Shown: positions 1 through 64,000 of the stretch, one piece after another | How the letters are laid out: the number at the start of each line of letters is the position of its first letter | How positions within the stretch are numbered: the stretch's first letter is position 1 | Assembly: GCA_035995165.1 (NCBI GenBank) | Contig: DASYKU010000112.1 | Location: 2,377-66,376, forward strand | DNA length: 64,000 bases | Direction: 5' to 3' | Origin: Mycobacteriales bacterium | GTDB taxonomy: Bacteria > Actinomycetota > Actinomycetes > Mycobacteriales > CADCTP01 | Notes under the pieces: generated by a model | Told to the model about the DNA's origin: nothing | The model's database searches: none | What the model saw: only the letters and a program-made list of their open reading frames with translations | Made by a program: the position numbers and the translations under genes

Positions 1-539
1 TCCACGTCGCCGGTGTCGAGCAGGCTGCAGTGGTTCTCGACCGCGGCGAACCGGCTGCCGCCGGCCGTGCGCACCGCGTCCGCCTCGGCCAGTTGCGCGG
101 CGGTGAACTTCGAGCAGGCGATCTCGCGCAGCTTGCCCGCGCGCACCAGCTCGTCCAGCGTGCCCAGGGTGTCGGCGATCGGGGTGGCCGGGTCGGGGCG
201 GTGCAGGAAGTAGAGGTCGATGCGGTCGGTGTCCAGGTTGCGCAGGCTGGCCTCGACGGACTCCCGGACGTAGTCCGGCGTCGCGCAGGCGAGCACGCCG
301 GGCCGCGGCCGGGAGCCGAACTTCGTCCCGATCACCACGCTGTCGCGGTGCCCGCGCAGCACCCGGCCGAGCAGCCGCTCCGAGCTGGCCGGCCGGTTGG
401 AGATGTCGACGTAGGTCACGCCGCTCTCCAGCGCGGCCGCGACCATCGGCCGTACCTGGGCGACGGTGTCGTCGGTGAGCGTGCCCGCGCCGAGGCCGAG
501 CACGGACAGCCGCAGGGATCCGACCGCTCGAGTTTCCAT
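1..539 (-). CDS. aldo/keto reductase (N-terminal ~180 aa; 3' end runs off the window)
   Basis: Own reverse translation from ATG (cat 537-539): METRAVGSLRLSVLGLGAGTLTDD...IDLYFLHRPDPATPI...FAAVENHCSLLD, AKR-type blocks. Absent from the ORF track because it is open at the window edge. Confidence 0.8.
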   Translation of the reverse strand, partial: METRAVGSLRLSVLGLGAGTLTDDTVAQVRPMVAAALESGVTYVDISNRPASSERLLGRVLRGHRDSVVIGTKFGSRPRPGVLACATPDYVRESVEASLRNLDTDRIDLYFLHRPDPATPIADTLGTLDELVRAGKLREIACSKFTAAQLAEADAVRTAGGSRFAAVENHCSLLDTGDV

Positions 540-564
540 GGGGCCCTCCTCGCGGGAGTGAATA

Positions 565-592
565 CCATACTGTCGGTACTCAACCGTATTGA
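565..592. promoter_or_regulatory. weak heptamer array CCATACT-gtcg-GTACTCA-acc-GTATTGA, candidate GntR operator
   Basis: Lies in the 249-bp divergent AKR/SBP gap. Degenerate match to the GTAT(A/G)C heptamers seen at other promoters of this block. Confidence 0.25.
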
Positions 593-720
593 CCGTTCGC
601 TCATCAGGCTAGGCATCCGCCCGGACTGGCGTAGTCGGGAGATTGTCCCGATCAGGCGGGCTTGCTCCTGATCTCCTGTTACACCGCGATGGACTGGATG
701 TGACGAGCCGTTGACGTGTC

Positions 721-742
721 TTGCATACCTTGTGCATACTAC
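721..742. promoter_or_regulatory. candidate GntR operator, two heptamers 11 bp apart
   Basis: ttgcataccttgtgcatactac is the reverse complement of GTATGCA-caag-GTATGCA. It lies 47 bp upstream of the SBP start codon. Confidence 0.45.
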
Positions 743-788
743 ATCCGGCCCGATATCCCCTGGCCGTACGAGATCAGGAGAGCGCGTC

Positions 789-1904
789 ATGAGGAACACC
801 CGGTCCATGCGCAGGTCCGCTCCGAGGCTCGTCGGAGCGGCCGCGGTAGTCGTCCTTCTCGCGGCCTGCGGCAGCTCGGGATCGGGCAGCAGCTCGGCCT
901 CCGGGTCGTCGGGGTCCGGCGGGGGGCTGAGCGAAACCAACGTCACCATCTCCGGCGCCTTCACCTCGGACATGGAGCCGGCCTGGGTCGCCGCCGGCGC
1001 CGGGTTCTTCAAGAGCAACGGCCTCAACGTCAAGATCGTCAACTCCGGCACCGGCGGGTCGACCGCGTCCCAGATCGTCGCCCAGTTCCTCGGCAACAAG
1101 GACTCGTTCATCTTCGGCGCCGCCAACACGATCATGAGCGTCGCCCAGTCCGGCGTGCCGCTGAAGGCGGTCTACGGCGTGCGGCTGGGTGGCCCGTTCC
1201 AGATCACGGTCAGCAACCCGGTCGCCAGCAGCCTGCACATCCCGTCCGGAACCACCGCGGCCGACACCGAGAAGCAGCTGACCGCGCTCAAGGGCTCCCA
1301 CCTGAAGATCGCGATCTCCGGCCTCACCTCGCCGGTCGGTGGCTATCTGGGCGCGATCCTCAAGCAGCGCGGCCTGACCTACGGCCCCGGCCCGGACACC
1401 GACGTCCAGCTGATCCCGGCCGGCTCCTCCAGCGCGACCCGGGCCGCGGTGCAGTCCGGCAAGACCGGCGCGCTGATCGGCAACCCGCCGAACTCGCTGC
1501 TGCCTGACAGCACCACGATCAACCTCGGGCTGGTGCAGCCGCTGGCCGACACCGCGACGATCTACGCGGCCGCGCAGACCTCCTTCGTCCAGCAGCACAA
1601 GGACACCGTCGCCGCGGCCGTGCGGGCGATGACCCAGGCCTGGACGTGGGCGAAGGCCAACCCGGACAAGGCCGAGGCCATCGTGACCGCGCAGTACAAG
1701 GCGCTGGGGACGACGGACGCGACCACGCTGCACACGCTCTTCCGCTCGCTGCAGGACTACTGGGCCGAGCCGTCCATGGGCGAGGACGCGTACAACCACG
1801 CCAAGGACGTGCAGAACCTGATCACGCCGAACTCGCTCAAGATCAACTACGCCGACGTGGTGGATTCCTCCTTCGTCACCGACGCGCTCAAGGCCGCGAA
1901 CTGA
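789..1904 (+). CDS. ABC transporter substrate-binding lipoprotein, NMT1/THI5-like (SsuA/TauA type)
   Basis: ORF 711..1904. ATG at 789 follows aggagag. Signal peptide with lipobox LLAAC followed by a Ser/Gly linker. Sequence pattern of nitrate/sulfonate/taurine-type binding proteins. Confidence 0.85.
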   Translation: MRNTRSMRRSAPRLVGAAAVVVLLAACGSSGSGSSSASGSSGSGGGLSETNVTISGAFTSDMEPAWVAAGAGFFKSNGLNVKIVNSGTGGSTASQIVAQFLGNKDSFIFGAANTIMSVAQSGVPLKAVYGVRLGGPFQITVSNPVASSLHIPSGTTAADTEKQLTALKGSHLKIAISGLTSPVGGYLGAILKQRGLTYGPGPDTDVQLIPAGSSSATRAAVQSGKTGALIGNPPNSLLPDSTTINLGLVQPLADTATIYAAAQTSFVQQHKDTVAAAVRAMTQAWTWAKANPDKAEAIVTAQYKALGTTDATTLHTLFRSLQDYWAEPSMGEDAYNHAKDVQNLITPNSLKINYADVVDSSFVTDALKAAN

Positions 1905-1947
1905 GCTCGGGCCCGCCGCCGGACCACCGGCGGCCGCGGGCCCGAGC
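1905..1947 (+). terminator. GC-rich imperfect hairpin after the SBP gene (attenuator or mRNA-stabilising stem)
   Basis: gctcgggcccgccgccgg-acca-ccggcggccgcgggcccgagc; long stem with a 3-nt bulge and no T-tract. Confidence 0.4.
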
Positions 1948-1974
1948 CATTCAGCCGACAGAGAGGAGCGCGGG

Positions 1975-3087
1975 ATGCCGAAGCTGGTCAAGATCGAGGC
2001 CGTCCCGATCCGGGTGTCGCTGACCAAGCCCGTGACGACCTCGAACAAGACCACCGAGACGGCCCGCGCGTTCCTGCTCAAGCTCACCGACTCCGACGGC
2101 CTGGCCGGCTGGGGTGAGGGCTCGTTCAACCAGACCTTCACCGACGAGTCCGAGGCGTCGCTGGCCGCCGACCTCGTCGCGGTGCTCGAGCCCGCGCTGC
2201 TCGGCCGCGAGCCGGCCGAGCTGATCGCCGGTCTTGCCACCGTGCACCGCACGCTGCGGACCCGGATCGCCCTGCGCTGCGCGACCTCCATCGCCGTCCA
2301 CGACCTCGTCGCCCGGCACTACGGCATCCCGCTCTACGTCATGCTCGGCGGTCTCGCCCGCCGCAGCGTGCCGACCGTCGCCTTCATCGGGAACTTCGAC
2401 CGGGACGCCGCCGAGGCCGACGCCGTCGAGGCGGTCGGCCGGGGCTTCTCGGCCATCAAGCTCAAGGTCGGCCGGCCGGACGTGGCCGAGGACCTCGACG
2501 CCGTACGCGGGGTGCGGTCCCGGATGCCCGCGGCCATGCGCCTCTACGTCGATGCCAACCAGGCCTGGACGCCGGCCCAGGCGTACGCGTTCGTCGGGCA
2601 GGCCGTGAGCCTCGGCGTCACGCTGGTCGAGCAGCCGGTGGCCGCCTGGGACGCGCGGACCCTGGCGACGCTGGGACACACGGCCGGCGTGGACGTCGCC
2701 GCGGACGAGAGCGTGTTCGACGCGAGTCAGCTGCTCGGCCGCGCGCTCGCCGGCTGCACCCCCGCCGCCGTGGTGGTCAAGCTGCTCAAGGCGGGCGGCA
2801 TCGACGGCGTGGTCGACGTGCTGCGGGTCGCCGGGACGCTGGGCGTGCGGCCGTTCGTGGCCGGCATGCCCGGCGACACCAGCGTGCTGTCCGCGGCGAT
2901 GCTGAACATCGCGCTGAGCACGCCGAGCCTCCCGCTCGGCACCGCGATCACACCGCACCACAGCCGGGTGGACGTGGTCGTCCGTCCACTGTCCGTTGTG
3001 GACGGACAGCTGACCGTGGACGGGCTGACCGGGTCCGGGATCGGCGTCGAGGTGGACGAGGAGAGGGTGGCCGCCGTTGCCTGCTGA
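1975..3087 (+). CDS. enolase-superfamily enzyme (mandelate racemase / muconate lactonizing enzyme family)
   Basis: ORF 1975..3087 with RBS gagaggag. Motifs AIKLKVG (KxK), YVDANQAW, LVEQP, AADES and VVVKLLKAGG match the metal and acid/base residues of the MR/MLE fold. Confidence 0.9.
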   Translation: MPKLVKIEAVPIRVSLTKPVTTSNKTTETARAFLLKLTDSDGLAGWGEGSFNQTFTDESEASLAADLVAVLEPALLGREPAELIAGLATVHRTLRTRIALRCATSIAVHDLVARHYGIPLYVMLGGLARRSVPTVAFIGNFDRDAAEADAVEAVGRGFSAIKLKVGRPDVAEDLDAVRGVRSRMPAAMRLYVDANQAWTPAQAYAFVGQAVSLGVTLVEQPVAAWDARTLATLGHTAGVDVAADESVFDASQLLGRALAGCTPAAVVVKLLKAGGIDGVVDVLRVAGTLGVRPFVAGMPGDTSVLSAAMLNIALSTPSLPLGTAITPHHSRVDVVVRPLSVVDGQLTVDGLTGSGIGVEVDEERVAAVAC

Positions 3088-3631
3088 CCAGGTGTCCGAG
3101 GGGCTCGTGGACGGGACCAGGGCCGGGATCGGCCGGTTCGGCCGGGTGCTGGTCGCGCGGCTGACGCCGGGCGAGGACGTGCTGCCGGCGCTCGACCGGC
3201 TGCTGCGCGCGGCCGGGATGAGCCAGGCCGTCGTGTTCAGCGGCGTCGCCAGCCTGCAGCACGCGACCGTACGCAACATCTGGGCGTTCCCCGGCGAGTG
3301 GCCGATCACCCCGGACCAGCGCCGGCTCACCACGTTCCCCGGCCCGCTGGAGATCCTCGCCCTACAGGGGAACGTGGCCCCCGCGCCGGACGGCAGCCTG
3401 GTCTTCCACGTGCACGCCGAGTTCTCCGTCGGCACCCCGGCCGGCATGACCTACGGCGGCCACCTGATGGACGACACGATCGTCGGGACCACGGCCGAGA
3501 TCTACCTGGCCGAGCTGACCGGCATCGAGATGCGCCGCACGCCCGACCCCGTCACGAAGAACCTCGAGATCGAGCTCGCCGGCCCCGCCGGCGGCAGAGA
3601 GCTCGCCGGCCCCGCCGGCGGCAGAGAGTGA
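3077..3631 (+). CDS. PPC (DUF296) domain protein
   Basis: ORF 3077..3631, TTG start; in-frame GTG alternatives at 3092 and 3107. PPC/DUF296-like core ...LEILALQGNVAPAPDG.LVFHVHAEFS...GGHL. Overlaps the upstream gene by 11 nt. Confidence 0.7.
   Translation: MPADQVSEGLVDGTRAGIGRFGRVLVARLTPGEDVLPALDRLLRAAGMSQAVVFSGVASLQHATVRNIWAFPGEWPITPDQRRLTTFPGPLEILALQGNVAPAPDGSLVFHVHAEFSVGTPAGMTYGGHLMDDTIVGTTAEIYLAELTGIEMRRTPDPVTKNLEIELAGPAGGRELAGPAGGRE
3572..3625 (+). repeat. perfect 2 x 27-bp tandem duplication at the 3' end of the PPC gene
   Basis: gagctcgccggccccgccggcggcaga occurs twice back to back (3572-3598 and 3599-3625), encoding ELAGPAGGR twice. Confidence 0.95.
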
Positions 3632-3635
3632 GCCC

Positions 3636-3941
3636 ATGCCCATGGCCCGCCCAGTGACGCTGCTCGCGTCCTTCGAACCCACCCCCGGCGGCGAGGACAA
3701 GCTCGCCGCGCTGCTGCTGTGGATGGTCGGCAACACCCGCCAGGAACCCGGCAACCAGCGCTACGACCTCTACCGCGCGGACAAGGGCAGCTTCCACCTG
3801 TTCGAGGAGTATGCCGACGACGCGGCGCTGCAGGCGCACCGCGACGCGGACTACTTCAAGGCCTACCGGGCCCAGGTGGCGGACCTGATCGCCGGGCCCA
3901 TCGACGTACGCGTCCTGAGCCGGGAAGAGGCGGGGGAGTGA
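3636..3941 (+). CDS. antibiotic-biosynthesis-monooxygenase (ABM) domain protein
   Basis: ORF 3636..3941, 101 aa. Ferredoxin-like ABM pattern ...NQRYDLYRAD...FHLFEEYADDAALQAHRDADYFKAY. Confidence 0.75.
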   Translation: MPMARPVTLLASFEPTPGGEDKLAALLLWMVGNTRQEPGNQRYDLYRADKGSFHLFEEYADDAALQAHRDADYFKAYRAQVADLIAGPIDVRVLSREEAGE

Positions 3942-4726
3942 CCGCGACCGGCACCACCGAGAAGGACGCCGCGGCCGACCTGCTCTTCGGCATCTCCCAG
4001 GGCCGGCTGCCCCACCCGGTCCCGGACATCCTCAGCGAGTACGGCGACGGCTCGGTCGATCCCGGCGCCGAGCTGCAGGTCGCGGTGCTGGACCGGTGGC
4101 AGGCGGCGGGGGAGCGGGTCGGCGGCTGGAAGATCGCCTGGACCTCGCGCGGCGGCCGTGACCGCGGCGGCGTCGGCTACCGGCCCTTCGGCTACATCCT
4201 GGCCAGTCGCATCGTCCGGTCCGGAGCGACGTTGTCCCGGGCGGACATCCACGTCCCCGTGCTCGAGGCCGAGCTGTGCCTGACCATGGGCGCCGAGCTG
4301 AGCGGCCCGGCGGTCACGGTCGAGCAGGCGCGGGCCGCGGTCGCCGCGGTCAGCCCGTCGTTCGAGATCTGCTCGCGCCGCGGGATGGGCCTGTCGCTGG
4401 CCGCCCGGGTCGGCAACGCGATGAACAACTGGGGCCTGGTGGTCGGGCCGGAGCAGGACCCGGCCCGGGCGACCGACGCCGTGCCCGTCCGGCTGGTCCG
4501 CGACGGGGTGGAGGTCAGCTCCGGGGTGACCGACCGGGAGACGGTGGACGACCCGTTCCTGTCGCTGACCCGGGTGTGCGCGTCGCTGGACGCGTTCGGC
4601 CTCGGGCTGCACGCGGGCGACCGGCTGCTGACCGGGTCGATCCTCGCGGGCGCGGACGTCGGCGAGGCGCGGGAGATGACCGCGACGTTCGGCGACCTCG
4701 GCTCGGTCACGATCAACTTCGGCTGA
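3938..4726 (+). CDS. 2-keto-4-pentenoate hydratase / 2-oxohepta-3-ene-1,7-dioate hydratase family (FAH fold)
   Basis: C-terminal 262 aa of ORF 3719..4726. GTG at 3938 overlaps the upstream TGA (GTGA). GGWKIAWTS..., EAELCL and GDRLLTGS patterns are typical of MhpD/HpcG-type hydratases. Confidence 0.75.
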   Translation: MTATGTTEKDAAADLLFGISQGRLPHPVPDILSEYGDGSVDPGAELQVAVLDRWQAAGERVGGWKIAWTSRGGRDRGGVGYRPFGYILASRIVRSGATLSRADIHVPVLEAELCLTMGAELSGPAVTVEQARAAVAAVSPSFEICSRRGMGLSLAARVGNAMNNWGLVVGPEQDPARATDAVPVRLVRDGVEVSSGVTDRETVDDPFLSLTRVCASLDAFGLGLHAGDRLLTGSILAGADVGEAREMTATFGDLGSVTINFG

Positions 4727-4736
4727 GCCGGCGGCG

Positions 4737-5891
4737 TCACCGAGCCGGGCCCACGTTGACGAAGCTCCGGTCGAGCTCCGCCGGGTCGGTGACGCCGAGC
4801 ATCGCCATCGTGTGGTCGATGGACCAGCGGTAGAGCTCCAGCACCCGCTCGACCCCGGCCTGGCCTCCGGCCGCCAGCCCGAACAGGTACGGCCGGCCGA
4901 CGAACACCGCGCTCGCCCCGAGCGCCAGCGCCTTGACCACATCGGTGCCGCGCCGGACGCCGCCGTCCAGGAACACCGGCACCCGGCCGCCGACGACCGC
5001 GACGACCTCGGGCAGCACCTCGATCGTCGCCGGCACGCCGTCCAGCTGCCGGCCGCCGTGGTTGGACACGACGAACCCGTCGACGCCGTGGTCCAGATAC
5101 CGGTCGCACTCGTCCGAGCGCATGATCCCCTTGATCAGCAGCGGCCCTTGCCACAGCGCCCGCACCCGCTCGACGTCGGCCCAGGTGACGGGGTATTGCG
5201 TGTCGATGATCGCCTTCTGGGTCGCCGACGGCGTGAGCCGCCGCTGCCCGCTCGCCCGCCGGCGCAGCGAGTCGGCCGTCGTGTTCGCGCGGACGAACTC
5301 GACCGCCCAGCGCGGGCGGCTCATCCCCTGCAGCACCAGCGTCGGGCTGATCCGGGCCGGGATCGAGCTGCGGTGCCGGATGTCCCGCTCGCGGTTGCCG
5401 AAGATCGGGGTGTCCACGGTGATGGCCAGCGCGGTGTAGCCGGCCTCGGCCACCCGCGCCAGCAGCGGCTCCAGCGCGCCGTCGCCGCGCGGCAGGTAGA
5501 GCTGATACCACAGCGGCGAGGTCGACTGCCGGGCCACCTCCTCCAGCGGGTACGCCGTCGCGGTGCTCTGCATGTAGACGGTGCCGGCCGCGCTCGCCGC
5601 CCGCGCCACCGCGAGCTCCGCGTGCCGCGAGATCACCCGCCCCGCCCCGGTCGGCGCGAGCATGACGGGCATCGAGATCTCCTGCCCGAACACGGTCGTG
5701 GCGGTGGTGCGCTTGCGGACGTCGACCATGGTCCGGGGCCGGAAGGTGATGTCCTGGAAGGCCTCGGTGTTGCGGCGCAGCGAGTATTCGTCGCCGGCGG
5801 CGCCGTCGATGATGTCGAAGACGGGGGACGGGAGGCGGCGCTTCGCGATCGCGCGGACGTCGGCGACGGTCACCGTGCGGTGCAGTCTCAT
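4737..5891 (-). CDS. FMN-dependent alpha-hydroxy acid dehydrogenase/oxidase (LldD / glycolate oxidase / mandelate dehydrogenase family)
   Basis: ORF 4737..5891. Motifs ITFRPR, PVMLAPTG, WYQLY, VDTPIFGNRERD, VVSNHGGRQLDG and LGASAVFVGRP. Confidence 0.92.
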   Translation of the reverse strand: MRLHRTVTVADVRAIAKRRLPSPVFDIIDGAAGDEYSLRRNTEAFQDITFRPRTMVDVRKRTTATTVFGQEISMPVMLAPTGAGRVISRHAELAVARAASAAGTVYMQSTATAYPLEEVARQSTSPLWYQLYLPRGDGALEPLLARVAEAGYTALAITVDTPIFGNRERDIRHRSSIPARISPTLVLQGMSRPRWAVEFVRANTTADSLRRRASGQRRLTPSATQKAIIDTQYPVTWADVERVRALWQGPLLIKGIMRSDECDRYLDHGVDGFVVSNHGGRQLDGVPATIEVLPEVVAVVGGRVPVFLDGGVRRGTDVVKALALGASAVFVGRPYLFGLAAGGQAGVERVLELYRWSIDHTMAMLGVTDPAELDRSFVNVGPAR

Positions 5892-5915
5892 CAGCGGCCT
5901 CTCGGTGGCAACGGG

Positions 5916-6668
5916 TCAGCGCATCCGGAACACGCCGTCGGCGATCTCGCTGCCGTGCTCGAACAGCTGCAGGTCGTGGCTCGGGTAGAGGTGTCCGGCG
6001 TCGCCGCCGACCAGGCCGAGCAGCCGGTCCATCGCGACCACCGCCTCGGGCCGGCTGGTCGAGAGCGGCGACGGCTCCAGCAGCGCGATCGTCCGGTACG
6101 TCCCGGCCACGTCGCCGCAGATCACCCGCGGCCCGGCGGCAGTCTCCACCACGACGGCCTGGCTGCCGGGCGTGTGGCCGCCGGTGCGGACGAGATCGAG
6201 GCCGGAATCGGCCGGGACGTCGCCGGAGACGACCTCGATCCGGCCCTGGTAGTTCAGCGTCATCACGCCGGCCATGTCCGAGGCGTTGCGGACCAGGCTC
6301 GGGAACCGCGCGTACGGGCCGGAGAAGAACTCCAGGTCCGCGTGCTGGACCAGGAACCGGGCCCGCGGGTAGGCGTCCCAGGCACAGAAGTGGTCGCCGT
6401 GCAGGTGCGAGACGAGCACCCGCTCGACCTGGTCCGGGTCGATGCCGAGCCGGCCCAGCGCGATCTTCGGGGCGACCAGGTCGGTGATCCCGCGTTTGGC
6501 CGCCTCGGGCTCGGTGACGCCGGTGTCGACGAGCACCACCTCGTCCCCGCGCCGCAGCACCCAGAGCAGGTAGACGCTCGTGCGCGGACCGGTGTCGCCG
6601 GAGATCTGCCGGGACGCCAGCGTCGCGCGGGTCCCGAGCCGGCAGCAGTAGATCTCCCAGCCGGTCAT
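5916..6668 (-). CDS. MBL-fold metallo-hydrolase (lactonase-like)
   Basis: ORF 5916..6668. HLHGDH zinc motif. ATGA overlap with the upstream FAH gene. Confidence 0.85.
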   Translation of the reverse strand: MTGWEIYCCRLGTRATLASRQISGDTGPRTSVYLLWVLRRGDEVVLVDTGVTEPEAAKRGITDLVAPKIALGRLGIDPDQVERVLVSHLHGDHFCAWDAYPRARFLVQHADLEFFSGPYARFPSLVRNASDMAGVMTLNYQGRIEVVSGDVPADSGLDLVRTGGHTPGSQAVVVETAAGPRVICGDVAGTYRTIALLEPSPLSTSRPEAVVAMDRLLGLVGGDAGHLYPSHDLQLFEHGSEIADGVFRMR

Positions 6669-7546
6669 GCGACGGCCTCGTCGACGACCGGGTTGACCAG
6701 CTCGACCAGGTCACCCAGCTGCATCCGGACCACGTCGCCGGGGCCGAGGTAGCGCGGCGGCGTCCGGCCGTTGCCGGTGCCCGGCGGGGTGCCGGTGCTG
6801 ATCAGGTCGCCCGGGTGCAGGTCGAGCACGTGGGAGAGCCGGCTGACCAGCTCGGGCACGTCGAAGATCAGGTGGCGGGTGTTGGAGTCCTGCATCAGCT
6901 CGCCGTTCACCCAGCACCGGATGTCCAGCGCGCCCGGGTCCGGCACCTCGTCGGCGGTCACGATCGCGGCCCCCATCGGCGTGAACGTGCGGAAGTTCTT
7001 GGCCATGGCCAGCTGCTCGGGCTGCTGGTTCTGGATGTCCCGGGCGCTGACGTCGTTGATGATCGTGTAGCCGGCCACGTACGCCAGGGCGTCCTTCCGG
7101 GCGACCCGGCGGGCGGTCCGGCCGATCACCACGGCCAGCTCGACCTCCCAGTCGAGCTTGCGGGTGGCCGCCGGCCGGACGATCGCCTCGCCCGGCCCGA
7201 TCACGGTGGACGACCACTTCGGGAAGATCCGCGGGCTGCCCGGCGCGTCGGACCGGTCCCGCCCGGGCCGGACGTAGTTGCGCCCGATCGCGACGATCTG
7301 GTCCGGGTGCGGGATCGGCGCCCGCAGCACGACGTCGCCCAGCGTTCGTACCGGCCCGTCGGCGACTGTGGCGGTGGCGACGTCCAGACCCTCCGGACCG
7401 AGCCGGAGCAGCTCGAGCATCGAGGTGGGCGCGGCCAGGCCGCGCTCCCGGTAGCGGTCCCCGGCCGCGCCGAGGTCGACGATCCGGTCGCCGTCGAGGA
7501 CGCCGAAGCCGGGGCGGTTCCCGGCCAGGAACGAGACCAGCCTCAT
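6665..7546 (-). CDS. fumarylacetoacetate hydrolase (FAH) family protein
   Basis: C-terminal 293 aa of ORF 6665..9067 starting MRLVSFLAG (cat 7544-7546). Motifs GRNY, WEVELAVVIG, INDVSARD and GDLISTGTPPG. ATGA overlap with the upstream gene. Confidence 0.9.
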   Translation of the reverse strand: MRLVSFLAGNRPGFGVLDGDRIVDLGAAGDRYRERGLAAPTSMLELLRLGPEGLDVATATVADGPVRTLGDVVLRAPIPHPDQIVAIGRNYVRPGRDRSDAPGSPRIFPKWSSTVIGPGEAIVRPAATRKLDWEVELAVVIGRTARRVARKDALAYVAGYTIINDVSARDIQNQQPEQLAMAKNFRTFTPMGAAIVTADEVPDPGALDIRCWVNGELMQDSNTRHLIFDVPELVSRLSHVLDLHPGDLISTGTPPGTGNGRTPPRYLGPGDVVRMQLGDLVELVNPVVDEAVA

Positions 7547-8307
7547 CCGATCGTCTGGTCCTCGATGCCGGGCATGATCCAGACCGGCCGCTCGCTCGCG
7601 TCGAAGACCGTGCCCGGGTCGCCGGGGTCGAGGCCGAACACCCGCATCTGCTGGGCGGCCTGGTATTCGATCTTGTCGCCCACCACCCGGAACGGCCGGT
7701 CGTGGCCGGGGTAGATCACGTCGGCGACGTCGAGGATCCGCTCGATGCTGCGGGTCGCGTCGTTCTCGTTCCAGAAGACCAGCGGGTTGACCTTGGTCAG
7801 CGCGACGGTCCCGTAGTGCAGCACGTCCCCGGTGATCGCGTCGGTCGTGCCCTCGTTCTCGACCAGCACGGTCAGGCAGCCGGGGGAGTGGCCGGGAGTG
7901 TGGATCGCCATGACCCCGGGCTCGACGTCGAAGCCCTCCTCGACCTCGCGGATCTTCGGGTGCGTCTCCAGCATCGCGCCGGTCCAGGCCGGGGTGGCCC
8001 AGTCGTTGGGGTGCGGCGCCGCGGCGTACTTGCGCTCCCACGGGTGCAGGAGCAGCTCCGCGTTCGGGAACAGGTCGATGTTCTGGGCGTGGTCCCAGTG
8101 CGCGTGGGTGAGCAGCACGGTCTCGATGTCGCCGGGCTCGACCCCCTCGGCGGCCAGCGCGGCGATCAGCGAGTTGCGCCGGCCGACGTGCCCGACGTCC
8201 ACGAGCGTCGTCTTCTCGCCCCGGATCAGGTAGGTGCTGCAGAACCCGATGATGCCCTGGGAGGTCCGGATCGGGTGGCCGTGCTGCAGGACCGTGATGG
8301 TCGCCAT
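7543..8307 (-). CDS. MBL-fold metallo-hydrolase
   Basis: ORF 7543..8307. Motifs HAHWDH and TPGHSPG. Confidence 0.88.
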   Translation of the reverse strand: MATITVLQHGHPIRTSQGIIGFCSTYLIRGEKTTLVDVGHVGRRNSLIAALAAEGVEPGDIETVLLTHAHWDHAQNIDLFPNAELLLHPWERKYAAAPHPNDWATPAWTGAMLETHPKIREVEEGFDVEPGVMAIHTPGHSPGCLTVLVENEGTTDAITGDVLHYGTVALTKVNPLVFWNENDATRSIERILDVADVIYPGHDRPFRVVGDKIEYQAAQQMRVFGLDPGDPGTVFDASERPVWIMPGIEDQTIG

Positions 8308-8322
8308 CGGTACGGGCTCTCC

Positions 8323-9123
8323 TTATTGGATCGGGCCGCGCCGGGACAGGCCCGGCAGGCGTTTGGTGACCAGACCGGACAGCCCCAGCAGCACCGCGGA
8401 GATCACCGTGGCCGTGAGCAGCGTCGACAGCACGCCGGCCGAGTTGAACAGCTCCGACCGGCTGAACAGGCCGCCGCCGAGTCCGTCCGAGGCGCCGAAG
8501 ATGATCTCCGCGCCGATCGCCACGGTCAGCGCGTGCGGGATCACGAACGCGATCGAGGTGAACAGGTAGCTGCTGGTGTGCGGCAGCAGCAGCTTCCAGG
8601 CGATCTGCCGGCGGTTGGCGCCCATCATCCGCATCGCCCGCGTCGTCGCCGGGTCGACCGTACGGATGCCGCTGACCATGTAGAGCGTCACGACCGGGAC
8701 CGTGGCCAGCAGCACCAGGTAGGTCCGGGACATGAAGCCGTTGCCGATCCAGACGAACAGGATCGGCGCGAGCACGAACTTCGGCATCGCGTAGATCCCG
8801 GTGTTGATCGGCTCCAGCAGCTTGCCGACCAGCGCCGGCGACAGGCCGATGACCAGCGCCAGCACGATGCCGATGACGGTGCCGAGGCCGAAGCCGACCA
8901 GCACCTCCTTGAGCGTCACCGTGATCATGTCGCGCAGCACGCCGTCGCCGAGGTCGGTCTTGAAGGCGGCCCAGGTGCGGTCCGGGCCGGCGAAGAAGGC
9001 GCTGTTCAGCTTCGGCGTCAGCACCCAGCGCCAGAGCAGGTAGAGCAGGCCGAGGCTGACCGCCCACTGGACGACCACGCCGCCGACCCGGAGCGCCCGG
9101 CGCGGGTACGGGTTGCGGCTCAT
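8323..9123 (-). CDS. ABC transporter permease (NitT/TauT-type, BPD_transp_1)
   Basis: C-terminal 266 aa of ORF 8323..9834 starting MSRNPYP (cat 9121-9123). Multiple TM helices. EAA-like loop ...TTRAMRMMGANRRQIAWKLLLP. ATGA overlap with the upstream gene. Confidence 0.88.
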   Translation of the reverse strand: MSRNPYPRRALRVGGVVVQWAVSLGLLYLLWRWVLTPKLNSAFFAGPDRTWAAFKTDLGDGVLRDMITVTLKEVLVGFGLGTVIGIVLALVIGLSPALVGKLLEPINTGIYAMPKFVLAPILFVWIGNGFMSRTYLVLLATVPVVTLYMVSGIRTVDPATTRAMRMMGANRRQIAWKLLLPHTSSYLFTSIAFVIPHALTVAIGAEIIFGASDGLGGGLFSRSELFNSAGVLSTLLTATVISAVLLGLSGLVTKRLPGLSRRGPIQ

Positions 9124-9983
9124 GTCGGGATCCCCCGGCCGATCGAGCGGGTGTAGCGGGCCAGCAGGCCGCCGAGCACGACGTCGACCAGGTAGCCGAT
9201 GATGACCACGAAGATCACCACCGCCATCGAGCCGGGCGCGTCCAGCGCGCCGGTCAGCCGGGTCAGCAGCGCGCCCAGGCCCGGCGTCGCCGGCACCTTG
9301 ATCTCGGCGAAGATCTCCGTCGCGAACGCCAGCGGCAGCGCGATCCGGGTGGCCGCGAACAGGTACGGGACCGAGCTCGGCAGCAGGTAGGACCACGCGA
9401 TCCGCAGCGGCCCCGCGCCCATCATCCGCAGCGCGGTCAGCGTCCGGCGGTCGATCTCCGTGCTCGCCTGCAGCACCGAGAAGTAGTAGACGAACAGCGC
9501 GGCGCCGGTGACCAGCACGACGTGGGTCTTGGTGTTGGCTCCCAGCAGCAGCACGTAGAGCGAGATCAGCCCCACCTTCGGGATCGCGTACGTCAGCGTG
9601 ATGATCGGGTGGAACAGCCAGCGGCCGATGGGGTTCGCGGCCAGCACGCCGATCCCGACGCCGATCGGGATCGCGAGCAGCAGCGCGTAGAAGATCGTCA
9701 GCGCGGTCGACCCGAGGTTGGAGGGCAGCTGCCCGTCCATGATCAGCTGCCAGCCCCGGTGGCCGACCGAGACCGGCGTGCCGACCACGTCGTCGGGCAG
9801 CACGGCGTCGGGGCCGCCGGACAGCAGCTCCCACAGGCCCAGCACGGCGGCGATCAGCAGCAGCCGGGCGACCAGCACGGTGACCGAGGAGCGGGTGACG
9901 ATCCGCCGGCGGCGCGGCCGGCGCGGCGGCTCGGGGACCGCCTCCGGCAGGACCGCGGCCTCGCTCAGGGTCGGGGTGCTCAC
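9120..9983 (-). CDS. ABC transporter permease (NitT/TauT-type)
   Basis: ORF 9120..9983, GTG start with GTGA overlap to the ATPase stop. Loop ...LTALRMMGAGPLRIAWSYLLP. Confidence 0.88.
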   Translation of the reverse strand: MSTPTLSEAAVLPEAVPEPPRRPRRRRIVTRSSVTVLVARLLLIAAVLGLWELLSGGPDAVLPDDVVGTPVSVGHRGWQLIMDGQLPSNLGSTALTIFYALLLAIPIGVGIGVLAANPIGRWLFHPIITLTYAIPKVGLISLYVLLLGANTKTHVVLVTGAALFVYYFSVLQASTEIDRRTLTALRMMGAGPLRIAWSYLLPSSVPYLFAATRIALPLAFATEIFAEIKVPATPGLGALLTRLTGALDAPGSMAVVIFVVIIGYLVDVVLGGLLARYTRSIGRGIPT

Positions 9984-10834
9984 GCGGCGGCCGGCCTTTC
10001 CAGCGCCTCCCAGAGCTCGACGTAGAGCGCGCGGGCCTCCGAGGTCGCCCGGAAGCGGGCCACGTCCCGCGGCTGCGGCGCGTCGATGGTGCGCATCAGG
10101 CTGATCCGGGCCGGCCCGGTGCTCATCACGGCGACCCGGTGGCCGAGGGTGATGGCCTCGTCGAGGTCGTGCGTGACGTAGATGAGCGTGCGGCCGGTCT
10201 CATGCCAGACGTCGAGCAGCAGCTGTTGCAGCCGGACCCGCAGCAGGGCGTCGATCGCGCTGAACGGCTCGTCCATGAGCATGATGTCGGTGTCGCTGAG
10301 CAGTGCGCGGGCCAGCGAGAGCCGGCTGCGCATGCCGCCGGAGAGCTGGTGCGGGCGCAGTTTCTCCGCGTGCCCGACGCCGACCTTGGCCATCTGCTCG
10401 CGGGCCCGCTCGTACCGTTCCTTCTTGCCGACGCCCTTGATCTCCAGCGGCATCGCGGCGTTGTCGATCGCGCTACGCCAGGGCAGCAGCGTGTCGAACT
10501 GGGTCATGTACGTGACCCGCTTGTTCAGCCCGGCCACCGGCGAGCCGAGGCAGCTCAGCCGGCCGCCGGTGGGCTTGTAGATGCCCGCGACCAGGTTGAG
10601 GATCGTCGACTTGCCGCAGCCGGAGGGCCCGATCAGCACGAGTATCTCGCCCTGCCGCACCTGCAGGTTGAGGTTCTGCAGGACGTACGGCGATTCCTCG
10701 GTGTGCCGGAAGCTGAGGTCCTCGGCCTCGATGATGACCGGCGCGTCCCGGGGATCCCGGCCGGGTCCGGACCCGGCCGGGTCGGGGACGGTGCCGACCG
10801 AGCCGTGTTCTGCCACCACGTTGTGATCAGCCAC
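9980..10834 (-). CDS. ABC transporter ATP-binding protein (NitT/TauT family)
   Basis: ORF 9980..10942. Preferred start is GTG 10834, 9 nt after GGGAGG. Walker A GPSGCGKST, signature LSGGMRSR, Walker B IMLMDEPFSALD-like. Confidence 0.9.
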   Translation of the reverse strand: MADHNVVAEHGSVGTVPDPAGSGPGRDPRDAPVIIEAEDLSFRHTEESPYVLQNLNLQVRQGEILVLIGPSGCGKSTILNLVAGIYKPTGGRLSCLGSPVAGLNKRVTYMTQFDTLLPWRSAIDNAAMPLEIKGVGKKERYERAREQMAKVGVGHAEKLRPHQLSGGMRSRLSLARALLSDTDIMLMDEPFSAIDALLRVRLQQLLLDVWHETGRTLIYVTHDLDEAITLGHRVAVMSTGPARISLMRTIDAPQPRDVARFRATSEARALYVELWEALERPAAA

Positions 10835-10891
10835 TGGGCGGAGCCTCCCGCGCGTCGCCTGTCGATCGGATTTCGTGCGCCCGCTGGAGGC

Positions 10892-10902
10892 GTGTATACG
10901 AG
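10892..10902. promoter_or_regulatory. single GTATAC heptamer, candidate GntR half-operator
   Basis: gtGTATACgag lies about 60 bp upstream of the ABC ATPase start, in the divergent gap 10835-11170. Confidence 0.35.
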
Positions 10903-11071
10903 AAGAACACCATATCCGACGCGCCTGTCTTGTCAACGTCATGACGGCCTCCCGACGGCCACGACCGGCGCGTACGCTGACCGGACCGGCACCGTCGATG
11001 TCCTCGCGGAGATCGGGGACCGCCGATGAGGGCCGGAGATGGATGGTCGCGTTGACCGGTCTGCGATCCGC

Positions 11072-11094
11072 TTCGTATACTAGGAGTATGCACC
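11072..11094. promoter_or_regulatory. candidate GntR operator GTATACT-agga-GTATGCA
   Basis: ttcGTATACTaggaGTATGCAcc has nearly the same 18-mer architecture as the 18284-18306 site. It lies about 80 bp upstream of the CoxG-hydrolase start. Confidence 0.5.
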
Positions 11095-11170
11095 GTCGTC
11101 GCAGCTCGACGGCCGCCCGACCGGCGGCCCGGCACCGGACGCGGCGATCACGGAAAGCAGCGATGAGCCA

Positions 11171-12394
11171 GTGATCGAGATCAACGACGAGTTCACGGTG
11201 GCCGCTCCGCCAGCCCAGACCTACGCGGTGCTAGCCGACCCGCACGCGGTCGTCGAGTGCGTCAACGGCGCCGGCCTCGGCGCGCAGCACGAGGACGGCA
11301 GCTACGACGGCACCATGACGGTGAAGTTCAGCGCGCTGCGGGTGCAGTTCAAGGGCAAGGTCGCGCTGGAGCTCGACCCGGAGAACCTCAGCGGCACGGT
11401 GATCGCGAGCGGCCGCGACGGCCAGGGCGGCACCAAGTTCAAGGCCACGGCCGGGTTCACGGTCACCCCGGTGGACGGCGGCGCCGCCTCGCACGTGACC
11501 ACGACCGGCGAGGTCAACCTCAGCGGCAAGCTCGCCTCGGTCATCGACAACGCGGCCGCGGCCGTGGTCCGCCGGATGACCGCCGAGTTCGTCGAGGCGC
11601 TCAGCCTGCGCTGTGCCAGCGAATCGGCCCACCTCGGGCCGGACGTCGCGGCCGAGGCGGCGCAGGCGCTCCCGGCGCCGGCGGTGCTGCTGCTGCACGG
11701 CTTCGGCGGCGGCCCGGCCGACCTGCGCGGCTGGGGTGAGGCGCTGGCGGCCGAGGGGATCGCGGTCAGCATCCCGCGGCTGCCCGGCCACGGCTCGCAG
11801 TGGCGGGACCTGGACGAGCGGGCGGTCGCCGCCGCCCCGGCCGCGGCGGCCGAGAGCCTGGCCGCGCTGCGGGCCGACCACGACGTCGTGGTGGTCATGG
11901 GCATCTCCGCCGGGGCCACGTTCGCGCTCCGGCTGGCCGAGACCCGGCCGGACGACGTGGCCGGCGTGGTCGCGGTGAACCCGGCCGTGACCGGCCTGCG
12001 GGTGCCGTCCCCGCTGCGCCGCCGGCTGGCCTTCCTCCTCCCCGCCGTCCGGGTACGCGCCACCGGCGTCCGCAGGCCCGGCGTCCGCGCGGCGGGCTAC
12101 GACCGGCTGGCCATCCGCGCGCTGATCGCGCTGCAGGCGCTGGGCGGCCAGACCGTACGGGACCTGGGGTCGGTCTCGGCGCCGGTGCTGCTCGGCGCGT
12201 CCGGCCAGGACTCGATCGTCCGGACCACGGACGCCGACCTGGTCGCGTCCGGGCTGACGGCGGCGAAGCTGGAGCGGGTGCGGTTCGCCCGCAGCGACCA
12301 CCACGTCCCGCTGGACGAGGACGCCGCGGAGTTGTTCCGGCGCAGCGCGGGGTTCGTCGCGGACGTGGCCGAGCGGGACGTCGCCACCGGGTGA
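11171..12394 (+). CDS. fusion protein: CoxG/SRPBCC ligand-binding domain plus alpha/beta hydrolase (esterase/lipase type)
   Basis: ORF 11171..12394, GTG start. The N-terminal ~150 aa is CoxG-like (MIEINDEFTVAAPPAQTYAVLADPHAVVECV...GGTKFKATA...). The C-terminal part has HGFGGGP and the nucleophile elbow GISAG. Confidence 0.8.
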   Translation: MIEINDEFTVAAPPAQTYAVLADPHAVVECVNGAGLGAQHEDGSYDGTMTVKFSALRVQFKGKVALELDPENLSGTVIASGRDGQGGTKFKATAGFTVTPVDGGAASHVTTTGEVNLSGKLASVIDNAAAAVVRRMTAEFVEALSLRCASESAHLGPDVAAEAAQALPAPAVLLLHGFGGGPADLRGWGEALAAEGIAVSIPRLPGHGSQWRDLDERAVAAAPAAAAESLAALRADHDVVVVMGISAGATFALRLAETRPDDVAGVVAVNPAVTGLRVPSPLRRRLAFLLPAVRVRATGVRRPGVRAAGYDRLAIRALIALQALGGQTVRDLGSVSAPVLLGASGQDSIVRTTDADLVASGLTAAKLERVRFARSDHHVPLDEDAAELFRRSAGFVADVAERDVATG

Positions 12395-12416
12395 GCGGGT
12401 CTGCCGGGTGAGCGGG

Positions 12417-13139
12417 CTACTGGGCGAGCAGCTGCCGGATGCGCAGCTCGGACAGGTGCTGCATGTGGGCGGCCGCCAGCTTGGCGGCCTCCTCGGAGTC
12501 GCCCTGGCTGATCGCGTTGGCCAGCGCGACGTGCTCCGCGATCGACTCCTCCACCCGGCCGGGCAGGCTGAGCGTCGGGTCGGGGAAGCGCCGGGCGGCC
12601 GACTGGATCTGGCTGAGGAACCGGTCCAGGTACCGGTTGCCGGCGGCGTCGCGGACGATCGCGTGGAACTCGAAGTTCAGCCGGGACAGCAGCTTGATGT
12701 CGCCGTCCTCGCCGGCCTTCTTCATCCTCGGGATCAGCTCGGAGAACTTCTCCAGGCACTGCCGGGGCGCCCGCCGGGCCGCGAGCCGGGAGGCCAGCGT
12801 CTCCAGGGTCTCGCGCATCGCGTACAGCTCCAGCACGTCGTCGCTGGTCATCGGCGTGACGACCGCGCCCTGGTTGGCGTTGATGCGCAGCAGGCCCTCG
12901 GATGCCAGCACCCGCAGCGCGTCCCGGACCGGGGTGCGGCTCACCTGCAGCGCCTTGGCCACCTCGGACTCCCGCAACCACGCGCCCGGCTCCAGCAGCC
13001 CGTCGAGGATCGCCTCGCGGAGCACCTGGGCCACCGCGTCCGGCATCCGGCCGCGCGTCGGCGGGGCCCCGTCGAGCTTGAGTGACAGCGCATGCAAGCC
13101 CTGAGCCGCACTGCCGTTGTCACGCATGGGCTGCGACAT
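12417..13139 (-). CDS. GntR-family transcriptional regulator (FadR/FCD subfamily)
   Basis: ORF 12417..13139. Winged HTH ...LRESEVAKALQVSRTPVRDALRVLASEGLL plus an all-helical FCD-like C-terminal domain. Confidence 0.9.
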   Translation of the reverse strand: MSQPMRDNGSAAQGLHALSLKLDGAPPTRGRMPDAVAQVLREAILDGLLEPGAWLRESEVAKALQVSRTPVRDALRVLASEGLLRINANQGAVVTPMTSDDVLELYAMRETLETLASRLAARRAPRQCLEKFSELIPRMKKAGEDGDIKLLSRLNFEFHAIVRDAAGNRYLDRFLSQIQSAARRFPDPTLSLPGRVEESIAEHVALANAISQGDSEEAAKLAAAHMQHLSELRIRQLLAQ

Positions 13140-13182
13140 TCCCGTCTCATTCCTGTGGTCGGCGGGACCGATAGTGTGGGCA

Positions 13183-13192
13183 TCGTATACAG
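13183..13192. promoter_or_regulatory. single GTATAC heptamer near the GntR start
   Basis: tcGTATACag lies about 45 bp upstream of the GntR ATG (13139, minus strand). Confidence 0.4.
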
Positions 13193-13342
13193 CAATGGCC
13201 CGCCTGCGGCCAAAGGTCGGTCCAACTCGAGTCCGTACGCGTCGGGCCTGCGCGTCGGCCTTGACACCTTATACGGTCCGGCCTCGGCGAGGAAGCCACC
13301 GAAGGTCGGCGCCTGGCTGTTGCTTACGGGTTTCTCGACTTA

Positions 13343-13363
13343 TTGTATGCTAGATGAATACAG
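13343..13363. promoter_or_regulatory. candidate GntR operator, imperfect inverted repeat TTGTATGC-N5-GAATACAG
   Basis: ttgtatgctagatgaatacag lies 35 bp upstream of the ThDP-1 start at 13398. Confidence 0.5.
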
Positions 13364-13397
13364 ACTGCTCTCCGAGGTGCTCTGAAGGGGTCGCCGT

Positions 13398-15050
13398 ATG
13401 AAGGTCTATGAGGCGCTCGCGCGGGCGTTCGTCGCCGAAGGCGCGACCGCGGTGTTCGGCATGATGGGCGACGCCAACATGTACTGGATGAACAGCCTCG
13501 ACGAGCTCGGTGTCGAGTTGCTGGAGGTCCGGCACGAGGGCGCCGGCCTGGCCATGGCCGACGGCTTCGGCCGCATCGCCGGCGTCCCGGGCGTCTGCAC
13601 GGCGACCAGCGGTCCCGGCGTCGCCCAGCTCGCCACCACGCTGCTCGTCGCGGCCCGGGCGCGGACGCCGCTGGTCGCCTTCGTCGGGCAGACCGTGGCC
13701 GGCGACGACGAGGCCCCGCAGCGGCTGGACCAGCGCAAGTTCGCCGACGCCTGCGAGTGCGCCTTCGTCCCGGTCACCTCCGCCGACGACGCGTACGAGG
13801 CCGTGCAGAAGGCGTTCTACCTGGCCAAGACCGAGTCCCGGCCGGTCATGCTGAACGCGCCGATGGACGTGCAGCAGCAGAGCATCGACGAAGACGACCA
13901 GTACGTCACCTCGGACGAGCTGATCAAGCCCTACACGGTGTATCCGGACCCGGCCAAGATCGCCGAGGCGGCCGAGGTCGTGGCCCGCAGCCGCAAGCCG
14001 GTGATCGTGGTCGGCCGCGGCGCGCAGCGGTCCGGGGCCGGCGACGCGATCCTGCAGCTGGCCGAGAACACCGGCGCGCTGATCGCGACCACGCTGATGG
14101 CCAAGACCTGGCTGAGCGAGGACGAATACCACGTCGGCATCTCCGGCCTGTACTCCACGAAGACCGCGATGGGCTTGTTCCAGGACGCGGACGTCGTCAT
14201 CGCCGTCGGCGCCAGCCTGAACAAGTTCACCACCGAGCACGGCTACCTCTACCCGGGCGCGACCTACATCCAGTTCGACGCGCAGCCGCACGTGGTCATG
14301 GGCGGCAACCGGACCGCGGACCTGTACGTGCACTCCGACGCGCGGCTGGGCATCGAGCAGCTGCACCAGGCGCTGCTGACCAAGGGCGTGCACCACAACG
14401 AGGGCTTCCGCACCCCCGCGGTGAAGGACATGCTCGCGACCGCCTTCGAGGACAACGAGCCGTACGAGCTCGAGGACACGACCGTGGACCCGCGCCGGGT
14501 CTGCGAGCTGCTGGACGAGAAGATCCCGGCCGAGATCGGGCTGGTCATCGGCGGCGGGCAGAACATCTGCTTCTCCACGATCCTGATGAAGCGCCGGCGC
14601 GACCTGGTGCTGGCCAACCAGCACTTCGGCTGCATCGGGCAGGGCCTGACCACGGCGATGGGCGCGGTCAAGGCCAGCGGCAACAAGCCCGCGTTCCTGG
14701 TCGAGGGCGACGCCGGTTTCATGATGCACCTGCCGGAGTTCGAGACCGCGGTGCGCTACGGGATGCCGCTGCTGGTGGTCATCTTCAACGACCAGCTGCT
14801 CGGCGCGGAATACCACAAGGCGCGGGTCAAGGGGCTCAACGCCGACCTGGCCCGGATCACCACCCCGGACCTGGGTGAGGTGGGGCGCGCGCTGGGCGGC
14901 CGCGGCAGCCTGGTCCGCTCGCTGGACCAGCTCGCGGCGGCGGTGGACGAGTTCGTCGCCGACCCCGCGCCGACGCTGGTCGACGTCCGGATCTCGACGA
15001 ACGTGATCAGCATCCCGTACCGGCGGCTGCACTTCGGCCAGGACGCCTGA
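13398..15050 (+). CDS. thiamine-diphosphate-dependent enzyme, acetolactate-synthase-like family (paralogue 1)
   Basis: ORF 13398..15050. Pyr-domain RHEGAGLAMADG, central domain PVIVVGRG, PP-domain GDAGFMM...NDQ. Confidence 0.9.
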   Translation: MKVYEALARAFVAEGATAVFGMMGDANMYWMNSLDELGVELLEVRHEGAGLAMADGFGRIAGVPGVCTATSGPGVAQLATTLLVAARARTPLVAFVGQTVAGDDEAPQRLDQRKFADACECAFVPVTSADDAYEAVQKAFYLAKTESRPVMLNAPMDVQQQSIDEDDQYVTSDELIKPYTVYPDPAKIAEAAEVVARSRKPVIVVGRGAQRSGAGDAILQLAENTGALIATTLMAKTWLSEDEYHVGISGLYSTKTAMGLFQDADVVIAVGASLNKFTTEHGYLYPGATYIQFDAQPHVVMGGNRTADLYVHSDARLGIEQLHQALLTKGVHHNEGFRTPAVKDMLATAFEDNEPYELEDTTVDPRRVCELLDEKIPAEIGLVIGGGQNICFSTILMKRRRDLVLANQHFGCIGQGLTTAMGAVKASGNKPAFLVEGDAGFMMHLPEFETAVRYGMPLLVVIFNDQLLGAEYHKARVKGLNADLARITTPDLGEVGRALGGRGSLVRSLDQLAAAVDEFVADPAPTLVDVRISTNVISIPYRRLHFGQDA

Positions 15051-15070
15051 GCCTGTCCGTACGGCGGTTC

Positions 15071-15099
15071 CGGCCCGGGGCAGCGCCGCCCCCGGGCCG
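15071..15099. terminator. hairpin, perfect 10-bp GC stem (cggcccgggg / ccccgggccg)
   Basis: Read directly in the 132-bp gap between the convergent ThDP genes. Confidence 0.55.
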
Positions 15100-15135
15100 T
15101 GACGGTCCCGGCCCGGTCTGAACAGTCCACACAGG

Positions 15136-15171
15136 ACAGTGCCCCGTCGCCGGAAGGCGACGGGGCACTGT
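15136..15171. terminator. hairpin, perfect 16-bp stem with GGAA tetraloop
   Basis: acagtgccccgtcgcc-ggaa-ggcgacggggcactgt; probable bidirectional terminator between the convergent ThDP genes. Confidence 0.7.
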
Positions 15172-15182
15172 CGGGTCGGGGG

Positions 15183-16829
15183 TCAGGCCTCCTGGCCGTA
15201 GAAGCGGCGGCGGTTGGGGATGCTGGCCACCACCTGCGCGATGCGCAGGTCGATGATCATCGGCCCGGGGCTGGCGACGAACTCCTTCGCCGCCTGCCGC
15301 AGCTCCTCGACCGAGCGGCACAGCGCCCCGCGACCGCCGAGCGTCACGCCGACCGCGCCCAGGTCCGGCGTCGGGATGCTGGTCATCGACAGGTCGATGT
15401 CCTTGGTCAGCATCGAGTGGTATTCGGCCGCCATGCCCTCGTCGTTCATGACCACCACCAGCAGCGGTACGGCGTAGCGCACCGCGGTCTCGAAGTCGGC
15501 GAGGTGCATGAGGAAGCCGGCGTCACCCTCGAGCAGGAAGGCCGGCGTGTTCTCGGCGATCACCCCGCCGATCGCGGTCGGCATGCCCTGGCCGATGCAG
15601 GCGAAGTGCAGGTTGGGCAGGATCCAGGACCGCGGCCGGCGGGCCAGCATGATCCCGAAGTGGTTCTGCTGGCCGCCGCCGAGCACCAGGCCGATGTCGC
15701 CGGGGATCTCCTCGTCCAGCACCCGGACGGCCTCGCGCGGGTCGACCAGGCCGGCGCCGAACTCGTACTCCTGCGGGTCGTCCAGGGCGTGCTCCAGCCG
15801 GTCCCGGACCTCGTCGGTGTGGTAGCCGGTCAGCGTCACGCCGCGCTCGGCCAGCGCCGCGTCGAGCACCTGGGTGCCGAGCTTGGCGTCGGAGGAGATG
15901 TAGCAGTCCGCGGTGCGGCCGTCGCCCATGACCACGCTGCGCTTGGCGTCGATCTGGATGACCTTCGCCGACGGGTAGAGGTAGCCGTGCTCGGTGGTGT
16001 AGAGGTTCATGCTCGCGCCGATCGCGATCACGCAGTCGGACTCGCCGAACAGCTCCATCCCCGTCCTCGTCGAGAACAGCCCCGAGACGCCGGCGTGGTA
16101 CGGGTGGTCGTTGAGCCAGTTCTTCGCGATCAGCGAGGTCGCGATCACCGCGCCGGTCCGGTCGGCCAGCCGGCGGATCTCCTCGCCGGCGCCCGCCAGG
16201 ATCGCGCCCCGCCCGACGATGATCACCGGCTTCTCGCTGCCGGCGATGAGGTCGACGGCCTCGGCGATGCTGGCCGGGTTCGGGTACGGCGGGTTCGCGG
16301 TCAGCAGCGCGGTCGACGGCACGTACTCGTCGGCGTCGTCCACGTCGTGGTTGCGCAGGTCCTCCGGCATGCTCAGGATCACCGGCCGGGACTCGGTCCG
16401 GGCCTGGTGGAAGGCCCGCTGCACCTTCTCGTACACGGTGTCGGCGCTGGTGAGGCGGACGAAGCCGGCCTCGACCGCGGCGGCGAAGCGGGCCTGGTCG
16501 AGGTGCTGGGCGGCGTCGTCGTCACCGAACGGGACGTCGCCGCAGAAGGCGACCAGCGGCGTGTTGGCCCGGCCGGCCACGATCATCGCGGTGGCCAGCT
16601 GGGCGATGCCCGGTCCGCCGGTGGTGGTGACCACGCCCGGTGTGCCGGTCATCCGGGCCCAGCCGTCGGCCATGGCCAGCCCGGCCCCCTCGTGCCGGAC
16701 GTGGTGGACGGTGGCGCCCAGCTCGTTCATGTATTTCATCCAGCTGGCGTTCGCGCCGCCCATCATGCCGAAGACCGCGGTGACGCCCTCGGCGTAGAAC
16801 GCGTTGGCCAGCGCCTGGTAGACCTTCAT
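15183..16829 (-). CDS. thiamine-diphosphate-dependent enzyme, acetolactate-synthase-like family (paralogue 2)
   Basis: ORF 15183..16829. Collinear with paralogue 1, from MKVYQALANAF... to ...IPNRRRFYGQEA. Roughly half of the positions are identical by eye. Confidence 0.9.
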   Translation of the reverse strand: MKVYQALANAFYAEGVTAVFGMMGGANASWMKYMNELGATVHHVRHEGAGLAMADGWARMTGTPGVVTTTGGPGIAQLATAMIVAGRANTPLVAFCGDVPFGDDDAAQHLDQARFAAAVEAGFVRLTSADTVYEKVQRAFHQARTESRPVILSMPEDLRNHDVDDADEYVPSTALLTANPPYPNPASIAEAVDLIAGSEKPVIIVGRGAILAGAGEEIRRLADRTGAVIATSLIAKNWLNDHPYHAGVSGLFSTRTGMELFGESDCVIAIGASMNLYTTEHGYLYPSAKVIQIDAKRSVVMGDGRTADCYISSDAKLGTQVLDAALAERGVTLTGYHTDEVRDRLEHALDDPQEYEFGAGLVDPREAVRVLDEEIPGDIGLVLGGGQQNHFGIMLARRPRSWILPNLHFACIGQGMPTAIGGVIAENTPAFLLEGDAGFLMHLADFETAVRYAVPLLVVVMNDEGMAAEYHSMLTKDIDLSMTSIPTPDLGAVGVTLGGRGALCRSVEELRQAAKEFVASPGPMIIDLRIAQVVASIPNRRRFYGQEA

Positions 16830-16854
16830 TGCTCTGCAGCCTCCGTGGAAAGTG

Positions 16855-18243
16855 TCAGCGGTCGCCGAAGTCGGCGATCGTGGCGATGGCCTCGGTCAGG
16901 TCGGGGGCTTCCTCGATCGTCCACCAGGCCTTGCGTACGGCGTCGCGGTGCTCGTCGGGAATCACCCCGCGGCAGGTCCGGTCGATCTTGGCGTCGATGT
17001 CGGCCACGCTCATCGGATTGTTCATGTGGCCGCGGGGATAGGTGACGATCTCCTGCAGCTGCCCTCCGGACTTCGTCCGGACGGTGATGCGGACCTTGGG
17101 GGAGCCGGCGATCTCCATGCCCGGCGGCCGGTAGCCCGCGGTGAACTCCTCGTTCTCCCGGATCGAGATCTTGGCCATCACCGGCCGCAGCGCCGGGTCG
17201 GCGATCCGCTCGTCGGTGAACGAGTCGACCGTGACGTCGCCGTCGACCAGCGCCACGCTGAGCAGGTAGGGCAGGGAGTGGTCGGCGGTCTCCCGGTTCT
17301 TCGGGTCCCAGACCGACGGGTCCAGCCCGATCGCCACCCGCATCACCGAGTAGGCCTCGACGTCGATCGACTCGATCTCGTCCACGCTCGTCCACTCCCG
17401 CACCGTCGGCATCAGCCCGAGCAGCGCCTGGGAGTGGGACTCGGCCGGGAACATCTTCTGGTGCGAGATCTCGGTGATGTAGTGCCCGCCCGGGTACGCC
17501 GGCAGGCTCAGCTCGAACGGCCCGGTCACCTGCTCGAAGACACCCGCGGTGCCCTCGAACGGCTCGGCCGGGCCGGTCATGCCCTCGCCCGCGTACTGGG
17601 TCATGGTCAGCGCGTGCATCACCGCGTCGGCGGTGGCGGCGCCCTTCCACATCGACAGCTCGCCGCGCCGGGTCACCATCAGCGGGATGGAGGGCACGAT
17701 GCTCAGCGAGATCGCGTTGGCCAGCTGCGCGCCGGTGAAGTGCCGGAGCTTGCCGATGCCGGCCGCGGTGGCCGCGCCCATGAACGTGCCCTGGTCCCAG
17801 CCCCGCTGGGTGGCCGGGGCCCCGTTGCCCAGCGCGCCCAGCACCTCGTACGACAGGGCGATCGCCTCGAGCAGGTCCGCGCCGGACGAGCCGAGGGTCT
17901 CCGCGGTGGCGATCAGCGCGGCGATCATGTCGCTGGGGTGGCCGCCGCCCTTGGCCAGCATGCCGTCGTTCCAGTCCAGCCCGCGGATCATGATCGTGTT
18001 GGCGAACGTGGCGTACGCCGGGTGCGAGGTCAGGCCGGCGCCGAACACCGTGGCCGGGCTGATCCCCGAGACCGTGCGGGCGACCCGGACGGCGATCTGG
18101 GCGGGCTCCTTCGAGTAGCCGGCCACCGCGCACGCGATCGAGTCGACCAGGTGTCGCAGGGTCGCGTCCCGGGCCGGCGATGTGATCGCCGCGTACGAGA
18201 AGTCCTGAGCGTACTCGACCAGCAGCGCGGTGGTCTTGTCCAT
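16855..18243 (-). CDS. MmgE/PrpD family protein (2-methylcitrate-dehydratase-like)
   Basis: ORF 16855..18243, 462 aa. PrpD-type blocks ...GGHPSD..., ...WDQGT..., ...ADHSLPY.... Confidence 0.85.
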   Translation of the reverse strand: MDKTTALLVEYAQDFSYAAITSPARDATLRHLVDSIACAVAGYSKEPAQIAVRVARTVSGISPATVFGAGLTSHPAYATFANTIMIRGLDWNDGMLAKGGGHPSDMIAALIATAETLGSSGADLLEAIALSYEVLGALGNGAPATQRGWDQGTFMGAATAAGIGKLRHFTGAQLANAISLSIVPSIPLMVTRRGELSMWKGAATADAVMHALTMTQYAGEGMTGPAEPFEGTAGVFEQVTGPFELSLPAYPGGHYITEISHQKMFPAESHSQALLGLMPTVREWTSVDEIESIDVEAYSVMRVAIGLDPSVWDPKNRETADHSLPYLLSVALVDGDVTVDSFTDERIADPALRPVMAKISIRENEEFTAGYRPPGMEIAGSPKVRITVRTKSGGQLQEIVTYPRGHMNNPMSVADIDAKIDRTCRGVIPDEHRDAVRKAWWTIEEAPDLTEAIATIADFGDR

Positions 18244-18283
18244 CTACGGGCCACGTCCTTCGCGTTCTCGGAGTCCTCTCGGC

Positions 18284-18306
18284 TTGGTATACTCTACGTA
18301 TGCAAC
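18284..18306. promoter_or_regulatory. candidate GntR operator GTATACT-ctac-GTATGCA
   Basis: ttgGTATACTctacGTATGCAac lies in the PrpD/ALDH divergent gap. Confidence 0.5.
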
Positions 18307-18370
18307 TAGCACTTCGGTAGTCCGCACGCCGAGGAAACGGCGTGACGCCCATCCGAAAGGGGCTCCGGCC

Positions 18371-19744
18371 GTGGTCTTCGCTTCCACCAATCCGGCCACC
18401 GGCAAGCTCGAGGCCTCCTTCGAGACGCTGGACGCCGCCGGGCTGGAGGCCCGGATCGCGGCGGCCGCCGCCGCGTTCGCGGTGCTGCGCCGCCTGGACG
18501 TGGCCGAGCGGGCCGCGCTGATGAGCCGCGCGGCCGATCTGCTGGCCGGCAGTGCCGCGCAGCTGGGCCCGATCGTCACCGCCGAGATGGGCAAGCCGCT
18601 CGCGCAGGCCGAGGCCGAGGTGGCCAAGAGCGCGGCCGGGATGCGGTTCTACGCCGAGCACGCGGCCGCGTTCCTGGCCGACGAGCCGGTCGACGCGGCC
18701 GAGGTCGGGGCCAGCGCGGCCTACCGGGTGTGGCAGCCGCTGGGGCCGATCCTGGCCGTGATGCCGTGGAACTACCCGATCTGGCAGGTGCTGCGGTTCG
18801 CCGCGCCCGCGCTGACCGCCGGCAACACGGTGCTGCTCAAGCACGCGGAGAACGTGCCGCGCACCGCGGCCTACCTGGAGGACCTGTTCGGCCGCGCGGG
18901 CTTCCCGGCCGGCGCGTTCGCGAGCCTGCACATCGAGGTGCCGGCGGTCGCGGACGTGCTGGCCGACCCGCGGGTCCGGGGCGCGACGCTGACCGGCAGC
19001 GAGGCCGCCGGCCGGTCGGTCGCCGCCCTCGCCGGGCAGCACCTGAAGAAGACCGTGCTGGAGCTGGGCGGCTCCGACCCGTTCGTCGTGCTGCCGTCGG
19101 CGGACCTGGACCGGGCCGCGTCCGTCGGGGTCAAGGCTCGCACCCAGAACACCGGCCAGAGCTGCATCGCGGCCAAGCGTTTCATCGTGCACACCGACGT
19201 CTACGACGGGTTCGTCGAGCGGTTCGTCCGCGGCACCCGCGCGCTGGTCGTCGGTGACCCGCGCCGCCGGGACACCGACATCGGGCCGGTGGTGAGCGAG
19301 GCCGCCCGGGACCGCCTGCAGTCGCTCGTGGACGATGCGGTCGGGCAGGGCGCGCGGGTGCTGTGCGGCGGCACGCCGCTGGAAGGGCCGGGGTGGTGGT
19401 TCGCGCCGACGGTGCTGGCCGGCGTCACCGGCACGATGCGCATCCACCGCGAGGAGGCGTTCGGCCCGGTCGCGACCCTCTACCGGGCGCAGGACCTGGA
19501 TGACGCGCTCGCGAAGGCCAACGACACGCCATTCGGGCTGGGCGCCAGCGTGTGGACGGCCGACGCGGCCGAGCGGCGCCGGTGCGTCGCCGAGCTGGAG
19601 TCCGGTGCGGTCTTCGTCAACGGCATGACCGCCTCGTACGCGCAGCTGCCGTTCGGCGGGGTGAAGAACTCCGGCTTCGGGACCGAGCTGTCCGAGCTGG
19701 GGATGCGCGAGTTCTGCGTGCCCAGGACGGTCTGGGTCGCCTGA
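18371..19744 (+). CDS. NAD(P)-dependent aldehyde dehydrogenase, succinate-semialdehyde-dehydrogenase-like
   Basis: ORF 18230..19744. Preferred start is GTG 18371, after gaaagggg. Motifs VMPWNYP, ELGGSDP and QSCIAAKR (catalytic Cys), plus EEAFGPV. Confidence 0.88.
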   Translation: MVFASTNPATGKLEASFETLDAAGLEARIAAAAAAFAVLRRLDVAERAALMSRAADLLAGSAAQLGPIVTAEMGKPLAQAEAEVAKSAAGMRFYAEHAAAFLADEPVDAAEVGASAAYRVWQPLGPILAVMPWNYPIWQVLRFAAPALTAGNTVLLKHAENVPRTAAYLEDLFGRAGFPAGAFASLHIEVPAVADVLADPRVRGATLTGSEAAGRSVAALAGQHLKKTVLELGGSDPFVVLPSADLDRAASVGVKARTQNTGQSCIAAKRFIVHTDVYDGFVERFVRGTRALVVGDPRRRDTDIGPVVSEAARDRLQSLVDDAVGQGARVLCGGTPLEGPGWWFAPTVLAGVTGTMRIHREEAFGPVATLYRAQDLDDALAKANDTPFGLGASVWTADAAERRRCVAELESGAVFVNGMTASYAQLPFGGVKNSGFGTELSELGMREFCVPRTVWVA

Positions 19745-19755
19745 GCCTGAGCCCG

Positions 19756-19786
19756 CCGGCCACCGTCCAGTTCGGACGGTGGCCGG
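19756..19786. terminator. hairpin, perfect 13-bp stem (ccggccaccgtcc / ggacggtggccgg)
   Basis: Read directly between the convergent ALDH gene (ends 19744) and the flavoprotein gene (ends 19795). Confidence 0.65.
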
Positions 19787-19794
19787 ACGCACGC

Positions 19795-21276
19795 TCAGAC
19801 GCGGGCGGCGTTGCGGCCCGCGATCCGCCCGAACACCGACCCGTTGGTCAGCCCCGACCCGCCGGGATAGTTGAAGTAGAACAGCCCGCCGGTCAGCTCC
19901 CCGGCCGCGTACAGGCCCGGGATCGGCTCCAGGCCGGTGTCCAGCACCTGCGCGTCCGTGCCGATCCGCAGCCCGCCGAACGTGTACGTCAGCCCGCAGG
20001 TCACCGCGTACGCCTGGAACGGCGGGGTGTCCAGGGTGTTGGCCCAGTTCGACTTGGGCACGGCCAGGCCGGTGGTGCCGCGGCCGTCCTTGACGTTCGG
20101 GTTGAACGGGATGCTCTGGTCGACGGCGGCGTTGTAGCGTTCGACCTCGGCCAGGAAGCCGGCCACGTCGATGCCGTCGAGCTTGGCCGCCAGCCCTTCC
20201 AGCGTGTCCGCGCTGGCCTTGGTCACCTCCCGGATCCGGTACTCGTCGCGCAGCATGTGCTCGACCTTGCCGTCGAAGACCTGCCAGGCCACCTGGTTGG
20301 GCTGCTCCAGCACGCGCCGGCCGTACATGGCGTAGGTGTAGTTGCGGAAGTCCGCGCCCTCGTCCATGAACCGCTTGCCGTCGGTGTTGAACACGACGCC
20401 CCAGGGATAGCTGTGCTTCTGGAAGCCGTCGCCGACCGCGAGGTCGCCGAACTCGGGCGCGTTGAGGTCCCACTGCACGGCGTGGCAGCCGGACCAGTTG
20501 CCGGCCGGGCTGGCCCCGATGTCCAGGGCCATCCGGATCCCGTCCCCGGTGTTGTACGAGCTGCCGCGCACCTTGGCCAGGTCCCAGCCGGGACCGAGGT
20601 AGCGGGTGCGCCACTCGGTGTTGGCCTGGAAGCCGCCGGCCGCGAGCACGACCGCGTCGCAGGCGATGGTCTCCTCCTTCCAGCCGTCCCGGACGACCAC
20701 GCCGGTGATCCCGTTCGGGCCGGTCTCCAGCGCGATCGCGCGGGCGCCGAAGCGGGTGCTCACGCCGGCCTTCTCGCTGGCCCGGGCCAGGAACTCGACC
20801 AGCCCGGGACCGCCGCCGACCGCCTCGACGGTCAGCCCGCCCCAGAACGTGTAGCGGCCGTCGACCTCGAACGCCTGCCGGCCGTAGATGGGGGTGAAGC
20901 GGATGCCGTTGCCCTGCATCCACTGCATCGTCGGCAGGCTGTTGGACACCAGCGTGGTGGCCAGGTCGGGGTCGGCGCGGTACTTGGTCACGTGGGCGAG
21001 ATCGTCGAAGAACTTCGACTCGTCGTAGCGGCCGAAGTCGGTGACCGCCTGCTGCTGCGGGCTCAGGTCCGGCACCAGGCTGAGGATGTCGTCCAGGCCC
21101 TCGTACGCGACCCGCATCGCGCCGGCGGTGAAGGCGGTGTTGCCGCCGCGCTTGGCCACCGGGGCCCGTTCCAGGACGGTGACCTGCGCGCCCTGCTCGG
21201 CGGCGGACAGCGCGGCGCACAGCCCGGCGTTCCCGCCTCCCACCACGACGACGTGCCTGGCCGGCTGCTCGTTCAC
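19795..21276 (-). CDS. FAD-binding dehydrogenase, TcuA-like / fumarate-reductase flavoprotein family
   Basis: C-terminal 493 aa of ORF 19795..22278. GTG at 21276 follows GGGAGAGG. Dinucleotide motif VVVVGGGNAGLCAAL and C-terminal GLYAAGE.... Confidence 0.85.
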   Translation of the reverse strand: MNEQPARHVVVVGGGNAGLCAALSAAEQGAQVTVLERAPVAKRGGNTAFTAGAMRVAYEGLDDILSLVPDLSPQQQAVTDFGRYDESKFFDDLAHVTKYRADPDLATTLVSNSLPTMQWMQGNGIRFTPIYGRQAFEVDGRYTFWGGLTVEAVGGGPGLVEFLARASEKAGVSTRFGARAIALETGPNGITGVVVRDGWKEETIACDAVVLAAGGFQANTEWRTRYLGPGWDLAKVRGSSYNTGDGIRMALDIGASPAGNWSGCHAVQWDLNAPEFGDLAVGDGFQKHSYPWGVVFNTDGKRFMDEGADFRNYTYAMYGRRVLEQPNQVAWQVFDGKVEHMLRDEYRIREVTKASADTLEGLAAKLDGIDVAGFLAEVERYNAAVDQSIPFNPNVKDGRGTTGLAVPKSNWANTLDTPPFQAYAVTCGLTYTFGGLRIGTDAQVLDTGLEPIPGLYAAGELTGGLFYFNYPGGSGLTNGSVFGRIAGRNAARV

Positions 21277-21293
21277 GAGGACACCTCTCCCAT

Positions 21294-22751
21294 TCAGTTG
21301 CGGACGATCACGGTCTTGAGCTGGCTGTAGTGCTCCAGCGCGGCCAGCCCCTTCTCGCGGCCGAGACCGCTCTGCTTGTAGCCGCCGAAGGGCGTCTCGA
21401 CCCCGCCGAGCGGATAGCCGTTGATCTGGACCTGGCCGGCCTCCAGCAGGCGCGCGAGCCGGTGCGCGGTCGACAGGTCGCGGGTGAACACCCCGGCCGC
21501 CAACCCGTACGGGGAGTCGTTGGCGATCGCGACGGCCTCGGCCTCGGTGTCGTACTCGATCACCGACTGGACCGGGCCGAAGATCTCCTGCTGAGCCACC
21601 CGCATGTCGTTGCGGACGCCGGCGAGCACGGCCGGGGTGAGGAAATAGCCCGGCAGCGACGGGATCGCGGTGCCGCCCACGACGAGCCGCGCGCCCTCGT
21701 CCCGGGCCGCGTCCAGCGCCGCGGTGACCTTGCGCAGCTGCGGTTCGGACGCGACCGGGCCGAGGTCGGGGTCCGCCAGCCCGCGCCCGACGCTGAGGCC
21801 GCCGACCGCGACCGCGAGCCGCTCGGTGTAGTCGCGGGCGATCGAGCGGTGCACCAGGATCCGGGTGGTCGCGAAGCAGGACTGGCCGGCGTTGCGGACC
21901 ACGGCCATCGCGCCCGCGGTGACCGCGGCGTCCAGGTCGGCGTCCGGCAGCACGATCGTCGGGGACTTGCCGCCGAGCTCCAGGTTGACCCCGACGATGC
22001 GCTCGGCGGCGGCGTGCAGGACGCGGCGGCCGGTGGCGACCGAGCCGGTGAAGCCGATGTGCGCGACCGAGGGATGCTCGACCAGCGCGGCGCCGGTCTG
22101 CGGACCGGTGCCCATGACCACGTTGCAGACGCCGGGCGGCAGTCCCGCTGCCACGAACAGCGCGGCGGCGGCCAGGCTGGTCAGCGGCGTGACCTCGGAC
22201 GGCTTGACCACCACGGTGTTGCCGGCGGCCAGGCTCGGCGCGACGCCCCGGCACATCTGGCTCAGCGGGGAGTTCCACGGCGTGATGTGGGCGACCACCC
22301 CGTACGGCTCCCGCAGCGTGTAGGCCCAGTAGGGGCCCTCGCCAGGGATGACCGAGCCGTACTGCTTGTCGGCGGCTCCGGCGTAGAACTCGAAGTAGCG
22401 GGCGGCGGTGGCGACGTCGCCGCGGGCCTGCCGCAGCGGCTTGCCGGTGTCGACGGACTCCAGGCGGGCCAGCGGTTCCAGGTCGCGGCGCAGCGCGGCG
22501 GCGACGCGGTGCAGCGCCTCGCCGCGCCCGACCTCGCCCAGCGGCCGCCAGACCCCGCGGAACGCCTGCCCGGCCGAGTCCACCGCGTCCCCGACCTCCG
22601 CGGCCGTCGCGGCCCGCACCTCGGTCAGCAGGCCGCGGTCGGCCGGGTCCAGCACCGCGATCGGATCGCCGGTGGTGTCGAGGGTCTTGCCGTGCACGTA
22701 CCCGCCGGGGACGTGGCCGCCGGGGAAGAAGCGGTCCAGCTCGGCGTTCAC
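21294..22751 (-). CDS. aldehyde dehydrogenase family protein
   Basis: C-terminal 485 aa of ORF 21294..24449. GTG at 22751 (GTGA overlap with the upstream gene). Motifs ITPWNSP, ELGGKSP, QSCFATTR and QEIFGPV. Confidence 0.9.
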   Translation of the reverse strand: MNAELDRFFPGGHVPGGYVHGKTLDTTGDPIAVLDPADRGLLTEVRAATAAEVGDAVDSAGQAFRGVWRPLGEVGRGEALHRVAAALRRDLEPLARLESVDTGKPLRQARGDVATAARYFEFYAGAADKQYGSVIPGEGPYWAYTLREPYGVVAHITPWNSPLSQMCRGVAPSLAAGNTVVVKPSEVTPLTSLAAAALFVAAGLPPGVCNVVMGTGPQTGAALVEHPSVAHIGFTGSVATGRRVLHAAAERIVGVNLELGGKSPTIVLPDADLDAAVTAGAMAVVRNAGQSCFATTRILVHRSIARDYTERLAVAVGGLSVGRGLADPDLGPVASEPQLRKVTAALDAARDEGARLVVGGTAIPSLPGYFLTPAVLAGVRNDMRVAQQEIFGPVQSVIEYDTEAEAVAIANDSPYGLAAGVFTRDLSTAHRLARLLEAGQVQINGYPLGGVETPFGGYKQSGLGREKGLAALEHYSQLKTVIVRN

Positions 22752-23734
22752 CGGCCCGGCCAGACGACGACGTCGGCCGGATCGACGCTGCCGCCGTGCA
22801 GCACGGCCTCGGCGTTGTCGTACGCGCGCCGGATCACCCGGGGGAAGTTGTCGGCCACCGCGCCGCCGACATGCGGGGTGAGCACGACCCGCTCCAGGCC
22901 CAGCAGCGGCGAGTCCGCGGCGATCGGCTCCTGGGCGGTCACGTCCAGCCCGGCGCCCAGCACCTGTCCACTGGCGACAGCGCGGGCCAGCGCGGGCTCG
23001 TCGATCAGCGAACCACGGGCGGTGTTCACGATGATCACCCCCGGTTTCGTCCGGGCCAGGAAGCTCTCGTCCACGATCCGGTCGGTGCCCGGCGTGCTCG
23101 GCAGGTGCAGCGAAATCACGTCCGCGGTCCCGATCAGCTCGTCCTGTTCGACGTACCGGGCGTGGCAGGCCCGCTCGACCGCCGGGTCGACCGGGGCGAG
23201 GTCGTAGTAGACGATCTCCACCCCGAAGCCGGCCATCCGGGTCGCCACCGCGCGGCCGATCGCGCCGAAGCCCAGCAGCCCGTACCTGCGGCCGAGCAGC
23301 TGGAACGACTCCGCGCGCAGTTCCTCCTTGGCCAGCAGGCCCTTGCGGGCCGCGGCGGTGGCCTTGTCGTAGTGTCGGCCGACGGCCAGCGTCAGCAGGA
23401 CCGCCAGCTCGGCCACCGCGTCGGCGTTGATCCCGGCGGCCTTGAGCACCACGACACCGCGCGCGGCGGCCGCGGTCGCGTCGATCTTGTCGACCCCGAC
23501 GCCGAGCTTCTGGATCACCCGCGCGTGCGGGGCCGCGGCGATCGTGTCCGCGTCGACGGAACCCCACATGGTCAGCAGCACGTCCGCGTCGCGGGCGGCG
23601 ACGCGCTTGGCCGCGGGGGTGCCGTCGTCGGCGGCCGCGAGCGCGTACGCCGGGGTGAAGATCTCCTCGATCACCCGCAGCGAGGCCGCGGGCATGGCGT
23701 CCAGGACGGCGACGGTGGGGGTCCGGGCGGTCAT
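22748..23734 (-). CDS. D-isomer-specific 2-hydroxyacid dehydrogenase (NAD-binding)
   Basis: ORF 22748..23734. Motifs GLLGFGAIGRAVA, NTARGSLID and LDV...EP...LTPHVGG. Confidence 0.9.
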   Translation of the reverse strand: MTARTPTVAVLDAMPAASLRVIEEIFTPAYALAAADDGTPAAKRVAARDADVLLTMWGSVDADTIAAAPHARVIQKLGVGVDKIDATAAAARGVVVLKAAGINADAVAELAVLLTLAVGRHYDKATAAARKGLLAKEELRAESFQLLGRRYGLLGFGAIGRAVATRMAGFGVEIVYYDLAPVDPAVERACHARYVEQDELIGTADVISLHLPSTPGTDRIVDESFLARTKPGVIIVNTARGSLIDEPALARAVASGQVLGAGLDVTAQEPIAADSPLLGLERVVLTPHVGGAVADNFPRVIRRAYDNAEAVLHGGSVDPADVVVWPGR

Positions 23735-23737
23735 CGC

Positions 23738-25360
23738 TCAGCCCCGCAGCAGTTCGAACAGCGGGCGGGACGGAGCCGGATCGACGTGCGCCCCGACGAG
23801 CATCGGCCGATCGCCGTGCAGGCCCTTGGCCACCGCGACCCGCAGCTCCTCGGCGTCGTACGCATCCACGCCGTCGATGCCGAGCGCGCCGGCCAGCTTG
23901 CCGCACTGGATCGGCGGCAGCGTGACCCCGACGGTGGCCAGCTTCCGGCGCTCCTGTTTCACCTGGATCTGGGTCAGCGCCCGGTCCATGAGCACGACGA
24001 ACACGGCCGGCGCGCCGTCGCCGGCCGAGACCGCCAGCTCGGTGGCGCGCATGAGCAGCGAGCCGTCCCCGAGGAAGGCCAGCACCGGCCGGGCGCCGGC
24101 CCGGCGCGCCCCCACCGCGGCCGGGATCGAGTAGCCCATCGTGGACAGCGCGTTCGAGGCCAGGAACCGGTCCGGCAGCGTGGGCTCGCTGAGTAGCGCG
24201 ATCAGCGGCTTGCTGAACCCGGCGTCGGCGACGAGGTAGCCGTCGGACGGCCACGCCGACAGCGCCGCATCCACCGCGTGCGCCACCGAGAACGTGTCCG
24301 AGTCCGGCAGGAGCGTGGCGCGCACGCCCCGCCGGTAGGCGGCGACATCCTCGGCGGTCCAGGCCGATGGTCCGCCGCCCCGTTCGGTGAGCGCGGCCAG
24401 CGTGGCGTCCGGATCGAGGACCAGCCGATCGGCGAACGGGTTCATCCACTCGGTGAACAGCTCATCGGTGATCGCGACCGGGTTCGCGCCGAAGCACCAC
24501 GGCTTGTTGTAGAAGTCGAACGCCTCGGGATCAATCATGACGACCAGATCGGCCCGGTCCAGGATCGCCTTCTCGAACCGCCCATTGAGAAACGTTCCGG
24601 CATGAAAGGGGAACGCGGGGTCGAGGGCGCCCTTCTGCCGGGTCGTGGTGAACACCGGCACCCGCCAGGCCGCCGCGAACGCGGTGACGGTCGCCCGGCT
24701 GACCCGGCGGCGCCGGCCGCCGAGCACGAGGGCCGGCCGCTCGGAGACGGCGAGCCGGTCCCGCAGGCCGTCCGGTGCAGCGGTGGCCCGGAGCGCGGGT
24801 CCCGCGGACCAGCGGTCGTGCAACTGCCGCACCGCGGCCTCGGCGGCCGCGTCGGTGGCGACCGCGGGGGAGGTGGACACTCCGTCCGGGATCTCCAGGT
24901 ACACCGGACCCGGCCGGCCGGACATCGCCTCGTCCAAGGCCTTGCCGAGCACGGCGGGCAGGTCCATCCCGGCGGTCACCCGGGCCCGCCACTTGGTCGC
25001 GGGGGCGACCAGGGACTCGATGTCGAACCCCTGCCGGACCACGAACGGCAGCCCGTCGGCCGGGTGCTGGCCCGAGATCAGCAACAGCGGGACCTGCTCC
25101 AGGTATGTGTTGAGCAGCCCGTTGATTCCGTTGCTCACGCCCGGGGCGAGGGACAGCACCGCGACACCGGGCAGTCCGGTCAGCTGTGCGTCGGTCGCGG
25201 CCATGATCACCGCGGAGGTCTCGTCGAAGGCCGTGCAGTACTCCAGGCCCGCGCCGGCCAACGCGTCGAGCAAGGCCATGTGATCCTCGCCAGGCAAGCC
25301 GTAGATCCGCCTGACCCCGAGTGTGTGCAGCATCCGGCCTAGTTGCCGCCCAACGTCCAC
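23738..25360 (-). CDS. thiamine-diphosphate-dependent enzyme, acetolactate-synthase-like family (paralogue 3, more divergent)
   Basis: ORF 23738..25360, GTG start. Motifs ...IYGLPGEDH..., FDETSAVIMA and GDGSLLM.... Confidence 0.85.
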   Translation of the reverse strand: MDVGRQLGRMLHTLGVRRIYGLPGEDHMALLDALAGAGLEYCTAFDETSAVIMAATDAQLTGLPGVAVLSLAPGVSNGINGLLNTYLEQVPLLLISGQHPADGLPFVVRQGFDIESLVAPATKWRARVTAGMDLPAVLGKALDEAMSGRPGPVYLEIPDGVSTSPAVATDAAAEAAVRQLHDRWSAGPALRATAAPDGLRDRLAVSERPALVLGGRRRRVSRATVTAFAAAWRVPVFTTTRQKGALDPAFPFHAGTFLNGRFEKAILDRADLVVMIDPEAFDFYNKPWCFGANPVAITDELFTEWMNPFADRLVLDPDATLAALTERGGGPSAWTAEDVAAYRRGVRATLLPDSDTFSVAHAVDAALSAWPSDGYLVADAGFSKPLIALLSEPTLPDRFLASNALSTMGYSIPAAVGARRAGARPVLAFLGDGSLLMRATELAVSAGDGAPAVFVVLMDRALTQIQVKQERRKLATVGVTLPPIQCGKLAGALGIDGVDAYDAEELRVAVAKGLHGDRPMLVGAHVDPAPSRPLFELLRG

Positions 25361-25375
25361 ACGCCCGCCCTAGAG

Positions 25376-25394
25376 TTGTATGCAAACTGCATGG
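25376..25394. promoter_or_regulatory. candidate GntR operator GTATGCA-aact-GCATGGA (contains inverted ATGCA/TGCAT)
   Basis: ttgtatgcaaactgcatgg lies 16 bp upstream of the ThDP-3 start, in the 66-bp MFS/ThDP-3 gap. Confidence 0.45.
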
Positions 25395-25426
25395 AATCCG
25401 AGACTAGACCAGTCCGTACGAGGGGA

Positions 25427-26749
25427 TCAAGGGGATCTGACGCCCGACGCCCCGTCCGTGGTCACGTCGCCGGCGACTCCGGCGGGCCGGGGTGGCGCGG
25501 GCTCGTCAGCGGAGGCCAGGGCGGCGGCGAACCGTCGGGAGATGCCGGGCGCCCGCCGGAGCACGAGCAGCCCGCCGAGGCAGGCGGCCAGCGCCGCGAT
25601 CCCGCCGGACAGCACCGACCAGCGCGCGCCCGCGACCCCGCCGATCCAGCCGACTATCGGCGAACCGATCGGGGTCGTGCCCTGCTGCACCACGACGTAG
25701 AGGGCGATCACCCGCCCGCGCAGCGCGGGTGCGGTCGAGAGCTGCACCGCGGTGTTGCAGCTGTTCAGGAACGTCACGGTGCACAGACCGATCGGCACCA
25801 GCAGCACCGCGTACGCCGCGTACGTCGGCATCACGCCAGCCAGCGTGAGCAGGCAGCCGAACGCGATCCCGGCAGCGACGAGCAGTGCCAGCCGGGGCCG
25901 CTCCCGGCGCGCGGCCAGGACGGCGCCGGCGAGCGAGCCGATCGCCATCACCGAACCGAGCAGGCCGTACTCGCGCGGTCCCTTGCCGAACGGCCCGGTG
26001 GCCATCAGTGCGTTGGTGAGCTGGAAGTTGAGCCCGAACATGCTGACCACGCCGGTCATCGCGAACACCAGCACGAGGTCCGGACGGTGCCGGACGTACG
26101 ACAGGCCCTCCCGGACCTGACCCTTGCGGCGGCGGGCACGGTTCGACGCGTACATCTCGCCGGGGCGCATCCGGGCCAGGGCCACCAGCACCCCGGCGAA
26201 GCTGCCCGCGTTGATCAGGATCGCCGGACCGGTGCCGGCCGCGGCGATGACAAGTCCGGCGACGCCGGGACCGATCAGCCGTCCGACGTTGAGCGAGGCG
26301 CTGTTCAGGCTCACCGCGCTGGTCACGTCCGCCCGCGGCACGACCTCCGACACGAATGCCTGGCGGGCGGGGTTGTCGACCGCCGACGCAATGCCCAGCA
26401 GCAGGGCGCAGGCGAACACGTGCCAGAGCCGGACCGTGTGCGTCACTGTGAGCGTGCCGAGAACCAGCGCGCTCAGGCCCATCACGCTCTGGGTGACCGC
26501 TAGCACCCGCCGTTTGGAGTACTGGTCGGCGATCAGCCCGGCGTGCGCGGAGAACGCGATGAGCGGCGCGAACTGCAGGCCGGTGACGACGCCCACGGCA
26601 AACGCCGAGTGGCGGGTCAGGATGACGAGCACCAGCCAGTCCTGGGCTGTCCGCTGCATCCAGGTACCGGTGTTCGAGACGACCGTGCCCGTAGCCCAGA
26701 GTCGGTAGTTCCGACTGCGGAGCGCGCGAAACGATGAGCTCATGACCAT
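25427..26749 (-). CDS. MFS transporter (EntS/MFS_3-like)
   Basis: C-terminal 440 aa of ORF 25427..27106 starting MVMSSSFRALRSRNYRLW. About 12 hydrophobic helices; the N-terminal motif is typical of the DUF894/MFS_3 clade. Confidence 0.85.
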   Translation of the reverse strand: MVMSSSFRALRSRNYRLWATGTVVSNTGTWMQRTAQDWLVLVILTRHSAFAVGVVTGLQFAPLIAFSAHAGLIADQYSKRRVLAVTQSVMGLSALVLGTLTVTHTVRLWHVFACALLLGIASAVDNPARQAFVSEVVPRADVTSAVSLNSASLNVGRLIGPGVAGLVIAAAGTGPAILINAGSFAGVLVALARMRPGEMYASNRARRRKGQVREGLSYVRHRPDLVLVFAMTGVVSMFGLNFQLTNALMATGPFGKGPREYGLLGSVMAIGSLAGAVLAARRERPRLALLVAAGIAFGCLLTLAGVMPTYAAYAVLLVPIGLCTVTFLNSCNTAVQLSTAPALRGRVIALYVVVQQGTTPIGSPIVGWIGGVAGARWSVLSGGIAALAACLGGLLVLRRAPGISRRFAAALASADEPAPPRPAGVAGDVTTDGASGVRSP

Positions 26750-26770
26750 CGAACCACCCGGTGTCAATGA

Positions 26771-26790
26771 TTGTATGTAACCAGAACACA
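26771..26790. promoter_or_regulatory. candidate GntR operator GTATGTA-acca-GAACACA
   Basis: ttgtatgtaaccagaacaca lies about 22 bp upstream of the MFS start. Confidence 0.4.
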
Positions 26791-26876
26791 ATATGCCGAG
26801 AGTTCTCCGGCAGTCAGGCGCGGGGTCGATCAATTGGTGGCGTTGCCGATCGGGCTGCCGACACCTGGGGCGAGCC

Positions 26877-27112
26877 GGGTCTGTTGCATGCGTCGAGCCC
26901 GGCGGCGGCGCTTGGGCTCGACTGAGGAAGCTGACCGCGTGCGTCGACCTCGAGCCGTCCGTCCCTGCGTTCCTCGGTCGGCGTTTGCCGGGTTTCGGTT
27001 CCCACCCGACGTGATCACCCTCGCGGTCCGGTGGTACCTGCGCTACGGCCTGTCCTACCGCGACTTGGAAGAGCTGCTCGCTGAGCGCGGTGTCGAGGTC
27101 GACCACGTCACC
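26877..27112 (+). mobile_element. IS6-family element, left end: terminal inverted repeat plus first ~58 codons of the transposase
   Basis: GGGTCTGTTGCATG at 26877 resembles the IS26-type IR GGCACTGTTGCAAA. GTG at 26939 follows gaggaag. The translation ...FAGFRFPPDVITLAVRWYLRYGLSYRDLEELLAERGVEVDHVT is the conserved IS6 N-terminus; similarity stops at 27112. Confidence 0.75.
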
Positions 27113-27244
27113 GGTGTCTACCTCAGCTGTGCCCGACAGGCCGGGTCTGGCTCAAGACCGGGAGTAGCCGACCGTCCGCCTGCCCAGGGGTTGAGTTGGC
27201 TCCTGCCTGTGAGACTGCGGCTCGCCACGACCGGCCGCGATCGG

Positions 27245-27340
27245 CCGCGGACGACGCTGAAGTCCGCGAGCTGAGGCGTCGGAACAAGCAACTGGAGCAG
27301 AGAACGAGATCCTGCGTCGGGCGACGGCCGACGTCGCCGG
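27245..27340 (+). mobile_element. IS3-family orfA scrap (leucine-zipper end, frameshifted)
   Basis: ...DDAEVRELRRRNKQLEQ then, one frame over, ENEILRRATA. This is the characteristic end of IS3 OrfA; there is no DDE region nearby. Confidence 0.45.
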
Positions 27341-27538
27341 AGGCACTCCTAAGCTGTATTTCCGTTGGCCCTCGACTCTCACGCCAGGTTGCCCAACTGA
27401 CCGGCGACGACCGCCGCACCGACTGACCGCCAGCTTCAACTGCTGTTACACCCGGTTTCAGACGGCTTTGAGTGGTGGACCGGATCGTCTCCCCAGCGCA
27501 CGGAATGAGGCCGTGCCGGGCTGATGGGAGCGATCACC

Positions 27539-28486
27539 ATGAACGACGGGCGTCGGAACTCCGGTGCGCGAAGAACGAAGCCACAAGATGTGGCACGACG
27601 CCGTCGGATCGGGGCGGTGGGCGTCGTCGGAGGCGCCGCGGCGCTGTCCGTCGCCGTTGCCGGGTGCTCGATGAGCGCCGGAGCGTCGGCCCAAGCGCTC
27701 GACGCCGCGCCGCCGCCGTATACGTACCAAGGCAATTCGGTGCAGCAGTACTCGGTGCCCGACGGAGTGACCAGCCTGTCGATCACGGCCATCGGCGGGT
27801 CCGGAGGCAAGGGGGCGACCGCCTCGTCGCGGTCCAACGGCGCCCAGGTGACGGGAACCCTCGCCGTCCAGCCGAACCAACTGCTGCTCATCTCGGTCGC
27901 CGGCGAGGGCGGCAACGCCGGCAGCGACGACACCGACCCGGCCGGTGGCTGGGGCGGTCTGAACGCGAAGGGCGGCAACGGCAACGCCGCCAAGGACCAC
28001 CAGCGCACGTCCGGCGCCGGCGGCGGCGCCACCACGATCCAGCTGGCCGCCGCCGACGGCAGCAACCCGCAGACGGTGCTGGTCGCGGGCGGCGGCGGTG
28101 GCTCGGGCGCCGCGAGCGGCGACCCCATCAACGCCGGCTCCGGCGGCAGCGCGGGCTGCAACTTCCAGGGGTCGCCGTGGTGGCCGGGCGCCGACGGCAG
28201 CAACGGGAGCAGCTCGGTCCTCAAGGGCGGCAAGGGCGGTACGGCGGCAGGCGAGTCGGGCCCAGCCGGCGGGCGCGGTGACGGCGGATCCGGGTTGGGC
28301 GGCAACGGCGGTGGCGGTGGAGGCGGCGTCAACGGCGGCAACCCGGGCACCGGCGCAGCCATGACCTCAGCCGGCGGCGGCGGGGGCGGGGGAAGCTCCA
28401 CCACCTCCGGCATGGGCGACGTCAGCGTGGCGTGCGCCTCGACCAGCGGCAACGGCTCAGTCGTCATCAGCACCAACGCCAGCTGA
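27539..28486 (+). CDS. glycine-rich lipoprotein, paralogue 1 (glycine-rich-domain protein)
   Basis: ORF 27524..28486. ATG at 27539 lies 9 nt after gggag. Basic N-terminus, hydrophobic stretch and lipobox VAGC. Conserved block YTYQGNSVQQYSVPDGVTSLSITAIGGSGG, then long G-rich segments. Confidence 0.8.
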   Translation: MNDGRRNSGARRTKPQDVARRRRIGAVGVVGGAAALSVAVAGCSMSAGASAQALDAAPPPYTYQGNSVQQYSVPDGVTSLSITAIGGSGGKGATASSRSNGAQVTGTLAVQPNQLLLISVAGEGGNAGSDDTDPAGGWGGLNAKGGNGNAAKDHQRTSGAGGGATTIQLAAADGSNPQTVLVAGGGGGSGAASGDPINAGSGGSAGCNFQGSPWWPGADGSNGSSSVLKGGKGGTAAGESGPAGGRGDGGSGLGGNGGGGGGGVNGGNPGTGAAMTSAGGGGGGGSSTTSGMGDVSVACASTSGNGSVVISTNAS

Positions 28487-28549
28487 CCATCCGCCGGCGC
28501 ACCCCTTTCTCATCCGCCGGCCGAGGCCGGCTCTCGACAGGAGCTCGAC

Positions 28550-29536
28550 ATGACACAGCACGACAGCACGACAGCACGACCGGCGCCGCGCCGACGCCAC
28601 CCGGACAGGATGCGTCGCGCCGGGATCGCGGCGACGGTCTGCGGGCTGGTGGCCACGGCGCCCGCGCTGGCCGCCTGCGTGCCGGCCACGACCAGCGCCG
28701 GCGCGCGGGCCGTCGACGCGGTGGTCGGCACCACCCCGGAGCCGTTCGGATACACCGGCGCGATGGTGCGGTACCAGGTGCCCGACGGCGTCACCTCCCT
28801 CGCGATCACCGCCAGGGGCGGCTCCGGCGGGACGACCAACGAGCCGTACCTCAACGTCAAGGCCGGCGGGGCCGCGGTGACCGGGACCATCGCGGTACAG
28901 CCCGGCCAGTGGCTCCACATCTCGGTCGCGGGCGAGGGCGCGGACGCCGGCTCGTCCGACGCCGACCCGAAGGGCGGCTGGGGCGGGCTGAGCGCCGTCG
29001 GCGGCAACGGCAACGCCGCCAAGGACGACCTGCGCACCTCCGGCGCCGGCGGCGGCGCCACCACGATCCAGCTCACCGATATCAACGAGAACAACCCACA
29101 AACCATCCTCGTCGCCGGTGGCGGCGGTGGCCTGGGCGGACCGAGCGGCGACCCCGAGTTCGCAGGTGAAGGCGGCACGGCCGGCTGCACCGGCGATCCG
29201 TCCGACTCCCCGGCTCCGTCGTGGACCGGGTCAAACGGTGCCCACGGGTCGTCCATCAAGGGCGGCAAGGGCGGTGCAGCCGGCGGCCAGCCGGGGATGG
29301 CCGGCCAACGCGGCAGCGGCGGCTCCGGCCTCGGCGGCAATGGCGCCGGCGGAGGCGGCGGCGTGAACGGTGGCAACGGCGGCACGGGAGCCAGCCTGAC
29401 CTCGGCCGGCGGGGGCGGCGGAGCCGGCAGCTCGGCCACCTACGGCATGACCAACACCAGCATCTCCTGCGCGGTTGACAACGACGGCGCAGGAATCGGC
29501 AACGGTCAGGTGACCGTCACCCCCATCTCACTCTGA
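28550..29536 (+). CDS. glycine-rich lipoprotein, paralogue 2
   Basis: ORF 28550..29536 with RBS aggag. Lipobox LAAC. Collinear with paralogue 1 (FGYTGAMVRYQVPDGVTSLAITARGGSGG ... GGNGNAAKD..RTSGAGGGATTIQL ... LVAGGGGG). Confidence 0.8.
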   Translation: MTQHDSTTARPAPRRRHPDRMRRAGIAATVCGLVATAPALAACVPATTSAGARAVDAVVGTTPEPFGYTGAMVRYQVPDGVTSLAITARGGSGGTTNEPYLNVKAGGAAVTGTIAVQPGQWLHISVAGEGADAGSSDADPKGGWGGLSAVGGNGNAAKDDLRTSGAGGGATTIQLTDINENNPQTILVAGGGGGLGGPSGDPEFAGEGGTAGCTGDPSDSPAPSWTGSNGAHGSSIKGGKGGAAGGQPGMAGQRGSGGSGLGGNGAGGGGGVNGGNGGTGASLTSAGGGGGAGSSATYGMTNTSISCAVDNDGAGIGNGQVTVTPISL

Positions 29537-29556
29537 CGTCGTGCGCGAGTCCGGAC

Positions 29557-29587
29557 GTCCGCCGGTCGGCACGGCCAACCGGCGGAC
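29557..29587 (+). terminator. hairpin, perfect 10-bp stem (gtccgccggt / accggcggac)
   Basis: Begins 21 bp after the stop of glycine-rich paralogue 2. Confidence 0.55.
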
Positions 29588-30023
29588 GGTGCGCACCTTG
29601 GCAGGGGCAGGGGAAGGCTGCGGGTCTTTGCTGCCGACATGACCGTCGGCGCGGAGGTGGCGGGCGCGTTCCCTGCGGTGGATGCCGGCCTGGGTCCGGT
29701 GACGCTCGCGGTCGCCTGCGCCGAGACCGACACCGTCTCCTACCGCCTCGCCACTCCCAGCGCGGCACCACCTACCCACCGGTCACCTGCTTGCCGGACG
29801 GCGGCGTGGCCATTCCTGGAAGCTGCCGTCGGGTGAATCGGCCCGATCGGCAGCAGCCGGGTCGTCCGATGCCGCTAGTCGAGTGAACTCTCGCAGGATG
29901 AGCTGACCGCGAACGATGGTCGCCGCCGTCCCTGTGCCGGTATCGCCCGCGCGAACGCACTCATCTGCCGCGATGAGGCCGGCTCATACGGGGCGAGATT
30001 GAGGCCGGTGTGGGCACGTGCTC

Positions 30024-31295
30024 CTAGGCGATCAGCAGCGAGGGTGTCCCGTTGATCGGGCCGGGGAGCCGGGCAACGGATCGGGGTGCGTCGAGGCCGG
30101 GATGCCAGGCGAGCAGGTGGGTGTGGTCGCCGTCGTTCACGGCGACGAAAAGCCAGCTGCCGTCGTCGGCGATGACAAGGCCGGCGTCGGTTTTGGGCGC
30201 GAGTTCCAGGTTGGGCACGATGTCGAGGCGGCCGGTGTCGAGATGCAGCAGGGCGATGTCGGCCGGCGGGATGGGATGTCCGGGGTCGAATCGGGGGTCG
30301 GTGTGGGCCCGGGCGAGCTGGAACACGGCCAGCCGGCCGTCGCGGCTGACGGATCCGGCCGAGACCGGGACTCGGCCGGTGGGCAGGACGTAGCGGCTGC
30401 CTTGGTGACCGGTGCGGAGATCGATCCGGGCGATGGTGCACGAGGCGGTGGCCCGGCCCAGGGCGCAGGAACCGAGCTGGAGCAGAAGGTCGCTTCGGTC
30501 GACGGCCAGTGGTATGCCGGCGCCGAGCGTGCGTACCGGCCGGCCGGTGCTGGGGTCGAGAAGCACCACGTGCGGCATCGCGCTGACTTGATCTACCCCG
30601 GCCACGATTCCAGCGGCGGCGTCCGCTACCGGGTAGGCGCCGGAGGGCAGGGCCACCGCCCGACCACCGTTCAGTGGGCGCAACCTGACCGGGATGGTCG
30701 GCGGGGCGAACTCGTCCGGGTAGTCCACCGCCCAGACCCGGCCCGCACCGGCCAGCAGGCCATCGACCGGCGTCGCGGCAAGGGGGTGCGCCGTGCCATC
30801 GTCCAGCCGGTAGACCCGGCCGGCGACGCCGTCGCACCGGGCGGACGTCGTATAGACGACCCCAGCCGCCGACACCAGCCCGCTCACCGTGTGGGTGGCG
30901 TCGGTGGGTATTCCACGGACGGGCCGCGCCGTCCCGGTGTCGGCATCGACCAGGCGCACCCCGTACCCGCCGACCAGCAGCCGGACACCGATCCGCTCGG
31001 TCAGCGGCTGTGCGCTCAGCAGCGACCGGAACGCGGTGCTCCCGCAGGCACCGGCAGCCGACGGCCAAGGCGACGGCGGTGACAGCGACAGTGACGGTGA
31101 CGGTGACGGTGACGGTGACGATGCAGAGGCCGGGCCAGCGGCCGGTGGCCGATCGGACCCCGCTTTGCCGGCCCGATCGCCACCTGCTGCCGCCCAGCTG
31201 GCGGCCCCGAGCGCGATGACGACCCCGGCCACCAGCCAGACCCAGCGGGGCGGCCCCGAGCGACGAGACCCGCCCCCCTCGAGTACGTCGCTCAC
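30024..31295 (-). CDS. membrane-anchored hypothetical protein with beta-propeller-like ectodomain
   Basis: C-terminal 423 aa of ORF 30024..31874. GTG at 31295 is the only nearby in-frame start. One TM helix (WVWLVAGVVIALGAASWAAA), an (SP)n linker, then repetitive beta-strand-like sequence. The opposite-strand ORF 30018..31082 looks like an artefact. Confidence 0.6.
   Translation of the reverse strand: MSDVLEGGGSRRSGPPRWVWLVAGVVIALGAASWAAAGGDRAGKAGSDRPPAAGPASASSPSPSPSPSLSLSPPSPWPSAAGACGSTAFRSLLSAQPLTERIGVRLLVGGYGVRLVDADTGTARPVRGIPTDATHTVSGLVSAAGVVYTTSARCDGVAGRVYRLDDGTAHPLAATPVDGLLAGAGRVWAVDYPDEFAPPTIPVRLRPLNGGRAVALPSGAYPVADAAAGIVAGVDQVSAMPHVVLLDPSTGRPVRTLGAGIPLAVDRSDLLLQLGSCALGRATASCTIARIDLRTGHQGSRYVLPTGRVPVSAGSVSRDGRLAVFQLARAHTDPRFDPGHPIPPADIALLHLDTGRLDIVPNLELAPKTDAGLVIADDGSWLFVAVNDGDHTHLLAWHPGLDAPRSVARLPGPINGTPSLLIA
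31079..31120. repeat. hexanucleotide microsatellite (GTGACG)5 preceded by two imperfect units
   Basis: gtgaca gcgaca gtgacg x5 on the plus strand encodes SPSPSPSPSLSLSP in the minus-strand gene. Confidence 0.95.
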
Positions 31296-31465
31296 CCGGC
31301 CAACATAGCGCCGAGAATTCTTTCGGCCGATCACCGGTGACAGTCTCTCCCGCGGGCCGGCCAGCTGCGAACTCGTGCGCAGATCCCGACCGCCTGATTC
31401 GGAGGACGAGGCGACGCACACATCTGCCGCCGGTGTGTGATTGCCGGTGCTGGCGATCGCGCCGG

Positions 31466-31972
31466 TCATTCTCCGGTCTGTCCGTCGATCCGCTCGCGGA
31501 CGAGATCGGCGTGCCCGTTGTGCCGGGCGTACTCGCCGATGAGCTTCTGCAGGTTCCACCGCACGCTGTAGCCGTTGCCGCTGCCGACGGAACCCAACTC
31601 GGCGTGCTGCTCGATTCGCTCGTCGGCGGCCTGTTTCTCCCGCTCCCAGGCCGCCATCGAATCGGCCAGCATTGAGGAATCGGCGTCGATGTCCCACTCC
31701 GGGCTGCCGTCGCTGTACTCGCCCCACACGAACCGCAGCTCCGACTTCGGCCCGAGCGCCCACACCGCGTACACCCGCTCCATCTCCGTCAGGTGACGGA
31801 CCAACCCGAGCAAGGACAGCGGTGACGGTGGCGCGGACCGGGTCGCCAACTGCTCCGCGTCGAGGCCTTCGCACTTGGCCTCCAGCGCATTGCGGTGGAA
31901 CGCGAGCCAGCCCAACAGGACACTGCGCTCCTCACCGTCCGACGGCTCCGGTACCCGCGGCAGAACGCTCAT
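31466..31972 (-). CDS. DinB-family / DUF664 (mycothiol-dependent-enzyme-like) protein
   Basis: ORF 31466..32032; the start at M21 (31972) gives the usual ~168 aa. Motifs ...LLGWLAFHRNALEAKCEGLDAEQL...LSLLGLVRHLTEMER...HNGHADLVRE. Confidence 0.8.
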   Translation of the reverse strand: MSVLPRVPEPSDGEERSVLLGWLAFHRNALEAKCEGLDAEQLATRSAPPSPLSLLGLVRHLTEMERVYAVWALGPKSELRFVWGEYSDGSPEWDIDADSSMLADSMAAWEREKQAADERIEQHAELGSVGSGNGYSVRWNLQKLIGEYARHNGHADLVRERIDGQTGE

Positions 31973-32104
31973 GCCAACATCCGACCATGCCGCATTGCGC
32001 GCGGGATGCGCCGCTGTGTCGCTATCGGGCAAGGACGGGAGAATCAGGTGAGCGGCCGCCGTTGGCCGGCCGGGTCATAGAACATGAACCAGTCGCCGGC
32101 GCCC

Positions 32105-32728
32105 TTCGTCGTGACGATCCCTCGCAGCTCCCGTTGGAGAGCTGAGATCAACGCCGCCGCGTTGCACAGATCGGCGTTCGTCAAGGACACCATCCGGCCA
32201 GCATGTCAGCCGTTGCTGCGAGGTGCCGTGGGTGCATGCCGCTGGGCGGCAGGCCGTGCTCGGGCGGCGCCCGACTTCCCAAGGCGCCCGCCCGGCGCCC
32301 GGCAACTCGGTAGTCGATGGGGCGTCGGCTCCAAGCCCTGTCGGAGCAGGCCGAAGAGCTCTGCCTGGTGGCACAGCTGATCACTCCGCCCCGGACACTG
32401 TTGATGGTCTGCTTCGCGACCTGGTCTCTGGACCGGTCACCGAGCAGGTCGCCGATTGATCGGCGACGGCCTGGCAGGGACCGCCATTACGGCCGTGCCG
32501 ACCTGCTCCGCGTACAGATCCCGCGGACTCAAACGCCCGCGGTCGGCATCGGTGATCGCCCGCGGACACGCCTGCGTCCAGAACCTCCGCCGCGGCCACT
32601 ACGAACTCGCCATCGACGTCCCAGCACACCTCCGCATCGCGGCCGCCTTCACCGAGCTCGCAGCCGCGGTCTGAGCGGCGTTCTCTATCGGGCTGAGCTC
32701 GCCGCATGCGCCCGAATGCAACAGTGCC
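32105..32728 (+). mobile_element. IS6-family element, remainder of the transposase gene (multiply frameshifted) plus right inverted repeat
   Basis: Fragments across three frames: ...VVTIPRSSRW...AFVKDTIRPA (FVDETY-like) ... AGRQAVLGRR ... PVTEQVAD ... RSRGLKRPRSASVIARGHACVQNLRRGHYELAIDVPAHLRIAAAFTELAAAV. The right IR tgcaacagtgcc ends at 32728 (reverse complement GGCACTGTTGCA). Confidence 0.65.
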
Positions 32729-32765
32729 GTCCCACCCGCCTGCTTGGCGCAAAGTCTGGTGGCGC

Positions 32766-32876
32766 TGACTGTCGGCCATGGCTCCGACGATCAGCAGGGG
32801 CTCGGCTCCGGTTCGTAGGTGCTTAGTCGGGAGGCCTCCGAGTTGTCCGCCGCCCTGGACAGCGAGATCATCTGGA
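32766..32876 (-). pseudogene. 3'-terminal remnant of a moaD/thiS-like gene (last ~35 codons; diglycine and stop lost)
   Basis: The minus-strand translation ...[36 protein letters not shown] aligns with the C-terminus ...[33 protein letters not shown] of the intact gene at 56145-56462. Confidence 0.6.
32773..32812. repeat. 40-bp direct repeat, copy A (39/40 identical to 56153-56192)
   Basis: cggccatggctccgacgatcagcaGgggctcggctccggt versus ...cagcaAggg... at 56153. Flanking sequence on both sides is only loosely similar. Confidence 0.9.
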
Positions 32877-33791
32877 TCAACTGAACCGGCGGCCGGCAAA
32901 CTCGGTCAGGCCCGGGCCGGTCACCCCGGGGTCGACGGCGTGCAGTCGACCGGCCAGCGGGGCGGCCGCCCGGGCGGCCGGGTCCAGGCCGATGTGGCCG
33001 GTGGTGATGAACAGCGTGCCGCCGTCGGCGCCGCCGAAGGCGCACGACGTCACGCCGGCCACCCCCGGTACGTCGACCGTGCCGACCAGCCGGCCGTGCG
33101 GGTCGTACCGGTGCACGGCGGCGCCGCCGTGGGCGGCCACCCACACGTGGTCCTCGTCGTCCCGGCACATGCCGTCCGGCACGGCGCCGGCCAGCTCGGC
33201 GAACGGCCGGCGACCGCGGACCGCCCCGGAGTCTGGGTCGACGTCGAACTGCCAGACCACCGGGTCCGCGCTGTCGGCGTACCACATCCGGTCGGCGGCG
33301 GCGTTCCACACCAGCCCGTTGGACACCGTGACCGCGTCCAGCACCGTGGTGAGCGACAGGTCCGGGTCCAGCCGGACCAGCCGGCCGGCCCCGGTCCGCC
33401 GGGTGTCGTACGGCATGGACCCCGCCCAGAAGCGGCCCCACGGATCACAGGTGGCGTCGTTCATCCGCAGCGAGCCGTCCGGGCTGGCCGCCGCCGTTCC
33501 GGCCGCCCCGGGCAGCGGGGTCAGCGTGCCGGCCTCCTCCAGCCAGGCCAGCCCGTCGGCGGCAGCGGCCAAGTAGCCGCCGCCGGCGACCGGGGTGATC
33601 GCCCCGACCGGGCGGTCCAGCCGGACGGTGCGCAGCACCCGAAGCCCGCCCGCGCTCCAGCCGGCCCAGCGGACGGTGCCGGCGAGGATGTCGACCCAGA
33701 TCAGCTCCTGCCGGGCGACGTGCCAGCGCGGTCCCTCGCCGAGCTCGTCACACGTGTCCGACACCGGTTCTGCGGTCCAGCGGGGCATCAT
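32877..33791 (-). CDS. SMP-30 / gluconolactonase / LRE-like family protein
   Basis: ORF 32877..33839; start at MMPRW (33791). Motifs LGEGPRW, LIWVDI, NDATCDPWGRFWAGSM, SNGLVW and PDGMCRD. Confidence 0.88.
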   Translation of the reverse strand: MMPRWTAEPVSDTCDELGEGPRWHVARQELIWVDILAGTVRWAGWSAGGLRVLRTVRLDRPVGAITPVAGGGYLAAAADGLAWLEEAGTLTPLPGAAGTAAASPDGSLRMNDATCDPWGRFWAGSMPYDTRRTGAGRLVRLDPDLSLTTVLDAVTVSNGLVWNAAADRMWYADSADPVVWQFDVDPDSGAVRGRRPFAELAGAVPDGMCRDDEDHVWVAAHGGAAVHRYDPHGRLVGTVDVPGVAGVTSCAFGGADGGTLFITTGHIGLDPAARAAAPLAGRLHAVDPGVTGPGLTEFAGRRFS

Positions 33792-33881
33792 GTCCGTATC
33801 CTCCTGGCAGCTGCCGACTCCGGCCCGACCGCCCGGCACGCGGGTCCGTGGACACCGGGACCGCGTCGATCTATGTTTGTC

Positions 33882-33894
33882 GTTGACAATCTGC
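33882..33894. promoter_or_regulatory. GTTGACAATCTGC, candidate operator of the second GntR regulator
   Basis: Lies in the lactonase/GntR divergent gap, 29 bp upstream of the GntR ATG. Confidence 0.45.
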
Positions 33895-33922
33895 AGGATT
33901 GACCTCAGGAGAGCCAGCTCCG

Positions 33923-34696
33923 ATGACCAGTTCGCGGCGCTCGACGAAGAAGGACTCGGTGGCGCTCTCCCTGGCCGCGACGGAGCCGGCGACGCGCACC
34001 TCGCTGGGCGATGTGGTGGCCGAGCGGCTGCGCGAGGCCATTCTCAACGACCAGCTGTCACCGGGGCAGCACCTGCGCGAGGAGGAGATCTCCAAGACCC
34101 TCGACGTGAGCCGGGGTCCGGTGCGGGACGCCTTCCTGGTGCTGGAGCGGGAAGGGCTGATCAGCCTGTCCCGGCATCGCGGCGCCACCGTGGTCGAGCT
34201 GTCCCTGGAGGACCTCGGTGAGGTCTACAGCCTGCGCTCGGCGACCGAGGCGCTGGCGGTGCGGCTGGCGATCCGGCGCCGGCAGGCCGGTGACCTCGAC
34301 CGGCTGGAGAACAGCCTGAGTGAGTTGCAGGTCGCGATGCGCCGGAAGATCACCGAGCAGATCGCGGCCCGGCTGGACGTGAACTTCCACGACGCGATCT
34401 TCCGGGCCGCGCACCACGACCGGCTCTACAAGAGCTGGTCCAACATCCGCATGCAGGTCTACTGGTTGCTGCTGTCCCGCAACGTCGCCGGGCCGGACTG
34501 GCGGGAGAACATGGCGCAGAGCCACGCCCGGTTGCTCGACCTCATCCGGGCCGGCGACGAGAGCGAGGCCGTGGCCGCGATCGGGGATCACATCCGGTCC
34601 GCATACACCCGCATCTGGGTCGCGCTGGCCGACAACGACGGTCCGGAGACAGGCCCGTCGCAGCGGGACATCGCGGAGTCCTTCCTGCTCGACTGA
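33923..34696 (+). CDS. GntR-family transcriptional regulator (FadR/FCD subfamily), second copy
   Basis: ORF 33899..34696. Preferred start is ATG 33923, after aggagag. HTH ...LREEEISKTLDVSRGPVRDAFLVLEREGLI plus an FCD-like domain. Confidence 0.9.
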   Translation: MTSSRRSTKKDSVALSLAATEPATRTSLGDVVAERLREAILNDQLSPGQHLREEEISKTLDVSRGPVRDAFLVLEREGLISLSRHRGATVVELSLEDLGEVYSLRSATEALAVRLAIRRRQAGDLDRLENSLSELQVAMRRKITEQIAARLDVNFHDAIFRAAHHDRLYKSWSNIRMQVYWLLLSRNVAGPDWRENMAQSHARLLDLIRAGDESEAVAAIGDHIRSAYTRIWVALADNDGPETGPSQRDIAESFLLD

Positions 34697-34739
34697 CGGG
34701 CCTGCAGGGCCTTGCCCGGCACTTGTCGCGTGGCCTACT

Positions 34740-34752
34740 GTTGACAATCAAC
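34740..34752. promoter_or_regulatory. palindrome GTTGA-CAA-TCAAC, candidate operator
   Basis: gttgacaatcaac lies 26 bp upstream of the FAH-operon ATG (34778). Confidence 0.5.
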
Positions 34753-34777
34753 GAGCGATTCTCGACAAGGGGGACTC

Positions 34778-35659
34778 ATGCGGCTGGCGAGCTTCGCGCC
34801 GCCTGGCGGCGCCGCCCGGCTCGGCGTGCTGGTCACCGCCGACGGGCCGGACGCCGTGGTGGATGTGCGCCGCGTCGACCCGCGGCTGCCCGCGGACGTG
34901 CCGGCGGTGCTGGCCGGCGGCCCGGTGGTGCTGGACCAACTGCGCCGTGCCGTCGGGGCCGCCGGCGAGGACGCCCGGCACCGGGTGGCCGACGTCGAGC
35001 TGCTGGCGCCGGTGCCGCGGCCGGGCAAGATCGTCGCGGTCGGGCTGAACTACCGCGACCACGCCGAGGAGACCGGCGACGCAATCCCCGAGGCGCCGGT
35101 CGTCTTCGCCAAGTTCCCCAGCTCGGTGACCGGTCCGTACGCCGACATCGTCCACCCGGCCGACTCGACCCGGCTGGACTACGAGGGCGAGCTCGGCGTC
35201 GTCATCGGCCGGCGCTGCCGGCACGTCGAGGAGGCCGACGCCCCCGGCGTGATCGGCGGCTACCTGGTGCTCGACGACGTCAGCGCCCGGGACGTGCAGA
35301 ACCGCAACTCCCAGTGGACGCTCGGCAAGAGCTACGACACCTTCGCGCCGATCGGACCGGCCGTGGTCACCCCGGACGAGGTCGGCGATCCGCAGGCCCT
35401 GGACATCAGCACCCACGTCAACGAGGAGCCGCGGCAGAAGTCCAACACCCGCAACATGATCTTCGGCGTGTACGAGCTGGTCAGCCGGATCAGCGCGGTG
35501 TGCACGCTGGAACCCGGCGACATCATCGCCACCGGCACCCCGGGCGGCGTCGGCATCGGCTTCGACCCCGAGCGGCTGCTGGCGGTCGGCGACGTAGTCC
35601 GGGTGACCGTGCAGGGCATCGGCACGATCGCCAACCGGGTGACGGCGGCCTCCGCGTGA
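34778..35659 (+). CDS. fumarylacetoacetate hydrolase (FAH) family protein
   Basis: ORF 34778..35659 with RBS aaggggga. Motifs GLNYRDH, YEGELGVVIG, LDDVSARD and GDIIATGTPGG. Confidence 0.9.
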   Translation: MRLASFAPPGGAARLGVLVTADGPDAVVDVRRVDPRLPADVPAVLAGGPVVLDQLRRAVGAAGEDARHRVADVELLAPVPRPGKIVAVGLNYRDHAEETGDAIPEAPVVFAKFPSSVTGPYADIVHPADSTRLDYEGELGVVIGRRCRHVEEADAPGVIGGYLVLDDVSARDVQNRNSQWTLGKSYDTFAPIGPAVVTPDEVGDPQALDISTHVNEEPRQKSNTRNMIFGVYELVSRISAVCTLEPGDIIATGTPGGVGIGFDPERLLAVGDVVRVTVQGIGTIANRVTAASA

Positions 35660-36444
35660 CCGCGCCCGGCCGGGTCGCGGTCGTCAACGGCGGCGCCCGT
35701 GGCATCGGCGCCGAGGTGTGCGGGCAGCTGGCCGCGGCCGGTGCGGCGGTGGCGGTGCTCGACATTGACGCCGGGGCGGCCGGCGAGCGGGCGGCCGAGC
35801 TGGCCGACCGCGGCGGCGCCGCGGTCGGCGTCGGCTGCGACATCGCCGACGAGGCGGCGGTGGAGGCGGCCTTCGCCCGGGTCGACGCCGAGCTGGGACC
35901 GGCCACCGTGCTGGTCAACAACGCCGGCATCAACCTGCGGCAGCCGCCGCTCGAACTGGACCTGGTCGGGTGGCACCGGACGCTGGCGGTGAACCTCACC
36001 GGCTACTTCCTCTGCGCCCGGGCGGCCGCCGCCCGGATGATTCCGGCCGGTGGCGGGTCGATCGTCAACGTGTCCTCGATCGCCGGCAGCAGCGCGCTCG
36101 GCCGGGGCAACCTCGCGTACGCGGTGTCCAAGGGCGGGGTGGACGCGCTGACCCGGGAGCTGGCGGTCGAGTGGGCCGGCGCTGGCATCCGGGTCAACGG
36201 GGTGGCTCCCTGCCAGGTCGCCACGGCCGGCTTCGTCTCGGTGGAACAGACCCGGACGGCGGCCGGCGACAGCACCGCCACCGACTACCGCCGGGGCATC
36301 CCGCTGGGCCGACCGGCCCGGCCGGAGGAGATCGCGGCGGCCGTCGTCTTCCTCGCCTCGGACGCCGCCAGCATGATCACCGGTGTGCTGCTCCCGGTGG
36401 ACGGCGGCAACCTCGCGCTCAACGCCGGCGGAACCGTCGGCTGA
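35656..36444 (+). CDS. SDR-family oxidoreductase
   Basis: C-terminal 262 aa of ORF 34723..36444. GTG at 35656 (GTGA overlap). Motifs NGGARGIG, NNAG and YAVSKGG. Confidence 0.88.
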   Translation: MTAPGRVAVVNGGARGIGAEVCGQLAAAGAAVAVLDIDAGAAGERAAELADRGGAAVGVGCDIADEAAVEAAFARVDAELGPATVLVNNAGINLRQPPLELDLVGWHRTLAVNLTGYFLCARAAAARMIPAGGGSIVNVSSIAGSSALGRGNLAYAVSKGGVDALTRELAVEWAGAGIRVNGVAPCQVATAGFVSVEQTRTAAGDSTATDYRRGIPLGRPARPEEIAAAVVFLASDAASMITGVLLPVDGGNLALNAGGTVG

Positions 36445-36498
36445 CCGGAACACCCGACAAGCACAGCACAGCCCGACAAGCAGAGCACAGGAGGACTC

Positions 36499-36744
36499 GT
36501 GGCGCGGCTCGACGTGACCGTCCCCTCGTACGGCATGACCGAGGGCGACACCTATATCCAGAAGTGGCTGGTGACGGCCGGCTCGGCGGTGGCCGAGGGG
36601 GCGCCGCTGGTGCTGGTCGAGACGGCCAAGGCCGAGACCGAGATCGAGTCGCCGGTCGCCGGCGTGGTCGGCGATCTGCTCTGCGAGGCGGACACCGAGG
36701 TCCCGCCGGGCACCGTGCTGACCTGGATCGAGAGTGTGGGCTGA
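36499..36744 (+). CDS. stand-alone lipoyl (biotinyl/lipoyl attachment) domain protein, 81 aa
   Basis: ORF 36499..36744, GTG start. Flattened beta-barrel pattern with VLVETAKAETEIESPVAGVV (candidate lipoyl-lysine in TAKAE). No E2 catalytic domain follows. Confidence 0.75.
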   Translation: MARLDVTVPSYGMTEGDTYIQKWLVTAGSAVAEGAPLVLVETAKAETEIESPVAGVVGDLLCEADTEVPPGTVLTWIESVG

Positions 36745-37799
36745 TGACGATCCTCGATCGCCAGTCGGCCGGCGGGGCCTCCTCGCCGGAGCTGGCACCG
36801 CTCGACCTGACCGGGGTGGACCGCGGGCAGGCCGAGAGCTGGCTGGCCTCGATGAGCCTGATCCGGCAGTTCGAGACGGTGGCCGAGCCGCTGGTGATGG
36901 CCGGCAAGATCCCCGGCGGCATGCACTCCGCCATCGGGCAGGAGGCGACCGCGGTCGGCGTCATCAGCGCGCTGGCCGAGGGCGACATCGTCACCGGCAC
37001 CCACCGCAGCCACCACGTCACGCTGGCCAAGGGCCTGCCGCCGCGGGAGGTGATGGCCGAGCTCTACGGCAAGGCCACCGGCTCGCTCGGCGGCCGGGGC
37101 GGCCACATGCACCTGGCCGACGTCGGCCGCGGCCACTTCGGCTCCAACGGGATCGTCGGCGCCGGCCTCGGCCTCGCCCTCGGCGCCGCGCTCGGCTCCT
37201 CGGTCGGCCACCGCGGCCAGGTCGCGGTCGGCTTCTTCGGCGACGGCGCCGCCAACATCGGCCGGGTCTGGGAGTACGTCAACCTGGCCGTGGTGTGGCA
37301 GCTGCCGCTGGTGGTGGTGTGTGAGAACAACCTCTACGCGGTGGAGACCCCGTACGCGCAGGTGACCGGTGGCGGCGACATCGCCGCGCGGGCCCGCGGC
37401 TTCGGGCTGCCGGCGGAGAAGGTGGACGGGCAGGACGTGGCCGCGATGCACCGGGCCGCCGCCGCCGCGGTGCAGCGGGCCCGGGCCGGCGGGGGCCCGA
37501 CCTTTATCGAATCGCTGACCTACCGACTCGGCGGGCACGACGTGGGGGACCGGGAGACGTACCGGACCCGGGAGGAGGTGGAGCGCTGGCGGGCGGCCCA
37601 GGACCCGGTGCTCCGGCTCGCCGCCGCGGCCCAGCTGGCCGGGCTGCTGTCGGCCGACGACGTGGCCGCCGCGCTGGCCGCCGCCGAGAAGGCGGTCGCC
37701 GAGGCGGTCGAGTACGCCGAGGCCTCGCCGTTCCCCGACCCCGGCACGCTGCTGACCGGCGTGACCGCCACCGACCTGCGGATCCGGAGCAACCCATGA
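36744..37799 (+). CDS. ThDP-dependent 2-oxoacid/acetoin dehydrogenase E1 component, alpha subunit
   Basis: C-terminal 351 aa of ORF 35970..37799. ATG at 36744 shares its A with the upstream TGA. Motifs HSAIGQEA, GGRGGHMH, GDGAANIG and CENNLYA. Confidence 0.9.
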   Translation: MTILDRQSAGGASSPELAPLDLTGVDRGQAESWLASMSLIRQFETVAEPLVMAGKIPGGMHSAIGQEATAVGVISALAEGDIVTGTHRSHHVTLAKGLPPREVMAELYGKATGSLGGRGGHMHLADVGRGHFGSNGIVGAGLGLALGAALGSSVGHRGQVAVGFFGDGAANIGRVWEYVNLAVVWQLPLVVVCENNLYAVETPYAQVTGGGDIAARARGFGLPAEKVDGQDVAAMHRAAAAAVQRARAGGGPTFIESLTYRLGGHDVGDRETYRTREEVERWRAAQDPVLRLAAAAQLAGLLSADDVAAALAAAEKAVAEAVEYAEASPFPDPGTLLTGVTATDLRIRSNP

Positions 37800-38776
37800 G
37801 CCCGCGCGTGACCCTGTCCCAGGCCTATCGGCAGGGCCTGGCCGAGGAGATGCGGGCCGACCCGTCGATCCTGGTCTACGGCACCGACCTGTTCGAGCGC
37901 GGCGGCCACTGGGGCCAGGTCCGCGGGCTCGGCGACGAGTTCGGCCGGGACCGGGTGCGCAACGCGCCGATCTCCGAGGCGGCCATGGTCGCGGCCGGGG
38001 TCGGCGCGGCGATGAACGGCCTGCGCCCGGTGGTCGACCTCAACTTCATCGACTTCGCCTTCGGCGCGATGGACGAGATCGTCAACCAGGCGGCCAAGGT
38101 GCGCTACATGTGGGGCGCGCCGATGCCGCTGGTCATCCGCGGCACCAACGGGGTGGCCGGGGGAGGGGCGCAGCACAACAACTCGATCGAGTCCTGGTTC
38201 GCGCACACCCCCGGGCTGCTGGTGGCGATGCCCTCGACGCCGGCCGACACCAAGGGGCTGATCAAGTCCGCGCTGCGCGGCCAGGACCCGGTCATCTTCC
38301 TCATGCACAAGCTGCTGGCCGGGCTGCGCGGGGAGGTCGGCGGCGAGGAGGACCTGGTGCCGTTCGGGCGGGGCGTCGTCCGCCGGCCGGGCCGGGATGT
38401 CACCATCGCCACCTACGGGGTGACGGTGTCCCGGTCGGTGGCCGCGGCCGAGCAGCTGGCCGCGGAGGGGGTCGAGGTGGAGGTGCTGGACCTGCGTACG
38501 GTGGCGCCGCTCGACCTGGAGCTGGTGGAGGACAGCGTCCGCCGCACCCGCCGGCTGGTGGTGGTGACCGAGGCGCCGCGGCACGGCGGGATCGGCGCCG
38601 AGATCGCGGCCGCGCTGGCCGAGTCGCTGCACGGCGAGCTGGACGGGCCGGTGCTGCGGGTCGGCGCGCCGCACGTGCCCACCCCGCATAGCCCCACCCT
38701 GCTTGCCGCGGCCACCCCGACCGCGGAGGACATCGCCCGGGCGGTGCGCCTGGCCGTACCGGCCCGTGCCGCCTGA
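37796..38776 (+). CDS. 2-oxoacid/acetoin dehydrogenase E1 component, beta subunit
   Basis: ORF 37796..38776 (ATGA overlap). Motifs RVRNAPISEAAM and EVEVLDLRTVAPLD. Confidence 0.92.
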   Translation: MSPRVTLSQAYRQGLAEEMRADPSILVYGTDLFERGGHWGQVRGLGDEFGRDRVRNAPISEAAMVAAGVGAAMNGLRPVVDLNFIDFAFGAMDEIVNQAAKVRYMWGAPMPLVIRGTNGVAGGGAQHNNSIESWFAHTPGLLVAMPSTPADTKGLIKSALRGQDPVIFLMHKLLAGLRGEVGGEEDLVPFGRGVVRRPGRDVTIATYGVTVSRSVAAAEQLAAEGVEVEVLDLRTVAPLDLELVEDSVRRTRRLVVVTEAPRHGGIGAEIAAALAESLHGELDGPVLRVGAPHVPTPHSPTLLAAATPTAEDIARAVRLAVPARAA

Positions 38777-39503
38777 GCCGGCCGCCGGACCGCCGGTCGC
38801 GGTGGTGACCGGCGGGGCCCGGGGGATCGGGGCGGCCGTCGCCGCCGGCCTGCGCGCGGACGGGTACGCGGTGGCCACCCTGGACCTGCTGCCGGCCGAC
38901 CCGCCGCCGGGCCACCTGCACCTGGTCGCCGACGTCGCCGACGCCGGCGCGGTGACGGCCGCGGTGGAGCAGGTGGCCGACCGATACGGCCGGATCGACG
39001 CGCTGGTCAACAACGCCGGCATCATCGACGTGCACGCGGTGCACGACACCCCGGAGGATGTCTGGGACCGGGTGATCGCGGTGAACCTCAAGTCCGTCTA
39101 CCTGCTGTCGCGGGCGGTGATCCCGCGGCTGCCGGCGGGCGGCAGCATCGTCAACATCGCATCCGTGCACGCGCTGGCCACCGTGCCGCGGGCGGCGGCG
39201 TACGCGGCCAGCAAGGGCGCCGTGCTGGCGCTGACCCGGCAGATGGCGCTGGATTACTACGACGCCGGGATCCGGGTCAACGCGGTCGTGGTCGGCAGCG
39301 TCGAGACCGAGATGTCGGTGCGGCACGGGGCGGGCATGGCCCGGGACGGCGTTCGGGTGGCCGCGTCGGGCGGCGCGATCGGCCGGACCGCGGAGCCGGC
39401 CGAGGTGGCCGAGGCGGTGCGGTTCCTGGTCTCGCCGCGGGCGTCGTTCGTCACCGGGTCGCCGTTCGTGGTGGACGGTGGGATGCTGGCCCGCCTCGTC
39501 TGA
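38766..39503 (+). CDS. SDR-family oxidoreductase
   Basis: ORF 38703..39503. Preferred start is GTG 38766 (11-nt overlap with E1 beta). Motifs TGGARGIG, NNAG and YAASKGA. Confidence 0.85.
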   Translation: MPPEPAAGPPVAVVTGGARGIGAAVAAGLRADGYAVATLDLLPADPPPGHLHLVADVADAGAVTAAVEQVADRYGRIDALVNNAGIIDVHAVHDTPEDVWDRVIAVNLKSVYLLSRAVIPRLPAGGSIVNIASVHALATVPRAAAYAASKGAVLALTRQMALDYYDAGIRVNAVVVGSVETEMSVRHGAGMARDGVRVAASGGAIGRTAEPAEVAEAVRFLVSPRASFVTGSPFVVDGGMLARLV

Positions 39504-39506
39504 GCC

Positions 39507-40466
39507 TCAGCGGGAGCCGCGCACGGCCAGGTTGCCGTGCTCGATCCCGCCCTGCCCGAGCCAGCCCAGCAGGTCCTCGACGGTCCAGCTGGCCAGCCGC
39601 CACATGGACCGCTCCGAGTACGCGGCCACGTGCGGGCTGAACAGCGTGTTCGGCGCCGCCAGCAGCGGCGAGCCGGCCGGCAGCGGCTCGGTGCCGAAGA
39701 CGTCCAGGCCGGCCCCGCCGAGGTGGCCGGAGACGAGCAGCTCGGCCAGCGCGTCCTCGTCCACGATGCCGCCCCGGGCCACGTTGACCACTACCGCGCC
39801 GGCCGGCAGCCGGCCCAGCTCGGCCCGGCCGAGCAACCCCCGGGTGGCGTCGGTGAGCGGCGAGTGCACGCTCACCAGGGCGCTGCGGTCGAGCAGCGCG
39901 TCGAGGTCGTCGACCTGACGCACCGCCGGCGGCAGCCGGCGCGCGTACGGGTCGTAGGCGATCACCTCGCGGACGAGCGGGGCGGCCAGTCGGGCGGTCT
40001 CGGCGCCGATCCGGCCGCAGCCGACCAGGCCCAGCGTCAGCTCGTCCAGCGGTGCCAGCGGGGTCAGCGCGAACGGTCCCTGCCAGCCGCCGCGGACGAA
40101 CCGGTCCGAGTACGGCAGTCTGCGTTGCAGCGCCAGCAGCATCGCGACGGCCTGGGTGGCCACCTCGGTCGCTCCGTACCCGGGCTGGTTGACCACCGTG
40201 ATGCCCAGCTCGGCGCAGGTGTCCAGGTCGATGGAGTCCAGCCCGACCCCGGTCCGGCCGATCGCCCGCACCGACGGGGCGAGGCCGCGCAGCGCCGGGG
40301 CGTCCAGCGCGTGGGTGGCGACCACGACAGCGGCGGCGCCGTAGGTCGCGGCGGGATCGGCCAGGTCGGCGACCCGCAGCGCACAGCGGTCGCGGTAGCG
40401 CTCGACCACCGCGTCGGGGTCGGGAAAGGTGCCGGTGGCGATCACCAGCAGCGGCCGGTCGGTCAT
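39507..40466 (-). CDS. D-isomer-specific 2-hydroxyacid dehydrogenase family protein
   Basis: ORF 39507..40466. Motifs GLVGCGRIG, NVARGGIVD and LDVFGTEP...SPHVA. Confidence 0.88.
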   Translation of the reverse strand: MTDRPLLVIATGTFPDPDAVVERYRDRCALRVADLADPAATYGAAAVVVATHALDAPALRGLAPSVRAIGRTGVGLDSIDLDTCAELGITVVNQPGYGATEVATQAVAMLLALQRRLPYSDRFVRGGWQGPFALTPLAPLDELTLGLVGCGRIGAETARLAAPLVREVIAYDPYARRLPPAVRQVDDLDALLDRSALVSVHSPLTDATRGLLGRAELGRLPAGAVVVNVARGGIVDEDALAELLVSGHLGGAGLDVFGTEPLPAGSPLLAAPNTLFSPHVAAYSERSMWRLASWTVEDLLGWLGQGGIEHGNLAVRGSR

Positions 40467-41539
40467 GGGGTCCTCTCGTCAGTGGGAAGCAGGGCGAACC
40501 GGCCGAGCTCGGCGCCGGCGGGGCCGAGCAGTGCGGTGACCTCGAGGCGAATGGTGTCCGGCACCGGGATGCCCGCCGTGCTCCGGGTCGTTCGGGCGGT
40601 GGTCTCGACCTCGCCGGGCAGGAACACCGCCGGCTCCCGGCCGCCGCCCGGGGCCTCGTGCACCCGGTCGGCGAACGCGGCCGCGCCGGCGGCGAACCCG
40701 GCCGGGTCGGTGAAGGCATCCACCGACAGAGCCAGCAGGACGGTGCCGTTGCCGCCGCCGTAGTCCGGCATGGGCGCCGCGCCCATTCCGGACAACAGCC
40801 CGCCGACCAGCTCGATCATGAAGCTCAGCCCGCTGCCCTTGTGGCCGCCGAAGGGCAGCAGGGCGCCGCCGGCGTAGAGGTCGGCGGGGTCCGTGCTGGG
40901 CCGGCCGCCGGCGTCGATCAAGGTGCCGGGCGCGACCGGCTCGGCCCGGGCCAGGCTGAGGCGGACCTTGCCCTCGGCGGCGGCGGCGGTGGAGAAGTCG
41001 AGCACCAGCGCCGGGCCGCCGGCCCGCGGCGCCGCCCACGCCAGCGGGTTGGTGCCGAAGGTGCGCCGGCTGCCGCCGCTGGGCGCGACGATCGGCCCGG
41101 AGTTGCAGAAGGCCAGGCCGACGCAGCCGGCGCCGGCCAGCGTCTCGACGTACTCGCCGAGCCGGCCGATGTGGTTGCACCGGGTGATGGTCACCGCGCT
41201 CACTCCGTGCTCGGCGGCCAGCTCGGCCGCGGTCCGGGTGGCCAGCCGGGCGGCCGGTTGCCCCAACCCCCAGTGCCCGTCCACCACCGCGGTGCCGCCG
41301 CGGGTGCGGGCCCGCTCGGGCCGGCCGGCCGGGTCGACCTGGCCGTTGGCGATCCAGCCGGCGTACTGGAGCAGCCGCTGCACGCCGTGCGAGTCGTGCC
41401 CCCGCAGATTGGCCGTGACTAGGGCGTCCGCGGTGATCGCGGCCAGGTCGGCCGGGGTGCCCAGCGCCGCCAGCACCCGCCGGCAGACCGCGTCCAGCTC
41501 GGCCGCGGCGAAGCTGGTCTCCGCCGATCTATCCGTCAT
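40463..41539 (-). CDS. Ldh_2 family oxidoreductase (malate/L-lactate/sulfolactate dehydrogenase type 2)
   Basis: ORF 40463..41539. Motifs LRGHDSHGV, GTNPLAWAAP and GGHKGSGLSFMIELV. ATGA overlap with the downstream gene. Confidence 0.88.
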   Translation of the reverse strand: MTDRSAETSFAAAELDAVCRRVLAALGTPADLAAITADALVTANLRGHDSHGVQRLLQYAGWIANGQVDPAGRPERARTRGGTAVVDGHWGLGQPAARLATRTAAELAAEHGVSAVTITRCNHIGRLGEYVETLAGAGCVGLAFCNSGPIVAPSGGSRRTFGTNPLAWAAPRAGGPALVLDFSTAAAAEGKVRLSLARAEPVAPGTLIDAGGRPSTDPADLYAGGALLPFGGHKGSGLSFMIELVGGLLSGMGAAPMPDYGGGNGTVLLALSVDAFTDPAGFAAGAAAFADRVHEAPGGGREPAVFLPGEVETTARTTRSTAGIPVPDTIRLEVTALLGPAGAELGRFALLPTDERTP

Positions 41540-41541
41540 TC

Positions 41542-41568
41542 GTTAACAACTAGCAGTTGACGCTAGGC
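41542..41568. promoter_or_regulatory. two GTT(A/G)AC cores (GTTAACAACTAGC, GTTGACGCTAGGC), candidate operator
   Basis: Lies immediately upstream of the Ldh_2 start, in the 264-bp Ldh_2/SBP divergent gap. Confidence 0.35.
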
Positions 41569-41768
41569 GGGGCAAGCTCCATGATGAGGCCCGCGACACA
41601 CCCCCGTAATGCCCGCGGGCGGCCGGTCCCGCCCCGCTCTGTCGACGACGACGACAGTCGAGGAGAGACATGAAAGATCGGGTCGATCACCGACATCGAT
41701 GCGAACACGTGCCGACCTGCGCGACTGCCTGGTCAGCGGCAAGGGCGGAGTGTAACCTCCGCGTAATT

Positions 41769-41781
41769 GTTTACAGTAACC
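41769..41781. promoter_or_regulatory. GTTTACAGTAACC, candidate operator
   Basis: Lies 23 bp upstream of the sugar-SBP GTG start. Confidence 0.4.
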
Positions 41782-41803
41782 AATCTCACGGAAGAGGTAT
41801 CAG

Positions 41804-43177
41804 GTGACTGGACCACGAGCGAGGCGCGTAGCCCCGCTGGCCCTCGCGCTGGCGGCCGCCCTCGTCTTGACGGCTTGTGGCTCGGACTCCAAGGACTCCA
41901 CGGAGTCCGGCGGGTCCGGGTCGGGCGACGTGGCGAAGGAGATCACCATCTGGTCGAACTCCAACGTGTTCTGGGACTGGCAGAAGGCCAACCTGGCACC
42001 GTTCACCCAGCAGACCGGGATCAAGGTGAACTACACCCAGATCCCCGACGCCAGCATCATCGACAAGACGGCGCTGGCGCAGCGCTCGAAGTCCGACGAG
42101 TTCGCGATGTACGAGGGCCCGACCTCGCTGATCGCGCAGGACGTCCAGCTCACCGGTGGCGGCACCGACCTCAAGCCGTACGTCGACAACACCTCGCTGA
42201 CCGGTTCCGACTTCAACTTCAGCGACTTCGCCAAGGGCGGCATCAAGGACTGCACGTTCAAGGGCACGCTGCACTGCCTGCCGGTGTTCGTCGACGGCGG
42301 CGTGCTGGCGGTGAACAAGAAGCTGCTGTCCCAGGCCGGCGTCACCAAGTCGCCCACGACCTGGGCCGAGACGATCGCGGCGGCTGACGCGGTGACCCAG
42401 AAGACCGGCACGCCCGGCTGGTGCACCCGGGGCAGCCAGGCCGGCGCGGCCATCGCCACCGCCAACCAGATGCTCAGCTACTACATCCCGTTCAACGCCA
42501 GCAACCAGGGCTTCTTCGTCGACCAGAACTACAAGTCCCTGCTCGACTCGCCCGGCGCGGTGCAGTGGGCGAACGACTACCAGCACCTGATGACCAAGGA
42601 CGCCCCCAAGGGCATCGGCACCTACACCCTGACCAACTGCCAGAACGACTTCGACCAGGGCAAGGTCGCCATGATGTGGGACGGCATAGTGGTGTTCAAC
42701 AAGAACGAGCTGAGCCCGGCGGCCGGGTCGCCGCTGGCCGGCAACGTCGACTTCGTCGAGCCGTCCTGCCCGGGCAGTGACCCGTGCGTCGCGACCGGTC
42801 CGTGGGGGATGTTCCTCAACCCGCGGGCGAGCAAGCCGCAGCAGGCCGCGGCCTGGAAGCTCATGCAGTACCTGTCCTCGCCGAAGGTGCTGACCGACCA
42901 GATCACGGCGACCGGCGTGCCGGCCCTGGCGGTCCGCAACTCGACCACCGAGCAGACCTTCCCGGGGGTCCCGGCCAGCGTGCTGACCGCGCTGAAGTGG
43001 GTCGGCGCGAACTCGGTGCCCAACCCGTTCCCGCCGTCGTCGGTGTTCAACGAGAGTCAGGACGCCTACCAGACGTCGATCTCCCAGATCGTCGCCGGCA
43101 AGGACGTCAACGCGGCCATGAAGGCCGCGGCCGACGGCCAGAACCAGGTGTTCAAGCAGGCCGGCCTGCAGAACTGA
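41804..43177 (+). CDS. carbohydrate ABC transporter substrate-binding lipoprotein (CUT1, family 1 SBP)
   Basis: ORF 41804..43177, GTG after ggaagagg. Signal peptide with lipobox LTAC. Confidence 0.88.
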   Translation: MTGPRARRVAPLALALAAALVLTACGSDSKDSTESGGSGSGDVAKEITIWSNSNVFWDWQKANLAPFTQQTGIKVNYTQIPDASIIDKTALAQRSKSDEFAMYEGPTSLIAQDVQLTGGGTDLKPYVDNTSLTGSDFNFSDFAKGGIKDCTFKGTLHCLPVFVDGGVLAVNKKLLSQAGVTKSPTTWAETIAAADAVTQKTGTPGWCTRGSQAGAAIATANQMLSYYIPFNASNQGFFVDQNYKSLLDSPGAVQWANDYQHLMTKDAPKGIGTYTLTNCQNDFDQGKVAMMWDGIVVFNKNELSPAAGSPLAGNVDFVEPSCPGSDPCVATGPWGMFLNPRASKPQQAAAWKLMQYLSSPKVLTDQITATGVPALAVRNSTTEQTFPGVPASVLTALKWVGANSVPNPFPPSSVFNESQDAYQTSISQIVAGKDVNAAMKAAADGQNQVFKQAGLQN

Positions 43178-43188
43178 GCGGAGCCCCG

Positions 43189-43227
43189 GCGGTGGCCGGC
43201 CGACGTGTCCCGTCGGCCGGTCACCGC
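43189..43227 (+). terminator. intercistronic hairpin, 16-bp stem with one G-U pair
   Basis: gcggtggccggccgac-gtgtccc-gtcggccggtcaccgc lies between the SBP and the first permease gene. Confidence 0.5.
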
Positions 43228-43262
43228 GCGTTCCGCCTTCCGCCGTCGAACAGGGGCAGCAC

Positions 43263-44225
43263 ATGAGCAACGACCTATCCGCCGACCCCGTCCCGCTGTC
43301 CCGCGGGGAGACGCGGGGCGAGCCCCGGCAGCGAGTGCGCGGGCCGGCCCGGGGTCTGCTGGCCCGCCTGGACCGGCACTTCTTCGCGCTGGCGGTGCTG
43401 CCCTCGTTCCTGGCTGTCTTCCTGGTCACGGTGCTGCCGTTCCTGGCCGGGCTGGGGCTGAGCTTCTCCAGCATCAGCAGCACGCACGACGGGATTTTCC
43501 CGCTCACCCTGCACAACTACAGCCGCATCGCCGGTGACGACCAGGCGAAGACCGTCCTGCGCAACACCTTCGAGTACGCCGGTGCCGCGGTGCTGCTCGA
43601 GGTCGTGCTCGGTGTCCTGCTGGCCGTGCTGCTGTCCCAGAAGAGCCGGATCATGCCGGGCTTCCGGGTGGTCTACTTGCTGCCGCTCACCGCGGCCAGC
43701 GTGGTCGCGGCGACGAGCTGGGGCGCGCTGCTGAATACCTCGCAGGGCTGGATCAACTACTGGCTCGGCCTGCTGCACCTGGGCCAGCCGAACTGGCTGG
43801 CCTCGACCAAGCTGGCGATGCCGTCGGTGGTCATCACCGAGCTGTGGAGCGGGGTGCCGGTGGTGGCCCTGCTGGTGCTGGCCGCGCTGCTCGGCGCGCC
43901 GCAGGACCCGATCGAGGCGGCCATGGTCGACGGGGCCACTGCCTGGCAGCGGTTCCGGTATGTCACGCTGCCGGCGGTCCGGCCGGTCATCGCGCTGGCC
44001 GCGCTGCTGCGGGTGGTGGCCGCGTTCCAGCAGTTCGCGCTGTTCCAGATCCTCACCGGCGGCGGCCCGGGACTGTCCACCACGGTGCTCAACTACTACG
44101 TCTACAAGCAGGCGTTTGCGTTCAACAACATCGGTTACGGGGCCGCGCTCGCCACCTTGATGGTCGGCCTGATGGCCATACCACTGGGGCTGCTGTTCGC
44201 CGCCTCGCGGAGGGGGCGGGCATGA
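43263..44225 (+). CDS. carbohydrate ABC transporter permease (MalF-like)
   Basis: ORF 43263..44225. Six TM helices. EAA loop ...DPIEAAMVDGATAWQRFRYVTLP. Confidence 0.9.
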   Translation: MSNDLSADPVPLSRGETRGEPRQRVRGPARGLLARLDRHFFALAVLPSFLAVFLVTVLPFLAGLGLSFSSISSTHDGIFPLTLHNYSRIAGDDQAKTVLRNTFEYAGAAVLLEVVLGVLLAVLLSQKSRIMPGFRVVYLLPLTAASVVAATSWGALLNTSQGWINYWLGLLHLGQPNWLASTKLAMPSVVITELWSGVPVVALLVLAALLGAPQDPIEAAMVDGATAWQRFRYVTLPAVRPVIALAALLRVVAAFQQFALFQILTGGGPGLSTTVLNYYVYKQAFAFNNIGYGAALATLMVGLMAIPLGLLFAASRRGRA

Positions 44226-45118
44226 CCGCGACGGATCGGGGCACGGCGGCGGTCCCGGCGGTGGCGGCGGCCCGGCGCCGACGCGGGCGGCGCGCGACCC
44301 AGCGGTCGCTGGCCGGCTCGATCGTGCTGTGGGTGCTGCTCGGGCTCGGGGCGGTGTTCATCCTGCTGCCGCTGGTGTGGATGCTGTCCACCGCGTTCAA
44401 GCAGCCGGACGACGCCTTCGCGGTGCCGCCGCACTGGCTGTCGAAGCCGACCGGGGCCAACTTCTCCGAGCTGCTCACCGGCGAGTTCCGCAAGTACGTG
44501 CTCAACTCACTGCTGGTCTCGGTGGTGACCACCGTGATCGCACTGGCCTTCGGGATCCCGGCCGGCTACGCGTTCGCCCGGACCCGGATCCGCGGCGGGA
44601 AGTTCATCCAGGCCTGGTTCGTGTTGGCCTACGTGATCCCACCGGTGATCTTCATCATCCCGCTCTACATCATCTACCAGCACGCGCACCTGCTGGACAG
44701 CTACACGGGGCTGGTGCTCGCGTACGAGACCGGGATCCTGCCGTTCACAGTCTGGTTGATGCGGGCGTACATGTCCGAGGTGCCGAGGGAGCTGGACGAG
44801 GCGGCCTGGATCGACGGCTGCTCGAAGCTGGGCGCGCTGTGGCGGGTGGTGCTGCCGACCGTGCTGCCGGGGATCACCACGGTCGGGCTGATGGTCGGGC
44901 TGTCGGCCTGGGGCGAGTACTTCGGGGCCGTGATCCTCACCGGCCCGAAGACGCAGACCGCGCCGGTGGCGGTCAACTCGTACGTCGGCCTGCTCAGCTC
45001 GGACTGGAGCAAGCTGGCCGCCGCCGGCGTGGTCGTCATCGTGCCCGCGCTGCTGGCCACCGTCTTCGTGCAGCGCGGGTTCGCCCGGGGGCTGTCCTTC
45101 GGCGCCGTCAAGCAGTGA
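44222..45118 (+). CDS. carbohydrate ABC transporter permease (MalG-like)
   Basis: C-terminal 298 aa of ORF 43844..45118. ATG at 44222 (ATGA overlap). Loop ...ELDEAAWIDGCSKLGALWRVVLP. No ATPase gene is present in the locus. Confidence 0.9.
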   Translation: MTATDRGTAAVPAVAAARRRRGRRATQRSLAGSIVLWVLLGLGAVFILLPLVWMLSTAFKQPDDAFAVPPHWLSKPTGANFSELLTGEFRKYVLNSLLVSVVTTVIALAFGIPAGYAFARTRIRGGKFIQAWFVLAYVIPPVIFIIPLYIIYQHAHLLDSYTGLVLAYETGILPFTVWLMRAYMSEVPRELDEAAWIDGCSKLGALWRVVLPTVLPGITTVGLMVGLSAWGEYFGAVILTGPKTQTAPVAVNSYVGLLSSDWSKLAAAGVVVIVPALLATVFVQRGFARGLSFGAVKQ

Positions 45119-46088
45119 GCAGCTCCGCGGCGAAGCGCAGCTGGGCGGCCCGCTGGAAGCCGCCGCCGCCCTCGTGCCCGTTGTACGGGTAGACCTCGAT
45201 CGCCGTCCGCGGGTGCGCCCACCGGTTGTACGCAGCGAACACCGTCGACGGCGGGCACACCGCGTCCATCAGCGCGACCGAGAACAGCGCCGGGGCGCTC
45301 GCCCGGGCGGCGAAGTGCACCCCGTCGAAGTACGACAGCACCTCGAAGGTGCGCTCCACCGCGTCCCGGTGGCCGGCCAGGTAGTGGGTGATCTCCACGT
45401 ACGGCCGGCTGTCGGTGATCTCGGTGGCCCGGCGCATGCAGGACAGGAACGGCACGTCCGGCATGGCCCCGAGCAGCCCGGGCACCAGCCCGGCCACCGC
45501 GACCGTGATGCCGCCGCCCTGGCTGCCGCCGGTGACGATCACCCGGTCCGGGTCCAGCCGCGGGTGCGCGCCGGCCACCTCGGTCGCCCGTACCGCGTCG
45601 GTGAACACCCGGCGGTAGAAGTAACTGTCGGGGGATTCGACGCCCATGGTCAGGAAGCCCGGCGCGTGCGGGCCGGTTGCCCCGGCGTTGTCCGGGGTGA
45701 CGCCGACGCTGTGGCCGGCGCTGCCCTGGCCGCGGGTGTCCACCACCAGGTGCGCGTAGCCGGCCGCGGCCCACAGCAGGTGGTCGTGCGGCAGCCCGCG
45801 GCCGCCCGCGTAGCCGATGAACTCGACCACCGTCGGCAGCGGTCGCTCGGTGCCGCGGGGGAGGACCAGCCAGGCCGCGACCCGGTCGCCGCCGAAGCCG
45901 GTGAACCGCACGTCGAGGACGTCGACCAGGGCCAGCCCGGTGTCCACCGGGACGAATTCCGGGGCCAGCTCGTGCTCTCGGGCCGCGCCCAGCGTGCCGG
46001 CCCAGAACTCGTCGAAGCCGGCCGGCGCGGGCAGCTCGGGGCGGAAGTCCCGCAGCTCCGGCAGCGGCAGGTCGAACTGGACGGCCAT
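45108..46088 (-). CDS. acetylxylan esterase / cephalosporin-C deacetylase (CE7, AXE1 family)
   Basis: ORF 45108..46088. Motifs RGQG, the nucleophile motif GGSQGG and C-terminal ...YPYNGHEGG. Its 3' end overlaps the permease 3' end by 11 nt. Confidence 0.88.
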   Translation of the reverse strand: MAVQFDLPLPELRDFRPELPAPAGFDEFWAGTLGAAREHELAPEFVPVDTGLALVDVLDVRFTGFGGDRVAAWLVLPRGTERPLPTVVEFIGYAGGRGLPHDHLLWAAAGYAHLVVDTRGQGSAGHSVGVTPDNAGATGPHAPGFLTMGVESPDSYFYRRVFTDAVRATEVAGAHPRLDPDRVIVTGGSQGGGITVAVAGLVPGLLGAMPDVPFLSCMRRATEITDSRPYVEITHYLAGHRDAVERTFEVLSYFDGVHFAARASAPALFSVALMDAVCPPSTVFAAYNRWAHPRTAIEVYPYNGHEGGGGFQRAAQLRFAAELLTA

Positions 46089-46100
46089 GTCCCACTCCTT

Positions 46101-46120
46101 GTTGACAGTTGACGGTCAAT
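46101..46120. promoter_or_regulatory. overlapping GTTGACAGT and palindromic GTTGAC-GG-TCAAT cores, candidate operator
   Basis: gttgacagttgacggtcaat lies in the 69-bp esterase/aldolase divergent gap. Confidence 0.5.
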
Positions 46121-46157
46121 CAGATTGGCTGGGACTCTACCCGCGCCGGGAGGTCTC

Positions 46158-47015
46158 GTGCCGGAACTCGTCGTCCCCGTCCTCACCCCGTTCGCCGGCG
46201 GCGGCATCGACGTCGCCGCGCTCGCCGCGCACTGCCGGTGGGTGGTCCAGGAGGGCGCTGCCGGCGTCATGCTCTTCGGCACCACCGGCGAGGGCCCGTC
46301 GATCAGCGTGCCGGAGAAGCTGGCCGCCGCCTCCGAGCTGGTCGACCTGCTGCCCGGGGTGCCGGTGATCGCCTCGGTCACCGAGACCGCGCTGCCGACG
46401 GCGCTGGAGTGCGTCCGCGGCTACGGCGAGCTGCCGCTGCGGGCGGTGCTGGTGCTGCCGCCGTACTACTTCCGGGAGGGGGCCGCCGACGGCGTCACCG
46501 CGTTCCTGGACCAGGTCGCGGCGGCCAGCGCGCACCCGGTGCTCGGCTACCACATCCCGAGCCTGGCCCCGCCGGTGCCGGCCGAGTGGGTGGCCGGCAG
46601 CACGCTGTGGGGCGCCAAGGACAGCGGCGGCGACCTGGCGTACACGCGGGCGCTGGTGGCGGCCGGCAAGACCGTCTACGTCGGGGCCGAGGCGGTCATC
46701 GCCGACGCGGTGGCGGCCGGCGCGGCCGGGGCCATCGCCGGGATGGCCAACCTGCTGCCCGGGCCGCTGGCCCGGCTGGTGGCCGCGGCCGGGGACGGCG
46801 ACCTGGCGACCGCGTACGCGCTGCGGGACGAGGTGCTGGCGGTGCAGCGGGCGGTGCTGGCGGCGGCGCCGGAGCTGGAGTTCATCACCGCGTTCAAGGA
46901 CCTGGCCGGGCAGCTGCACGGGCACCCGATGGGGGACGCCCGGCTGCCGCTGCGGCGCCGCCGGGACTACCTGACGCCATCGGTGACGGCGGCGCTGGCG
47001 GTCCCCGCGAGGTAG
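46158..47015 (+). CDS. DapA/NanA-family class I aldolase (dihydrodipicolinate synthase family)
   Basis: ORF 46125..47015. GTG at 46158 follows GGGAGG. Motifs GTTGEG, PPYY and the candidate Schiff-base Lys in WGAKDSGG. Confidence 0.8.
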   Translation: MPELVVPVLTPFAGGGIDVAALAAHCRWVVQEGAAGVMLFGTTGEGPSISVPEKLAAASELVDLLPGVPVIASVTETALPTALECVRGYGELPLRAVLVLPPYYFREGAADGVTAFLDQVAAASAHPVLGYHIPSLAPPVPAEWVAGSTLWGAKDSGGDLAYTRALVAAGKTVYVGAEAVIADAVAAGAAGAIAGMANLLPGPLARLVAAAGDGDLATAYALRDEVLAVQRAVLAAAPELEFITAFKDLAGQLHGHPMGDARLPLRRRRDYLTPSVTAALAVPAR

Positions 47016-48205
47016 GGCGCCAGCCCCTGGTTGGCCGGCAGCAGCTGCAGCAGGCACGCCTGCAGGGCGTGGTACGCGTCGTCCTTGCCGGCCCAGATCG
47101 TCGCCGCCGGCCGGCCGTCCTCGTCCAGCTCGTGCCACCAGCCGCCGTGCTCCCGGTCCAGGTAGGCGCGGTCGGCCAGGGCCCAGAACTCCGCGTACCG
47201 GTCGGCGTACGCGTCCTCGCCGGTGGCCGCGGCCAGCGCCCGGGCGGCGCCGATCCCCTCGGTCAGCGGCCAGTGCAGTCGCGCGGTGACCACCGGCCGG
47301 CCGGACCAGTCGGTGGTGTACGCGAACCCGTACCGGTCCAGGTCCCAGGCGTCGGCCACCGCCCGGTCGAACAGCGCGCGGGCCGCCGGCAGCAGCGCCG
47401 GGTCGCCGGTCTGCGCCCACACCTGCAGGACCAGCCGGGCCCACTCCAGCGCGTGCCCCGGCGTCGCCCCGTACGGGCGGAACGGGTCGGCCGGCCGGCC
47501 GGCGTTGTAGTCGGGCAGCGGGCGCCAGTCGGCGGTGAAGTGCTCGGGGATCCGCCAGCCGTTCGCCGCGGCGAAGCTGACCACCCGGGCGGTGATTTTG
47601 GCCGCCCGGTCCAGCCAGCGACGGTCGCCGGTGGCCGCGTGCGCGGCCAGGAACGCCTCCACCGCATGCATGTTCGCATTCACCCCGCGGTAGTCCTCCG
47701 GCACCGACCAGTCGGCCGGGTACGACTCGACGCACATGCGCTCGGCCGGCGCCCACAGGTGCTGGTCCACCACCTCGGTCGCCGCGTCGAGCAGGTCGGC
47801 GGCGGCGAACCCGGCGGTGGCCGCGGTGGCCGCGGCGAGCAGCACGAACGCGTGCGCGTAGGTGGTCTTGGTGCCGTCGGCGACCGTACTGCCGTCATCG
47901 GCGAGCGCCGCGTGCCAGCCGCCGTGCGCCCGGTCGGCGAACGGGCCGCGCAGCGCGGCCAGGCCGTGCTCGACCAGCTCGGCGTCCGGCCGGCCGAGCA
48001 GGCAGCCCAGGGAGAACGCGTAGGTCATCCGGGCGGTGGCGTAGAGCGGCTTGACGCCGGGCACCGGCCGGCCGGCAGTGTCCAGGCCGGTGAAGCCGCC
48101 GTGCTCCCGGTCGGCCGCGGACCGGGCGAAGTCGAGCAGCCGATGCGCCTCGGCCACCGCCCAGGCGCGGTGCTCCGGCCGGGCCAATGTGAAGCGCGCG
48201 TCCAC
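46967..48205 (-). CDS. AGE-family epimerase/isomerase (N-acylglucosamine 2-epimerase / YihS-like)
   Basis: ORF 46967..48205, GTG start. Alpha/alpha-barrel repeats ...YAHAFVLLA..., ...NANMHAVEAF..., ...PGHALEWARL..., ...HWPLTE.... Confidence 0.85.
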   Translation of the reverse strand: MDARFTLARPEHRAWAVAEAHRLLDFARSAADREHGGFTGLDTAGRPVPGVKPLYATARMTYAFSLGCLLGRPDAELVEHGLAALRGPFADRAHGGWHAALADDGSTVADGTKTTYAHAFVLLAAATAATAGFAAADLLDAATEVVDQHLWAPAERMCVESYPADWSVPEDYRGVNANMHAVEAFLAAHAATGDRRWLDRAAKITARVVSFAAANGWRIPEHFTADWRPLPDYNAGRPADPFRPYGATPGHALEWARLVLQVWAQTGDPALLPAARALFDRAVADAWDLDRYGFAYTTDWSGRPVVTARLHWPLTEGIGAARALAAATGEDAYADRYAEFWALADRAYLDREHGGWWHELDEDGRPAATIWAGKDDAYHALQACLLQLLPANQGLAPYLAGTASAAVTDGVR

Positions 48206-48206
48206 C

Positions 48207-49196
48207 TCAGGCGACCCGGACCACGGCCTTGACGCAGGCCGGGTCGCCGACCCGGTCCAGCGCCTCGCCGTACCGGTCCAGGTCCAGCCAGTGGGTGATG
48301 ATCCCGTCCGGGCGGACCCGGCCGGTGCGCAGCAGCGCCATCGCCCGATCGAAGCTGTGCCCCTGGGAGAACGAGCCCTTGATGGTCAGCTCGCGGCGGA
48401 ACACGTCGTACGGGTTGACGGTCAGCGTGGCGTCCTCGGCGGTCATGCCGTACACGAACAGGGTGCCGCCGATGCCGAGCAGGCCGAGGCCGGTCGCCAG
48501 CACCTCGGGGGCGCCGGTGGCGTCGACCACCACGTCGTACCCGTCCGGGGTGCGCAGGTCGCCGCCGATGGGCAGGATGCGGTCCGCTCCGAGGGCGGCG
48601 GCCAGCTCCAGCTTCGCCGGGGTGCGGCCGGCCACGGTGACCCGCGCCGCGCCGGACGCCCGCAGCAGCTGGGTGAGCAGCAGCCCGGTCGGCCCGGTGC
48701 CGAGCACCAGCACGTCGCTGCCGGCCTTGAGGTCGAGGACGTCCAGCCCGTGCACCACGCAGGCGGTCGGCTCGGCCAACAGGGCCGCCTCCAGGCTGAG
48801 GTCGCCGGCCGGATGGCACTTGCCGGCCGGGGCCAGCACGGCCTCGCCGAAGCCGCCCGGGTCGGTCACGCCGAGCGCCCGCATGCCGGCGCAGAACTGC
48901 GGCCGGGCCCGCAGGCACTGCGCGCAGTCGCCGCAGGCCACCATGTTGTCCAGCGCCACCGTCTCGCCGACCGTACGGCCGGTGACCCCGTCGCCCAGCG
49001 CGTCCACCACGCCGACGATCTCGTGCCCCGGAGTAAGCGGGTAGACCGGGCCGAACTGGCCGGCGTGCAGGTGCACGTCGGTGCCGCAAACCCCGCTGGC
49101 CAGCACCCGCAGCCGGACCTGACCGGGCCCCGGCTCCGGCAGTGGCACGTCGGCCAGCTCCCAGTGCCGCGGCCGGTCGTACACGATCGCCCTCAT
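48207..49196 (-). CDS. zinc-dependent alcohol/polyol dehydrogenase (MDR family)
   Basis: C-terminal 329 aa of ORF 48207..49877 starting MRAIVYD (ATGA overlap). Motifs GVCGTDVH, GHEIVG, the CGDCAQC structural-Zn motif and GTGPTG. Confidence 0.9.
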   Translation of the reverse strand: MRAIVYDRPRHWELADVPLPEPGPGQVRLRVLASGVCGTDVHLHAGQFGPVYPLTPGHEIVGVVDALGDGVTGRTVGETVALDNMVACGDCAQCLRARPQFCAGMRALGVTDPGGFGEAVLAPAGKCHPAGDLSLEAALLAEPTACVVHGLDVLDLKAGSDVLVLGTGPTGLLLTQLLRASGAARVTVAGRTPAKLELAAALGADRILPIGGDLRTPDGYDVVVDATGAPEVLATGLGLLGIGGTLFVYGMTAEDATLTVNPYDVFRRELTIKGSFSQGHSFDRAMALLRTGRVRPDGIITHWLDLDRYGEALDRVGDPACVKAVVRVA

Positions 49197-50182
49197 GTGA
49201 TCTCCACCCTCGTCTTCAAGCCCTCGCCGCGGCGGGCCGCGGCCAGTGCGTCCGCCGTCCGGGCCAGCGGGTACGCGGCGCCGTGCAGCAGCTGCACCGG
49301 CAGCCGGCCGGCGGCCAGCAGCCTGGCGGCCCGGCCGAAGCTGTGCCGAACCGAATTGACCCCGACCACGGTCAGCTCCCGGGCCACGATGTCGAACGGC
49401 TCGAACTCGAAGCTCGCGCCCGGCCCGCTCACCCCGAGCAGGCCGATCCGGGCGGTGCGGCGGGCGTACCGGAAGGCGTCGGCGATGGCCCGCGGGCTGC
49501 CGGTCGCGTCCACCAGCACGCCCCAGCCGCCCTGGTCCAGCTCCGCCGCTGCGGTGCCGGTACGCCGCGCCCCGAACGCCGCCGCGGTGGGCAGCCGGTC
49601 CCGGTTGCGGTCCACCACGTCCACCTCGGCCCCGGCCCGGTCCAGCAGCGCGGCGGTGAGCAGCCCGATCGGGCCGGCCCCGAACACCAGAGCCGGCTCG
49701 CCGAGCACCGGGCCGAGCCGGTCCAGGCCGTGCAGCACGCAGGACAGCGGCTCGACCAGGCTGCCCAGCTCGGGGATGAGGCCGTCGGGCAGCGGCTCGC
49801 AGCGGGCGCCGGTCACCGCGACGTACTCGGCCAGCGCGCCGGGGGCGGTGGTGCCGAGGCCGCCGCCGCGCAGGCACATGTTGGTCCAGCCGGCCCGGCA
49901 GCGGTCGCAGGCGTCGCAGTAGTCCATCGGGTCGACGGCGACCGCGGTGCCGACCGTGAGATCCCGGACGGCCCGGCCGACCGCGACCACGGTGCCGGTG
50001 AACTCGTGCCCGGGGATCACCGGGTAGCGAACAACGCCGTAGTCGCCGTCCAGCACGTGCAGGTCGGTGCCGCAGATCCCGCAGGTGTGCACCCGTACCA
50101 CCACCTGGTGGTCCAGCGGGGCCGGGTCGGGCAGCTCGGTGATCGCCAGCCTGCCGGGCGCGGCGACGACCGCAGCCTTCAC
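49193..50182 (-). CDS. zinc-dependent alcohol/polyol dehydrogenase (MDR family), second copy
   Basis: C-terminal 329 aa of ORF 49193..51277. GTG at 50182 (GTGA overlap). Motifs GICGTDLH, GHEFTG, CDACDRC and GAGPIG. Confidence 0.9.
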   Translation of the reverse strand: MKAAVVAAPGRLAITELPDPAPLDHQVVVRVHTCGICGTDLHVLDGDYGVVRYPVIPGHEFTGTVVAVGRAVRDLTVGTAVAVDPMDYCDACDRCRAGWTNMCLRGGGLGTTAPGALAEYVAVTGARCEPLPDGLIPELGSLVEPLSCVLHGLDRLGPVLGEPALVFGAGPIGLLTAALLDRAGAEVDVVDRNRDRLPTAAAFGARRTGTAAAELDQGGWGVLVDATGSPRAIADAFRYARRTARIGLLGVSGPGASFEFEPFDIVARELTVVGVNSVRHSFGRAARLLAAGRLPVQLLHGAAYPLARTADALAAARRGEGLKTRVEIT

Positions 50183-50874
50183 CGGGCCACCGCCGCAGTC
50201 CAGAAGTCCGCGAGGTCGGTGTCGGCGCCCAGCTCCTTGATCGCGGCGGCGGCCCGGCGGGGGTCGGGGTCGGCGAAGACGAGCGAGCCGGGGATCACCC
50301 CGTCGGCGCCGGCCCGCGCCAGCCGGGGGACGGTGTGCCGGCGGATGCCGCCGTCCACCACCAGGTCGCCGGTCCAGCCGGCGGCGGCCCGGGCGGCGGT
50401 CAGCGCGGTCACCCGCTCCGGGGCGGCCGGATCGAGGTCGCGGCCCTTCACGCCGGTCTCGGTGCCCATCACCAGCACCCGGTCCAGCGCGCCGAGCCGG
50501 TCGGCGGCGACGGGGACCGGCTCGTGCAGCTCCAGGCCGAGGCCGGCCGCGCAGCCGGTGTCCCGGATGCCGGCCAGGGTGGCGTCGACGTCCGGGCAGG
50601 GCGCGGACTGGACGGTGATCACGTCGGCGCCGGCGGCGGCGAACCGGGGCACCCAGAAGTCCGGGTCGGTGACGTTGAGGTGTACGTCCACGGTCCGCCC
50701 GGTCCGGCGCCGCAGGGCGGCGACCAGGTCGGGGCCGTAGAGCAGCTCGGCGACGTCGTGGCCGTCGAAGACGTCGACGTGAAAGCCGTCGACGAGATCG
50801 TCCACCAGGTCGACCGCCCGGCCCAGGTCGAGCTGGTCGGCCGACCAGAGCGACACGAACTGCTTCATCTCCAC
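50179..50874 (-). CDS. ribulose-phosphate 3-epimerase family protein
   Basis: ORF 50179..50874. Motifs SLWSAD, HVDVFDGH, DVHLNV, MGTETG and VVDGGI. Confidence 0.8.
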   Translation of the reverse strand: MEMKQFVSLWSADQLDLGRAVDLVDDLVDGFHVDVFDGHDVAELLYGPDLVAALRRRTGRTVDVHLNVTDPDFWVPRFAAAGADVITVQSAPCPDVDATLAGIRDTGCAAGLGLELHEPVPVAADRLGALDRVLVMGTETGVKGRDLDPAAPERVTALTAARAAAGWTGDLVVDGGIRRHTVPRLARAGADGVIPGSLVFADPDPRRAAAAIKELGADTDLADFWTAAVAR

Positions 50875-50924
50875 CGCCTCGTCGAGGTGCTTGCGGGCCG
50901 CCTCGGCACCATGACACCATCAAT

Positions 50925-50937
50925 GCAGTCTGTAAAC
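50925..50937. promoter_or_regulatory. GTTTACAGACTGC (on the minus strand), candidate operator
   Basis: gcagtctgtaaac lies in the 83-bp epimerase/ROK divergent gap. Confidence 0.4.
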
Positions 50938-50957
50938 AAAAAACTGTCAGGAGTCTC

Positions 50958-51884
50958 GTGGTTGCGGTCGGCGTGGACATCGGCGGCAGCAAGGTCGCCG
51001 CCGCCGCGCTGACCGGTCCGGCCCGCAGCTGGCGGGAGCACGGGCTGCGCCCGGACACGGCCACCACCGCCGGGGTGGTCGCCGCGATCCGCGCTGCCGC
51101 GCTCGCCGTGGCGGGCGGTGACCCCGTCGACGCGGTCGGGCTGTCGGTCGCCGGCTGGCTGTCCGCCGACCGCCGCCGGGTCGTGCACGCGGCCAACCTC
51201 GGCCTCCGCGACGTCCCGCTCCCCGACCTGGTCGCCGCCGCCCTCGACTGCCCGGTGGTGATGGAGAACGACGGCAACGCCGCCGCCGTCGCCGAAGCCG
51301 TCCGCGCCGCCGCCGACGCAGTGGCCGCCGGTCGTACGGGCGCCGGGACCGTGGTCGTGCTGGCGCTGGGAACCGGGGTGGGCGGCGGGGTGGTGCTGCC
51401 GGGCGGGACGGTGCTGACCGGGGACGGTGGGCTGGCCGGGGAGCTGGGGCACCTGCCGGTGCCGGGGGACGGCCGGCCGTGCGTGTGCGGCGGCCTGGAC
51501 TGCCTGGAGCTCTACGCGAGCGGCCCGGGGCTGGCGGCCGCGGCCGGTACCCCGGACGCGCGGGCGGCGGTCGCCGCGGCCGGACGGGGTGACCCCCGGG
51601 CGGCCGCGGCGCTGCGTGCCGCCGCGGCCGCCCTGGCGGCTGCCGTCCGCATCCTGCAGCCGGTGCTCGACCCGGCCCGGGTGGTGCTCGCCGGCAGCGT
51701 CGCCGAAGGCGCCGGACCGCCGCTGCGGGACGCGGTGACCGCCGCCCTGGCCGGCCCCGGCCCGCTGGCCGCGGTGGCCGCACCGCCGGAGATCTCGCTC
51801 AGCACCCTCGGCCCGTACGCCTGCGCGATCGGCGCAGCCGAGCTGGCCGCCGGCCGGAAGAGAAGAGGACTGCTCCGTGCCTGA
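50958..51884 (+). CDS. ROK-family sugar kinase (no HTH domain)
   Basis: ORF 50958..51884, GTG after caggag. Motifs GVDIGGSK, ENDGNAAA and the Zn motif GHLPV...CVCGGLDCLE. Confidence 0.85.
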   Translation: MVAVGVDIGGSKVAAAALTGPARSWREHGLRPDTATTAGVVAAIRAAALAVAGGDPVDAVGLSVAGWLSADRRRVVHAANLGLRDVPLPDLVAAALDCPVVMENDGNAAAVAEAVRAAADAVAAGRTGAGTVVVLALGTGVGGGVVLPGGTVLTGDGGLAGELGHLPVPGDGRPCVCGGLDCLELYASGPGLAAAAGTPDARAAVAAAGRGDPRAAAALRAAAAALAAAVRILQPVLDPARVVLAGSVAEGAGPPLRDAVTAALAGPGPLAAVAAPPEISLSTLGPYACAIGAAELAAGRKRRGLLRA

Positions 51885-52917
51885 CCCCGCGCCGCTCCGC
51901 ATCGGCGTCATCGGCTGCGGCCGCATCGCCCAGGTGGTGCACCTGCCGGCTATCGCCAAGTCCCTCGCGGTCGAGCTGGTCGCGGTGAGCGACCCGAGCC
52001 CGACCCTGTCGGGCGGCGTCGGCGCCCGGTACGGCGTACCCGGGCTGACCGACACCGCCGAGCTGTTGGCCGCCGACCTGGCCGCCGTGCTCATCGCGGT
52101 GCCGGACCGGCTGCATCTGCTGCTGGGCGGGGCGGCGCTGGCCGCCGGCCGGCACGTGCTGCTGGAGAAGCCGTCCGCGGCCACCGCCGAGGAGGGCCTG
52201 CAGCTGGCCGAGGCGGCCGACAAGGCCGGTCGGACCCTGCAGATCGGGGCGATGCGCCGGCACGACCCGGCGCTGCGCTGGGCCCGGGACCGGGTGCCGG
52301 AGCTGGGCGAGCTGCTGGTGGCCGACTTCGCCTACCGGCTGCCGACGAAGCTGCGGGCCAGCACCGAGGCCACCCTGTTCCCGGCCATGGTGGTGGACGA
52401 GACGGTCCGGGCCACCGAGGCGACCTTCAAGGTGGACCGGCCGGCCTACCTGCTGCGCACCCACGGCGCGCACGTCTTCGACGCGGTCCGGTTCTTCCTC
52501 GGCGAGGTCACCGAGGTGCGGGCCCAACTGGCTCAGCACGGCCCGGACCTGCACTGGCAGGTGACCCTGGGCACCGAGCGGGGGCTGGCCGCGGTCGCGA
52601 TCACCGCCAACACCCACTCCGACTACGCCGAGCACGTCACCCTGTACGGCGCGGGTGGCGAGCTGCGGATCGAGTCGTACTTCCCGTTCTACCGGCGGTC
52701 CAGCACTGTCGCAGTATTCGCCGAGGACGAGCAGCTGTGGCGGTCGCCCGAACTGGGAGCGGTGGACCCGTACCAGCGGCAGCTGGAGGCCTTCGCCGAC
52801 GCGGTCCGGACCGGCCGGCCGGCCGAGCCGGACGGCTGGGACGGGCTGGCCGCGCTGCGGGTGATCGAAGCTACCGCGGCCAGCGTCGCGGCCGGCGGCG
52901 ACCCGGTCCGGCCGTGA
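51877..52917 (+). CDS. Gfo/Idh/MocA-family oxidoreductase
   Basis: ORF 51877..52917. Motifs IGVIGCGRIA and LLEKP. Confidence 0.88.
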   Translation: MPDPAPLRIGVIGCGRIAQVVHLPAIAKSLAVELVAVSDPSPTLSGGVGARYGVPGLTDTAELLAADLAAVLIAVPDRLHLLLGGAALAAGRHVLLEKPSAATAEEGLQLAEAADKAGRTLQIGAMRRHDPALRWARDRVPELGELLVADFAYRLPTKLRASTEATLFPAMVVDETVRATEATFKVDRPAYLLRTHGAHVFDAVRFFLGEVTEVRAQLAQHGPDLHWQVTLGTERGLAAVAITANTHSDYAEHVTLYGAGGELRIESYFPFYRRSSTVAVFAEDEQLWRSPELGAVDPYQRQLEAFADAVRTGRPAEPDGWDGLAALRVIEATAASVAAGGDPVRP

Positions 52918-53765
52918 CGGACCGGGTCGGCGTCTTCGCCCGCAGCTTCATCCGGGACAGCGCTGGTGCGGTGGCCGACGCCGTCGTCGCGGCCGGCTAC
53001 GACACCGTGCAGCTCAACCTGTCCAGCGTCGGGCTGCCGACGGTCCCGGCCGACCCCGACGGGCTCGACCTGGCCGGGATTGCGGCCGCCTTCGCCGACC
53101 GCGGGGTGTCGGTATGGGGCGTGTCGGTCACCTACAACGCGATCGACCCGGACCCGGACCGGCGGCGGGAGCTGACCGCGCGGGCGGCCCGGTTCCTGGC
53201 CCGGGTGCCGGAGCTGGGCGCCGGGTTCGCCACCCTGTGCACCGGCACCCGCGACCCGGAGAACATGTGGCGCCGGCACCCGGACAACGACACCCCGGCC
53301 GCCTGGCGGGACCTGCGGGCCACCCTCGACGTGCTGCTGGCCGCCGCATCCGCCGCCGGCATCCGGCTCGGGGTGGAGCCGGAGGGGGCGAACGTGATCG
53401 CCGACGCCGCCCGCGCCGTCCGGCTGCTGGCCGAGCTGGGCCCGGACGCCGGGCTGGTCGGCATCGTGCTCGACCCGGCCAACCTGGTCACGCCCGAGCA
53501 GGCCGCCGACCAGCGGAAGATCCTCACCACGGCGGCGGAGACGCTGGCCGGCTCGGTGGTCTGCCTGCACGCCAAGGACGTCACCCCGGGCGGCTACGCG
53601 GCGGTGGGGGAGGGGTTGCTGGACTACGAGCTTGTCCTGGCGCTGCGGGCCGGGCTGCCGGTCGCGGTGCCGGTGGTGGTGCAGGACGTCACCGAGGCCG
53701 ACGCGCGTCGGGTCAGGGATTTCCTCGCCGCCGGCCTGACCCGCCACCCGTGGCGGCCCGGGTGA
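52914..53765 (+). CDS. sugar-phosphate isomerase/epimerase (xylose-isomerase-like TIM barrel)
   Basis: C-terminal 283 aa of ORF 52737..53765. GTG at 52914 (GTGA overlap). ...GVEPE... and ...HAKD... patterns. Confidence 0.75.
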   Translation: MTDRVGVFARSFIRDSAGAVADAVVAAGYDTVQLNLSSVGLPTVPADPDGLDLAGIAAAFADRGVSVWGVSVTYNAIDPDPDRRRELTARAARFLARVPELGAGFATLCTGTRDPENMWRRHPDNDTPAAWRDLRATLDVLLAAASAAGIRLGVEPEGANVIADAARAVRLLAELGPDAGLVGIVLDPANLVTPEQAADQRKILTTAAETLAGSVVCLHAKDVTPGGYAAVGEGLLDYELVLALRAGLPVAVPVVVQDVTEADARRVRDFLAAGLTRHPWRPG

Positions 53766-54622
53766 CCTGGCGGGCCGAGCCTGGCGATCCCTCGGACTCG
53801 ACCGATCCGGCCGGCGGGGCGGGCGGGTCGGCGGAGGAGTTCGCGGCCGCGGCGGCGTACCGGTGGGAGCGCGGGTCAGGAGGGCGGTCGCCGGTCCTGA
53901 TGTTGCACGGGCTCGGCGGCGACGCCGGCCAGCTGTGGCCGGTGGCCGGGACAGACGGCCGGGCCGACCGGTTGGCGCCGGACCTGCGCGGGCACGGCTG
54001 CACCGGCCTGGTCGGCGACCCGGCCGACCTCACCTTCCCCGGCATGGCCGCGGACGTGGCCGCGCTGCTGCGCCGGCTGCATTTCGGGCCGGCCGCGGTT
54101 GTCGGGGTGTCCATGGGCGCCGGTGTCGCGGCGGCGCTCGCGTTGCGGGAGCCGGCCGTGGTCCGGTCGTTGCTGCTGATCCGGCCGGCCTGGGGCGAGA
54201 CCGTGCCGCCCCCGAATCTGCGGCCGCTGCTCGCGGTCGCCGACTGCCTGCGCCGGTACGGCGCCGCCGGCCGGGGCCGGTTCGCCCGGACCGGCACGTA
54301 CACGGAGGTGGCGGCCCGCTCGCCGACCGCGGCGGCCAGCCTGCTGGCCCAGTTCGACGCTGCCGACGCGGCCCGGCGCAGCGTCCGGCTGGCCCGGATG
54401 CCGTGGTCGGCGCCGTTCCGGTCATACCGGGAGCTGGCCGGTGTCACGGTGCCCACCCTGGTCGTCGGGGCGCCCCGGGACCCCCTGCACCCGCTCGCGC
54501 TGGCCGAGCAATGGGCGGCAGCAGTCCCCGGCGCGGTGCTGCGCACCGTGCCGGCAAGGGACGACGATCCGATCGGCCATCGGGCCAGGCTGGCCGAGCT
54601 GGCGGCCGACTTCGGGTCCTGA
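53762..54622 (+). CDS. alpha/beta hydrolase
   Basis: C-terminal 286 aa of ORF 53114..54622. GTG at 53762 (GTGA overlap). HGLGGD and the nucleophile elbow GVSMGA. Confidence 0.8.
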   Translation: MTWRAEPGDPSDSTDPAGGAGGSAEEFAAAAAYRWERGSGGRSPVLMLHGLGGDAGQLWPVAGTDGRADRLAPDLRGHGCTGLVGDPADLTFPGMAADVAALLRRLHFGPAAVVGVSMGAGVAAALALREPAVVRSLLLIRPAWGETVPPPNLRPLLAVADCLRRYGAAGRGRFARTGTYTEVAARSPTAAASLLAQFDAADAARRSVRLARMPWSAPFRSYRELAGVTVPTLVVGAPRDPLHPLALAEQWAAAVPGAVLRTVPARDDDPIGHRARLAELAADFGS

Positions 54623-54663
54623 CGCCAGCCAGCCGCAGTGGATTTGCCCGCCCTCGCCCCACC

Positions 54664-55295
54664 GTCCTTGTCCCGGACCCCGGCGCGCCCGAAGCGAACC
54701 TGGTTCGCCTGGCGCAGGACGTACCGGTCCTCGACGATCATGACAACGAGGATTACCTCGCCTCCGTCTCCATGGCGCAGTACTGCAAGAACATCGGGAT
54801 CGCGAATCTGCTCTCCCAGATCGACTTCCGGCCCGGACCAGTGGGATCGGGGCCATTGGCGGCGCCGGCCAAGTTGCGCTGGGCGCCCGGCGCTACGGCC
54901 TGTACAGCTCTCCGGTGTCGATCCGCACGGCAAGCCACGACCTCCGGCACGTTGCTCGGGCGCAGGGGAGCCAACATCCGGCCGTGCCGCTCGACGTCGC
55001 GGACCGCGGCCAGATCGCTGCCTGTCCACCTGAGAATTCGCCCGCTTCGCCGAGGATCGTCAGGGTGTCTTCTCAGCGCGCTGGTCCCTCTCGGCCGCGG
55101 CATGTCCATCGTCGAGAACGAGTCGCACACCGAGACGCAGCGCCGCGCGGGCGTCGCACACGAGATTGCCCAACTCCTGTGGGAGCACGAGTTCACCGAG
55201 GTCCTGGTGAACCTTGACGGCTGCCGCGCTGCCGGGCCGGAGGTCGAGGCAGAGGCCGATCGGCTGGCTGGCGAGCTCCTTATCCGTTCGCCGCA
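54664..55295 (+). pseudogene. degenerate ImmA/IrrE-like (COG2856) metallopeptidase remnant
   Basis: Plus-strand fragments ...NEDYLASVSMAQYCKNIGIANLLSQIDF... and MSIVENESHTETQRRAGVAHEIAQLLWEH...EVEAEADRLAGELLIRSP. The HExxH motif has decayed to HEIAQ, the frames are broken between fragments, and there is no clean ORF. Confidence 0.35.
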
Positions 55296-55336
55296 CCGTC
55301 GTGGCCGGGCGCGCCGATTCGTGGAAGCTGTCCAGC

Positions 55337-56030
55337 TTAGGTCAGGTCCGACCCACAATGTGACGCGTGGTTGTCCGCAGCGGCGTACCGCTCGACGAGT
55401 GCACGGTCGGCGTCGTCGAGGTCGTGCAGGCGCAGGGCGGGGTGCCCGGCGTCGATGTCGAATATGGCCTGAACCTGCGGGTCGTCCCAGATGGTGGCCA
55501 TGGCTGTCTCCAGCGCATGATCTCGTCGAAGTCGAGCAGGGGTTCGGTGCGGTCATCGATGGTGTCGAGGAGGTCGGCGAGATCAGTCTCGGTGTTCAAG
55601 CGGAATGGGTCGCCGGTTACGCCGTGGTCGGACAGGAACTTGCGGGCGATCGACGCCTCGCCGGTGAACTCGGTCAGCAGACCCCGGGCGAACGGGGGCA
55701 CGTTGGTCAGAACCGCTGGACCCATCGTCAGATGCAGGGTGATGGTCAGGCCGCGGCCAGGGCTTTCCGTAACCGCCATTCGGCTTTGAGCTCGGGTGCG
55801 GTCGAAGGCGTTGGCAGCGGACAGCGCATCCCAGGCTCGGGTCGGGTCTACGCCGCGCAGGGCACCGGTCGAGATGATCAGCCGGGTGGGTCCTGACGTG
55901 TGGGCCGCAAGGATGGTGACGAAGAAGGGGTCGTCGCGGTAGAGCAGGCCGGCACCGCGGTCGCTGACCTCCCGCCGGACCGGGCTGTTGACTCGGCGTT
56001 GACTGACGAGGACGAGCGATGGTCGCCAGA
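55337..56030 (-). pseudogene. hypothetical gene, apparently disrupted (no upstream start codon; frame break near 55500)
   Basis: The minus-strand reading ...GAGLLYRDDPFFVTILAAHTSGPTRLIISTGALRGVDPTRAWDALSAANAFDR...MAVTESPGRGLTITLHL...LLDFDEIM continues in another frame as MATIWDDPQVQAIFDIDAGHPALRLHDLDDADRALVERY...* (stop at 55337). Confidence 0.3.
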
Positions 56031-56038
56031 AATGAGAA

Positions 56039-56058
56039 GAGCCCCGCGATGGGGGCTC
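56039..56058 (-). terminator. hairpin gagcccc/ggggctc followed on the minus strand by TTCTCATTTCT
   Basis: Lies 19 bp downstream, in the tRNA direction, of the tRNA-Pro fragment. Looks like the native tRNA terminator. Confidence 0.55.
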
Positions 56059-56076
56059 TGACCTGCTGGGTCTTGC

Positions 56077-56121
56077 TGGTCGGGGTGACAGGATTTGAAC
56101 CTGCGGCCTCTTCGTCCCGAA
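56077..56121 (-). tRNA. tRNA-Pro(CGG), 3' half only (anticodon loop to CCA); not a functional tRNA
   Basis: The reverse complement is TTCGGGA-CGAAG-AGGCC-GCAGG-TTCAAAT-CCTGT-CACCCCG-A-CCA. The anticodon loop reads CGG and the T-arm and 3' acceptor strand are intact. No matching 5' acceptor (CGGGGTG) or D-arm exists upstream. Confidence 0.75.
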
Positions 56122-56144
56122 TTATGGCGCGAAGTTCGGGGCCG

Positions 56145-56462
56145 CTAGCCGCCGGCCATGGCTCCGACGATCAGCAAGGGCTCGGCTCCGGTGCTGACCG
56201 CGTCCGGCAGCGGGGTGTCGGGAGACTCGTGGGACAGGTCTTCCTCGCAGGCGAAGACCCGGATGAAGGGCCGACGCTTCTTGGTGACGGAGTCCCGGAT
56301 CGTGCCGCGCAGCTTCGGGTACCGGGCCTCCAGCTCGTCCAAGACGGTCCGCTGGGTCGGCCGGCCTTGGACCCGGATCTCCAGCTCGCCGTCGATGCGG
56401 GCCACGGTCCGCAGGTGGGCCGGCAGGCGAACCCGGACGGCCGTCGTGTCCGGTGCGGTCAT
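56145..56462 (-). CDS. MoaD/ThiS-family ubiquitin-like (beta-grasp) protein ending in Gly-Gly
   Basis: C-terminal 105 aa of ORF 56145..57167 starting [17 protein letters not shown] and ending ...[16 protein letters not shown] overlap with the upstream BNR gene. Confidence 0.8.
56153..56192. repeat. 40-bp direct repeat, copy B (inside the 3' end of the moaD/thiS-like gene)
   Basis: 39/40 identical to 32773-32812, in the same orientation, 23,380 bp apart. Confidence 0.9.
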
Positions 56463-57574
56463 GGCAGGGTCTGGACTTCGACCGACAGCACGGCCGGGAG
56501 GTCCCGCACGATCGGTGCCCAGCTGTCCCCATCGTCGGCCGACGCGTAGACCTGGCCGCCGGTCGTGCCGAAATACACCCCGCACCGGTCCAGCGAGTCG
56601 ACGGCCATCGCGTCGCGCAGCACGTTCACGTAGCAGTTGCTCTGCGGCAGGCCCTGGGTGAGCGGCTCCCACTCGTTGCCGCCCGTGCGGCTGCGGTAGA
56701 CCCGGAGCCTGCCATCCGGCGGGAAGTGCTGCGAGTCGCTCTTGATGGGGACGACGTATACCGTGTCGGGCTCGTGCGGATGGACCGCGATCGGAAACCC
56801 GAAGTCGCTGGGCAGGTCGCCGCTGATCTCGTGCCATGACTCGCCGGCGTCGTCGCTGCGCATGACGTCCCAGTGCTTCTGCATGAACAGGACCTCCGGA
56901 CGGGACGGGTGTATCGCGATCCGGTGCACGCAGTGGCCGACCTCCGCGTCGGGGTCCGGGATGCCGTCGGAACGCAGGCCGCGGTTGATCGGCCGCCAGG
57001 TCACGCCGCCGTCGTCGGTTCGGAACGCGCCGGCCGCGGAGATCGCGACAAAGATCCGCTGCGGGTCGACTGGGTCCAGCACGATCGTGTGCAGGCACAT
57101 CCCGCCGGCGCCGGGCTGCCACGCCGGTCCCGAGCCGTGGCCGCGCAGCCCGGGCAGTTCCTGCCACTCGTGCCCGCCGTCCACCGAGCGGAACAAGGCC
57201 GCGTCCTCGACGCCGGCGTAGACCGTATCCGGATCGGTCCGCGACGGTTCAAGATGCCAGACGCGCGCGAATTCCCACGGATGTGGCGTCCCGTCGTACC
57301 ACTGGTGCGTGCCGGGGACGCCGTCGTACTCGAACCGGCTACCCACCTGCTCCCACGTCGTGCCGCCGTCGTCCGAGCGCTGGATGAGCTGGCCGAACCA
57401 GCCCGACGACTGCGATGCGTAGAGCCGGCCCGGGTCGGCCGGGGAGCCGGCGACGTGGTAGATCTCCCAGCCCGGGAAGAGAGGCCCGCTGACGTCCCAA
57501 CGCTCCCGTTCGGCGTCCGCCGTTAATACGAACGCGCCCTTGCGTGTGCCCACCAGCACCCGTACGCCGCTCAT
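56459..57574 (-). CDS. BNR/Asp-box repeat protein (sialidase-superfamily beta-propeller; no signal peptide seen)
   Basis: ORF 56459..57691. ATG at 57574 follows AAGGGAG. Six Asp-box-like motifs: [46 protein letters not shown]. Confidence 0.88.
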
Positions 57575-57933
57575 CTCGACTCCCTTCGCAGGTTCGGGAC
57601 CATAGCGCTGGCGACCGACATCGCGCCCATCCCGCCCGGTCGGGCTGACCGGCCCCGCCGCCGGCGCGGCCGCGTCCCGACGGCCGTCCAAATCGGCTGG
57701 GTCCGGCCGTCGAGGCGCAGGGTGACGCGGCGGCCGGCGTGTTGAATCCGGTGGGGTGGGTCGTCCGGCAGCACTCGGCGCCCGGTGGTGGGCCGACCGG
57801 GCGAGAGCCGGTTTGGGCGCGGAGCCGGGCGAGGTCGGCGGTGTTCACCGCGACGGCACCGACTTCGTCCAGCCACCATCACCGTGCCCGTTGCCGAGGG
57901 TGGATTCCTTCCCGGCCGCAGGACCTAACACGT

Positions 57934-57950
57934 TTGCGAAGCGTTCGCAA
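57934..57950. promoter_or_regulatory. perfect inverted repeat TTGCGAA-gcg-TTCGCAA
   Basis: Read directly in the 456-bp gap upstream of the BNR-MoaD operon. Confidence 0.3.
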
Positions 57951-58030
57951 CGGCCGCCGTCCATGCACGCTTATGGCCGATATGAGGGCCTACCCGCGAC
58001 CGGCTCTGGGGCAGGTGGAGCGTCCAGCGG

Positions 58031-58413
58031 TCACGACTCAATCCAGACGGTCTTGCCGCGGGCGTGGCGTTCCACACCCCACTGCAGGCCGCTGCCGTCC
58101 ACAATCGCCAGGCCGCGGCCGGACGTCGCGTCGGCGGGAGCCAGGCAGGGCTGCGGCATGCGGGTGTTGCCGTCGCTGACCTCGACACGATCCGGTGCGG
58201 GTCAATGAGCACGCGGACAGTGAATTCGGTTCGAGCGTGCAACACCGCGTTGGCCGCCAGCTCGTTCGCGGCCATGATCCGTATGTACACGACGTCGCCG
58301 CCGGCCGGCCCGGCCTCGATTTCCCGGAGCGCTCGCCGTATGAAACGGCGGGTAGCAGAGACCGTTTGCGGATCCGGGCGGAAGCGCTCGGCAACGACGT
58401 CGTCCGTATGCAC
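58031..58413 (-). pseudogene. RsbW/SpoIIAB-like anti-sigma factor / serine kinase (HATPase_c), disrupted by a 1-nt frameshift near 58189
   Basis: Frame 1 reads VHTDDVVAERFRPDPQTVSATRRFIRRAL...ANELAANAVLHARTEFTVRVLIDPHRI. The next frame reads RVEVSDGNTRMPQPCLAPADATSGRGLAIVDGSGLQWGVERHARGKTVWIES*. The N-box and G1-box are both recognisable. Confidence 0.75.
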
Positions 58414-58539
58414 GCAGTGTGGCTACCCATTCCCATTCGTTGCACACGACGGCGCCGTCGTGTGCTCGCGCCGAGCACAGCCGTCCCGGTCGGTCAGGAC
58501 CCGAATGCGTGCACAAGCGCCCCTGCTGCGGCTCGGCAG

Positions 58540-59949
58540 GTGTCGCGGGACCGCCGGGCGGGGCGCCGACGTCGGACACTCCGACTGAGGACCGTCCATG
58601 CCTGTTCCGGCCGAGGCAAGGATCCAGTCACCAAGGTTGTCCCGGCCCGGACTCACCCGCATCAAGAGCGGAGTTTCTCGTACTGTTCCGGGGGGAGCGA
58701 TGCCCGGCAGGGGATCAGTGATGCGGAGCGTGCTGTCGACGCGCTGCTGGCGGACGCGCATCTGGCCGCGCCGTACCAGCTCCCGGGGTTGGTCGCGCGG
58801 CACGCGGCGACGCTGGGCGCGGACGACGCGACGGTGTATCTCGTCGATCTGCAGCAGCGGGTTCTGGTTCCGTTCCTCGATCCGCGCGGCCCCGGTGTCG
58901 GACGGCAGGTGGAGACGCTCAGCGTCGACGCCACACTTCCAGGACGGGCTTTCCAGCACGTCGAGGTGTTGACGCAGGGCGCCCCCGACGGCCGTCTGCG
59001 GGTGTGGCTTCCGCTGCTGGACGGCATCGAGCGGCTCGGCGTGCTCGGCGTGACGGTGAACGCCGCGGTGGAACCGAAGATCGCCACCGGCCTGATCGGC
59101 GTCCGGCTGCGCCGCTTCGCGGCACTGGTCACCGAACTGATCATGACCAAGATGGTGTACGGGGACACCATGGTGCGGCTGCGCCGGCAGTCGGAAATGG
59201 GCCTGGCCGCGGAGATGCAATGGTCACTGCTGCCACCGCTGACCTTCGCCTGCGACGAGGTCACCATCGCCGCCGCTCTGGAGCCGGCCTATCAGGTCGC
59301 GGGGGACACCGTCGACTACGCCGTGGACCCGGGCTGGACGCGGGTCGCCGTCTTCGATGGCATGGGGCATGGCTTGCGCAGCGCCCAGCTCGCGGCGTTG
59401 GCCGTCGCGGCGTACCGCAACGGTCGGCGCGCCGACAGGTCATTGACCGACACCGCCACGCTCATCCACGACGCGCTGATCGAGGCGTTCGGCGGCACCG
59501 CCTTCGCCACCGCCGTGCTGGCGGAACTCGACACCGACACCGGCATGCTGAGCTGGATCAACGCCGGGCATCCCGAACCGCTGCTGCTGCGGAACGGCAG
59601 GCTGGTCAGATCTCTGCACAGCCGCCCCACGCTGCCACTTGGCCTGGCCGTCACGGGGCGACCTGACACCACCATCACCGTTGGCCGGGAGCAGCTCCAA
59701 CCCGATGACCGGGTTCTGTTCTACACCGACGGAGTGACCGAAGCCCGCTCCCCGACCGGTGTCTTCTTCGGCGAGCAGGCATTGGTGGACCTGCTCCGGC
59801 GAAACTTCGCCGCCGGCCTTCCCGCCCCGGAAACCATGCGGCGCGTCGTCCACGCCTTGCTCGACCACCAGGAGGGCCAGCTCACCGACGACGCCACGCT
59901 CCTGCTTCTGGAGTGGAGAAACACCAACACCGACGCGCTCCTGCCGTAG
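58540..59949 (+). CDS. PP2C-family (SpoIIE/RsbU-type) serine phosphatase with N-terminal GAF-like domain
   Basis: ORF 58195..59949. The conserved sequence starts near 58735, and the nearest upstream in-frame start is GTG 58540, so the start is uncertain. Motifs AGDTVDY, VFDGMGHG, NAGHPEP and FYTDGVTEA. Confidence 0.8.
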   Translation: MSRDRRAGRRRRTLRLRTVHACSGRGKDPVTKVVPARTHPHQERSFSYCSGGSDARQGISDAERAVDALLADAHLAAPYQLPGLVARHAATLGADDATVYLVDLQQRVLVPFLDPRGPGVGRQVETLSVDATLPGRAFQHVEVLTQGAPDGRLRVWLPLLDGIERLGVLGVTVNAAVEPKIATGLIGVRLRRFAALVTELIMTKMVYGDTMVRLRRQSEMGLAAEMQWSLLPPLTFACDEVTIAAALEPAYQVAGDTVDYAVDPGWTRVAVFDGMGHGLRSAQLAALAVAAYRNGRRADRSLTDTATLIHDALIEAFGGTAFATAVLAELDTDTGMLSWINAGHPEPLLLRNGRLVRSLHSRPTLPLGLAVTGRPDTTITVGREQLQPDDRVLFYTDGVTEARSPTGVFFGEQALVDLLRRNFAAGLPAPETMRRVVHALLDHQEGQLTDDATLLLLEWRNTNTDALLP

Positions 59950-60249
59950 AGGCGGCATGACGCGCCCGGAAAGGCCGGATCTCGCCGGGCTCATGATGGC
60001 GATGACCTACAAGTGCGGTGGCAGCTGGTATCGGGACGATCCCGAGCGGCCGCGATCGCCCACGGGGTCACCTTCGAATCCCAGGGAAGGCCGTAGCGCA
60101 GCGACCAGCGGACCGCGACCGTGATCACCTCCGGCGAGCTGGCGGGTGCCTCCTGCAACGCGGGCCCCTCGGCGCCAGAAGCGGGCTGGGGCGCTCCTGG
60201 CCGGCGCGCTCGGTTGGCGTCGGCTTCTGAGCCGGCTGGGGCGCTGTGG

Positions 60250-61260
60250 TCACGCGCTTCGCGACTTCTTGCTGATCGCGGTGAACCGTTCCGCGCGCGG
60301 GATGTCGATCAAGGCGGCCTGCAGGAAGTCGAGCAGGGCGCGTGTCGCATCCGGTGATGTACCGCGAGCGTCCAGCATGTCGACCAGCCAGTTGACGTGC
60401 TCCTGGAACAGTCGTGGGTCGTCCACGAAGAGGCTCGCCGCGAGGACGTCCACCAGTTGAGCGCTGACCTGTCGGATCGACGGGCGTGGCCGGGTGGCGG
60501 CCGCGGCCGGTGCCATCGATCCCTCTGACGGAACCGCGAGCCGGTCGACCAGCGAGCTGCGCCGGCTGATGAGATCCAGATAGTCCGCCGGGATGCCCGC
60601 GCGCTGTGCGGGAGAGGGAGCGACGCCCTCGTCGATCCACCTGCAGAGCAACGCATGCGCCGTCGCGGTGTCCCGCGCCCACGCGTTCGCCCCGACGGCG
60701 CGGGCCCGGCGTTCGTCCGTGCCGCATGCGGCCCCTCCGACGAGCGTCGGGACGCCGGCGTCGACGGCCACCTCGAGGGAGCGGGCGAGCTGGGGAAGCG
60801 CGGCCGCCGTCGTGCAGCTGAGCAGCAGAGCCGCCGGCCGTACGCGGTGCAGGAACCGCCCGAGGTGGTCGTCCGGGAGGTCGGTGCCCAGGAAGATGGC
60901 GTCCCAGCCACGGGCCCGCAAGCCCTCGGCGACCATCCGGGCGGCCATGCCATGCCACTCGCCGGACGGAGTGGTCACGCAGATGGGCGCTGGGCGCGGG
61001 ACCGGGGCGGGCTGGCGCAGCGCGAGGACGCTGAGCACGATCTCGGTGATGGCGGTCGCCGCGTGCTCATCGGCGATCGTCCAGTCGGCGCGCTGGGCGC
61101 GGAGGCCGATCTCCACCTGGGCCGGCGCGAGCATCTGCTCGATGACGTCCGCCACCGGGACCGGGGCGTCCGCCGCCCGCGTGGCCACATCGATGGCAGC
61201 ACCGCGATCCTGCCTCGACAAAGCCCGCAGGTAGTCTCCGGTCGCAGCGAGACACTGCAT
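60250..61260 (-). CDS. cobalamin (B12)-binding domain protein without DNA-binding domain
   Basis: ORF 60250..61260. Helical bundle with ...ADEHAAT..., then a Rossmann-like B12-binding fold PSGEWHGMAARMVAEGLRARGWDAIFLGTDLP...LLLSC...VPTLVGGAA, plus about 130 extra C-terminal residues. Confidence 0.75.
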   Translation of the reverse strand: MQCLAATGDYLRALSRQDRGAAIDVATRAADAPVPVADVIEQMLAPAQVEIGLRAQRADWTIADEHAATAITEIVLSVLALRQPAPVPRPAPICVTTPSGEWHGMAARMVAEGLRARGWDAIFLGTDLPDDHLGRFLHRVRPAALLLSCTTAAALPQLARSLEVAVDAGVPTLVGGAACGTDERRARAVGANAWARDTATAHALLCRWIDEGVAPSPAQRAGIPADYLDLISRRSSLVDRLAVPSEGSMAPAAAATRPRPSIRQVSAQLVDVLAASLFVDDPRLFQEHVNWLVDMLDARGTSPDATRALLDFLQAALIDIPRAERFTAISKKSRSA

Positions 61261-61384
61261 GTCAACCGACTCCCGTCAGCCCGTGAGACGACACGATCCC
61301 ACGTCTACCGCCGCCGTCATATCCCGTCGGGGAGCCGGGGCGCCACGGCTCGATAAGCCGACACGCAGCCCCCGACTGAGCTCA

Positions 61385-61640
61385 GGGGTCCTTCTCCAGG
61401 CGCGCGCTGACGTCCAGCTCGTCCGTTGACTCGACCCGGTGCAGCGCTCGTGGTCGAAACCGCCGGGACGCCGAGGAAGGCCCGCCACCGATGCCCGGTC
61501 GGCTCGCAGGCCACCGTGACGCCGGCGAAGCCATGGGCGGCGGCCCGGTCCAGCGCGGCGCGGCGCCGAGATCCCAGGCCCGGCACCGGGACGCCTTCCG
61601 GGCCAGCCCCGTAAGCCCGGATGCACCGAACCGAATTGCT
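61385..61640 (-). mobile_element. IS110-family transposase fragment (part of the DEDD/RuvC-like domain), frameshifted and truncated
   Basis: The minus-strand translation ...AALDRAAAHGFAGVTVACEPTGHRWRAFLG is followed, in another frame, by ...ALHRVESTDELDVSARLEKDP*. Confidence 0.5.
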
Positions 61641-61713
61641 GCCGAGTCTTGTTGATCTGGGGTCGGGGTGAGCGTGGTGCGGCCGTGTGTGAGCTGCCGG
61701 TCTGCCCGGTCTT

Positions 61714-62776
61714 TTGGACGTCGGCAAGGTCGTGAACGGCCTCGGTCAATGGCAAGTGCTCACCAAGCTGGAGTCCATGACGGTAGCCGCCGGTTCTCGG
61801 GCAGCGCCTGCGATCCTCGGCTGTCGTGCGGTGTACCAGCGTGAGGGCGGGAGTCTGGAAACGGCAGTCCAGCTTCTCGACCGTGCGATCGGGTCAGCGC
61901 AGGTAAGCCCGGGAGCCACCCGGTGGCTCTCGTTGGAGCGAGCGCAGATACTCGTGAGGCTCGACCGGAACGACGAAGCACGCACCGCGCTGGACGATCT
62001 GGCCCGGTCCGGGTTCCCCGCCGAGCGGCTCGGATACTGGTTCGCCGTTCTCGACGAGCGAGCCGGCCGGTTCCCCGCCGTGCTCGAGTGGACCAGCGGC
62101 GACCAGGCCGACCCGGCCGTAAGCCGGGGCGCACACTCGATGGCGGCTTTCGTCCTGCTTGCCAACGGCAGATTTCCCGGAGCCCAGCGCGAATTCTGGA
62201 TCACCACCACGGTCGCTGAAGCGGCAACCTCCCCGGTGATGGAGGCACTCCTGCGTGAGTACGTTTCCTGGAGCGTGTCCTGGACGGAGCCGGAGCGTGG
62301 CGCCGCGCTGGCCGCGGCGGCCCTGGAGGCGAATGAGCGGATGGGCAGCACCATCGGCATCGCGCGATCTCTGGCCCGCGCTGGCGGAGGTCGGATCCGT
62401 TCCGCTGCCCGGCGTTCTTCGGCGGACGGCCGAGAGCATCGAACTCATGCGGAGAGCGGGTTATCGATCGGACTGCGTGCATCCACTCATGGTGGAGGCC
62501 CTGGCCTTCGCCGTCGCAGGCGACATCACGGGTCTGATCGAGGCTCGGCGGCAGCTCTGTGACCTCACCACGTCGTTACGCACGCACGGCCATCTGGAGC
62601 AGATTTCCCTGTGGTGGTTGGAGGAAGTCTCCCGAGCTGCAGGATCCGATGTCACGGTGGGTGAGGTGCCGTGCGCGTGGCAGCACGAGCCCGTGCAGTG
62701 GCTCGACGGAGCGGCCGAGGCCAGGCACCAGTGGGTGGAGGTGCTGACCACGCGACCGAGGACTGCCGCCCGCTGA
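61714..62776 (+). pseudogene. TPR-like helical-repeat hypothetical protein, frameshifted near 62360
   Basis: ORF 61714..62562 reads credibly to ...EANERMGSTIGIA. ORF 62255..62776 reads credibly from ...RDLWPALAEVGSVPLPGVLRRTAESIELMRRAGY... to the stop at 62776. Confidence 0.55.
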
Positions 62777-62779
62777 CAC

Positions 62780-62865
62780 CGGCCGCCGCCGAGGACATTC
62801 TCCCGCTGGTCGAGGACCTCGATCGTTGCTGACAGCCTGTGCGGGTCTACTCCGATGAGACGCGG
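62780..62865 (-). mobile_element. IS110-family transposase N-terminal fragment
   Basis: The minus-strand translation ...RLIGVDPHRLSATIEVLDQRENVLGGGR is the typical IS110 N-terminal DEDD motif region. No start codon is retained. Confidence 0.5.
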
Positions 62866-63120
62866 CCCACGCCGCCCTCCTCGCCTGCCGATTACTGTGG
62901 ACCGGCGAGGAGGGCAACGCTCCTTCGAGCAGAACAGGCCCTTCTCGGCCACCCACGCCGCGGTGCCCGGCCAGGATGCCCTATAGGCGAGCCTGCACCG
63001 AAGGCGATACGGCTGACAATCGCTTCGGGCGGTGCGGCGCTCTCATCGGTACAGCAGTGACGCGCGGGCCGGACGTACTGACAACGGGTCCGGCGAGGCA
63101 GGTCCGGCGTTGACGTGACT

Positions 63121-64000
63121 TCAGCCGCGCCGGCGACGGGCGCCGAGGACTGCGCCGAGCCCGGCGGCGGAGGCGGCGGCCGCCCCGAGCAGGCCGTGAT
63201 GCTGCGAAGCCCACGCCTGGGCGCTGCGCGGGTGGGAACGGTCGTCGAAGTCGCCGTGGGCGCCGAAGTCGTGGCCGCTCCCGCTGTCGGCCGCGTGCCA
63301 CAGGTTGGCGGGCTGATCGGGGTCGCGCCGCTGGCCGGTCTGCTGGGAGGAGTAGCCGGACCGGGCCAGATACCGGTCGAGCAGGCCGGGTGCGATCGCG
63401 TTGGCGGCGAGGGTGGCCGCCGTGGACGCGCCGACCCAGTACTCGCGGCGGCGAGGATGGTCGGCAGCGTGCACGACGGCCCGCGCGGCGACCCCGGGCT
63501 GGTAGATCGGCGGGACGGGCTGCGCGTGCCTGGGCAACCGGGACAGGACCCAGTCGAACTGTGGGGTGTTCACCGCCGGCATCTGGACCATGGTCACGTG
63601 CACGTTGCTGTGGTCGTGCAGGAGCTCGCAGCGCAGAGCCTCGTGAAACCCCTGGATGGCGTGCTTCGCGCCGCAGTAGGCGGTCTGCAGCGGGATCCCG
63701 CGGTACGCCAAGGTCGATCCGACCTGCACGATCGTGCCCCGGTCGCGCGGCAGCATCCGCTTCAGCGCGGCCTTGGTTCCGTAGACGAAGCCGAGGTAGC
63801 TGACCTCGGTGACGCGGGCGAACTCCTCCGGCTCTATCTCGGCGAAGGGCGCGAAGACCGAGGTGAACGCATCGTTGATCCACACGTCGATCGGGCCGAG
63901 CTCGTCCTCGACGCGGCTCGCGACCTGGTCGACCCGGGCGTGGTCGGCGACGTCGACGGAGATCGGCAGGGCGGTGCCGCCGGCGGTCTCGACGTCCTCG
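63121..64000 (-). CDS. SDR-family oxidoreductase with C-terminal hydrophobic tail (5' end beyond the window)
   Basis: ORF 63121..63885 continues in frame to the window edge (...ALPISVDVADHARVDQVASRVEDELGPIDVWINDA...). Catalytic motif YCGAKHA. The tail GLLGAAAASAAGLGAVLGARRRRG looks like a membrane anchor. Confidence 0.85.
   Translation of the reverse strand, partial: EDVETAGGTALPISVDVADHARVDQVASRVEDELGPIDVWINDAFTSVFAPFAEIEPEEFARVTEVSYLGFVYGTKAALKRMLPRDRGTIVQVGSTLAYRGIPLQTAYCGAKHAIQGFHEALRCELLHDHSNVHVTMVQMPAVNTPQFDWVLSRLPRHAQPVPPIYQPGVAARAVVHAADHPRRREYWVGASTAATLAANAIAPGLLDRYLARSGYSSQQTGQRRDPDQPANLWHAADSGSGHDFGAHGDFDDRSHPRSAQAWASQHHGLLGAAAASAAGLGAVLGARRRRG

Follow-up and report, generated by a model that had tools for sequence, protein, structure and literature searches.

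A conserved tandem pair of predicted TG-domain (PF12810) lipoproteins in a Mycobacteriales bacterium

Genes and features of the locus

The window analysed is a 64-kb stretch of DNA (64,000 nucleotides) from a Mycobacteriales bacterium. It carries two adjacent plus-strand genes, referred to as A and B, together with the remains of mobile elements upstream of them. The features of the locus are the following:

26984..27112, + strand: relic of an IS6-family transposase covering residues ~5-47 (43 codons); 65% identity to IS6100 by tblastn, E 4e-13
27243..27360, + strand: frameshifted relic with ELRRRNKQLEQ / ENEILRRATA in a three-frame translation
27539..28486, + strand: gene A, predicted lipoprotein precursor with one TG domain (PF12810); ORF of 315 aa
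27656..27667, + strand: lipobox VAGC of A, with the Cys for predicted lipidation at 27665-27667
27704..28483, + strand: TG domain of A, residues 61-320 (320-aa numbering), with 8 predicted beta strands and ~13 glycine-rich motifs
27961..28050, + strand: best conserved stretch of gene A (WGGL..GGNGNAAKD..RTSGAGGGATTIQL), with 87-90% DNA identity to 28990-29079 of gene B
28487..28549, + strand: A-B spacer of 63 nt, whose GGAG (28540-28543) precedes the ATG that starts gene B by 6 nt
28550..29536, + strand: gene B, predicted paralogous lipoprotein precursor with one TG domain; ORF of 328 aa
28667-28678, + strand: lipobox LAAC of B, with the Cys for predicted lipidation at 28676-28678

A longer ORF of gene A (27524..28486, +) starts at an alternative ATG at 27524 and encodes 320 aa. 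ATG 27539 is the likelier start because GGGAG, at 27526-27530, is found 8 nt 5' of it. The initial annotation had therefore placed the first gene correctly, while its length from this ATG is 315 aa and not 316 aa; the second gene, of 328 aa, was recovered as it had been described. No terminator-like site was found between the two genes, which are probably co-transcribed. No promoter was detected upstream of gene A, in a stretch occupied by the insertion sequence relics, and an Rfam scan of 26500-30200 gave no match.

Both genes had been thought to lie inside DNA interrupting an IS6 element. The segment 26984..27112 does match annotated IS6 transposases by blastn, but it is a truncated relic, neither another IS6 piece nor a second transposase half was found anywhere in the 64-kb window, and no inverted repeats were found flanking the A/B region. 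An IS6-bounded insertion was consequently rejected. We take the frameshifted relic at 27243..27360 to resemble the leucine zipper in the C-terminal part of OrfA of the IS3 family. The neighbours of A and B in the window are metabolic, MFS and regulatory genes, and a mycothiol S-transferase gene adjoins them, which together with the GC content of 72% points to Actinomycetota. The downstream "beta-propeller" gene, for which synteny with the pair had been suggested, is convergent with A and B, has no Pfam match and is absent from the homologous loci L001-L008, so that the suggestion was not borne out. In addition, no partner gene recurs in the neighbour lists of L009-L012, and no conserved neighbour able to encode a ligand or partner was found at the window or at the homologous loci compared.

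Lipoprotein signal, family membership and predicted fold

The N-terminus of A consists of RRRR, 19 hydrophobic residues and VAGC, and that of B of RMRR, 19 hydrophobic residues and LAAC. As had been noticed in the initial annotation, both comply with the sequence pattern of bacterial lipoproteins (Lgt/Lsp substrates), searched here purely as a pattern consisting of a basic n-region, a hydrophobic h-region and [LVI][ASTVI][GAS]C. The lipobox Cys column is conserved across the 15 closest homologues. RR motifs, for which a Tat signal was considered, are not kept across homologues. The pattern and its conserved Cys suggest that A and B are lipidated. Their description as surface proteins is more doubtful, because only ~17 residues separate the lipid-anchored Cys from the TG domain, a linker that would leave little room for surface exposure. 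Each protein also has a Cys pair, Cys212 (28157-28159) and Cys304 (28433-28435) in A, in the 320-aa numbering, and Cys213 (29186-29188) and Cys307 (29468-29470) in B. The columns of Cys212 and Cys304 co-vary across the family and co-occur with the lipobox, and the TG domain of the lipoprotein subfamily is probably braced by one disulfide.

A and B are genuine, uncharacterised members of the large known family PF12810 (ALK_LTK_GRD). A scored 29.6 bits with the whole-protein HMM (E 8.7e-7; positions 12-201 of the 243 in the profile), which exceeds the 24.5-bit gathering score, and B, at 21.7 bits (E 2.3e-4), falls just short of it; 31 of the 42 family members match the profile. Reversed or shuffled controls (n=8) gave no match at E <= 10, which indicates that the match depends on residue order. 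The PF12810 signature named in the initial annotation was thus recovered, and all the motif blocks quoted there, namely the opening block and the G-rich tracts, are present in the translations of A and B. No NCBIfam family matched A or B and no other Pfam family exceeded its threshold, the sole further match at E <= 1 being a sub-threshold one of A to A2M. Searching PDB sequences with the single sequences yielded chance matches only. The family profile retrieved from them ALK (E 9e-5) and LTK and nothing else, with the N-terminal beta block aligned to ALK. A domain of PF12810 type was detected in 16,786 protein clusters at E <= 0.001, and a family-domain scan of genome contigs confirmed at least two loci, in Microlunatus and Branchiibius. 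In the literature searched, no experiment on any bacterial cellular PF12810 protein was found. The locus had been presented as a strong candidate for novel biology: A and B are indeed new family members, but they are less novel than this implied, given the 16,786 clusters and a phage fibre of the same fold that has already been solved.

AlphaFold2 models of A and B had an overall pLDDT of 87.6 and 87.1 and a pTM of 0.79 and 0.80, respectively. In the TG domains pLDDT rose to 95-98, and most 10-residue blocks of the A domain fell between 96 and 98. Low-confidence disorder, the outcome that would have spoken against the initial annotation, was therefore not what the prediction gave. In both models a TNF-like beta-sandwich of 8-9 strands is present at pLDDT > 95. 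In the confidently modelled domain of A, 73% of the residues lie outside helices and strands. The glycine-rich motifs of both proteins may form a lattice of polyglycine-II helices. The largest insertions inside the domain sit after residues 216 and 309, and conservation in the lipoprotein subfamily is 88% at Gly positions versus 61% at non-Gly positions.

When each model was compared with the PDB using Foldseek, the sole significant matches were 21 ALK/LTK chains (E 1e-8 to 1e-4, probability 1.00), the best having E 1e-7 for A and 1e-8 for B. The next one was the Pam3 fibre 7ypx (E 0.02, B model), and all the remaining matches were > 0.5. TM-scores of the models to ALK/LTK were 0.34-0.47, with an rmsd of ~10 Å and a sequence identity of 14-23%. 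These values point to a common architecture whose geometry, in the models, is not closely superposable.

Duplication and conserved pairing

A and B are paralogues with a protein identity of ~57-59%. In BLASTP 209 aa aligned at 56% identity (E 3e-53), and the figure for the whole alignment was 59%. Direct DNA repeats spaced 1023-1035 nt confirm a tandem duplication, in agreement with the collinearity described initially. The DNA stretches of about 90% identity reported at the same time were also seen: in the block at 27961..28050 identity reaches 0.87-0.90 in 60-nt windows, with a longest exact run of 35 nt, against 63% for the whole genes. However, the recent duplication or gene conversion deduced from them was not supported. 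The overall dS between A and B is ~0.7 (~0.72), and pS in the block is 0.17 for A versus B, 0.19 for A versus the distant homologue L008a and 0.14 for B versus L008a. Since a distant homologue matches this low pS (0.14-0.19), gene conversion in the block was rejected as unnecessary; codon bias acting on the most conserved motif explains the identity. At this dS the duplication is old.

The A-type/B-type pair itself is kept in one other organism, whose locus L011 has adjacent A-type and B-type orthologues, 69% and 70% identical to their counterparts. L012 also holds a tandem pair, the first gene of which groups with A, and L008 holds another one (L008a and L008b). The intergenic spacers in L011, L012 and L008 measure 53, 81 and 103 nt. 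Pairing is not obligatory, as the homologues P0004 and P0005 are single genes.

Proposed role, alternatives and relation to known systems

The reading that we favour, with reasonable though far from complete confidence, is that A and B are paired lipid-anchored TG-domain modules for binding or recognition in the envelope. Both proteins would be exported and lipid-modified on the lipobox Cys, and the lipid with its ~17-residue linker would tether them to the outer face of the cytoplasmic membrane, in the cell-wall zone. What remains of each protein would be a single TG domain, in which a TNF-like sandwich carries glycine-tract loops packed as a polyglycine-II lattice. The conserved lattice would be the rigid scaffold for a binding surface made of the loops, which are variable and rich in indels, and A and B may act as a hetero-complex. 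Binding is the most likely function of the pair because both characterised uses of the fold bind partners; the wall-zone location and any A-B interaction are likewise inferred. A bolder version, in which the pair is a membrane-tethered heteromeric receptor whose loops recognise a specific peptide or a glycine-containing wall ligand, seems to us quite improbable. If true, the pair would be to prokaryotic cells what the ligand-binding module of ALK/LTK is to metazoans and the receptor-binding tips are to phages, and it might stand near the evolutionary source of both.

Alternatively, A and B could be passive structural or protective parts of the envelope and not specific ligand-binding modules, for example a protease-resistant rigid spacer or a flat glycine face that touches ice, mineral or wall polymer non-specifically. 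Such a role would be consistent with the much higher conservation at glycine than at loop positions, with the lack of a conserved partner gene and with the flat ice-binding surfaces that polyglycine-II bundles form in snow-flea antifreeze proteins (10.1101/2023.11.25.568672). However, both characterised TG-domain proteins bind specific partners (PDB titles; PMC9608196), and two differentiated paralogues kept adjacent across organisms fit specificity better than bulk structure. We consider this passive role unlikely.

A phage origin, either as a domesticated receptor-binding domain or as a prophage-type lipoprotein that blocks receptors (superinfection exclusion or decoy), was also considered. 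Phage fibre and tail proteins are often predicted to have this fold: 90 predicted phage structures were matched, among them virion and short-tail-fibre proteins of cyanophages and minor tail proteins of actinophages. TM-scores were <= 0.60, and the best match was to a predicted cyanophage protein (E 8e-13, TM 0.60). Three PHROG families match as well (E 1e-6 to 9e-9), and relics of mobile elements or transposases lie close to the genes both in the window and at L009 and L010. Against this, the metabolic, MFS and regulatory neighbours include no phage genes, tblastn found no sequence similarity of A or B to any of 50,697 phage records or to 72,556 plasmids, PADLOC gave no match, and neither protein has a fibre-type N-terminal attachment domain. 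GC and GC3 of A and B are similar to those of their surroundings. A megablast search with 24 kb returned nothing relevant. On balance such an origin is decidedly improbable.

Hardly any credence can be given to A and B being Ca2+-binding beta-roll proteins of RTX or PE_PGRS type. The composition is superficially GGxG-rich and one phage homologue carries the automatic annotation 'PE-PGRS family protein', but the GGxGxDxUx nonapeptide periodicity is absent from both sequences, no RTX (HemolysinCabind) or PE family appears in Pfam at E <= 1, and only TG domains were returned as significant fold matches.

Finally, the expression of the Pro-rich antisense ORFs (27436..28476 and 28510..29439) in place of A and B, or a region of low-complexity non-coding DNA, can be regarded as already effectively refuted by the reading frames, with practically no probability left to it. 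GC3 is equal in the sense frame of A and in the antisense frame and cannot tell them apart because both share codon position 3, for which reason stop codons in homologues were compared in its place to choose the coding strand: the antisense frame has no stops in A, but 2 in B and 2-5 in each of L003, L004, L008a and L008b, whereas the sense frame is open in all of them. In addition, the sense products have Shine-Dalgarno starts, signal peptides, an order-dependent Pfam match and confident folds; A and B are real genes.

The binding or recognition module that we propose bears on one of the least understood domain architectures. The only solved TG domains that the PDB fold searches returned are those of ALK/LTK, receptors that are drug targets, and of one cyanophage fibre, although over 16,000 protein clusters, bacterial for the most part, contain the domain. 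A and B would offer a tractable model for studying the folding of glycine lattices and the partners that these bind: the domain is compact (~260 residues), stands without other modules, comes with a partner paralogue in nature and probably holds a disulfide. They could also reveal whether or not the animal receptor module, the phage tips and the bacterial envelope proteins have a common origin. For annotation, two "hypothetical glycine-rich proteins" become confidently classified TG-domain proteins with a predicted lipoprotein signal.

Among the systems compared, the adhesin gp38 of Salmonella phage S16 and snow-flea antifreeze protein use polyglycine-II packing as a rigid platform (10.1101/2023.11.25.568672). 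Both lack the TNF-like sandwich, and neither is listed in the top 50 PDB fold matches of either model; as far as tested, they are analogous rather than homologous to A and B. Multidomain bacterial surface proteins (for example P0074, P0077, P0114 and P0066) share with A and B the bacterial extracytoplasmic setting, and contain 1-12 PF12810 domains (family profile E 1e-50 to 1e-118). They are, however, proteins of 0.5-7.8 kaa that also carry Big (Ig-like), PKD, cadherin-like, discoidin and T9SS sorting domains, whereas A and B are single-domain paired lipoproteins.

The cyanophage Pam3 fibre gp24 (7YPX) combines a TNF-like sandwich with a glycine lattice, acts in host-receptor recognition and has been compared with ALK (PMC9608196). 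As in A and B, its glycine stem is conserved and its loops vary. The N-terminus of A and B is a predicted lipoprotein signal peptide, unlike that of gp24-like fibres, and the N-terminal alpha-helical trimerisation/baseplate domain, a fibre chaperone gene and a phage context are all missing from them.

The TG supradomain of ALK/LTK (PDB 7NX1, 7MZY, 7LRZ, 7LIR), which binds cytokines (PDB titles), is likewise extracytoplasmic and has ~13-14 glycine-rich motifs. In contrast to these receptors, A and B lack MAM, LDLa and EGF-like domains as well as a transmembrane helix and a kinase, and the protein ends with the TG domain; their predicted anchor is a lipid instead of a helix, no ALKAL-like ligand gene lies nearby, and the Cys pair is one of their own subfamily. 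A and B thus share the domain with ALK/LTK but are not receptors of that family.

Coding frames of the glycine-rich genes

Two tandem genes encoding paralogous, predicted glycine-rich lipoproteins, A and B, were delimited in the window, whose GC content is ~72%:

27524..28486, plus strand: gene A, open reading frame; the preferred start, ATG 27539, gives 315 aa
28550..29536, plus strand: gene B, open reading frame of 328 aa with GGAG 6 nt upstream

The ATG at 27539 was preferred as the start of A because GGGAG sits 8 nt upstream. The genes are spaced by 63 nt and no terminator-like site was found between them. All the motif blocks quoted in the initial annotation were recovered in the translations, as were the basic N-terminus, hydrophobic helix and lipobox that it described: an Arg-rich stretch, ~19 hydrophobic residues and VAGC (A) or LAAC (B).

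GC3 was uninformative on the coding strand, because the Pro-rich antisense frame and the sense frame share codon position 3. The strand was tested by comparing stop codons in four homologous genes from other organisms. In all four the sense frame was open end to end and the corresponding antisense frame carried 2-5 stops; the antisense frame of B itself contains 2. The frame of the antisense Pro-rich ORFs, which had been named as the possible real frames, is broken in the homologues, and these stops together with the family and fold evidence settle that the glycine-rich frame is the coding frame. In addition, a perfect 8-nt tandem repeat (ACAGCACG x3.2, 28555-28580) covers codons 2-10 of gene B. 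The repeat period is not divisible by 3, so that losing or gaining a single unit would shift the reading frame of B; having only three copies, the repeat is a weak candidate for on/off switching by strand slippage.

Family membership and predicted fold

The proteins had been likened from sequence to Pfam family PF12810 (ALK_LTK_GRD), the TNF-like/glycine-rich (TG) domain of ALK/LTK type, and profile searches bore this out. PF12810 matched A with 29.6 bits, above the gathering score of 24.5 (E 8.7e-7), and B with 21.7 bits, below it (E 2.3e-4), the match spanning profile positions 12-201 of 243. Since glycine-rich composition can give spurious matches, eight controls (reversed, shuffled within 15-residue blocks, or fully shuffled) were also scanned, and none of them gave a Pfam match at E ≤ 10. 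A database search with A yielded 65 relatives of about 300 aa (the best 69% identical), nearly all metagenomic and many already annotated as PF12810, and 31 of 42 aligned members matched this family at E ≤ 1e-3. When the profile of the 42-member alignment was compared with all PDB sequences, only ALK (E 9e-5, covering its N-terminal beta block) and LTK matched. No NCBIfam model covers A or B. They join a large, already known family as new members.

AlphaFold2 models, built from alignments of 42 (A) and 41 (B) sequences, had a mean pLDDT of 87.6 and 87.1 and a pTM of 0.79 and 0.80, respectively. Low-confidence residues were all in the signal peptide and linker, the domain being mostly at pLDDT 94-98. 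DSSP assigned 8-9 strands and almost nothing else. Polyglycine-II segments carry no DSSP label, so that the 73% of the confidently modelled domain of A that is neither helix nor strand is what this geometry would be expected to give. Foldseek against the PDB returned 21 matches per model at E ≤ 0.001, all of them TNF-like/glycine-rich domains of human or C. elegans ALK or LTK (E 1e-8 to 1e-4, probability 1.00), with TM-scores of only 0.34-0.47 and an rmsd of about 10 Å. For B the next match was the cyanophage Pam3 fibre (7YPX, E 0.02), and all others had E above 0.5. The ALK/LTK-like fold that had been anticipated is thus recovered, and the structural classification of both as TG-domain proteins is close to certain; from the models we infer a polyglycine-II geometry and lattice.

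Age of the pair and genomic surroundings

A and B were correctly recognised as collinear paralogues: they share 56% identity over 209 aa (BLASTP, E 3e-53; 59% in the family alignment), and direct DNA repeats at 1023-1035 nt spacing confirm the duplication. The block of about 90% DNA identity is also real (27961-28050 vs 28990-29079, 0.87-0.90 in 60-nt windows, with an exact run of 35 nt), against only 63% overall. The recent duplication or gene conversion read from it did not hold. The pS between A and B is 0.46 and the dS 0.72 (Nei-Gojobori), a synonymous divergence as large as that of either from the gene of another organism (L004). Within the block, pS is 0.17 between A and B, and 0.19 (A) and 0.14 (B) against a distant homologue, L008a. 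Gene conversion is therefore not needed: strong codon bias in the best-conserved motif explains the identity.

On the contig that holds the closest homologue (L011), an orthologue of A (69% identical) is followed after 53 nt by one of B (70%), which starts MTQH like B. In a neighbour-joining tree, A clustered with the first gene of L011 and that of L012, which also has a pair, and B clustered with the second L011 gene. The dS, this orthologous pair and the tree indicate that the duplication is old and that both types were kept side by side, which speaks for roles that are not redundant and may be cooperative. Two homologues, P0004 and P0005, are single genes. A third, more distant pair lies in L008 (1846-3799): P0023 and P0025 are an independent tandem pair with identical signal-peptide cores and diverged domains (dS 0.46), and, having neither lipobox nor cysteines, they show the paired arrangement in a non-lipoprotein form.

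The surroundings of the pair include:

26984-27112: IS6-family transposase gene fragment (residues about 5-47 only), upstream of A
30024 to about 31330, minus strand: downstream 'beta-propeller' gene, convergent, about 435 aa

Directly upstream of A only relics were found, namely the IS6-family fragment and a frameshifted piece at about 27243-27360 (ELRRRNKQLEQ / ENEILRRATA) that we take to resemble IS3 OrfA; the pair's own promoter may have been displaced by these relics. The initial annotation placed A and B inside DNA interrupting an IS6 element, which is not supported: the fragment is single, with no other IS6 segment in the 64 kb, and no inverted repeats flank the pair. GC and GC3 of both genes resemble the neighbourhood, which encodes a 2-hydroxyacid dehydrogenase, a TPP enzyme, an MFS transporter, a mycothiol S-transferase (2 kb away), an SMP-30-like lactonase and a GntR protein. 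The mycothiol S-transferase gene and the GC content of the window both indicate an actinobacterium. Transposase genes lie 1-3 kb downstream of the homologues in L009 and L010, which fits a patchy, variable-region distribution.

The downstream gene encodes an N-terminal membrane anchor, a Ser/Pro linker (from a 6-nt repeat, CGGTGA x7.3, 31077-31120) and a C-terminal domain of about 330 aa, without Pfam, PHROG or PADLOC matches. When called as 30024..31874, the ORF extends too far at the 5' end and runs into the mycothiol S-transferase gene. The synteny suggested for this gene was not found, as it is convergent and absent from all eight homologous loci L001-L008, and no neighbour was conserved across homologous loci. 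The 487 nt between the convergent stops (29537-30023) showed no convincing ORF, Rfam match or terminator-like site. A thiamine-pyrophosphate enzyme gene lies no further than about 5 kb from the glycine-rich genes of the window, of L002 (Branchiibius) and of L004-L007, for example:

23738-25360 (window)
about 4292-4660 (L002)
8786-10489 (L004)

This recurrence may be chance, because the enzymes share only about 28% identity among themselves. Two more distant single-copy homologues have FAD_binding_4 oxidase genes immediately upstream (L009 3977-6004; L010 4809-5642), and in L009 a 163-aa ORF without Pfam match overlaps the glycine-rich gene start over 4 nt, an arrangement that suggests coupled translation.

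Predicted lipoprotein form, proposed role and relatives

The lipobox is present in all 15 closest homologues, and Cys212 and Cys304 of A in nearly all of them. More distant members lack the lipobox and most also lack both cysteines, a co-variation that suggests a Cys212-Cys304 disulfide. Only about 17 residues link the Cys predicted to be lipidated to the domain, so on general envelope architecture the domains should, in a monoderm actinobacterium, sit in the wall zone by the membrane; the surface exposure initially proposed is doubtful. Modest new details are the conserved A/B pairing, the lipid anchor and the two cysteines that co-vary.

We consider it reasonably probable that A and B are transcribed together and form a pair of TG-domain proteins with lipid anchors, in which the glycine lattice would be a rigid scaffold and variable loops would bind a ligand in the envelope. 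A binding function is suggested by likeness to ALK/LTK and to gp24, the tail fibre of Pam3. A non-specific structural or protective role is unlikely, if the best placed of the alternatives. Phage-derived exclusion or decoy lipoproteins are less likely still. The model of A gave 90 matches at E ≤ 0.001 among predicted viral structures (best E 8e-13, TM 0.60), including cyanophage virion and short-tail-fibre proteins, Caulobacter phage proteins and minor tail proteins of Mycobacterium and Gordonia phages, and three PHROG families of unknown function matched; against such an origin stand the cellular gene context and searches in which no phage or plasmid record matched by tblastn and PADLOC gave no hit. 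An RTX-like beta-roll is very improbable beside the fold recovered, and antisense or non-coding DNA has a negligible chance.

When 1.84 billion cluster representatives were searched exhaustively with the family profile, 16,786 proteins matched at E ≤ 0.001 (the weakest of which may be partly compositional), 4,865 of them at ≤ 1e-10 and 166 of them at ≤ 1e-30. Many of these proteins are giants that hold up to 12 domain copies (P0066, P0067, P0073 and others, of 5,000-7,800 aa, have 8-12), and sampled smaller relatives combine the TG domain with bacterial Ig-like, cadherin-like, PKD, discoidin or type IX secretion (T9SS) sorting domains. These partners and the many clusters indicate that the TG domain is a widespread extracytoplasmic module rather than a rarity; literature searches turned up no study of a bacterial cellular member. 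Among phage members, gp24 consists of a TNF-like domain and a glycine-rich domain responsible for host recognition (PMC9608196). In the subfamily of A and B, Gly positions are 88% conserved vs 61% for other positions, and the largest within-domain insertions follow residues 216 and 309. A conserved scaffold with variable loops is thus a pattern common to this subfamily and to gp24 as described (PMC9608196).

What the first reader, a model, noticed from the sequence alone, without database searches (positions are those of the whole stretch)
34778..39503. E1 alpha/beta 2-oxoacid dehydrogenase genes with a free-standing 81-aa lipoyl domain but no E2 core or E3
The operon order is FAH hydrolase, SDR, an 81-aa lipoyl-domain protein (36499-36744, candidate lipoyl-Lys in VETAKAETEI), E1 alpha, E1 beta, SDR. 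All junctions are tight or overlapping. The lipoyl ORF stops with a TGA whose final A is the first base of the E1 alpha ATG, so it is not the N-terminus of a frameshifted E2. No 2-oxoacid_dh acyltransferase domain or dihydrolipoamide dehydrogenase is encoded anywhere in the window. Canonical PDH/BCKDH/acetoin complexes need the E2 core for assembly and acyl transfer. A soluble lipoyl carrier charged by E1 would need a different acyl acceptor or hydrolase and a trans-acting E3. This is an unusual minimal architecture in a catabolic rather than biosynthetic context.
Basis: partly seen in the sequence, partly recalled or inferred. Interest (0 to 1): 0.6.

Follow-up and report, generated by a model that had tools for sequence, protein, structure and literature searches.

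The report
E2-less E1 with free lipoyl carrier
A sugar-acid breakdown operon of a high-GC actinobacterium carries the first enzyme (E1) of a pyruvate-dehydrogenase-type complex and a tiny stand-alone lipoic-acid carrier but no core (E2) or E3; the layout is real and kept in a dozen species, yet its chemistry is untested.

Summary
An 81-aa lipoyl-domain ORF (36499-36744) has a TGA that overlaps the ATG of E1 alpha. E1 beta and an SDR follow with overlapping junctions. No E2 catalytic domain or E3 lies anywhere on the 83.7-kb contig.

It is not a local gene loss. Eleven other species-level genomes (Actinocrinis and uncultured Actinomycetes MAGs) keep the same ~81-aa free ORF, coupled to E1 alpha in another frame, inside the same sugar-acid gene set. 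None has E2 or E3 within 10 kb. Their E1 beta proteins form one clade. Its sister is a paralogous cluster with a full but frameshifted E2 exactly where the lipoyl ORF sits, so the carrier is probably a truncated E2.

E1 keeps its ThDP motif and catalytic His and Glu residues. The carrier models as a lipoyl domain with Lys44 at the hairpin tip. E2 cores, Lpd and a lipoyl ligase are encoded elsewhere in the genome.

My best reading is that E1 loads an acyl group from a pathway keto-acid onto the soluble carrier, and housekeeping E2 and E3 finish the cycle in trans. Substrate and acyl acceptor are inferred only.

This scan has flagged similar E2-less modules on other DNA. From memory, Haloferax volcanii oadh2 (2002) is a published precedent of unknown function.

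The parts
32877..33839 (-). SMP-30/gluconolactonase-family lactonase (SGL)
   Evidence: Pfam SGL 1.7e-65. A homologue is in 5 of 11 orthologous loci.
33899..34696 (+). GntR/FCD regulator upstream of the operon
   Evidence: Pfam GntR plus FCD. Conserved at 55-73% identity upstream of the module in 9 of the 11 orthologous loci, and not hit in the other two, whose DNA may not reach that far.
34740..34746 (+). GTTGACA motif (TTGACA -35-like, part of the inverted repeat GTTGAcaaTCAAC), 32 nt before the FAH start. Likely promoter or operator of the operon.
   Evidence: 8 matches in the window against 3.0 expected. Five lie in intergenic gaps of the 32.8-51 kb locus.
34778..35659 (+). FAH-family hydrolase, closest to L-2,4-diketo-3-deoxyrhamnonate hydrolase
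   Evidence: Pfam 9e-75. NCBIfam NF053535 scores 240.8 bits, below its cut-off of 500. Best PDB match is 8GSR at 3e-60. Present in only 2 of 12 loci.
35656..36444 (+). SDR1, a hexonate/gluconate-5-dehydrogenase-like enzyme. An SDR gene lies directly upstream of the lipoyl ORF in every orthologous locus.
   Evidence: Pfam adh_short_C2 3e-59. Best PDB matches are 4G81 'putative hexonate dehydrogenase' and gluconate 5-dehydrogenases. Synteny: the best hit is SDR1 at 54-67% in 8 loci, and an SDR2-like hit at 37-39% in L022, L023 and L029.
36499..36744 (+). Free-standing 81-aa lipoyl carrier (LIP). The candidate lipoyl-lysine is Lys44 (36628-36630) in ETAKAE.
   Evidence: Pfam 8.3e-16. The best NCBIfam hits are E2 lipoyl domains and AcoC. 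The AF2 model has pLDDT 90, and the best PDB matches are human E2/E3BP lipoyl domains at TM 0.85. 18 homologues of 69-82 aa were found, and no fused form.
36744..37799 (+). E1 alpha (ThDP-binding subunit)
   Evidence: E1_dh 8.5e-72. TIGR03182 scores 306 bits, below its cut-off of 393.85. GDG...NN and the GH histidine are conserved against human PDHA1.
37796..38776 (+). E1 beta
   Evidence: Transket_pyr plus Transketolase_C. The best NCBIfam hit is PRK11892, the lipoyl-bearing E1 beta type, matched over model positions 142-459. The Glu59 and His128 equivalents are conserved.
38766..39503 (+). SDR2, aldose/glucose 1-dehydrogenase-like, the last gene of the operon
   Evidence: Pfam. NCBIfam 'aldose dehydrogenase' 4e-54. 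PDB 3VTZ glucose 1-dehydrogenase 6e-44. Start read.
39507..40466 (-). D-isomer-specific 2-hydroxyacid dehydrogenase (HAD2). In 9 of 11 orthologous loci it sits directly upstream of the SDR gene and LIP.
   Evidence: Pfam 2-Hacid_dh_C 6.5e-48. Synteny.
40463..41539 (-). Ldh_2-family malate/L-lactate/sulfolactate-type dehydrogenase (LDH2)
   Evidence: Pfam Ldh_2 8e-99. PDB matches. Conserved at 54-60% in 9 of 11 orthologous loci.
41804..45118 (+). CUT1-type ABC sugar importer: a solute-binding protein and two permeases
   Evidence: Pfam SBP_bac_1 and two BPD_transp_1. Conserved at 54-69% beside the module in 8 of 11 loci.
45108..46088 (-). CE7 acetyl esterase (AXE1). In 7 orthologous loci it lies directly after E1 beta.
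   Evidence: Pfam AXE1 1.6e-105. Synteny.
46125..47015 (+). DHDPS/KDG-aldolase-family class I aldolase or dehydratase, conserved with the module
   Evidence: Pfam DHDPS 1.6e-28. NCBIfam KDG aldolase 5e-30, below its cut-off. Synteny.

Best explanation
This is a genuine, conserved 2-oxoacid-dehydrogenase module without an E2 core. It consists of a heterotetramer-type ThDP E1 (alpha and beta) and a soluble 81-aa lipoyl carrier, translationally coupled. They are co-transcribed with sugar-acid dehydrogenases under a GntR regulator, in a horizontally acquired sugar-catabolic island.

Proposed cycle:
1. SDR1, the 2-hydroxyacid dehydrogenases and, where present, the FAH hydrolase turn an imported sugar or aldonate into a 2-oxo acid or alpha-hydroxy-keto acid.
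2. E1 cleaves it on ThDP and reductively acylates lipoyl-Lys44 of the free carrier.
3. The acyl-dihydrolipoyl carrier diffuses to a housekeeping E2 catalytic core encoded elsewhere, which passes the acyl group to CoA.
4. Housekeeping Lpd re-oxidises the carrier.

The carrier most probably arose from an E2 gene lying upstream of E1 alpha that lost its subunit-binding and catalytic domains.

Shown here: the gene architecture, its conservation, intact catalytic motifs, the lipoyl fold, and E2, E3 and a lipoyl ligase elsewhere in the genome. Inferred only: lipoylation, the substrate, and who discharges and re-oxidises the carrier.
For: - Architecture and domains.
- No E2 or E3 on the 83.7-kb contig.
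- Conservation: 11 orthologous loci keep an SDR gene, LIP, E1 alpha and E1 beta in that order, usually with GntR and HAD2 upstream, plus LDH2, DHDPS, lactonase or SDR2 and the ABC importer. None has an E2cat or E3 hit within 10 kb.
- Free-standing form: in 10 of them an intact LIP ORF of 81-82 aa ends in TGA next to or overlapping an ATG/GTG, with E1 alpha in a different frame. The eleventh, L029, keeps the same junction but only the C-terminal two thirds of LIP in frame.
- LIP sequence: 22 invariant columns, including the lysine and its flanks. Median pairwise dN/dS is 0.24, and 0.29 for the closest pair.
- LIP structure: AF2 pLDDT 90, TM 0.85 to human E2 lipoyl domains, with Lys44 in the turn between strands 36-41 and 46-50.
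- E1 motifs: GDG-X26-NN and the GH histidine in alpha. Glu59 and His128 equivalents in beta.
- Trans partners in the genome: three canonical E2 genes, a Kgd-type fusion and a lipoyl-less E2cat ORF; six Pyr_redox_dim genes, two of which lie beside or near an E2; one LplA/LipB gene. All five LIP-bearing MAGs tested hold 4-7 E2 matches elsewhere.
- Origin: in the E1 beta tree the 12 LIP-first loci form one clade (SH-aLRT 97). Its sister (support 100) is a cluster with lipoyl, PSBD-like and catalytic (DHRTIDG) regions in the LIP position.
- Established biochemistry, from my own knowledge: free lipoyl domains are good E1 substrates, and E2 cores and E3 accept free dihydrolipoyl species in vitro.
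Against: - No experiment shows expression, lipoylation or activity.
- The lysine sits in AKA, not the usual DKA.
- E1 alpha and beta score below the NCBIfam PDH equivalog cut-offs, so the substrate is probably not simply pyruvate, and I could not identify it.
- No specific trans E2 partner co-varies with the module. The lipoyl-less E2cat ORF also occurs in relatives that lack LIP.
- A diffusing carrier would be kinetically poor compared with a tethered arm.
- The sister cluster's E2 is frameshifted, which may be nanopore assembly error. The tree is a quick search with SH-aLRT support only, and the sister sits on a long branch.
Confidence: 0.5

Rival explanations
1. The E1-plus-LIP loading step is the same, but a non-E2 enzyme removes the acyl group. 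It could be hydrolysed or transferred by an alpha/beta-hydrolase, as in hydrolase-fold AcoC. Candidates are the CE7 esterase that follows E1 beta in most orthologous loci and the Abhydrolase_1 gene at 53900-54622. The net product would be a free acid rather than an acyl-CoA.
For: - LIP hits the AcoC model PRK14875 at 6.9e-13.
- AXE1 lies directly after E1 beta in 7 orthologous loci.
- An Abhydrolase_1 gene recurs in the window and in L027, and hits the AcoC hydrolase region at about 1e-13.
Against: - The AcoC hit of the hydrolase is generic: PcaD-type models score as well or better, and only about 100 residues match.
- AXE is missing beside the module in L024 and L027, and lies 6 kb away on the other strand here.
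- CE7 esterases more naturally deacetylate the imported sugar.
- Hydrolysis wastes the thioester.
Confidence: 0.2
2. LIP is a dispensable relic. E1 docks on a housekeeping E2 complex through that complex's subunit-binding domain and uses its tethered lipoyl arms.
For: E2 cores with subunit-binding domains exist elsewhere in every genome tested. The module descends from an E2-bearing cluster.
Against: - LIP is kept as an intact coupled ORF with an invariant lysine region in 11 of the 12 species, and broken only in L029.
- dN/dS is well below 1 for close pairs.
- The island is foreign to this genus, so its E1 is unlikely to fit the host's E2 binding domain.
Confidence: 0.12
3. E1 acts non-oxidatively, as a decarboxylase or carboligase on a sugar keto-acid, and LIP plays a regulatory or redox-sensing role rather than carrying acyl groups.
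For: The substrate is unknown. E1 scores below the PDH equivalog cut-offs. ThDP enzymes are versatile (general knowledge).
Against: The alpha-subunit His and the beta His128 equivalent, which I recall from Geobacillus E1p mutagenesis as needed for reductive acylation and decarboxylation, are both kept. Tight coupling of LIP to E1 alpha argues for a stoichiometric partner.
Confidence: 0.08
4. The small ORF is a chance ORF or a decaying fragment and has no function.
For: High-GC DNA yields many spurious ORFs.
Against: GC3 is 0.95 with a proper Shine-Dalgarno sequence. Pfam and fold matches are strong. Orthologues occur in 11 species and in 18 protein clusters.
Confidence: 0.03

Closest known systems
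Haloferax volcanii oadh2 operon (oadhA2, oadhB2 and an unattached lipoyl domain; Wanner & Soppa 2002, van Ooyen & Soppa 2007)
   Same: E1 alpha, E1 beta and a free lipoyl-domain gene with no E2 or E3 in the operon, and an acetoin-dehydrogenase-like E1. [quoted passage not shown]
   Different: It is archaeal, has the gene order A-B-L rather than L-A-B, and has a different genomic context. The operon composition is from my memory and an earlier scan note, because the primary paper was not held. Homology to this module was not tested.
Acetoin dehydrogenase enzyme system (AcoA/AcoB/AcoC/AcoL)
   Same: A catabolic alpha2beta2 ThDP E1 that loads a lipoyl group, sits next to SDR dehydrogenases and may lack an E3 gene of its own. 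LIP hits the AcoC model PRK14875 over residues 5-79.
   Different: AcoC carries a catalytic domain (an E2 core or an alpha/beta hydrolase fold) fused to the lipoyl domain. Here the lipoyl domain is alone, and no such domain is encoded beside it.
Heterotetrameric-E1 PDH and BCKDH complexes (human PDHA1/PDHB, Geobacillus E1p, Thermus E1b)
   Same: The best solved relatives are 2OZL/1NI4 for alpha at 5e-53 and 1UM9/1W85 for beta at 6e-72 to 5e-68. The ThDP motif and catalytic His and Glu residues are conserved.
   Different: There is no E2 core, subunit-binding domain or E3 at the locus. The scores fall below the PDH equivalog cut-offs.
Alphaproteobacterial PDH E1 beta with an N-terminal lipoyl domain (NCBIfam PRK11892)
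   Same: A lipoyl domain is associated with E1 rather than only with E2. The window's E1 beta has this model as its best NCBIfam hit, and LIP matches the model's lipoyl part.
   Different: There the lipoyl domain is fused to E1 beta, and a complete E2 and E3 are still present (my knowledge). Here it is a separate gene upstream of E1 alpha.
QncN/QncL/QncM and SclQ1-4 (glycolicacyl unit from a ketose phosphate)
   Same: An E1-like ThDP enzyme and a lipoyl domain used outside central metabolism on a sugar-derived substrate, with no E3 of their own (PMC6335953).
   Different: That system is biosynthetic. Its lipoyl domain is fused to an acyltransferase domain, and an ACP accepts the acyl group. 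None of these features is present here.
GcvH and LbpA soluble lipoyl proteins
   Same: A small free lipoyl protein shuttling between separate enzymes without an E2 scaffold (PMC6067878 came up but I did not read it).
   Different: They belong to a different family (GCV_H) and have different partner chemistry.

Membership tests
Lipoyl domain (Pfam Biotin_lipoyl, lipoyl subtype) | Sequence match to the family over the whole domain | tested here: met
   PF00364 at 8.3e-16, covering 5-75 of 81 aa. The best NCBIfam hits are E2 lipoyl domains (4.8e-14) and AcoC, with biotin carriers about 1e-7.
Lipoyl domain (Pfam Biotin_lipoyl, lipoyl subtype) | Flattened beta-barrel with the modified Lys at the tip of a beta-hairpin | tested here: met
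   AF2 pLDDT 90, with Lys44 in the turn between strands 36-41 and 46-50. The top PDB matches are lipoyl domains at TM 0.82-0.87.
Lipoyl domain (Pfam Biotin_lipoyl, lipoyl subtype) | Canonical DKA motif around the lysine | tested here: not met
   The motif is AKA (ETAKAE) across the family, and TKA in two members (P0015 and L019). From my own knowledge the Asp is not strictly needed for lipoylation.
Lipoyl domain (Pfam Biotin_lipoyl, lipoyl subtype) | Covalent lipoylation of the lysine | not testable with these tools
   The genome has one LplA/LipB-type gene, but the modification itself needs mass spectrometry.
Heterotetrameric ThDP-dependent E1 of 2-oxoacid dehydrogenases | E1_dh alpha subunit, and a beta subunit with Transket_pyr plus Transketolase_C | tested here: met
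Heterotetrameric ThDP-dependent E1 of 2-oxoacid dehydrogenases | ThDP motif GDG...NN, the alpha active-site His, and the beta Glu59 and His128 equivalents | tested here: met
   Alignments to human PDHA1 and Geobacillus E1 beta.
Pyruvate dehydrogenase E1 (NCBIfam equivalogs TIGR03182 and PRK09212) | Score above the curated equivalog cut-off | tested here: not met
   Alpha scores 306.4 against a cut-off of 393.85. Beta scores 291.3 against 321.
Canonical 2-oxoacid or acetoin dehydrogenase complex operon | An E2 with a catalytic (2-oxoacid_dh or hydrolase) domain fused to the lipoyl domain, beside E1 | tested here: not met
   No PF00198 match on the contig, none in the 11 orthologous loci, and no fused relatives found.
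Canonical 2-oxoacid or acetoin dehydrogenase complex operon | E3 (Lpd) available | tested here: met
   Not at the locus, but six Pyr_redox_dim genes lie elsewhere, two of them beside or near an E2.
Free-lipoyl E1 operons of the Haloferax oadh2 type | E1 alpha, E1 beta and a free lipoyl-domain gene, with no E2 or E3 in the operon | tested here: met
Free-lipoyl E1 operons of the Haloferax oadh2 type | Common descent with the haloarchaeal operon | not tested
   No haloarchaeal sequence was at hand. The E1 beta tree suggests an origin of its own from an E2-E1 alpha-E1 beta cluster. Other Actinomycetota carry the free ORF downstream instead.

The most novel reading that the evidence does not exclude
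The free carrier is the hub of an undescribed lipoate-dependent step in non-phosphorylative sugar-acid catabolism. E1 would split a keto-aldonate or acyloin sugar acid (made by SDR1 and the 2-hydroxyacid dehydrogenases) and park the fragment on a diffusible lipoyl protein. A non-E2 enzyme would then discharge it. That would be a soluble 'lipoyl carrier protein' logic, analogous to ACP, evolved by truncating an E2.
Probability: 0.2. Interest if true: 0.8.

Novelty: new variant of a known kind. Interest (0 to 1): 0.5.

Why it matters
Textbook 2-oxoacid dehydrogenases depend on an E2 core that scaffolds the complex and tethers the swinging lipoyl arm. A conserved module that keeps E1 and the arm but has discarded the core asks whether a lipoyl domain can work as a free, diffusible carrier in vivo, and which enzyme then takes the acyl group.

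This locus adds three things. It gives a defined catabolic setting (a sugar-acid regulon). It gives a clear evolutionary route, with a sister cluster holding an E2 in the same position. It also gives a small, clean gene set (an SDR, LIP, E1 alpha and E1 beta) that could be reconstituted in vitro.

Such modules are routinely mis-annotated as 'pyruvate dehydrogenase E2', as the source names show. That distorts metabolic reconstructions of soil Actinomycetes.

Tried and rejected
I took contexts from the search for related loci and the genome search instead.
- Orphan E2 partner. The genome has a lipoyl-less E2 catalytic ORF (C137:21307-22158, DHNVVDG motif). It also occurs in relatives without LIP and is missing from three of five LIP-bearing MAGs, so I rejected it as a specific partner.
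- Split AcoC. The Abhydrolase_1 gene at 53900-54622 hits the AcoC model only generically, so this stays a weak rival.
- Substrate from neighbours. PDB and NCBIfam names for SDR1, SDR2, FAH, LDH2 and DHDPS point to sugar-acid chemistry, and for FAH to the diketo-deoxyrhamnonate hydrolase type. They give no specific substrate. No aldonate dehydratase was found in the locus.
- Fused forms. The 'longer' protein search gave only distant E2s at 36-39% identity. The long hits of the profile search were multi-lipoyl E2 fragments.
- Operator. A two-half-site pattern found nothing. The single heptamer GTTKACA marks intergenic gaps, but it may simply be a -35 box.
- Selection. dN/dS for distant pairs approaches 1, but this is unreliable at GC3 above 0.9.
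- Literature. Seven full-text searches found no paper on a bacterial E2-less E1 plus free lipoyl protein. Wanner & Soppa 2002 could not be opened.

Full report
**Observation**

The window is about 72% G+C, so I called genes by third-position GC and checked them against Pfam and NCBIfam. The operon reads:
- FAH hydrolase, 34778-35659
- SDR1, 35656-36444
- an 81-aa Biotin_lipoyl ORF (LIP), 36499-36744
- E1 alpha, 36744-37799
- E1 beta, 37796-38776
- SDR2, ending at 39503

LIP has an AGGAGG just upstream of its GTG, and its TGA shares a base with the E1 alpha ATG. The best SDR2 start is GTG 38766, which overlaps the E1 beta stop. Every junction is therefore tight except the 54-nt spacer before LIP. 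Neither the E2 catalytic family nor the E3 dimerisation family matches anywhere on the contig. tblastn with the genome's own E2 and E3 proteins is blank over all 83,704 bp.

**Surroundings**

The operon lies in a sugar-catabolic island:
- a gluconolactonase-family gene and a GntR/FCD regulator upstream
- a D-2-hydroxyacid dehydrogenase and an Ldh_2-family dehydrogenase convergent downstream
- then a CUT1 ABC importer, a CE7 acetyl esterase, a DHDPS-family aldolase and an AGE epimerase
- further out two Zn-ADHs, a ribulose-phosphate-epimerase-family gene, Gfo/Idh/MocA, a xylose-isomerase-like TIM barrel and an alpha/beta hydrolase

The FAH protein is closest to L-2,4-diketo-3-deoxyrhamnonate hydrolase (PDB 8GSR, 3e-60). 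SDR1 is closest to hexonate and gluconate-5-dehydrogenases. SDR2 is closest to aldose 1-dehydrogenases. A GTTGACA motif (-35-like, partly palindromic) sits in five intergenic gaps of the island, one of them 32 nt before the FAH start. None lies in the SDR1-LIP spacer, so LIP and E1 are probably transcribed with FAH and SDR1.

**Is it a local loss?**

No. The 81-aa protein has 18 homologues of 69-82 aa in the large protein collection. Sources annotate them as 'E2', yet all are single-domain. A pattern scan of one genome per species returned 11 loci (L019-L029: an Actinocrinis MAG and uncultured Actinomycetes MAGs). In all of them an SDR gene, LIP, E1 alpha and E1 beta are syntenic. GntR and HAD2 usually lie upstream, and LDH2, DHDPS, a lactonase or SDR2, often AXE1, and the ABC importer are nearby. 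No E2 catalytic or E3 hit occurs within 10 kb.

In 10 of the 11 loci the LIP frame opens at M-S/A-K/R-V/I-E/D and closes with TGA after 81-82 codons, with E1 alpha in a different frame and usually an ATGA or GTGA overlap. In L029 only the C-terminal two thirds is in frame, which suggests a frameshift. LIP keeps 22 invariant columns, including the lysine region. It is under purifying selection in close comparisons: dN/dS is 0.29 to the nearest orthologue and the median is 0.24. Distant pairs are unreliable at this codon bias.

The family is rare. A profile search of 1.84 billion representatives found only two 82-aa clusters of this type among the top hits. No orthologue of LIP or of this E1 was found in the genomes searched:
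- 60 relatives, searched with LIP
- 15 genomes of the same family, searched with E1 beta, best 48% identity
- 400 genomes drawn across the phylum, searched with E1 alpha, best 51%

The nearest copy, in the Actinocrinis MAG, has 87% identical E1 beta. The island was therefore most likely acquired horizontally. The tallies include a few unpublished genomes (G022; G083, G182, G236, G301, G379). No sequence-level claim rests on them.

**Origin**

In one LIP-bearing MAG, about 15 kb upstream of its LIP-first cluster, lies a paralogous cluster: an ABC importer, HAD2, then E1 alpha (56% identity) and E1 beta (57%). In the LIP position it has a gene with a lipoyl domain, a PSBD-like SPRQRRLARLAA stretch and a catalytic domain with an intact DHRTIDG motif, broken by two frameshifts.

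An E1 beta tree of 75 sequences puts the 12 LIP-first loci in one clade (SH-aLRT 97) and this E2-bearing paralogue as its sister (100). Canonical E1 alpha-E1 beta-E2 sets lie elsewhere. The simplest reading is that LIP is what remains of an upstream E2 after loss of its binding and catalytic domains.

Two caveats apply. The tree is a quick search and the sister sits on a long branch. The frameshifts may be nanopore errors, although neighbouring genes on the same contig are intact.

Free lipoyl ORFs also occur downstream of E1 beta in other Actinomycetota. Three of the 29 best E1 alpha homologue loci have ORFs of 78, 81 and 90 aa. For two of these I fetched 20 kb of flank and found no E2cat hit and SDR genes nearby. 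Dropping the core has therefore happened more than once.

**Competence of the parts**

E1 alpha keeps GDG-X26-NN and the active-site GH histidine when aligned to human PDHA1. E1 beta keeps the cofactor-activating Glu (PISEAAM) and the His128 equivalent (AQHNNS) when aligned to Geobacillus E1 beta. Both subunits score below the NCBIfam PDH equivalog cut-offs, which suggests a substrate other than plain pyruvate.

LIP folds with pLDDT 90 into the flattened barrel of lipoyl domains. Its best solved matches are human E2/E3BP lipoyl domains at TM 0.85, and Lys44 lies in the hairpin turn. The motif is AKA rather than DKA.

The genome encodes, elsewhere:
- three canonical E2s (C5, C60, C114), a Kgd-type fusion and a lipoyl-less E2 catalytic ORF with an intact DHxxxDG motif
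- six Pyr_redox_dim (Lpd-type) genes, one directly beside the C114 E2 and one about 6 kb from the C5 E2
- one LplA/LipB-type gene

**Mechanism**

I commit to the following, with confidence about 0.5. The dehydrogenases of the operon convert an imported sugar or aldonate into a 2-oxo acid or alpha-hydroxy-keto acid. E1 cleaves it on ThDP and reductively acylates the free lipoyl carrier. A housekeeping E2 core transfers the acyl group to CoA, and Lpd re-oxidises the carrier.

The architecture, conservation, motifs and availability of partners are shown. Lipoylation, the substrate and the discharge step are inferred. They lean on established in-vitro behaviour of free lipoyl domains with E1, E2 cores and E3, which is my own knowledge.

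The rivals are:
- discharge by a hydrolase, AcoC-like (0.2)
- LIP as a relic, with E1 docking on host E2 (0.12)
- a non-oxidative E1 (0.08)
- a non-functional ORF (0.03)

I could not identify the substrate. The locus has no recognisable aldonate dehydratase, and FAH is present in only 2 of 12 loci. The strictly conserved neighbours are an SDR gene (SDR1-like in most loci) and, usually, the two 2-hydroxyacid dehydrogenases. That pattern fits a keto-aldonate or acyloin substrate at least as well as pyruvate.

**Comparison with the known**

I found no paper on a bacterial E2-less E1 with a free lipoyl protein in seven full-text searches. [quoted passage not shown]

From memory, it encodes E1 alpha, E1 beta and an unattached lipoyl domain without E2 or E3 (Wanner & Soppa 2002). 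That paper was not held. A 2021 review table lists oadhAB2 as acetoin-dehydrogenase-like with no substrate identified (PMC8305020).

Other relatives in logic are:
- the acetoin dehydrogenase system
- alphaproteobacterial E1 beta with a fused lipoyl domain (NCBIfam PRK11892, the best hit of this E1 beta)
- the QncN/L/M and SclQ systems (PMC6335953)

Earlier notes show that this scan has flagged E2-less E1 plus lipoyl modules many times on other DNA. I confirmed only the part I could test: free ORFs after E1 beta in other Actinomycetota.

**Verdict**

The feature is real and conserved. It is a new variant (lipoyl-first, sugar-acid regulon, derived from an upstream E2) of a known but biochemically unsolved kind. 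Interest is moderate (0.5). The open question, how a lipoyl arm works without its core, is directly testable with four small proteins.

Noticed in passing
G000 contig C137:21307-22158 (L005:967-1818): A 283-aa ORF that consists only of a 2-oxoacid_dh catalytic domain, with an intact DHNVVDG motif and no lipoyl domain. It sits next to a Band_7 gene and a LuxR-type response regulator. It also occurs in some relatives that lack the free lipoyl gene.
   Followed up: partly
L105:7861-11026 (G065:C4, about 15 kb upstream of the L028 cluster): A paralogous E2-E1 alpha-E1 beta cluster whose E2 (lipoyl, PSBD-like and catalytic regions) is split over three frames while E1 alpha and E1 beta are intact. 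This is either an E2 caught in decay or nanopore indel errors.
   Followed up: partly
window 36453-36490: A 19-nt tandem direct repeat with one mismatch (CCCGACAAGCACAGCACAG / CCCGACAAGCAGAGCACAG) fills the SDR1-LIP spacer and runs into the Shine-Dalgarno sequence of the lipoyl ORF.
   Followed up: no
window 33882, 34740, 41769, 46101, 50931: GTTKACA heptamers sit in five intergenic gaps of the island (8 in the window against 3.0 expected). At 34740 the motif is part of GTTGAcaaTCAAC. It could be a shared GntR operator or simply -35 boxes.
   Followed up: partly
L031:10001-10950 (Amycolatopsis pithecellobii): After two E1 alpha/beta pairs, a lipoyl domain lies in an 83-aa open frame, directly followed by a separate E2 catalytic-domain match. 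This may be a naturally split E2.
   Followed up: no
L024:11995-13718: In one orthologous locus a phosphotriesterase-family lactonase and an acetoacetate-decarboxylase-family gene replace the acetyl esterase between E1 beta and the Ldh_2 gene.
   Followed up: no
L168:10394-14230 and L169:9050-11408: Other Actinomycetota carry E1 alpha, E1 beta and a free lipoyl ORF of 76-81 aa, with no E2 catalytic match in 20 kb. In L168 two SDR genes follow the lipoyl ORF directly. L169 has 43% G+C and a second E1 pair flanked by SDR genes.
   Followed up: partly
L027:818-2326 and L024:441-1925: A conserved gene of about 500 aa with no Pfam match lies beside the importer/DHDPS arm of the orthologous loci. 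I did not check whether it has a counterpart in the window.
   Followed up: no

Follow-up and report, generated by a model that had tools for sequence, protein, structure and literature searches.

The Locus Encodes an Asp-Box Protein and a Small Gly-Gly-Ended Protein

The DNA analysed here is a stretch of 64,000 nucleotides, which we refer to as the window. Near one end of it, two genes on the minus strand encode proteins of 371 and 105 amino acids and overlap by a shared start and stop (Table 1). The longer gene is coded from 57574 to 56462 with a TGA stop at 56461..56459, and the shorter gene is coded from 56462 to 56148 with a TAG stop at 56147..56145; the product of the latter ends ...IVGAMAGG. 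A ribosome-binding site precedes the longer gene, and GGAGG-type motifs are found at the equivalent position in most related loci. No Shine-Dalgarno-like sequence was found within 30 nt before the ATG of the small gene. When we searched for a shared regulatory motif upstream of the pair, ribosome-binding sites alone were found. The small gene is followed immediately by a stretch that resembles tRNA-Pro. ARAGORN and Rfam detected no RNA gene within the window, and the tRNA-like stretch is a 3' fragment. A fragment of an IrrE/M78 gene also adjoins the pair.

Table 1. Positions of the features of the gene pair, numbered from the first nucleotide of the window
Feature	Position	Strand	Basis
Propeller coding sequence, 371 aa	56459..57574, including stop	minus	ORF and translation
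Shine-Dalgarno sequence AAGGGAG, 5 nt before the propeller ATG	57580..57586	minus	sequence
Six Asp-box-like motifs, whole span	56519..57376	minus	motif scan
Asp-box-like motifs, individually	57353-57376, 57164-57187, 56996-57019, 56834-56857, 56669-56692, 56519-56542	minus	
His162 codon, invariant; residue 2 of the inner strand of predicted blade IV	57089..57091	minus	alignment and AF2 DSSP
His217 codon, invariant; residue 2 of the inner strand of predicted blade V	56924..56926	minus	alignment and AF2 DSSP
His234 codon, invariant; blade V turn between strands B and C, predicted top face	56873..56875	minus	
ATGA start/stop overlap of the two genes	56459..56462 (plus-strand 'tcat')	minus	sequence
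Small-protein coding sequence, 105 aa, ends GAMAGG	56145..56462, including stop	minus	ORF
Gly104-Gly105 codons, C-terminal	56148..56153	minus	sequence and alignment
tRNA-Pro 3' fragment, directly downstream of the small gene	about 56079-56121	minus	

The Larger Protein Is a Predicted Seven-Bladed Propeller of the 3B7F Family

The six Asp-box-like motifs of the 371-aa protein begin at residues 67, 130, 186, 240, 295, and 345, with spacings of 50 to 63 residues. The strict form of the motif (S-x-D-x-G-x-x-W) fits four of the six. In 2000 shuffles of the same protein, the mean number of Asp-box motifs was 0.08 and the maximum was 2. No hydrophobic segment or signal peptide was found at the N-terminus. 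The open reading frame and the motif scan thus agree with a sequence-only reading of this DNA, which had described a propeller of this length with six such motifs and no signal peptide. That reading had also assigned a sialidase fold, and on this point our results differ. The best Pfam match was Sortilin-Vps10 (2.5e-14) and BNR also matched (4.1e-10), while PDB entry 3B7F matched with an E value of 2.7e-70 (query residues 4-366 against residues 23-389 of the chain). The AF2 model of the protein (pLDDT 82.8) gave a DSSP string of seven four-stranded blades, and Foldseek aligned it with 3B7F at a TM score of 0.88. The blade count, the TM score, and the motif spacing fit the pattern of the 3B7F family, in which the Asp-boxes sit in the loop that joins strands 3 and 4 of a blade. 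By its sequence and its model, then, the protein belongs to the 3B7F / YP_299179.1 family of Asp-box (BNR) beta-propellers, with seven blades and a cytoplasmic location. The protein of known structure (Reut_B4987 / YP_299179.1 from Ralstonia eutropha JMP134) is a full-length homologue that likewise has seven blades and Asp-boxes, but it shares only about 35% identity with the propeller of the window and is a structural-genomics entry without an assigned function. The paper that analyses this structure does not mention a beta-grasp partner (PMC2716378). Close relatives of 3B7F in the Burkholderiales have a beta-grasp partner gene upstream.

Other Asp-box proteins are less similar to the propeller. 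GH33 sialidases share the Asp-box repeats, but they are six-bladed, usually secreted enzymes that carry a FRIP motif and an arginine triad. We found no [FY]R[IVL]P, the FRIP pattern that carries the first Arg of the GH33 catalytic triad, in the propeller sequence, and GH33 structures were absent from its top 50 Foldseek matches. The propeller scored below every curated glycosidase cut-off tested, with 74 bits against a cut-off of 175 for the NCBIfam 'F510_1955 family glycosylhydrolase'. The models for Ycf48/HCF136 were also missed (Pfam PSII_BNR, 18 bits with a cut-off of 27; PRK13684, 17.4 with a cut-off of 326), and the hosts of the pair are non-phototrophs. The Vps10 domain of sortilin, Ycf48/HCF136, and DAIP are Asp-box propellers as well; however, sortilin is ten-bladed and extracellular, Ycf48 acts in the assembly of photosystem II, and none of the three is known to be paired with a ubiquitin-like protein. 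Sequence and models thus give no support to the names under which databases commonly list this propeller family ('exo-alpha-sialidase', 'glycosyl hydrolase', and 'photosystem II assembly factor-like').

The Small Protein Resembles Sulfur Carriers and Ubiquitin-Like Modifiers

The AF2 model of the small protein had a pLDDT of 86.8. The last residues averaged 50, and the C-terminal tail is therefore predicted to be flexible. The top Foldseek matches were SAMP1 (3PO0; TM score of 0.85, scaled to the target length), CysO (4N6E_B and 3DWG_C), MoaD, and Urm1, with a probability of 1.00 for SAMP1, CysO, MoaD, and Urm1. SAMP1 was also the top PDB-profile match, at a marginal E value of 0.01, and the best NCBIfam match, at 8.9e-5 and under the cut-off. 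Curated cut-offs were missed for ThiS (PF02597, 16.0 against 22.5 bits), SAMP1 (23 against 60), and moaD_arch (13.7 against 49.5). In its sequence, the partner of the Arthrobacter type is probably close to CysO.

Both Gly104 and Gly105 are invariant in an alignment of 31 sequences that includes the distant Burkholderiales clade, and a Gly-Gly end is retained in clades that are only about 27% identical. Among complete small ORFs, 77 of 81 end in A-G-G-stop and 4 extend beyond the Gly-Gly. These data and the model support the assignment of the small protein, as a predicted beta-grasp protein with a ready-made Gly-Gly end, to the MoaD/ThiS superfamily. The claim that the propeller stop overlaps the start of a 105-aa beta-grasp gene ending in Gly-Gly is thus borne out both by the sequence itself and by AF2 and Foldseek.

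The Two Genes Form a Dedicated Pair in Many Phyla

We surveyed related loci chosen in two ways. Where the propeller was used to choose them, the small gene lies directly downstream in 83 of 84 loci, and the one exception is cut by the end of its contig. Where the small protein was used to choose metagenome loci, a propeller gene lies upstream on the same strand in all 76 of those that had enough upstream DNA to tell. The pairing that had been noted in a single genome is therefore conserved far beyond it. The 4-nt overlap is retained at 78 of 83 related loci. Propellers of only 34-38% identity, from Ralstonia, Cupriavidus, Burkholderia, Mitsuaria, and Arthrobacter, also adjoin a MoaD-like gene that ends in Gly-Gly, with the gene order reversed in the Burkholderiales. 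Pairwise distances of the two proteins correlate (r = 0.28), a value reached by none of 500 permutations. Together, these data support the idea that the propeller and the small gene are a dedicated, translationally coupled pair, and the near-universal linkage of the propeller to a Gly-Gly protein cannot be accidental.

There are paralogues that depart from this arrangement. In a paralogous pair from Nonomuraea, the beta-grasp partner ends ...VLPALA and has no Gly-Gly, and several paralogous propellers (37-44% identity) lack a neighbouring partner altogether. It follows that a propeller can occur with no Gly-Gly chemistry in cis.

The pair occurs in well over 600 species-level genomes among the matches listed and is spread over at least 10 bacterial phyla. 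Propeller homologues are also transcribed in soil and are abundant there, with 259 to 1505 contigs in each metatranscriptome falling on the propeller gene. The literature that could be searched does not describe the pair, and this includes two large surveys of beta-grasp proteins (PMC1779556, PMC1949818) and the Asp-box survey (PMC2716378), which agrees with the view of the sequence-only reading that it is undescribed.

The Pair Has No Other Conserved Neighbour

As had been claimed for the surroundings of the pair, Pfam gave no match to ThiF/MoeB or JAMM and none to a biosynthesis gene of the Moa, Thi, or Cys type between 31.5 and 64 kb of the window; the first 31 kb were judged by eye from a home-made gene call. 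Across about 160 loci, no gene for an E1, a JAMM peptidase, an E2-like protein, a rhodanese, or cofactor biosynthesis is linked to the pair, and at none of the loci surveyed does the small gene adjoin a canonical Moa, Thi, or Cys gene. The known acceptor enzymes MoaE, ThiG, CysM, and TtuA are not linked to it either, so that the propeller is the sole conserved neighbour of the small gene. All-against-all clustering of ORFs from 82 loci yielded no conserved third gene, no cluster being present in more than 14 loci; the genes that recurred most often encode an ABC ATPase, a YCII protein, and an ECF sigma factor that carries DUF6596. Three Burkholderiales loci have the pair alone in common. A role in anti-phage defence was also considered, and neither protein matched any PADLOC family.

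In the window, a cluster resembling those for sialic acid catabolism (a NanA-like lyase, a GlcNAc 2-epimerase, a ROK kinase, an esterase, and a sugar ABC transporter) is located about 4-14 kb from the pair. This cluster is unlinked to the pair at every other locus surveyed.

The earlier reading had also seen a hint that the pair, or at least the small gene, is multi-copy or mobile, with the 3' end of the small gene as the recombination target of a 23-kb island. We regard this as improbable. What the window does contain is a 68-nt direct repeat, 85% identical between 32745-32812 and 56125-56192 and including about 20 nt of non-coding DNA. The copy at 32745-32812 consists of 13 codons and about 20 nt downstream, with the Gly-Gly-stop mutated to D-S-Q. 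Each of the two repeat junctions is crossed by independent contigs from the source metagenome, which rules out an assembly artefact at the junctions themselves. A decayed second copy at 32.8 kb thus exists as this remnant of the small gene, but no remnant of a propeller lies beside it. The repeat has diverged, and the event that produced it is therefore not recent. The interval from 32.8 to 56.1 kb is a catabolic gene cluster, no integrase, recombinase, or transposase was found there, and the notion of an island targeted to the small gene was not upheld. A suspected 'IS6-like transposase remnant' at 32456-32671 was confirmed neither by Pfam nor by tblastn against plasmids, and we rejected it.

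Other data bear on mobility in both directions. The nearest genome (92% nucleotide identity) matches the window over 57651..56134 alone and shares neither flank, partial genes (the 3' part of tRNA-Pro, which the earlier reading had not mentioned, and an IrrE/M78 fragment) adjoin the pair, and propeller identity within a phylum is barely above that between phyla; these points speak indirectly for some mobility of the pair. Against this, the window has a single pair, which does not bear out the multi-copy part of the claim, and tRNA genes are usually absent beside the pair at other loci, so that adjacency to a tRNA is not a general feature. The GC content of the gene follows that of its flanks (r = 0.87) over a range of 0.55-0.75, and this speaks against the view that transfer was recent in general. 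No close homologue (>60% identity) was found among 72,556 plasmid records, where the matches are paralogues of less than 45% identity that are mostly on chromids.

Half of the Propeller Is Nearly Invariant

We aligned 83 propellers that represent at least 10 phyla. Conservation reaches 97% or more at 183 of 371 positions, and identity between phyla is 75-95%. As read from these alignments, the propeller is under extreme purifying selection. His162, His217, and His234 are unchanged in 21 propellers of 34-100% identity and also in A4. From the strand topology of the model, the three residues fall on adjacent blades, and their neighbourhood is a predicted pocket. The loops of the top face are long, highly conserved within the clade, and modelled with low confidence, as would be expected of a binding interface. 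We also considered a conserved cysteine as a site of conjugation or persulfide formation, and no cysteine of the propeller is kept across clades.

Discussion

The arrangement that we describe is like that of MoaD-MoaE and ThiS-ThiG in that a gene for a Gly-Gly beta-grasp protein adjoins a gene for a single partner. In those systems the two genes often overlap and the tail of the carrier enters the active site of the partner enzyme. The present pair is different because the partner is a seven-bladed Asp-box propeller and no molybdopterin or thiamine genes are nearby. High among the structural matches are the carriers of CysO-CysM from M. tuberculosis and CysO-BexX, which functions in 2-thiosugar synthesis in Amycolatopsis (3DWG_C and 4N6E_B; 25-26% identity and, scaled to the target length, TM scores of 0.76-0.79). 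Of their partners, CysM is PLP-dependent and BexX resembles ThiG, and we know of no propeller that is the partner of a sulfur carrier.

By analogy with MoaD-MoaE, ThiS-ThiG, CysO-CysM, and CysO-BexX, we propose that the two genes are a self-contained module in which a dedicated carrier serves the propeller through its activated Gly-Gly tail. We hold this model tentatively and give it somewhat less than an even chance. The propeller and the small protein would form an equimolar complex, and the Gly-Gly end would be adenylated, and probably thiocarboxylated, by a general E1 of the MoeB/MoeZ/ThiF type encoded elsewhere. The activated tail would then insert into the pocket around His162, His217, and His234 in the central channel at the top face. 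This pocket is a candidate metal site, and a sulfur or acyl group may be passed there to a substrate. In Actinomycetota, one MoeZ serves several carriers, and activation of CysO-type carriers by an unlinked MoeZ would explain the lack of a linked E1. Since none of the loci links the pair to a gene for an E1, a rhodanese, a JAMM, or an acceptor pathway, the activation step is one that we purely infer. The linkage, the coupled translation, the carrier-like fold and tail of the small protein, and the conserved histidines and top-face loops of the propeller speak for the model. It also counts for the model that sortilin and Ycf48, the nearest non-enzymatic structural relatives, have been solved with bound peptides. 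Against it are the scores of the small protein, which fall under the Pfam ThiS and NCBIfam SAMP1 and MoaD cut-offs, and the paralogous propellers whose partner lacks Gly-Gly or is missing. A more specific version, in which a histidine-lined and possibly metal-binding propeller of a new class uses the thiocarboxylated or adenylated Gly-Gly of its own carrier to make a thio-metabolite or a metal-sulfur centre, is possible but rather doubtful.

The small protein could instead be a non-covalent partner, acting as an assembly chaperone or as a subunit with a structural or regulatory role, whose tail docks as a peptide in the channel or on the top face of the propeller with no adenylation or sulfur chemistry. 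We consider this unlikely, although it retains a real chance. The C-terminus of neurotensin binds sortilin, and ligands are bound by several relatives of this fold, namely sortilin (neurotensin and PGRN peptides), Ycf48 (a D1 peptide), and DAIP (a thermolysin fragment). The central tunnel of 3B7F is open, at 9 x 11 Angstrom (PMC2716378). Equimolar coupled translation would suit a stable complex, and both the absence of a linked E1 and the Nonomuraea beta-grasp neighbour that has no Gly-Gly are consistent with docking. However, the near-constant A-G-G end, with Gly-Gly kept in clades of only about 27% identity, is the pattern of carriers that are activated by an E1, and all of the closest structural matches are activated carriers or modifiers. 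The three invariant histidines also fit catalysis or metal binding better than docking alone.

It is considerably less probable that the small protein is a modifier like SAMP, Urm1, or TtuB that is conjugated to lysines, with the propeller as its main target or as an adaptor that selects targets. SAMP1 and Urm1 act both as sulfur carriers and as protein modifiers, and, like the small protein, they end in Gly-Gly. The best structural match to SAMP1, the match to Urm1, and the SAMP1 model as best NCBIfam match, albeit under its cut-off, fit this idea, and the four homologues extended past the Gly-Gly resemble modifier precursors, but read-through, or errors in sequencing or assembly, may account for these few cases. 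SAMP1 (from Haloferax) and Urm1 belong to archaea or eukaryotes, have many targets, and are not known to be encoded with a propeller, and strict 1:1 coupled translation with one partner fits a many-target modifier poorly. The survey of about 160 loci, moreover, gave no linked E1, E2-like gene, or deconjugating or processing peptidase. As for the propeller being a glycoside hydrolase, as its database names have it, with an unrelated gene as neighbour, this is very improbable. The Asp-box repeats, the distant similarity to GH74 and the F510_1955 family, and the sialic-acid-like cluster in the window are what speak for it. The seven blades, the lack of a FRIP motif and signal peptide, and the scores below all curated glycosidase cut-offs do not fit, the cluster is absent near the pair elsewhere, the closest relative has the pair alone in common with the window, and a linkage to the Gly-Gly protein that is near-universal cannot be chance.

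Ubiquitin signalling has its evolutionary roots in beta-grasp proteins of the sulfur-carrier and ubiquitin-like kinds, and each new carrier partner so far (MoaE, ThiG, CysM, TtuA, BexX) has opened new sulfur biochemistry. The partner here is of a kind not known to have been linked to such carriers before, and the crystal structure of its family, 3B7F, was released in 2007 and has had no function assigned to it. Because the system consists of two genes only and occurs in the genetically tractable Burkholderia, Paraburkholderia, Ralstonia, and Cupriavidus, its function is directly testable. The obligate pairing, the near-invariant half of the propeller, the wide spread, and the transcripts in soil point to an important cytoplasmic function in soil bacteria. 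If the proposal of a new class of carrier-served propeller is true, this system would be nearly unchanged in soil bacteria of at least 10 phyla and actively expressed.

Conservation of the gene pair

A scan with the propeller against one genome per species gave at least 600 matches, and the best 80 loci were used. These came from Actinomycetota, Acidobacteriota, Gemmatimonadota, Planctomycetota, Verrucomicrobiota, Chloroflexota, and Methylomirabilota, and also included a Burkholderiales MAG, a MAG labelled Firmicutes, and Candidatus Elarobacter. Loci from Nitrospira moscoviensis and Actinopolymorpha were joined to the set by direct look-up for a total of 84 loci. The small gene was directly 3' of the propeller gene in 83 of the 84, and the remaining locus was cut by a contig end. 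The same 4-nt overlap as in the window occurred in 78 of the 83 loci. Most complete small ORFs (77 of 81) end in A-G-G-stop and the other four run beyond the Gly-Gly (L068:1200-1886 and L020:11113-11463 in their own loci, and one each in loci L063 and L079). In one Bryobacteraceae MAG, the small ORF forms an in-frame fusion with a domain of approximately 130 aa that itself ends in ...ITGG and that we take, by eye, to be YjbR/MmcQ-like. The other extensions are 18 residues in one case and two residues (AI, QI) in two cases. The extended forms may represent precursors awaiting processing or may stem from errors in sequencing or assembly.

The reverse comparison, using the small protein against metagenome contigs, placed the propeller upstream on the same strand in all 76 informative loci, with the two genes within 250 nt of each other in 74. 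Pairwise distances of the propeller and the small protein were correlated over loci (r = 0.28), and none of 500 permutations gave a value as high. The pair is obligate and ancient, and the pairing that the sequence-only reading described from one genome is conserved far beyond it.

More distant propellers (34–37% identity) from Ralstonia solanacearum, Cupriavidus metallidurans, Burkholderia cenocepacia, and Mitsuaria have a MoaD/ThiS-family gene directly upstream, and this partner is 90 aa long with an end of ...QALSGG or ...QALTGG. A propeller paralogue in Arthrobacter (38% identity) has a downstream partner ending in ...QSVAGG, which appears to resemble CysO. Because partners ending in Gly-Gly occur beside propellers of only 34–38% identity, the link between the propeller and such a beta-grasp protein is older than the split of the subfamilies and has outlasted a change in gene order. 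No adjacent partner was found for the propeller paralogues on two Streptomyces plasmids or in Fuscovulum, Rhodobacter, and Marivivens. One partner-less propeller, on a plasmid of Streptomyces sp. NBC_00184 (L085, 6001-7089; 43% identity), itself ends in ...VRAATIGG and so has a Gly-Gly C-terminus of its own, which may be a coincidence. Another, on a plasmid of Rhodobacter sp. CZR27 (L092, 589-4116; 41% identity), divergently adjoins egtB and egtD. These two genes belong to ergothioneine biosynthesis, a sulfur-insertion pathway, and this single observation may reflect chance.

The 83 propellers are 75–95% identical (mean 82%), and identity within phyla (0.835) is scarcely above that between phyla (0.805–0.825). 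At least 97% conservation was seen at 183 of the 371 positions. The GC content of the propeller gene, which ranges from 0.55 to 0.75, tracks that of its flanks (r = 0.87), so the genes have been resident long enough to acquire host composition. The conservation reflects selection and not very recent spread. The small protein is under weaker constraint (mean identity 70%). The source of the window is a soil metagenome. In each of four soil metatranscriptomes, between 259 and 1505 assembled contigs matched the propeller gene with a likeness of at least 80%, showing that propeller homologues are transcribed in soil; depth drops to approximately zero right outside the locus.

The pair and its surroundings in the window

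ORF analysis and a motif count bore out the earlier description of the two genes, including their coordinates, overlap, Asp-box motifs, and absent signal peptide. The ATG that starts the small gene overlaps the TGA that ends the propeller gene, and together they occupy four bases, ATGA. There is a good ribosome-binding site (AAGGGAG) 5 nt 5' of the propeller ATG and none was found before the start of the small gene, so the small protein would most likely be made by termination-reinitiation.

Features of the pair and its surroundings in the window
Feature	Position	Strand	Details
Propeller CDS	ATG at 57574; TGA stop 56461-56459	minus	371 aa
Small gene CDS	start 56462; TAG stop 56147-56145	minus	105 aa; end ...[12 protein letters not shown]
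Clade-specific motif, small protein residues 63-78	~56229-56276	minus	RRPFxRFFACE(E/Q)DLSH
Direct repeat, 32.8-kb copy	32745-32812		68 nt
Direct repeat, copy at the small gene	56125-56192		68 nt
tRNA-Pro 3' fragment	~56079-56121	minus	anticodon loop to CCA; directly downstream of small gene
ORF	55345-55779	minus	weak phage DNA-packaging match, below cut-off
IrrE/ImmA-type Peptidase_M78 fragment	55060-55300	plus	E 3.6e-7
Catabolic cluster	41804-51881		sugar ABC transporter, AXE1 esterase, DHDPS/NanA-like lyase, GlcNAc 2-epimerase, Zn-dependent alcohol dehydrogenase, ribulose-phosphate 3-epimerase, ROK kinase

The sequence-only reading had also proposed a second decayed copy of the small gene at 32.8 kb and a 23-kb island that used the 3' end of this gene as its target. 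The repeat exists, and it is not an assembly artefact because both junctions are spanned by independent contigs from the source metagenome. The 32.8-kb copy consists of the last 13 codons of a small gene, in which the GG-stop has become D-S-Q, and approximately 20 nt of downstream DNA; it contains no further piece of the small gene or of the propeller gene. Either an older copy, of which this is the stump, or an old rearrangement that left a scar could account for it. The island itself is not supported, since the 23 kb between the repeats is a catabolic cluster with no recombinase and the repeats have diverged (85% identity).

ARAGORN and Rfam called no tRNA in the 64 kb. Transcripts and contigs with tRNA-Pro from other organisms match over precisely the extent of the tRNA-Pro fragment and then continue into a 5' half that is missing from the window. 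The fragment looks like the att-site remnant of a tRNA-integrating element. The stretch that separates the catabolic cluster from the tRNA fragment contains the M78 fragment and the phage-packaging-like ORF, both probably left over from a prophage or integrative element. Taken together, the tRNA and M78 fragments resemble the remains of an integrated element. Only 57651..56134 of the window is shared with the closest genome (92% nucleotide identity), so the surroundings of the pair differ even among near relatives. By GC3, the window is a mosaic, with values of 0.93–0.99 for genes at 0–25 kb and 33–54.6 kb and of 0.82–0.92 for genes at 25.4–32.7 kb and 54.7–64 kb, including the pair (0.91–0.92).

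When the ORFs within 10 kb were clustered all against all for 82 loci, no third family occurred in more than 14 loci, and three Burkholderiales loci have nothing in common but the pair. A Pfam scan of 31.5–64 kb of the window identified catabolic enzymes, a sugar ABC transporter, a SpoIIE phosphatase, a B12-binding protein, an alpha/beta hydrolase, and the IrrE/M78 fragment. Genes for ThiF/MoeB, rhodanese, JAMM, Moa, Thi, or Cys proteins were absent from the results. PADLOC gave no match. In approximately 12 of the 82 loci the neighbors of the pair are small genes, for example those for an ECF sigma factor with DUF6596 and for a YCII protein, and in Nitrospira moscoviensis (L001, 1865-6456) the neighbors also include glyoxalase, PhnB-like, DUF1579, SnoaL, and OsmC genes. 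We read this as a loose "stress/detox" setting with no conserved operon. The catabolic cluster, which is of a kind associated with sialic acid and amino sugars, lies approximately 4–14 kb from the propeller gene. This adjacency is not conserved in other loci and appears coincidental, and such a cluster beside a gene often annotated "exo-alpha-sialidase" could mislead automatic annotation.

Folds of the two proteins

The small protein scored under the cut-offs of the ThiS, SAMP1, and MoaD models, and a PDB search with its family profile reached SAMP1 with an E value no better than 0.01. Its structural model is a beta-grasp (pLDDT 86.8) with a low-confidence C-terminal tail, and the top structural matches are SAMP1, CysO (including CysO bound to BexX), MoaD, and Urm1. 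By fold and C-terminus, it is a divergent family of its own within the MoaD/ThiS superfamily. The terminal Gly-Gly is invariant even between partner families that are approximately 27% identical. The cysteine of the clade-specific motif (C72) is invariant among close homologues, reaches 90% conservation or more when the alignment is widened, and is absent from the Burkholderiales-type partners.

The propeller contains six regularly spaced Asp-box-like motifs, four of them strict, compared with a mean of 0.08 in shuffled sequences; neither a FRIP motif nor a signal-peptide-like segment occurs in its sequence. Its Pfam matches are Sortilin-Vps10 and BNR. The sole clear relative of known structure is PDB entry 3B7F, Reut_B4987 of Ralstonia eutropha JMP134 (E 2.7e-70, full length). 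The one paper to analyse 3B7F (PMC2716378) places it alone in an uncharacterised family of Asp-box propellers that have seven blades and an open tunnel, 9 x 11 Å, through the center. The AlphaFold2 model has seven four-stranded blades (pLDDT 82.8, pTM 0.86) and superimposes on 3B7F with a TM of 0.88. GH74 xyloglucanases, DAIP, sortilin, and Ycf48 follow it in the ranking, and no GH33 sialidase is among the top 50. By its predicted structure, the propeller thus does not have the sialidase fold that was assigned earlier.

Possible function of the pair

The pair is obligate, its translation is coupled, and the flexible Gly-Gly end is invariant. These three points are shown by the data, and the mechanism described next is inferred. 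Coupled 1:1 synthesis alongside one fixed partner is what MoaD-MoaE and ThiS-ThiG show. An invariant terminal Gly-Gly characteristically marks proteins activated by an adenylating enzyme of the E1 type, and by analogy the small protein would be activated in this way. In Actinomycetota one MoeZ, encoded elsewhere, is known to serve several carriers (compare the CysO-BexX structure matched by the small protein), so the lack of a linked E1 is no objection.

In the propeller, His162, His217, His234, Gln232, and Arg320 are invariant in 21 of 21 diverse sequences, including the partner-less paralogues. His162 and His217 are modeled as the second residues of the innermost strands of neighboring blades IV and V, and His234 is in a top-face turn of blade V. 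The three histidines together would form the lining of the central channel at its top entrance, and in principle they could coordinate a metal. High conservation within the clade goes with low model confidence in long top-face loops (87-101, 146-157, 205-213), as expected for a surface that becomes ordered on binding. Sortilin and Ycf48, both structural relatives of the propeller, have been solved with bound peptides. From the pocket, the loops, and these relatives, we tentatively propose that the Gly-Gly tail, after activation by an E1-type enzyme encoded elsewhere, would enter the top-face histidine pocket, where a sulfur or acyl group would be passed from the tail to a substrate.

The main alternative, that the tail is a mere peptide ligand that enters without activation, is favored by a propeller paralogue in Nonomuraea whose downstream beta-grasp-like ORF has lost Gly-Gly (...VLPALA); with the terminal Gly-Gly otherwise invariant, we consider it rather unlikely. 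Less likely than this are the two other roles. SAMP/Urm1-like conjugation would fit the structural matches of the small protein, but coupled 1:1 synthesis is not the pattern of a many-target modifier, and we regard this role as improbable. A glycosidase role for the propeller, despite its resemblance to GH74 enzymes, is very improbable, and the propeller matched none of the curated glycosidase or Ycf48 models.

Database names for these proteins are generic or misleading ("exo-alpha-sialidase", "WD40/YVTN/BNR-like repeat-containing protein", "photosystem II stability/assembly factor-like", "MoaD/ThiS family protein"), and a structure has been deposited for one member of the propeller family. 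We found no account of the pairing or of its function in the open-access literature, in agreement with the initial view that this is not a described system. A carrier with a dedicated partner follows a familiar logic; the class of partner and the proposed chemistry do not.
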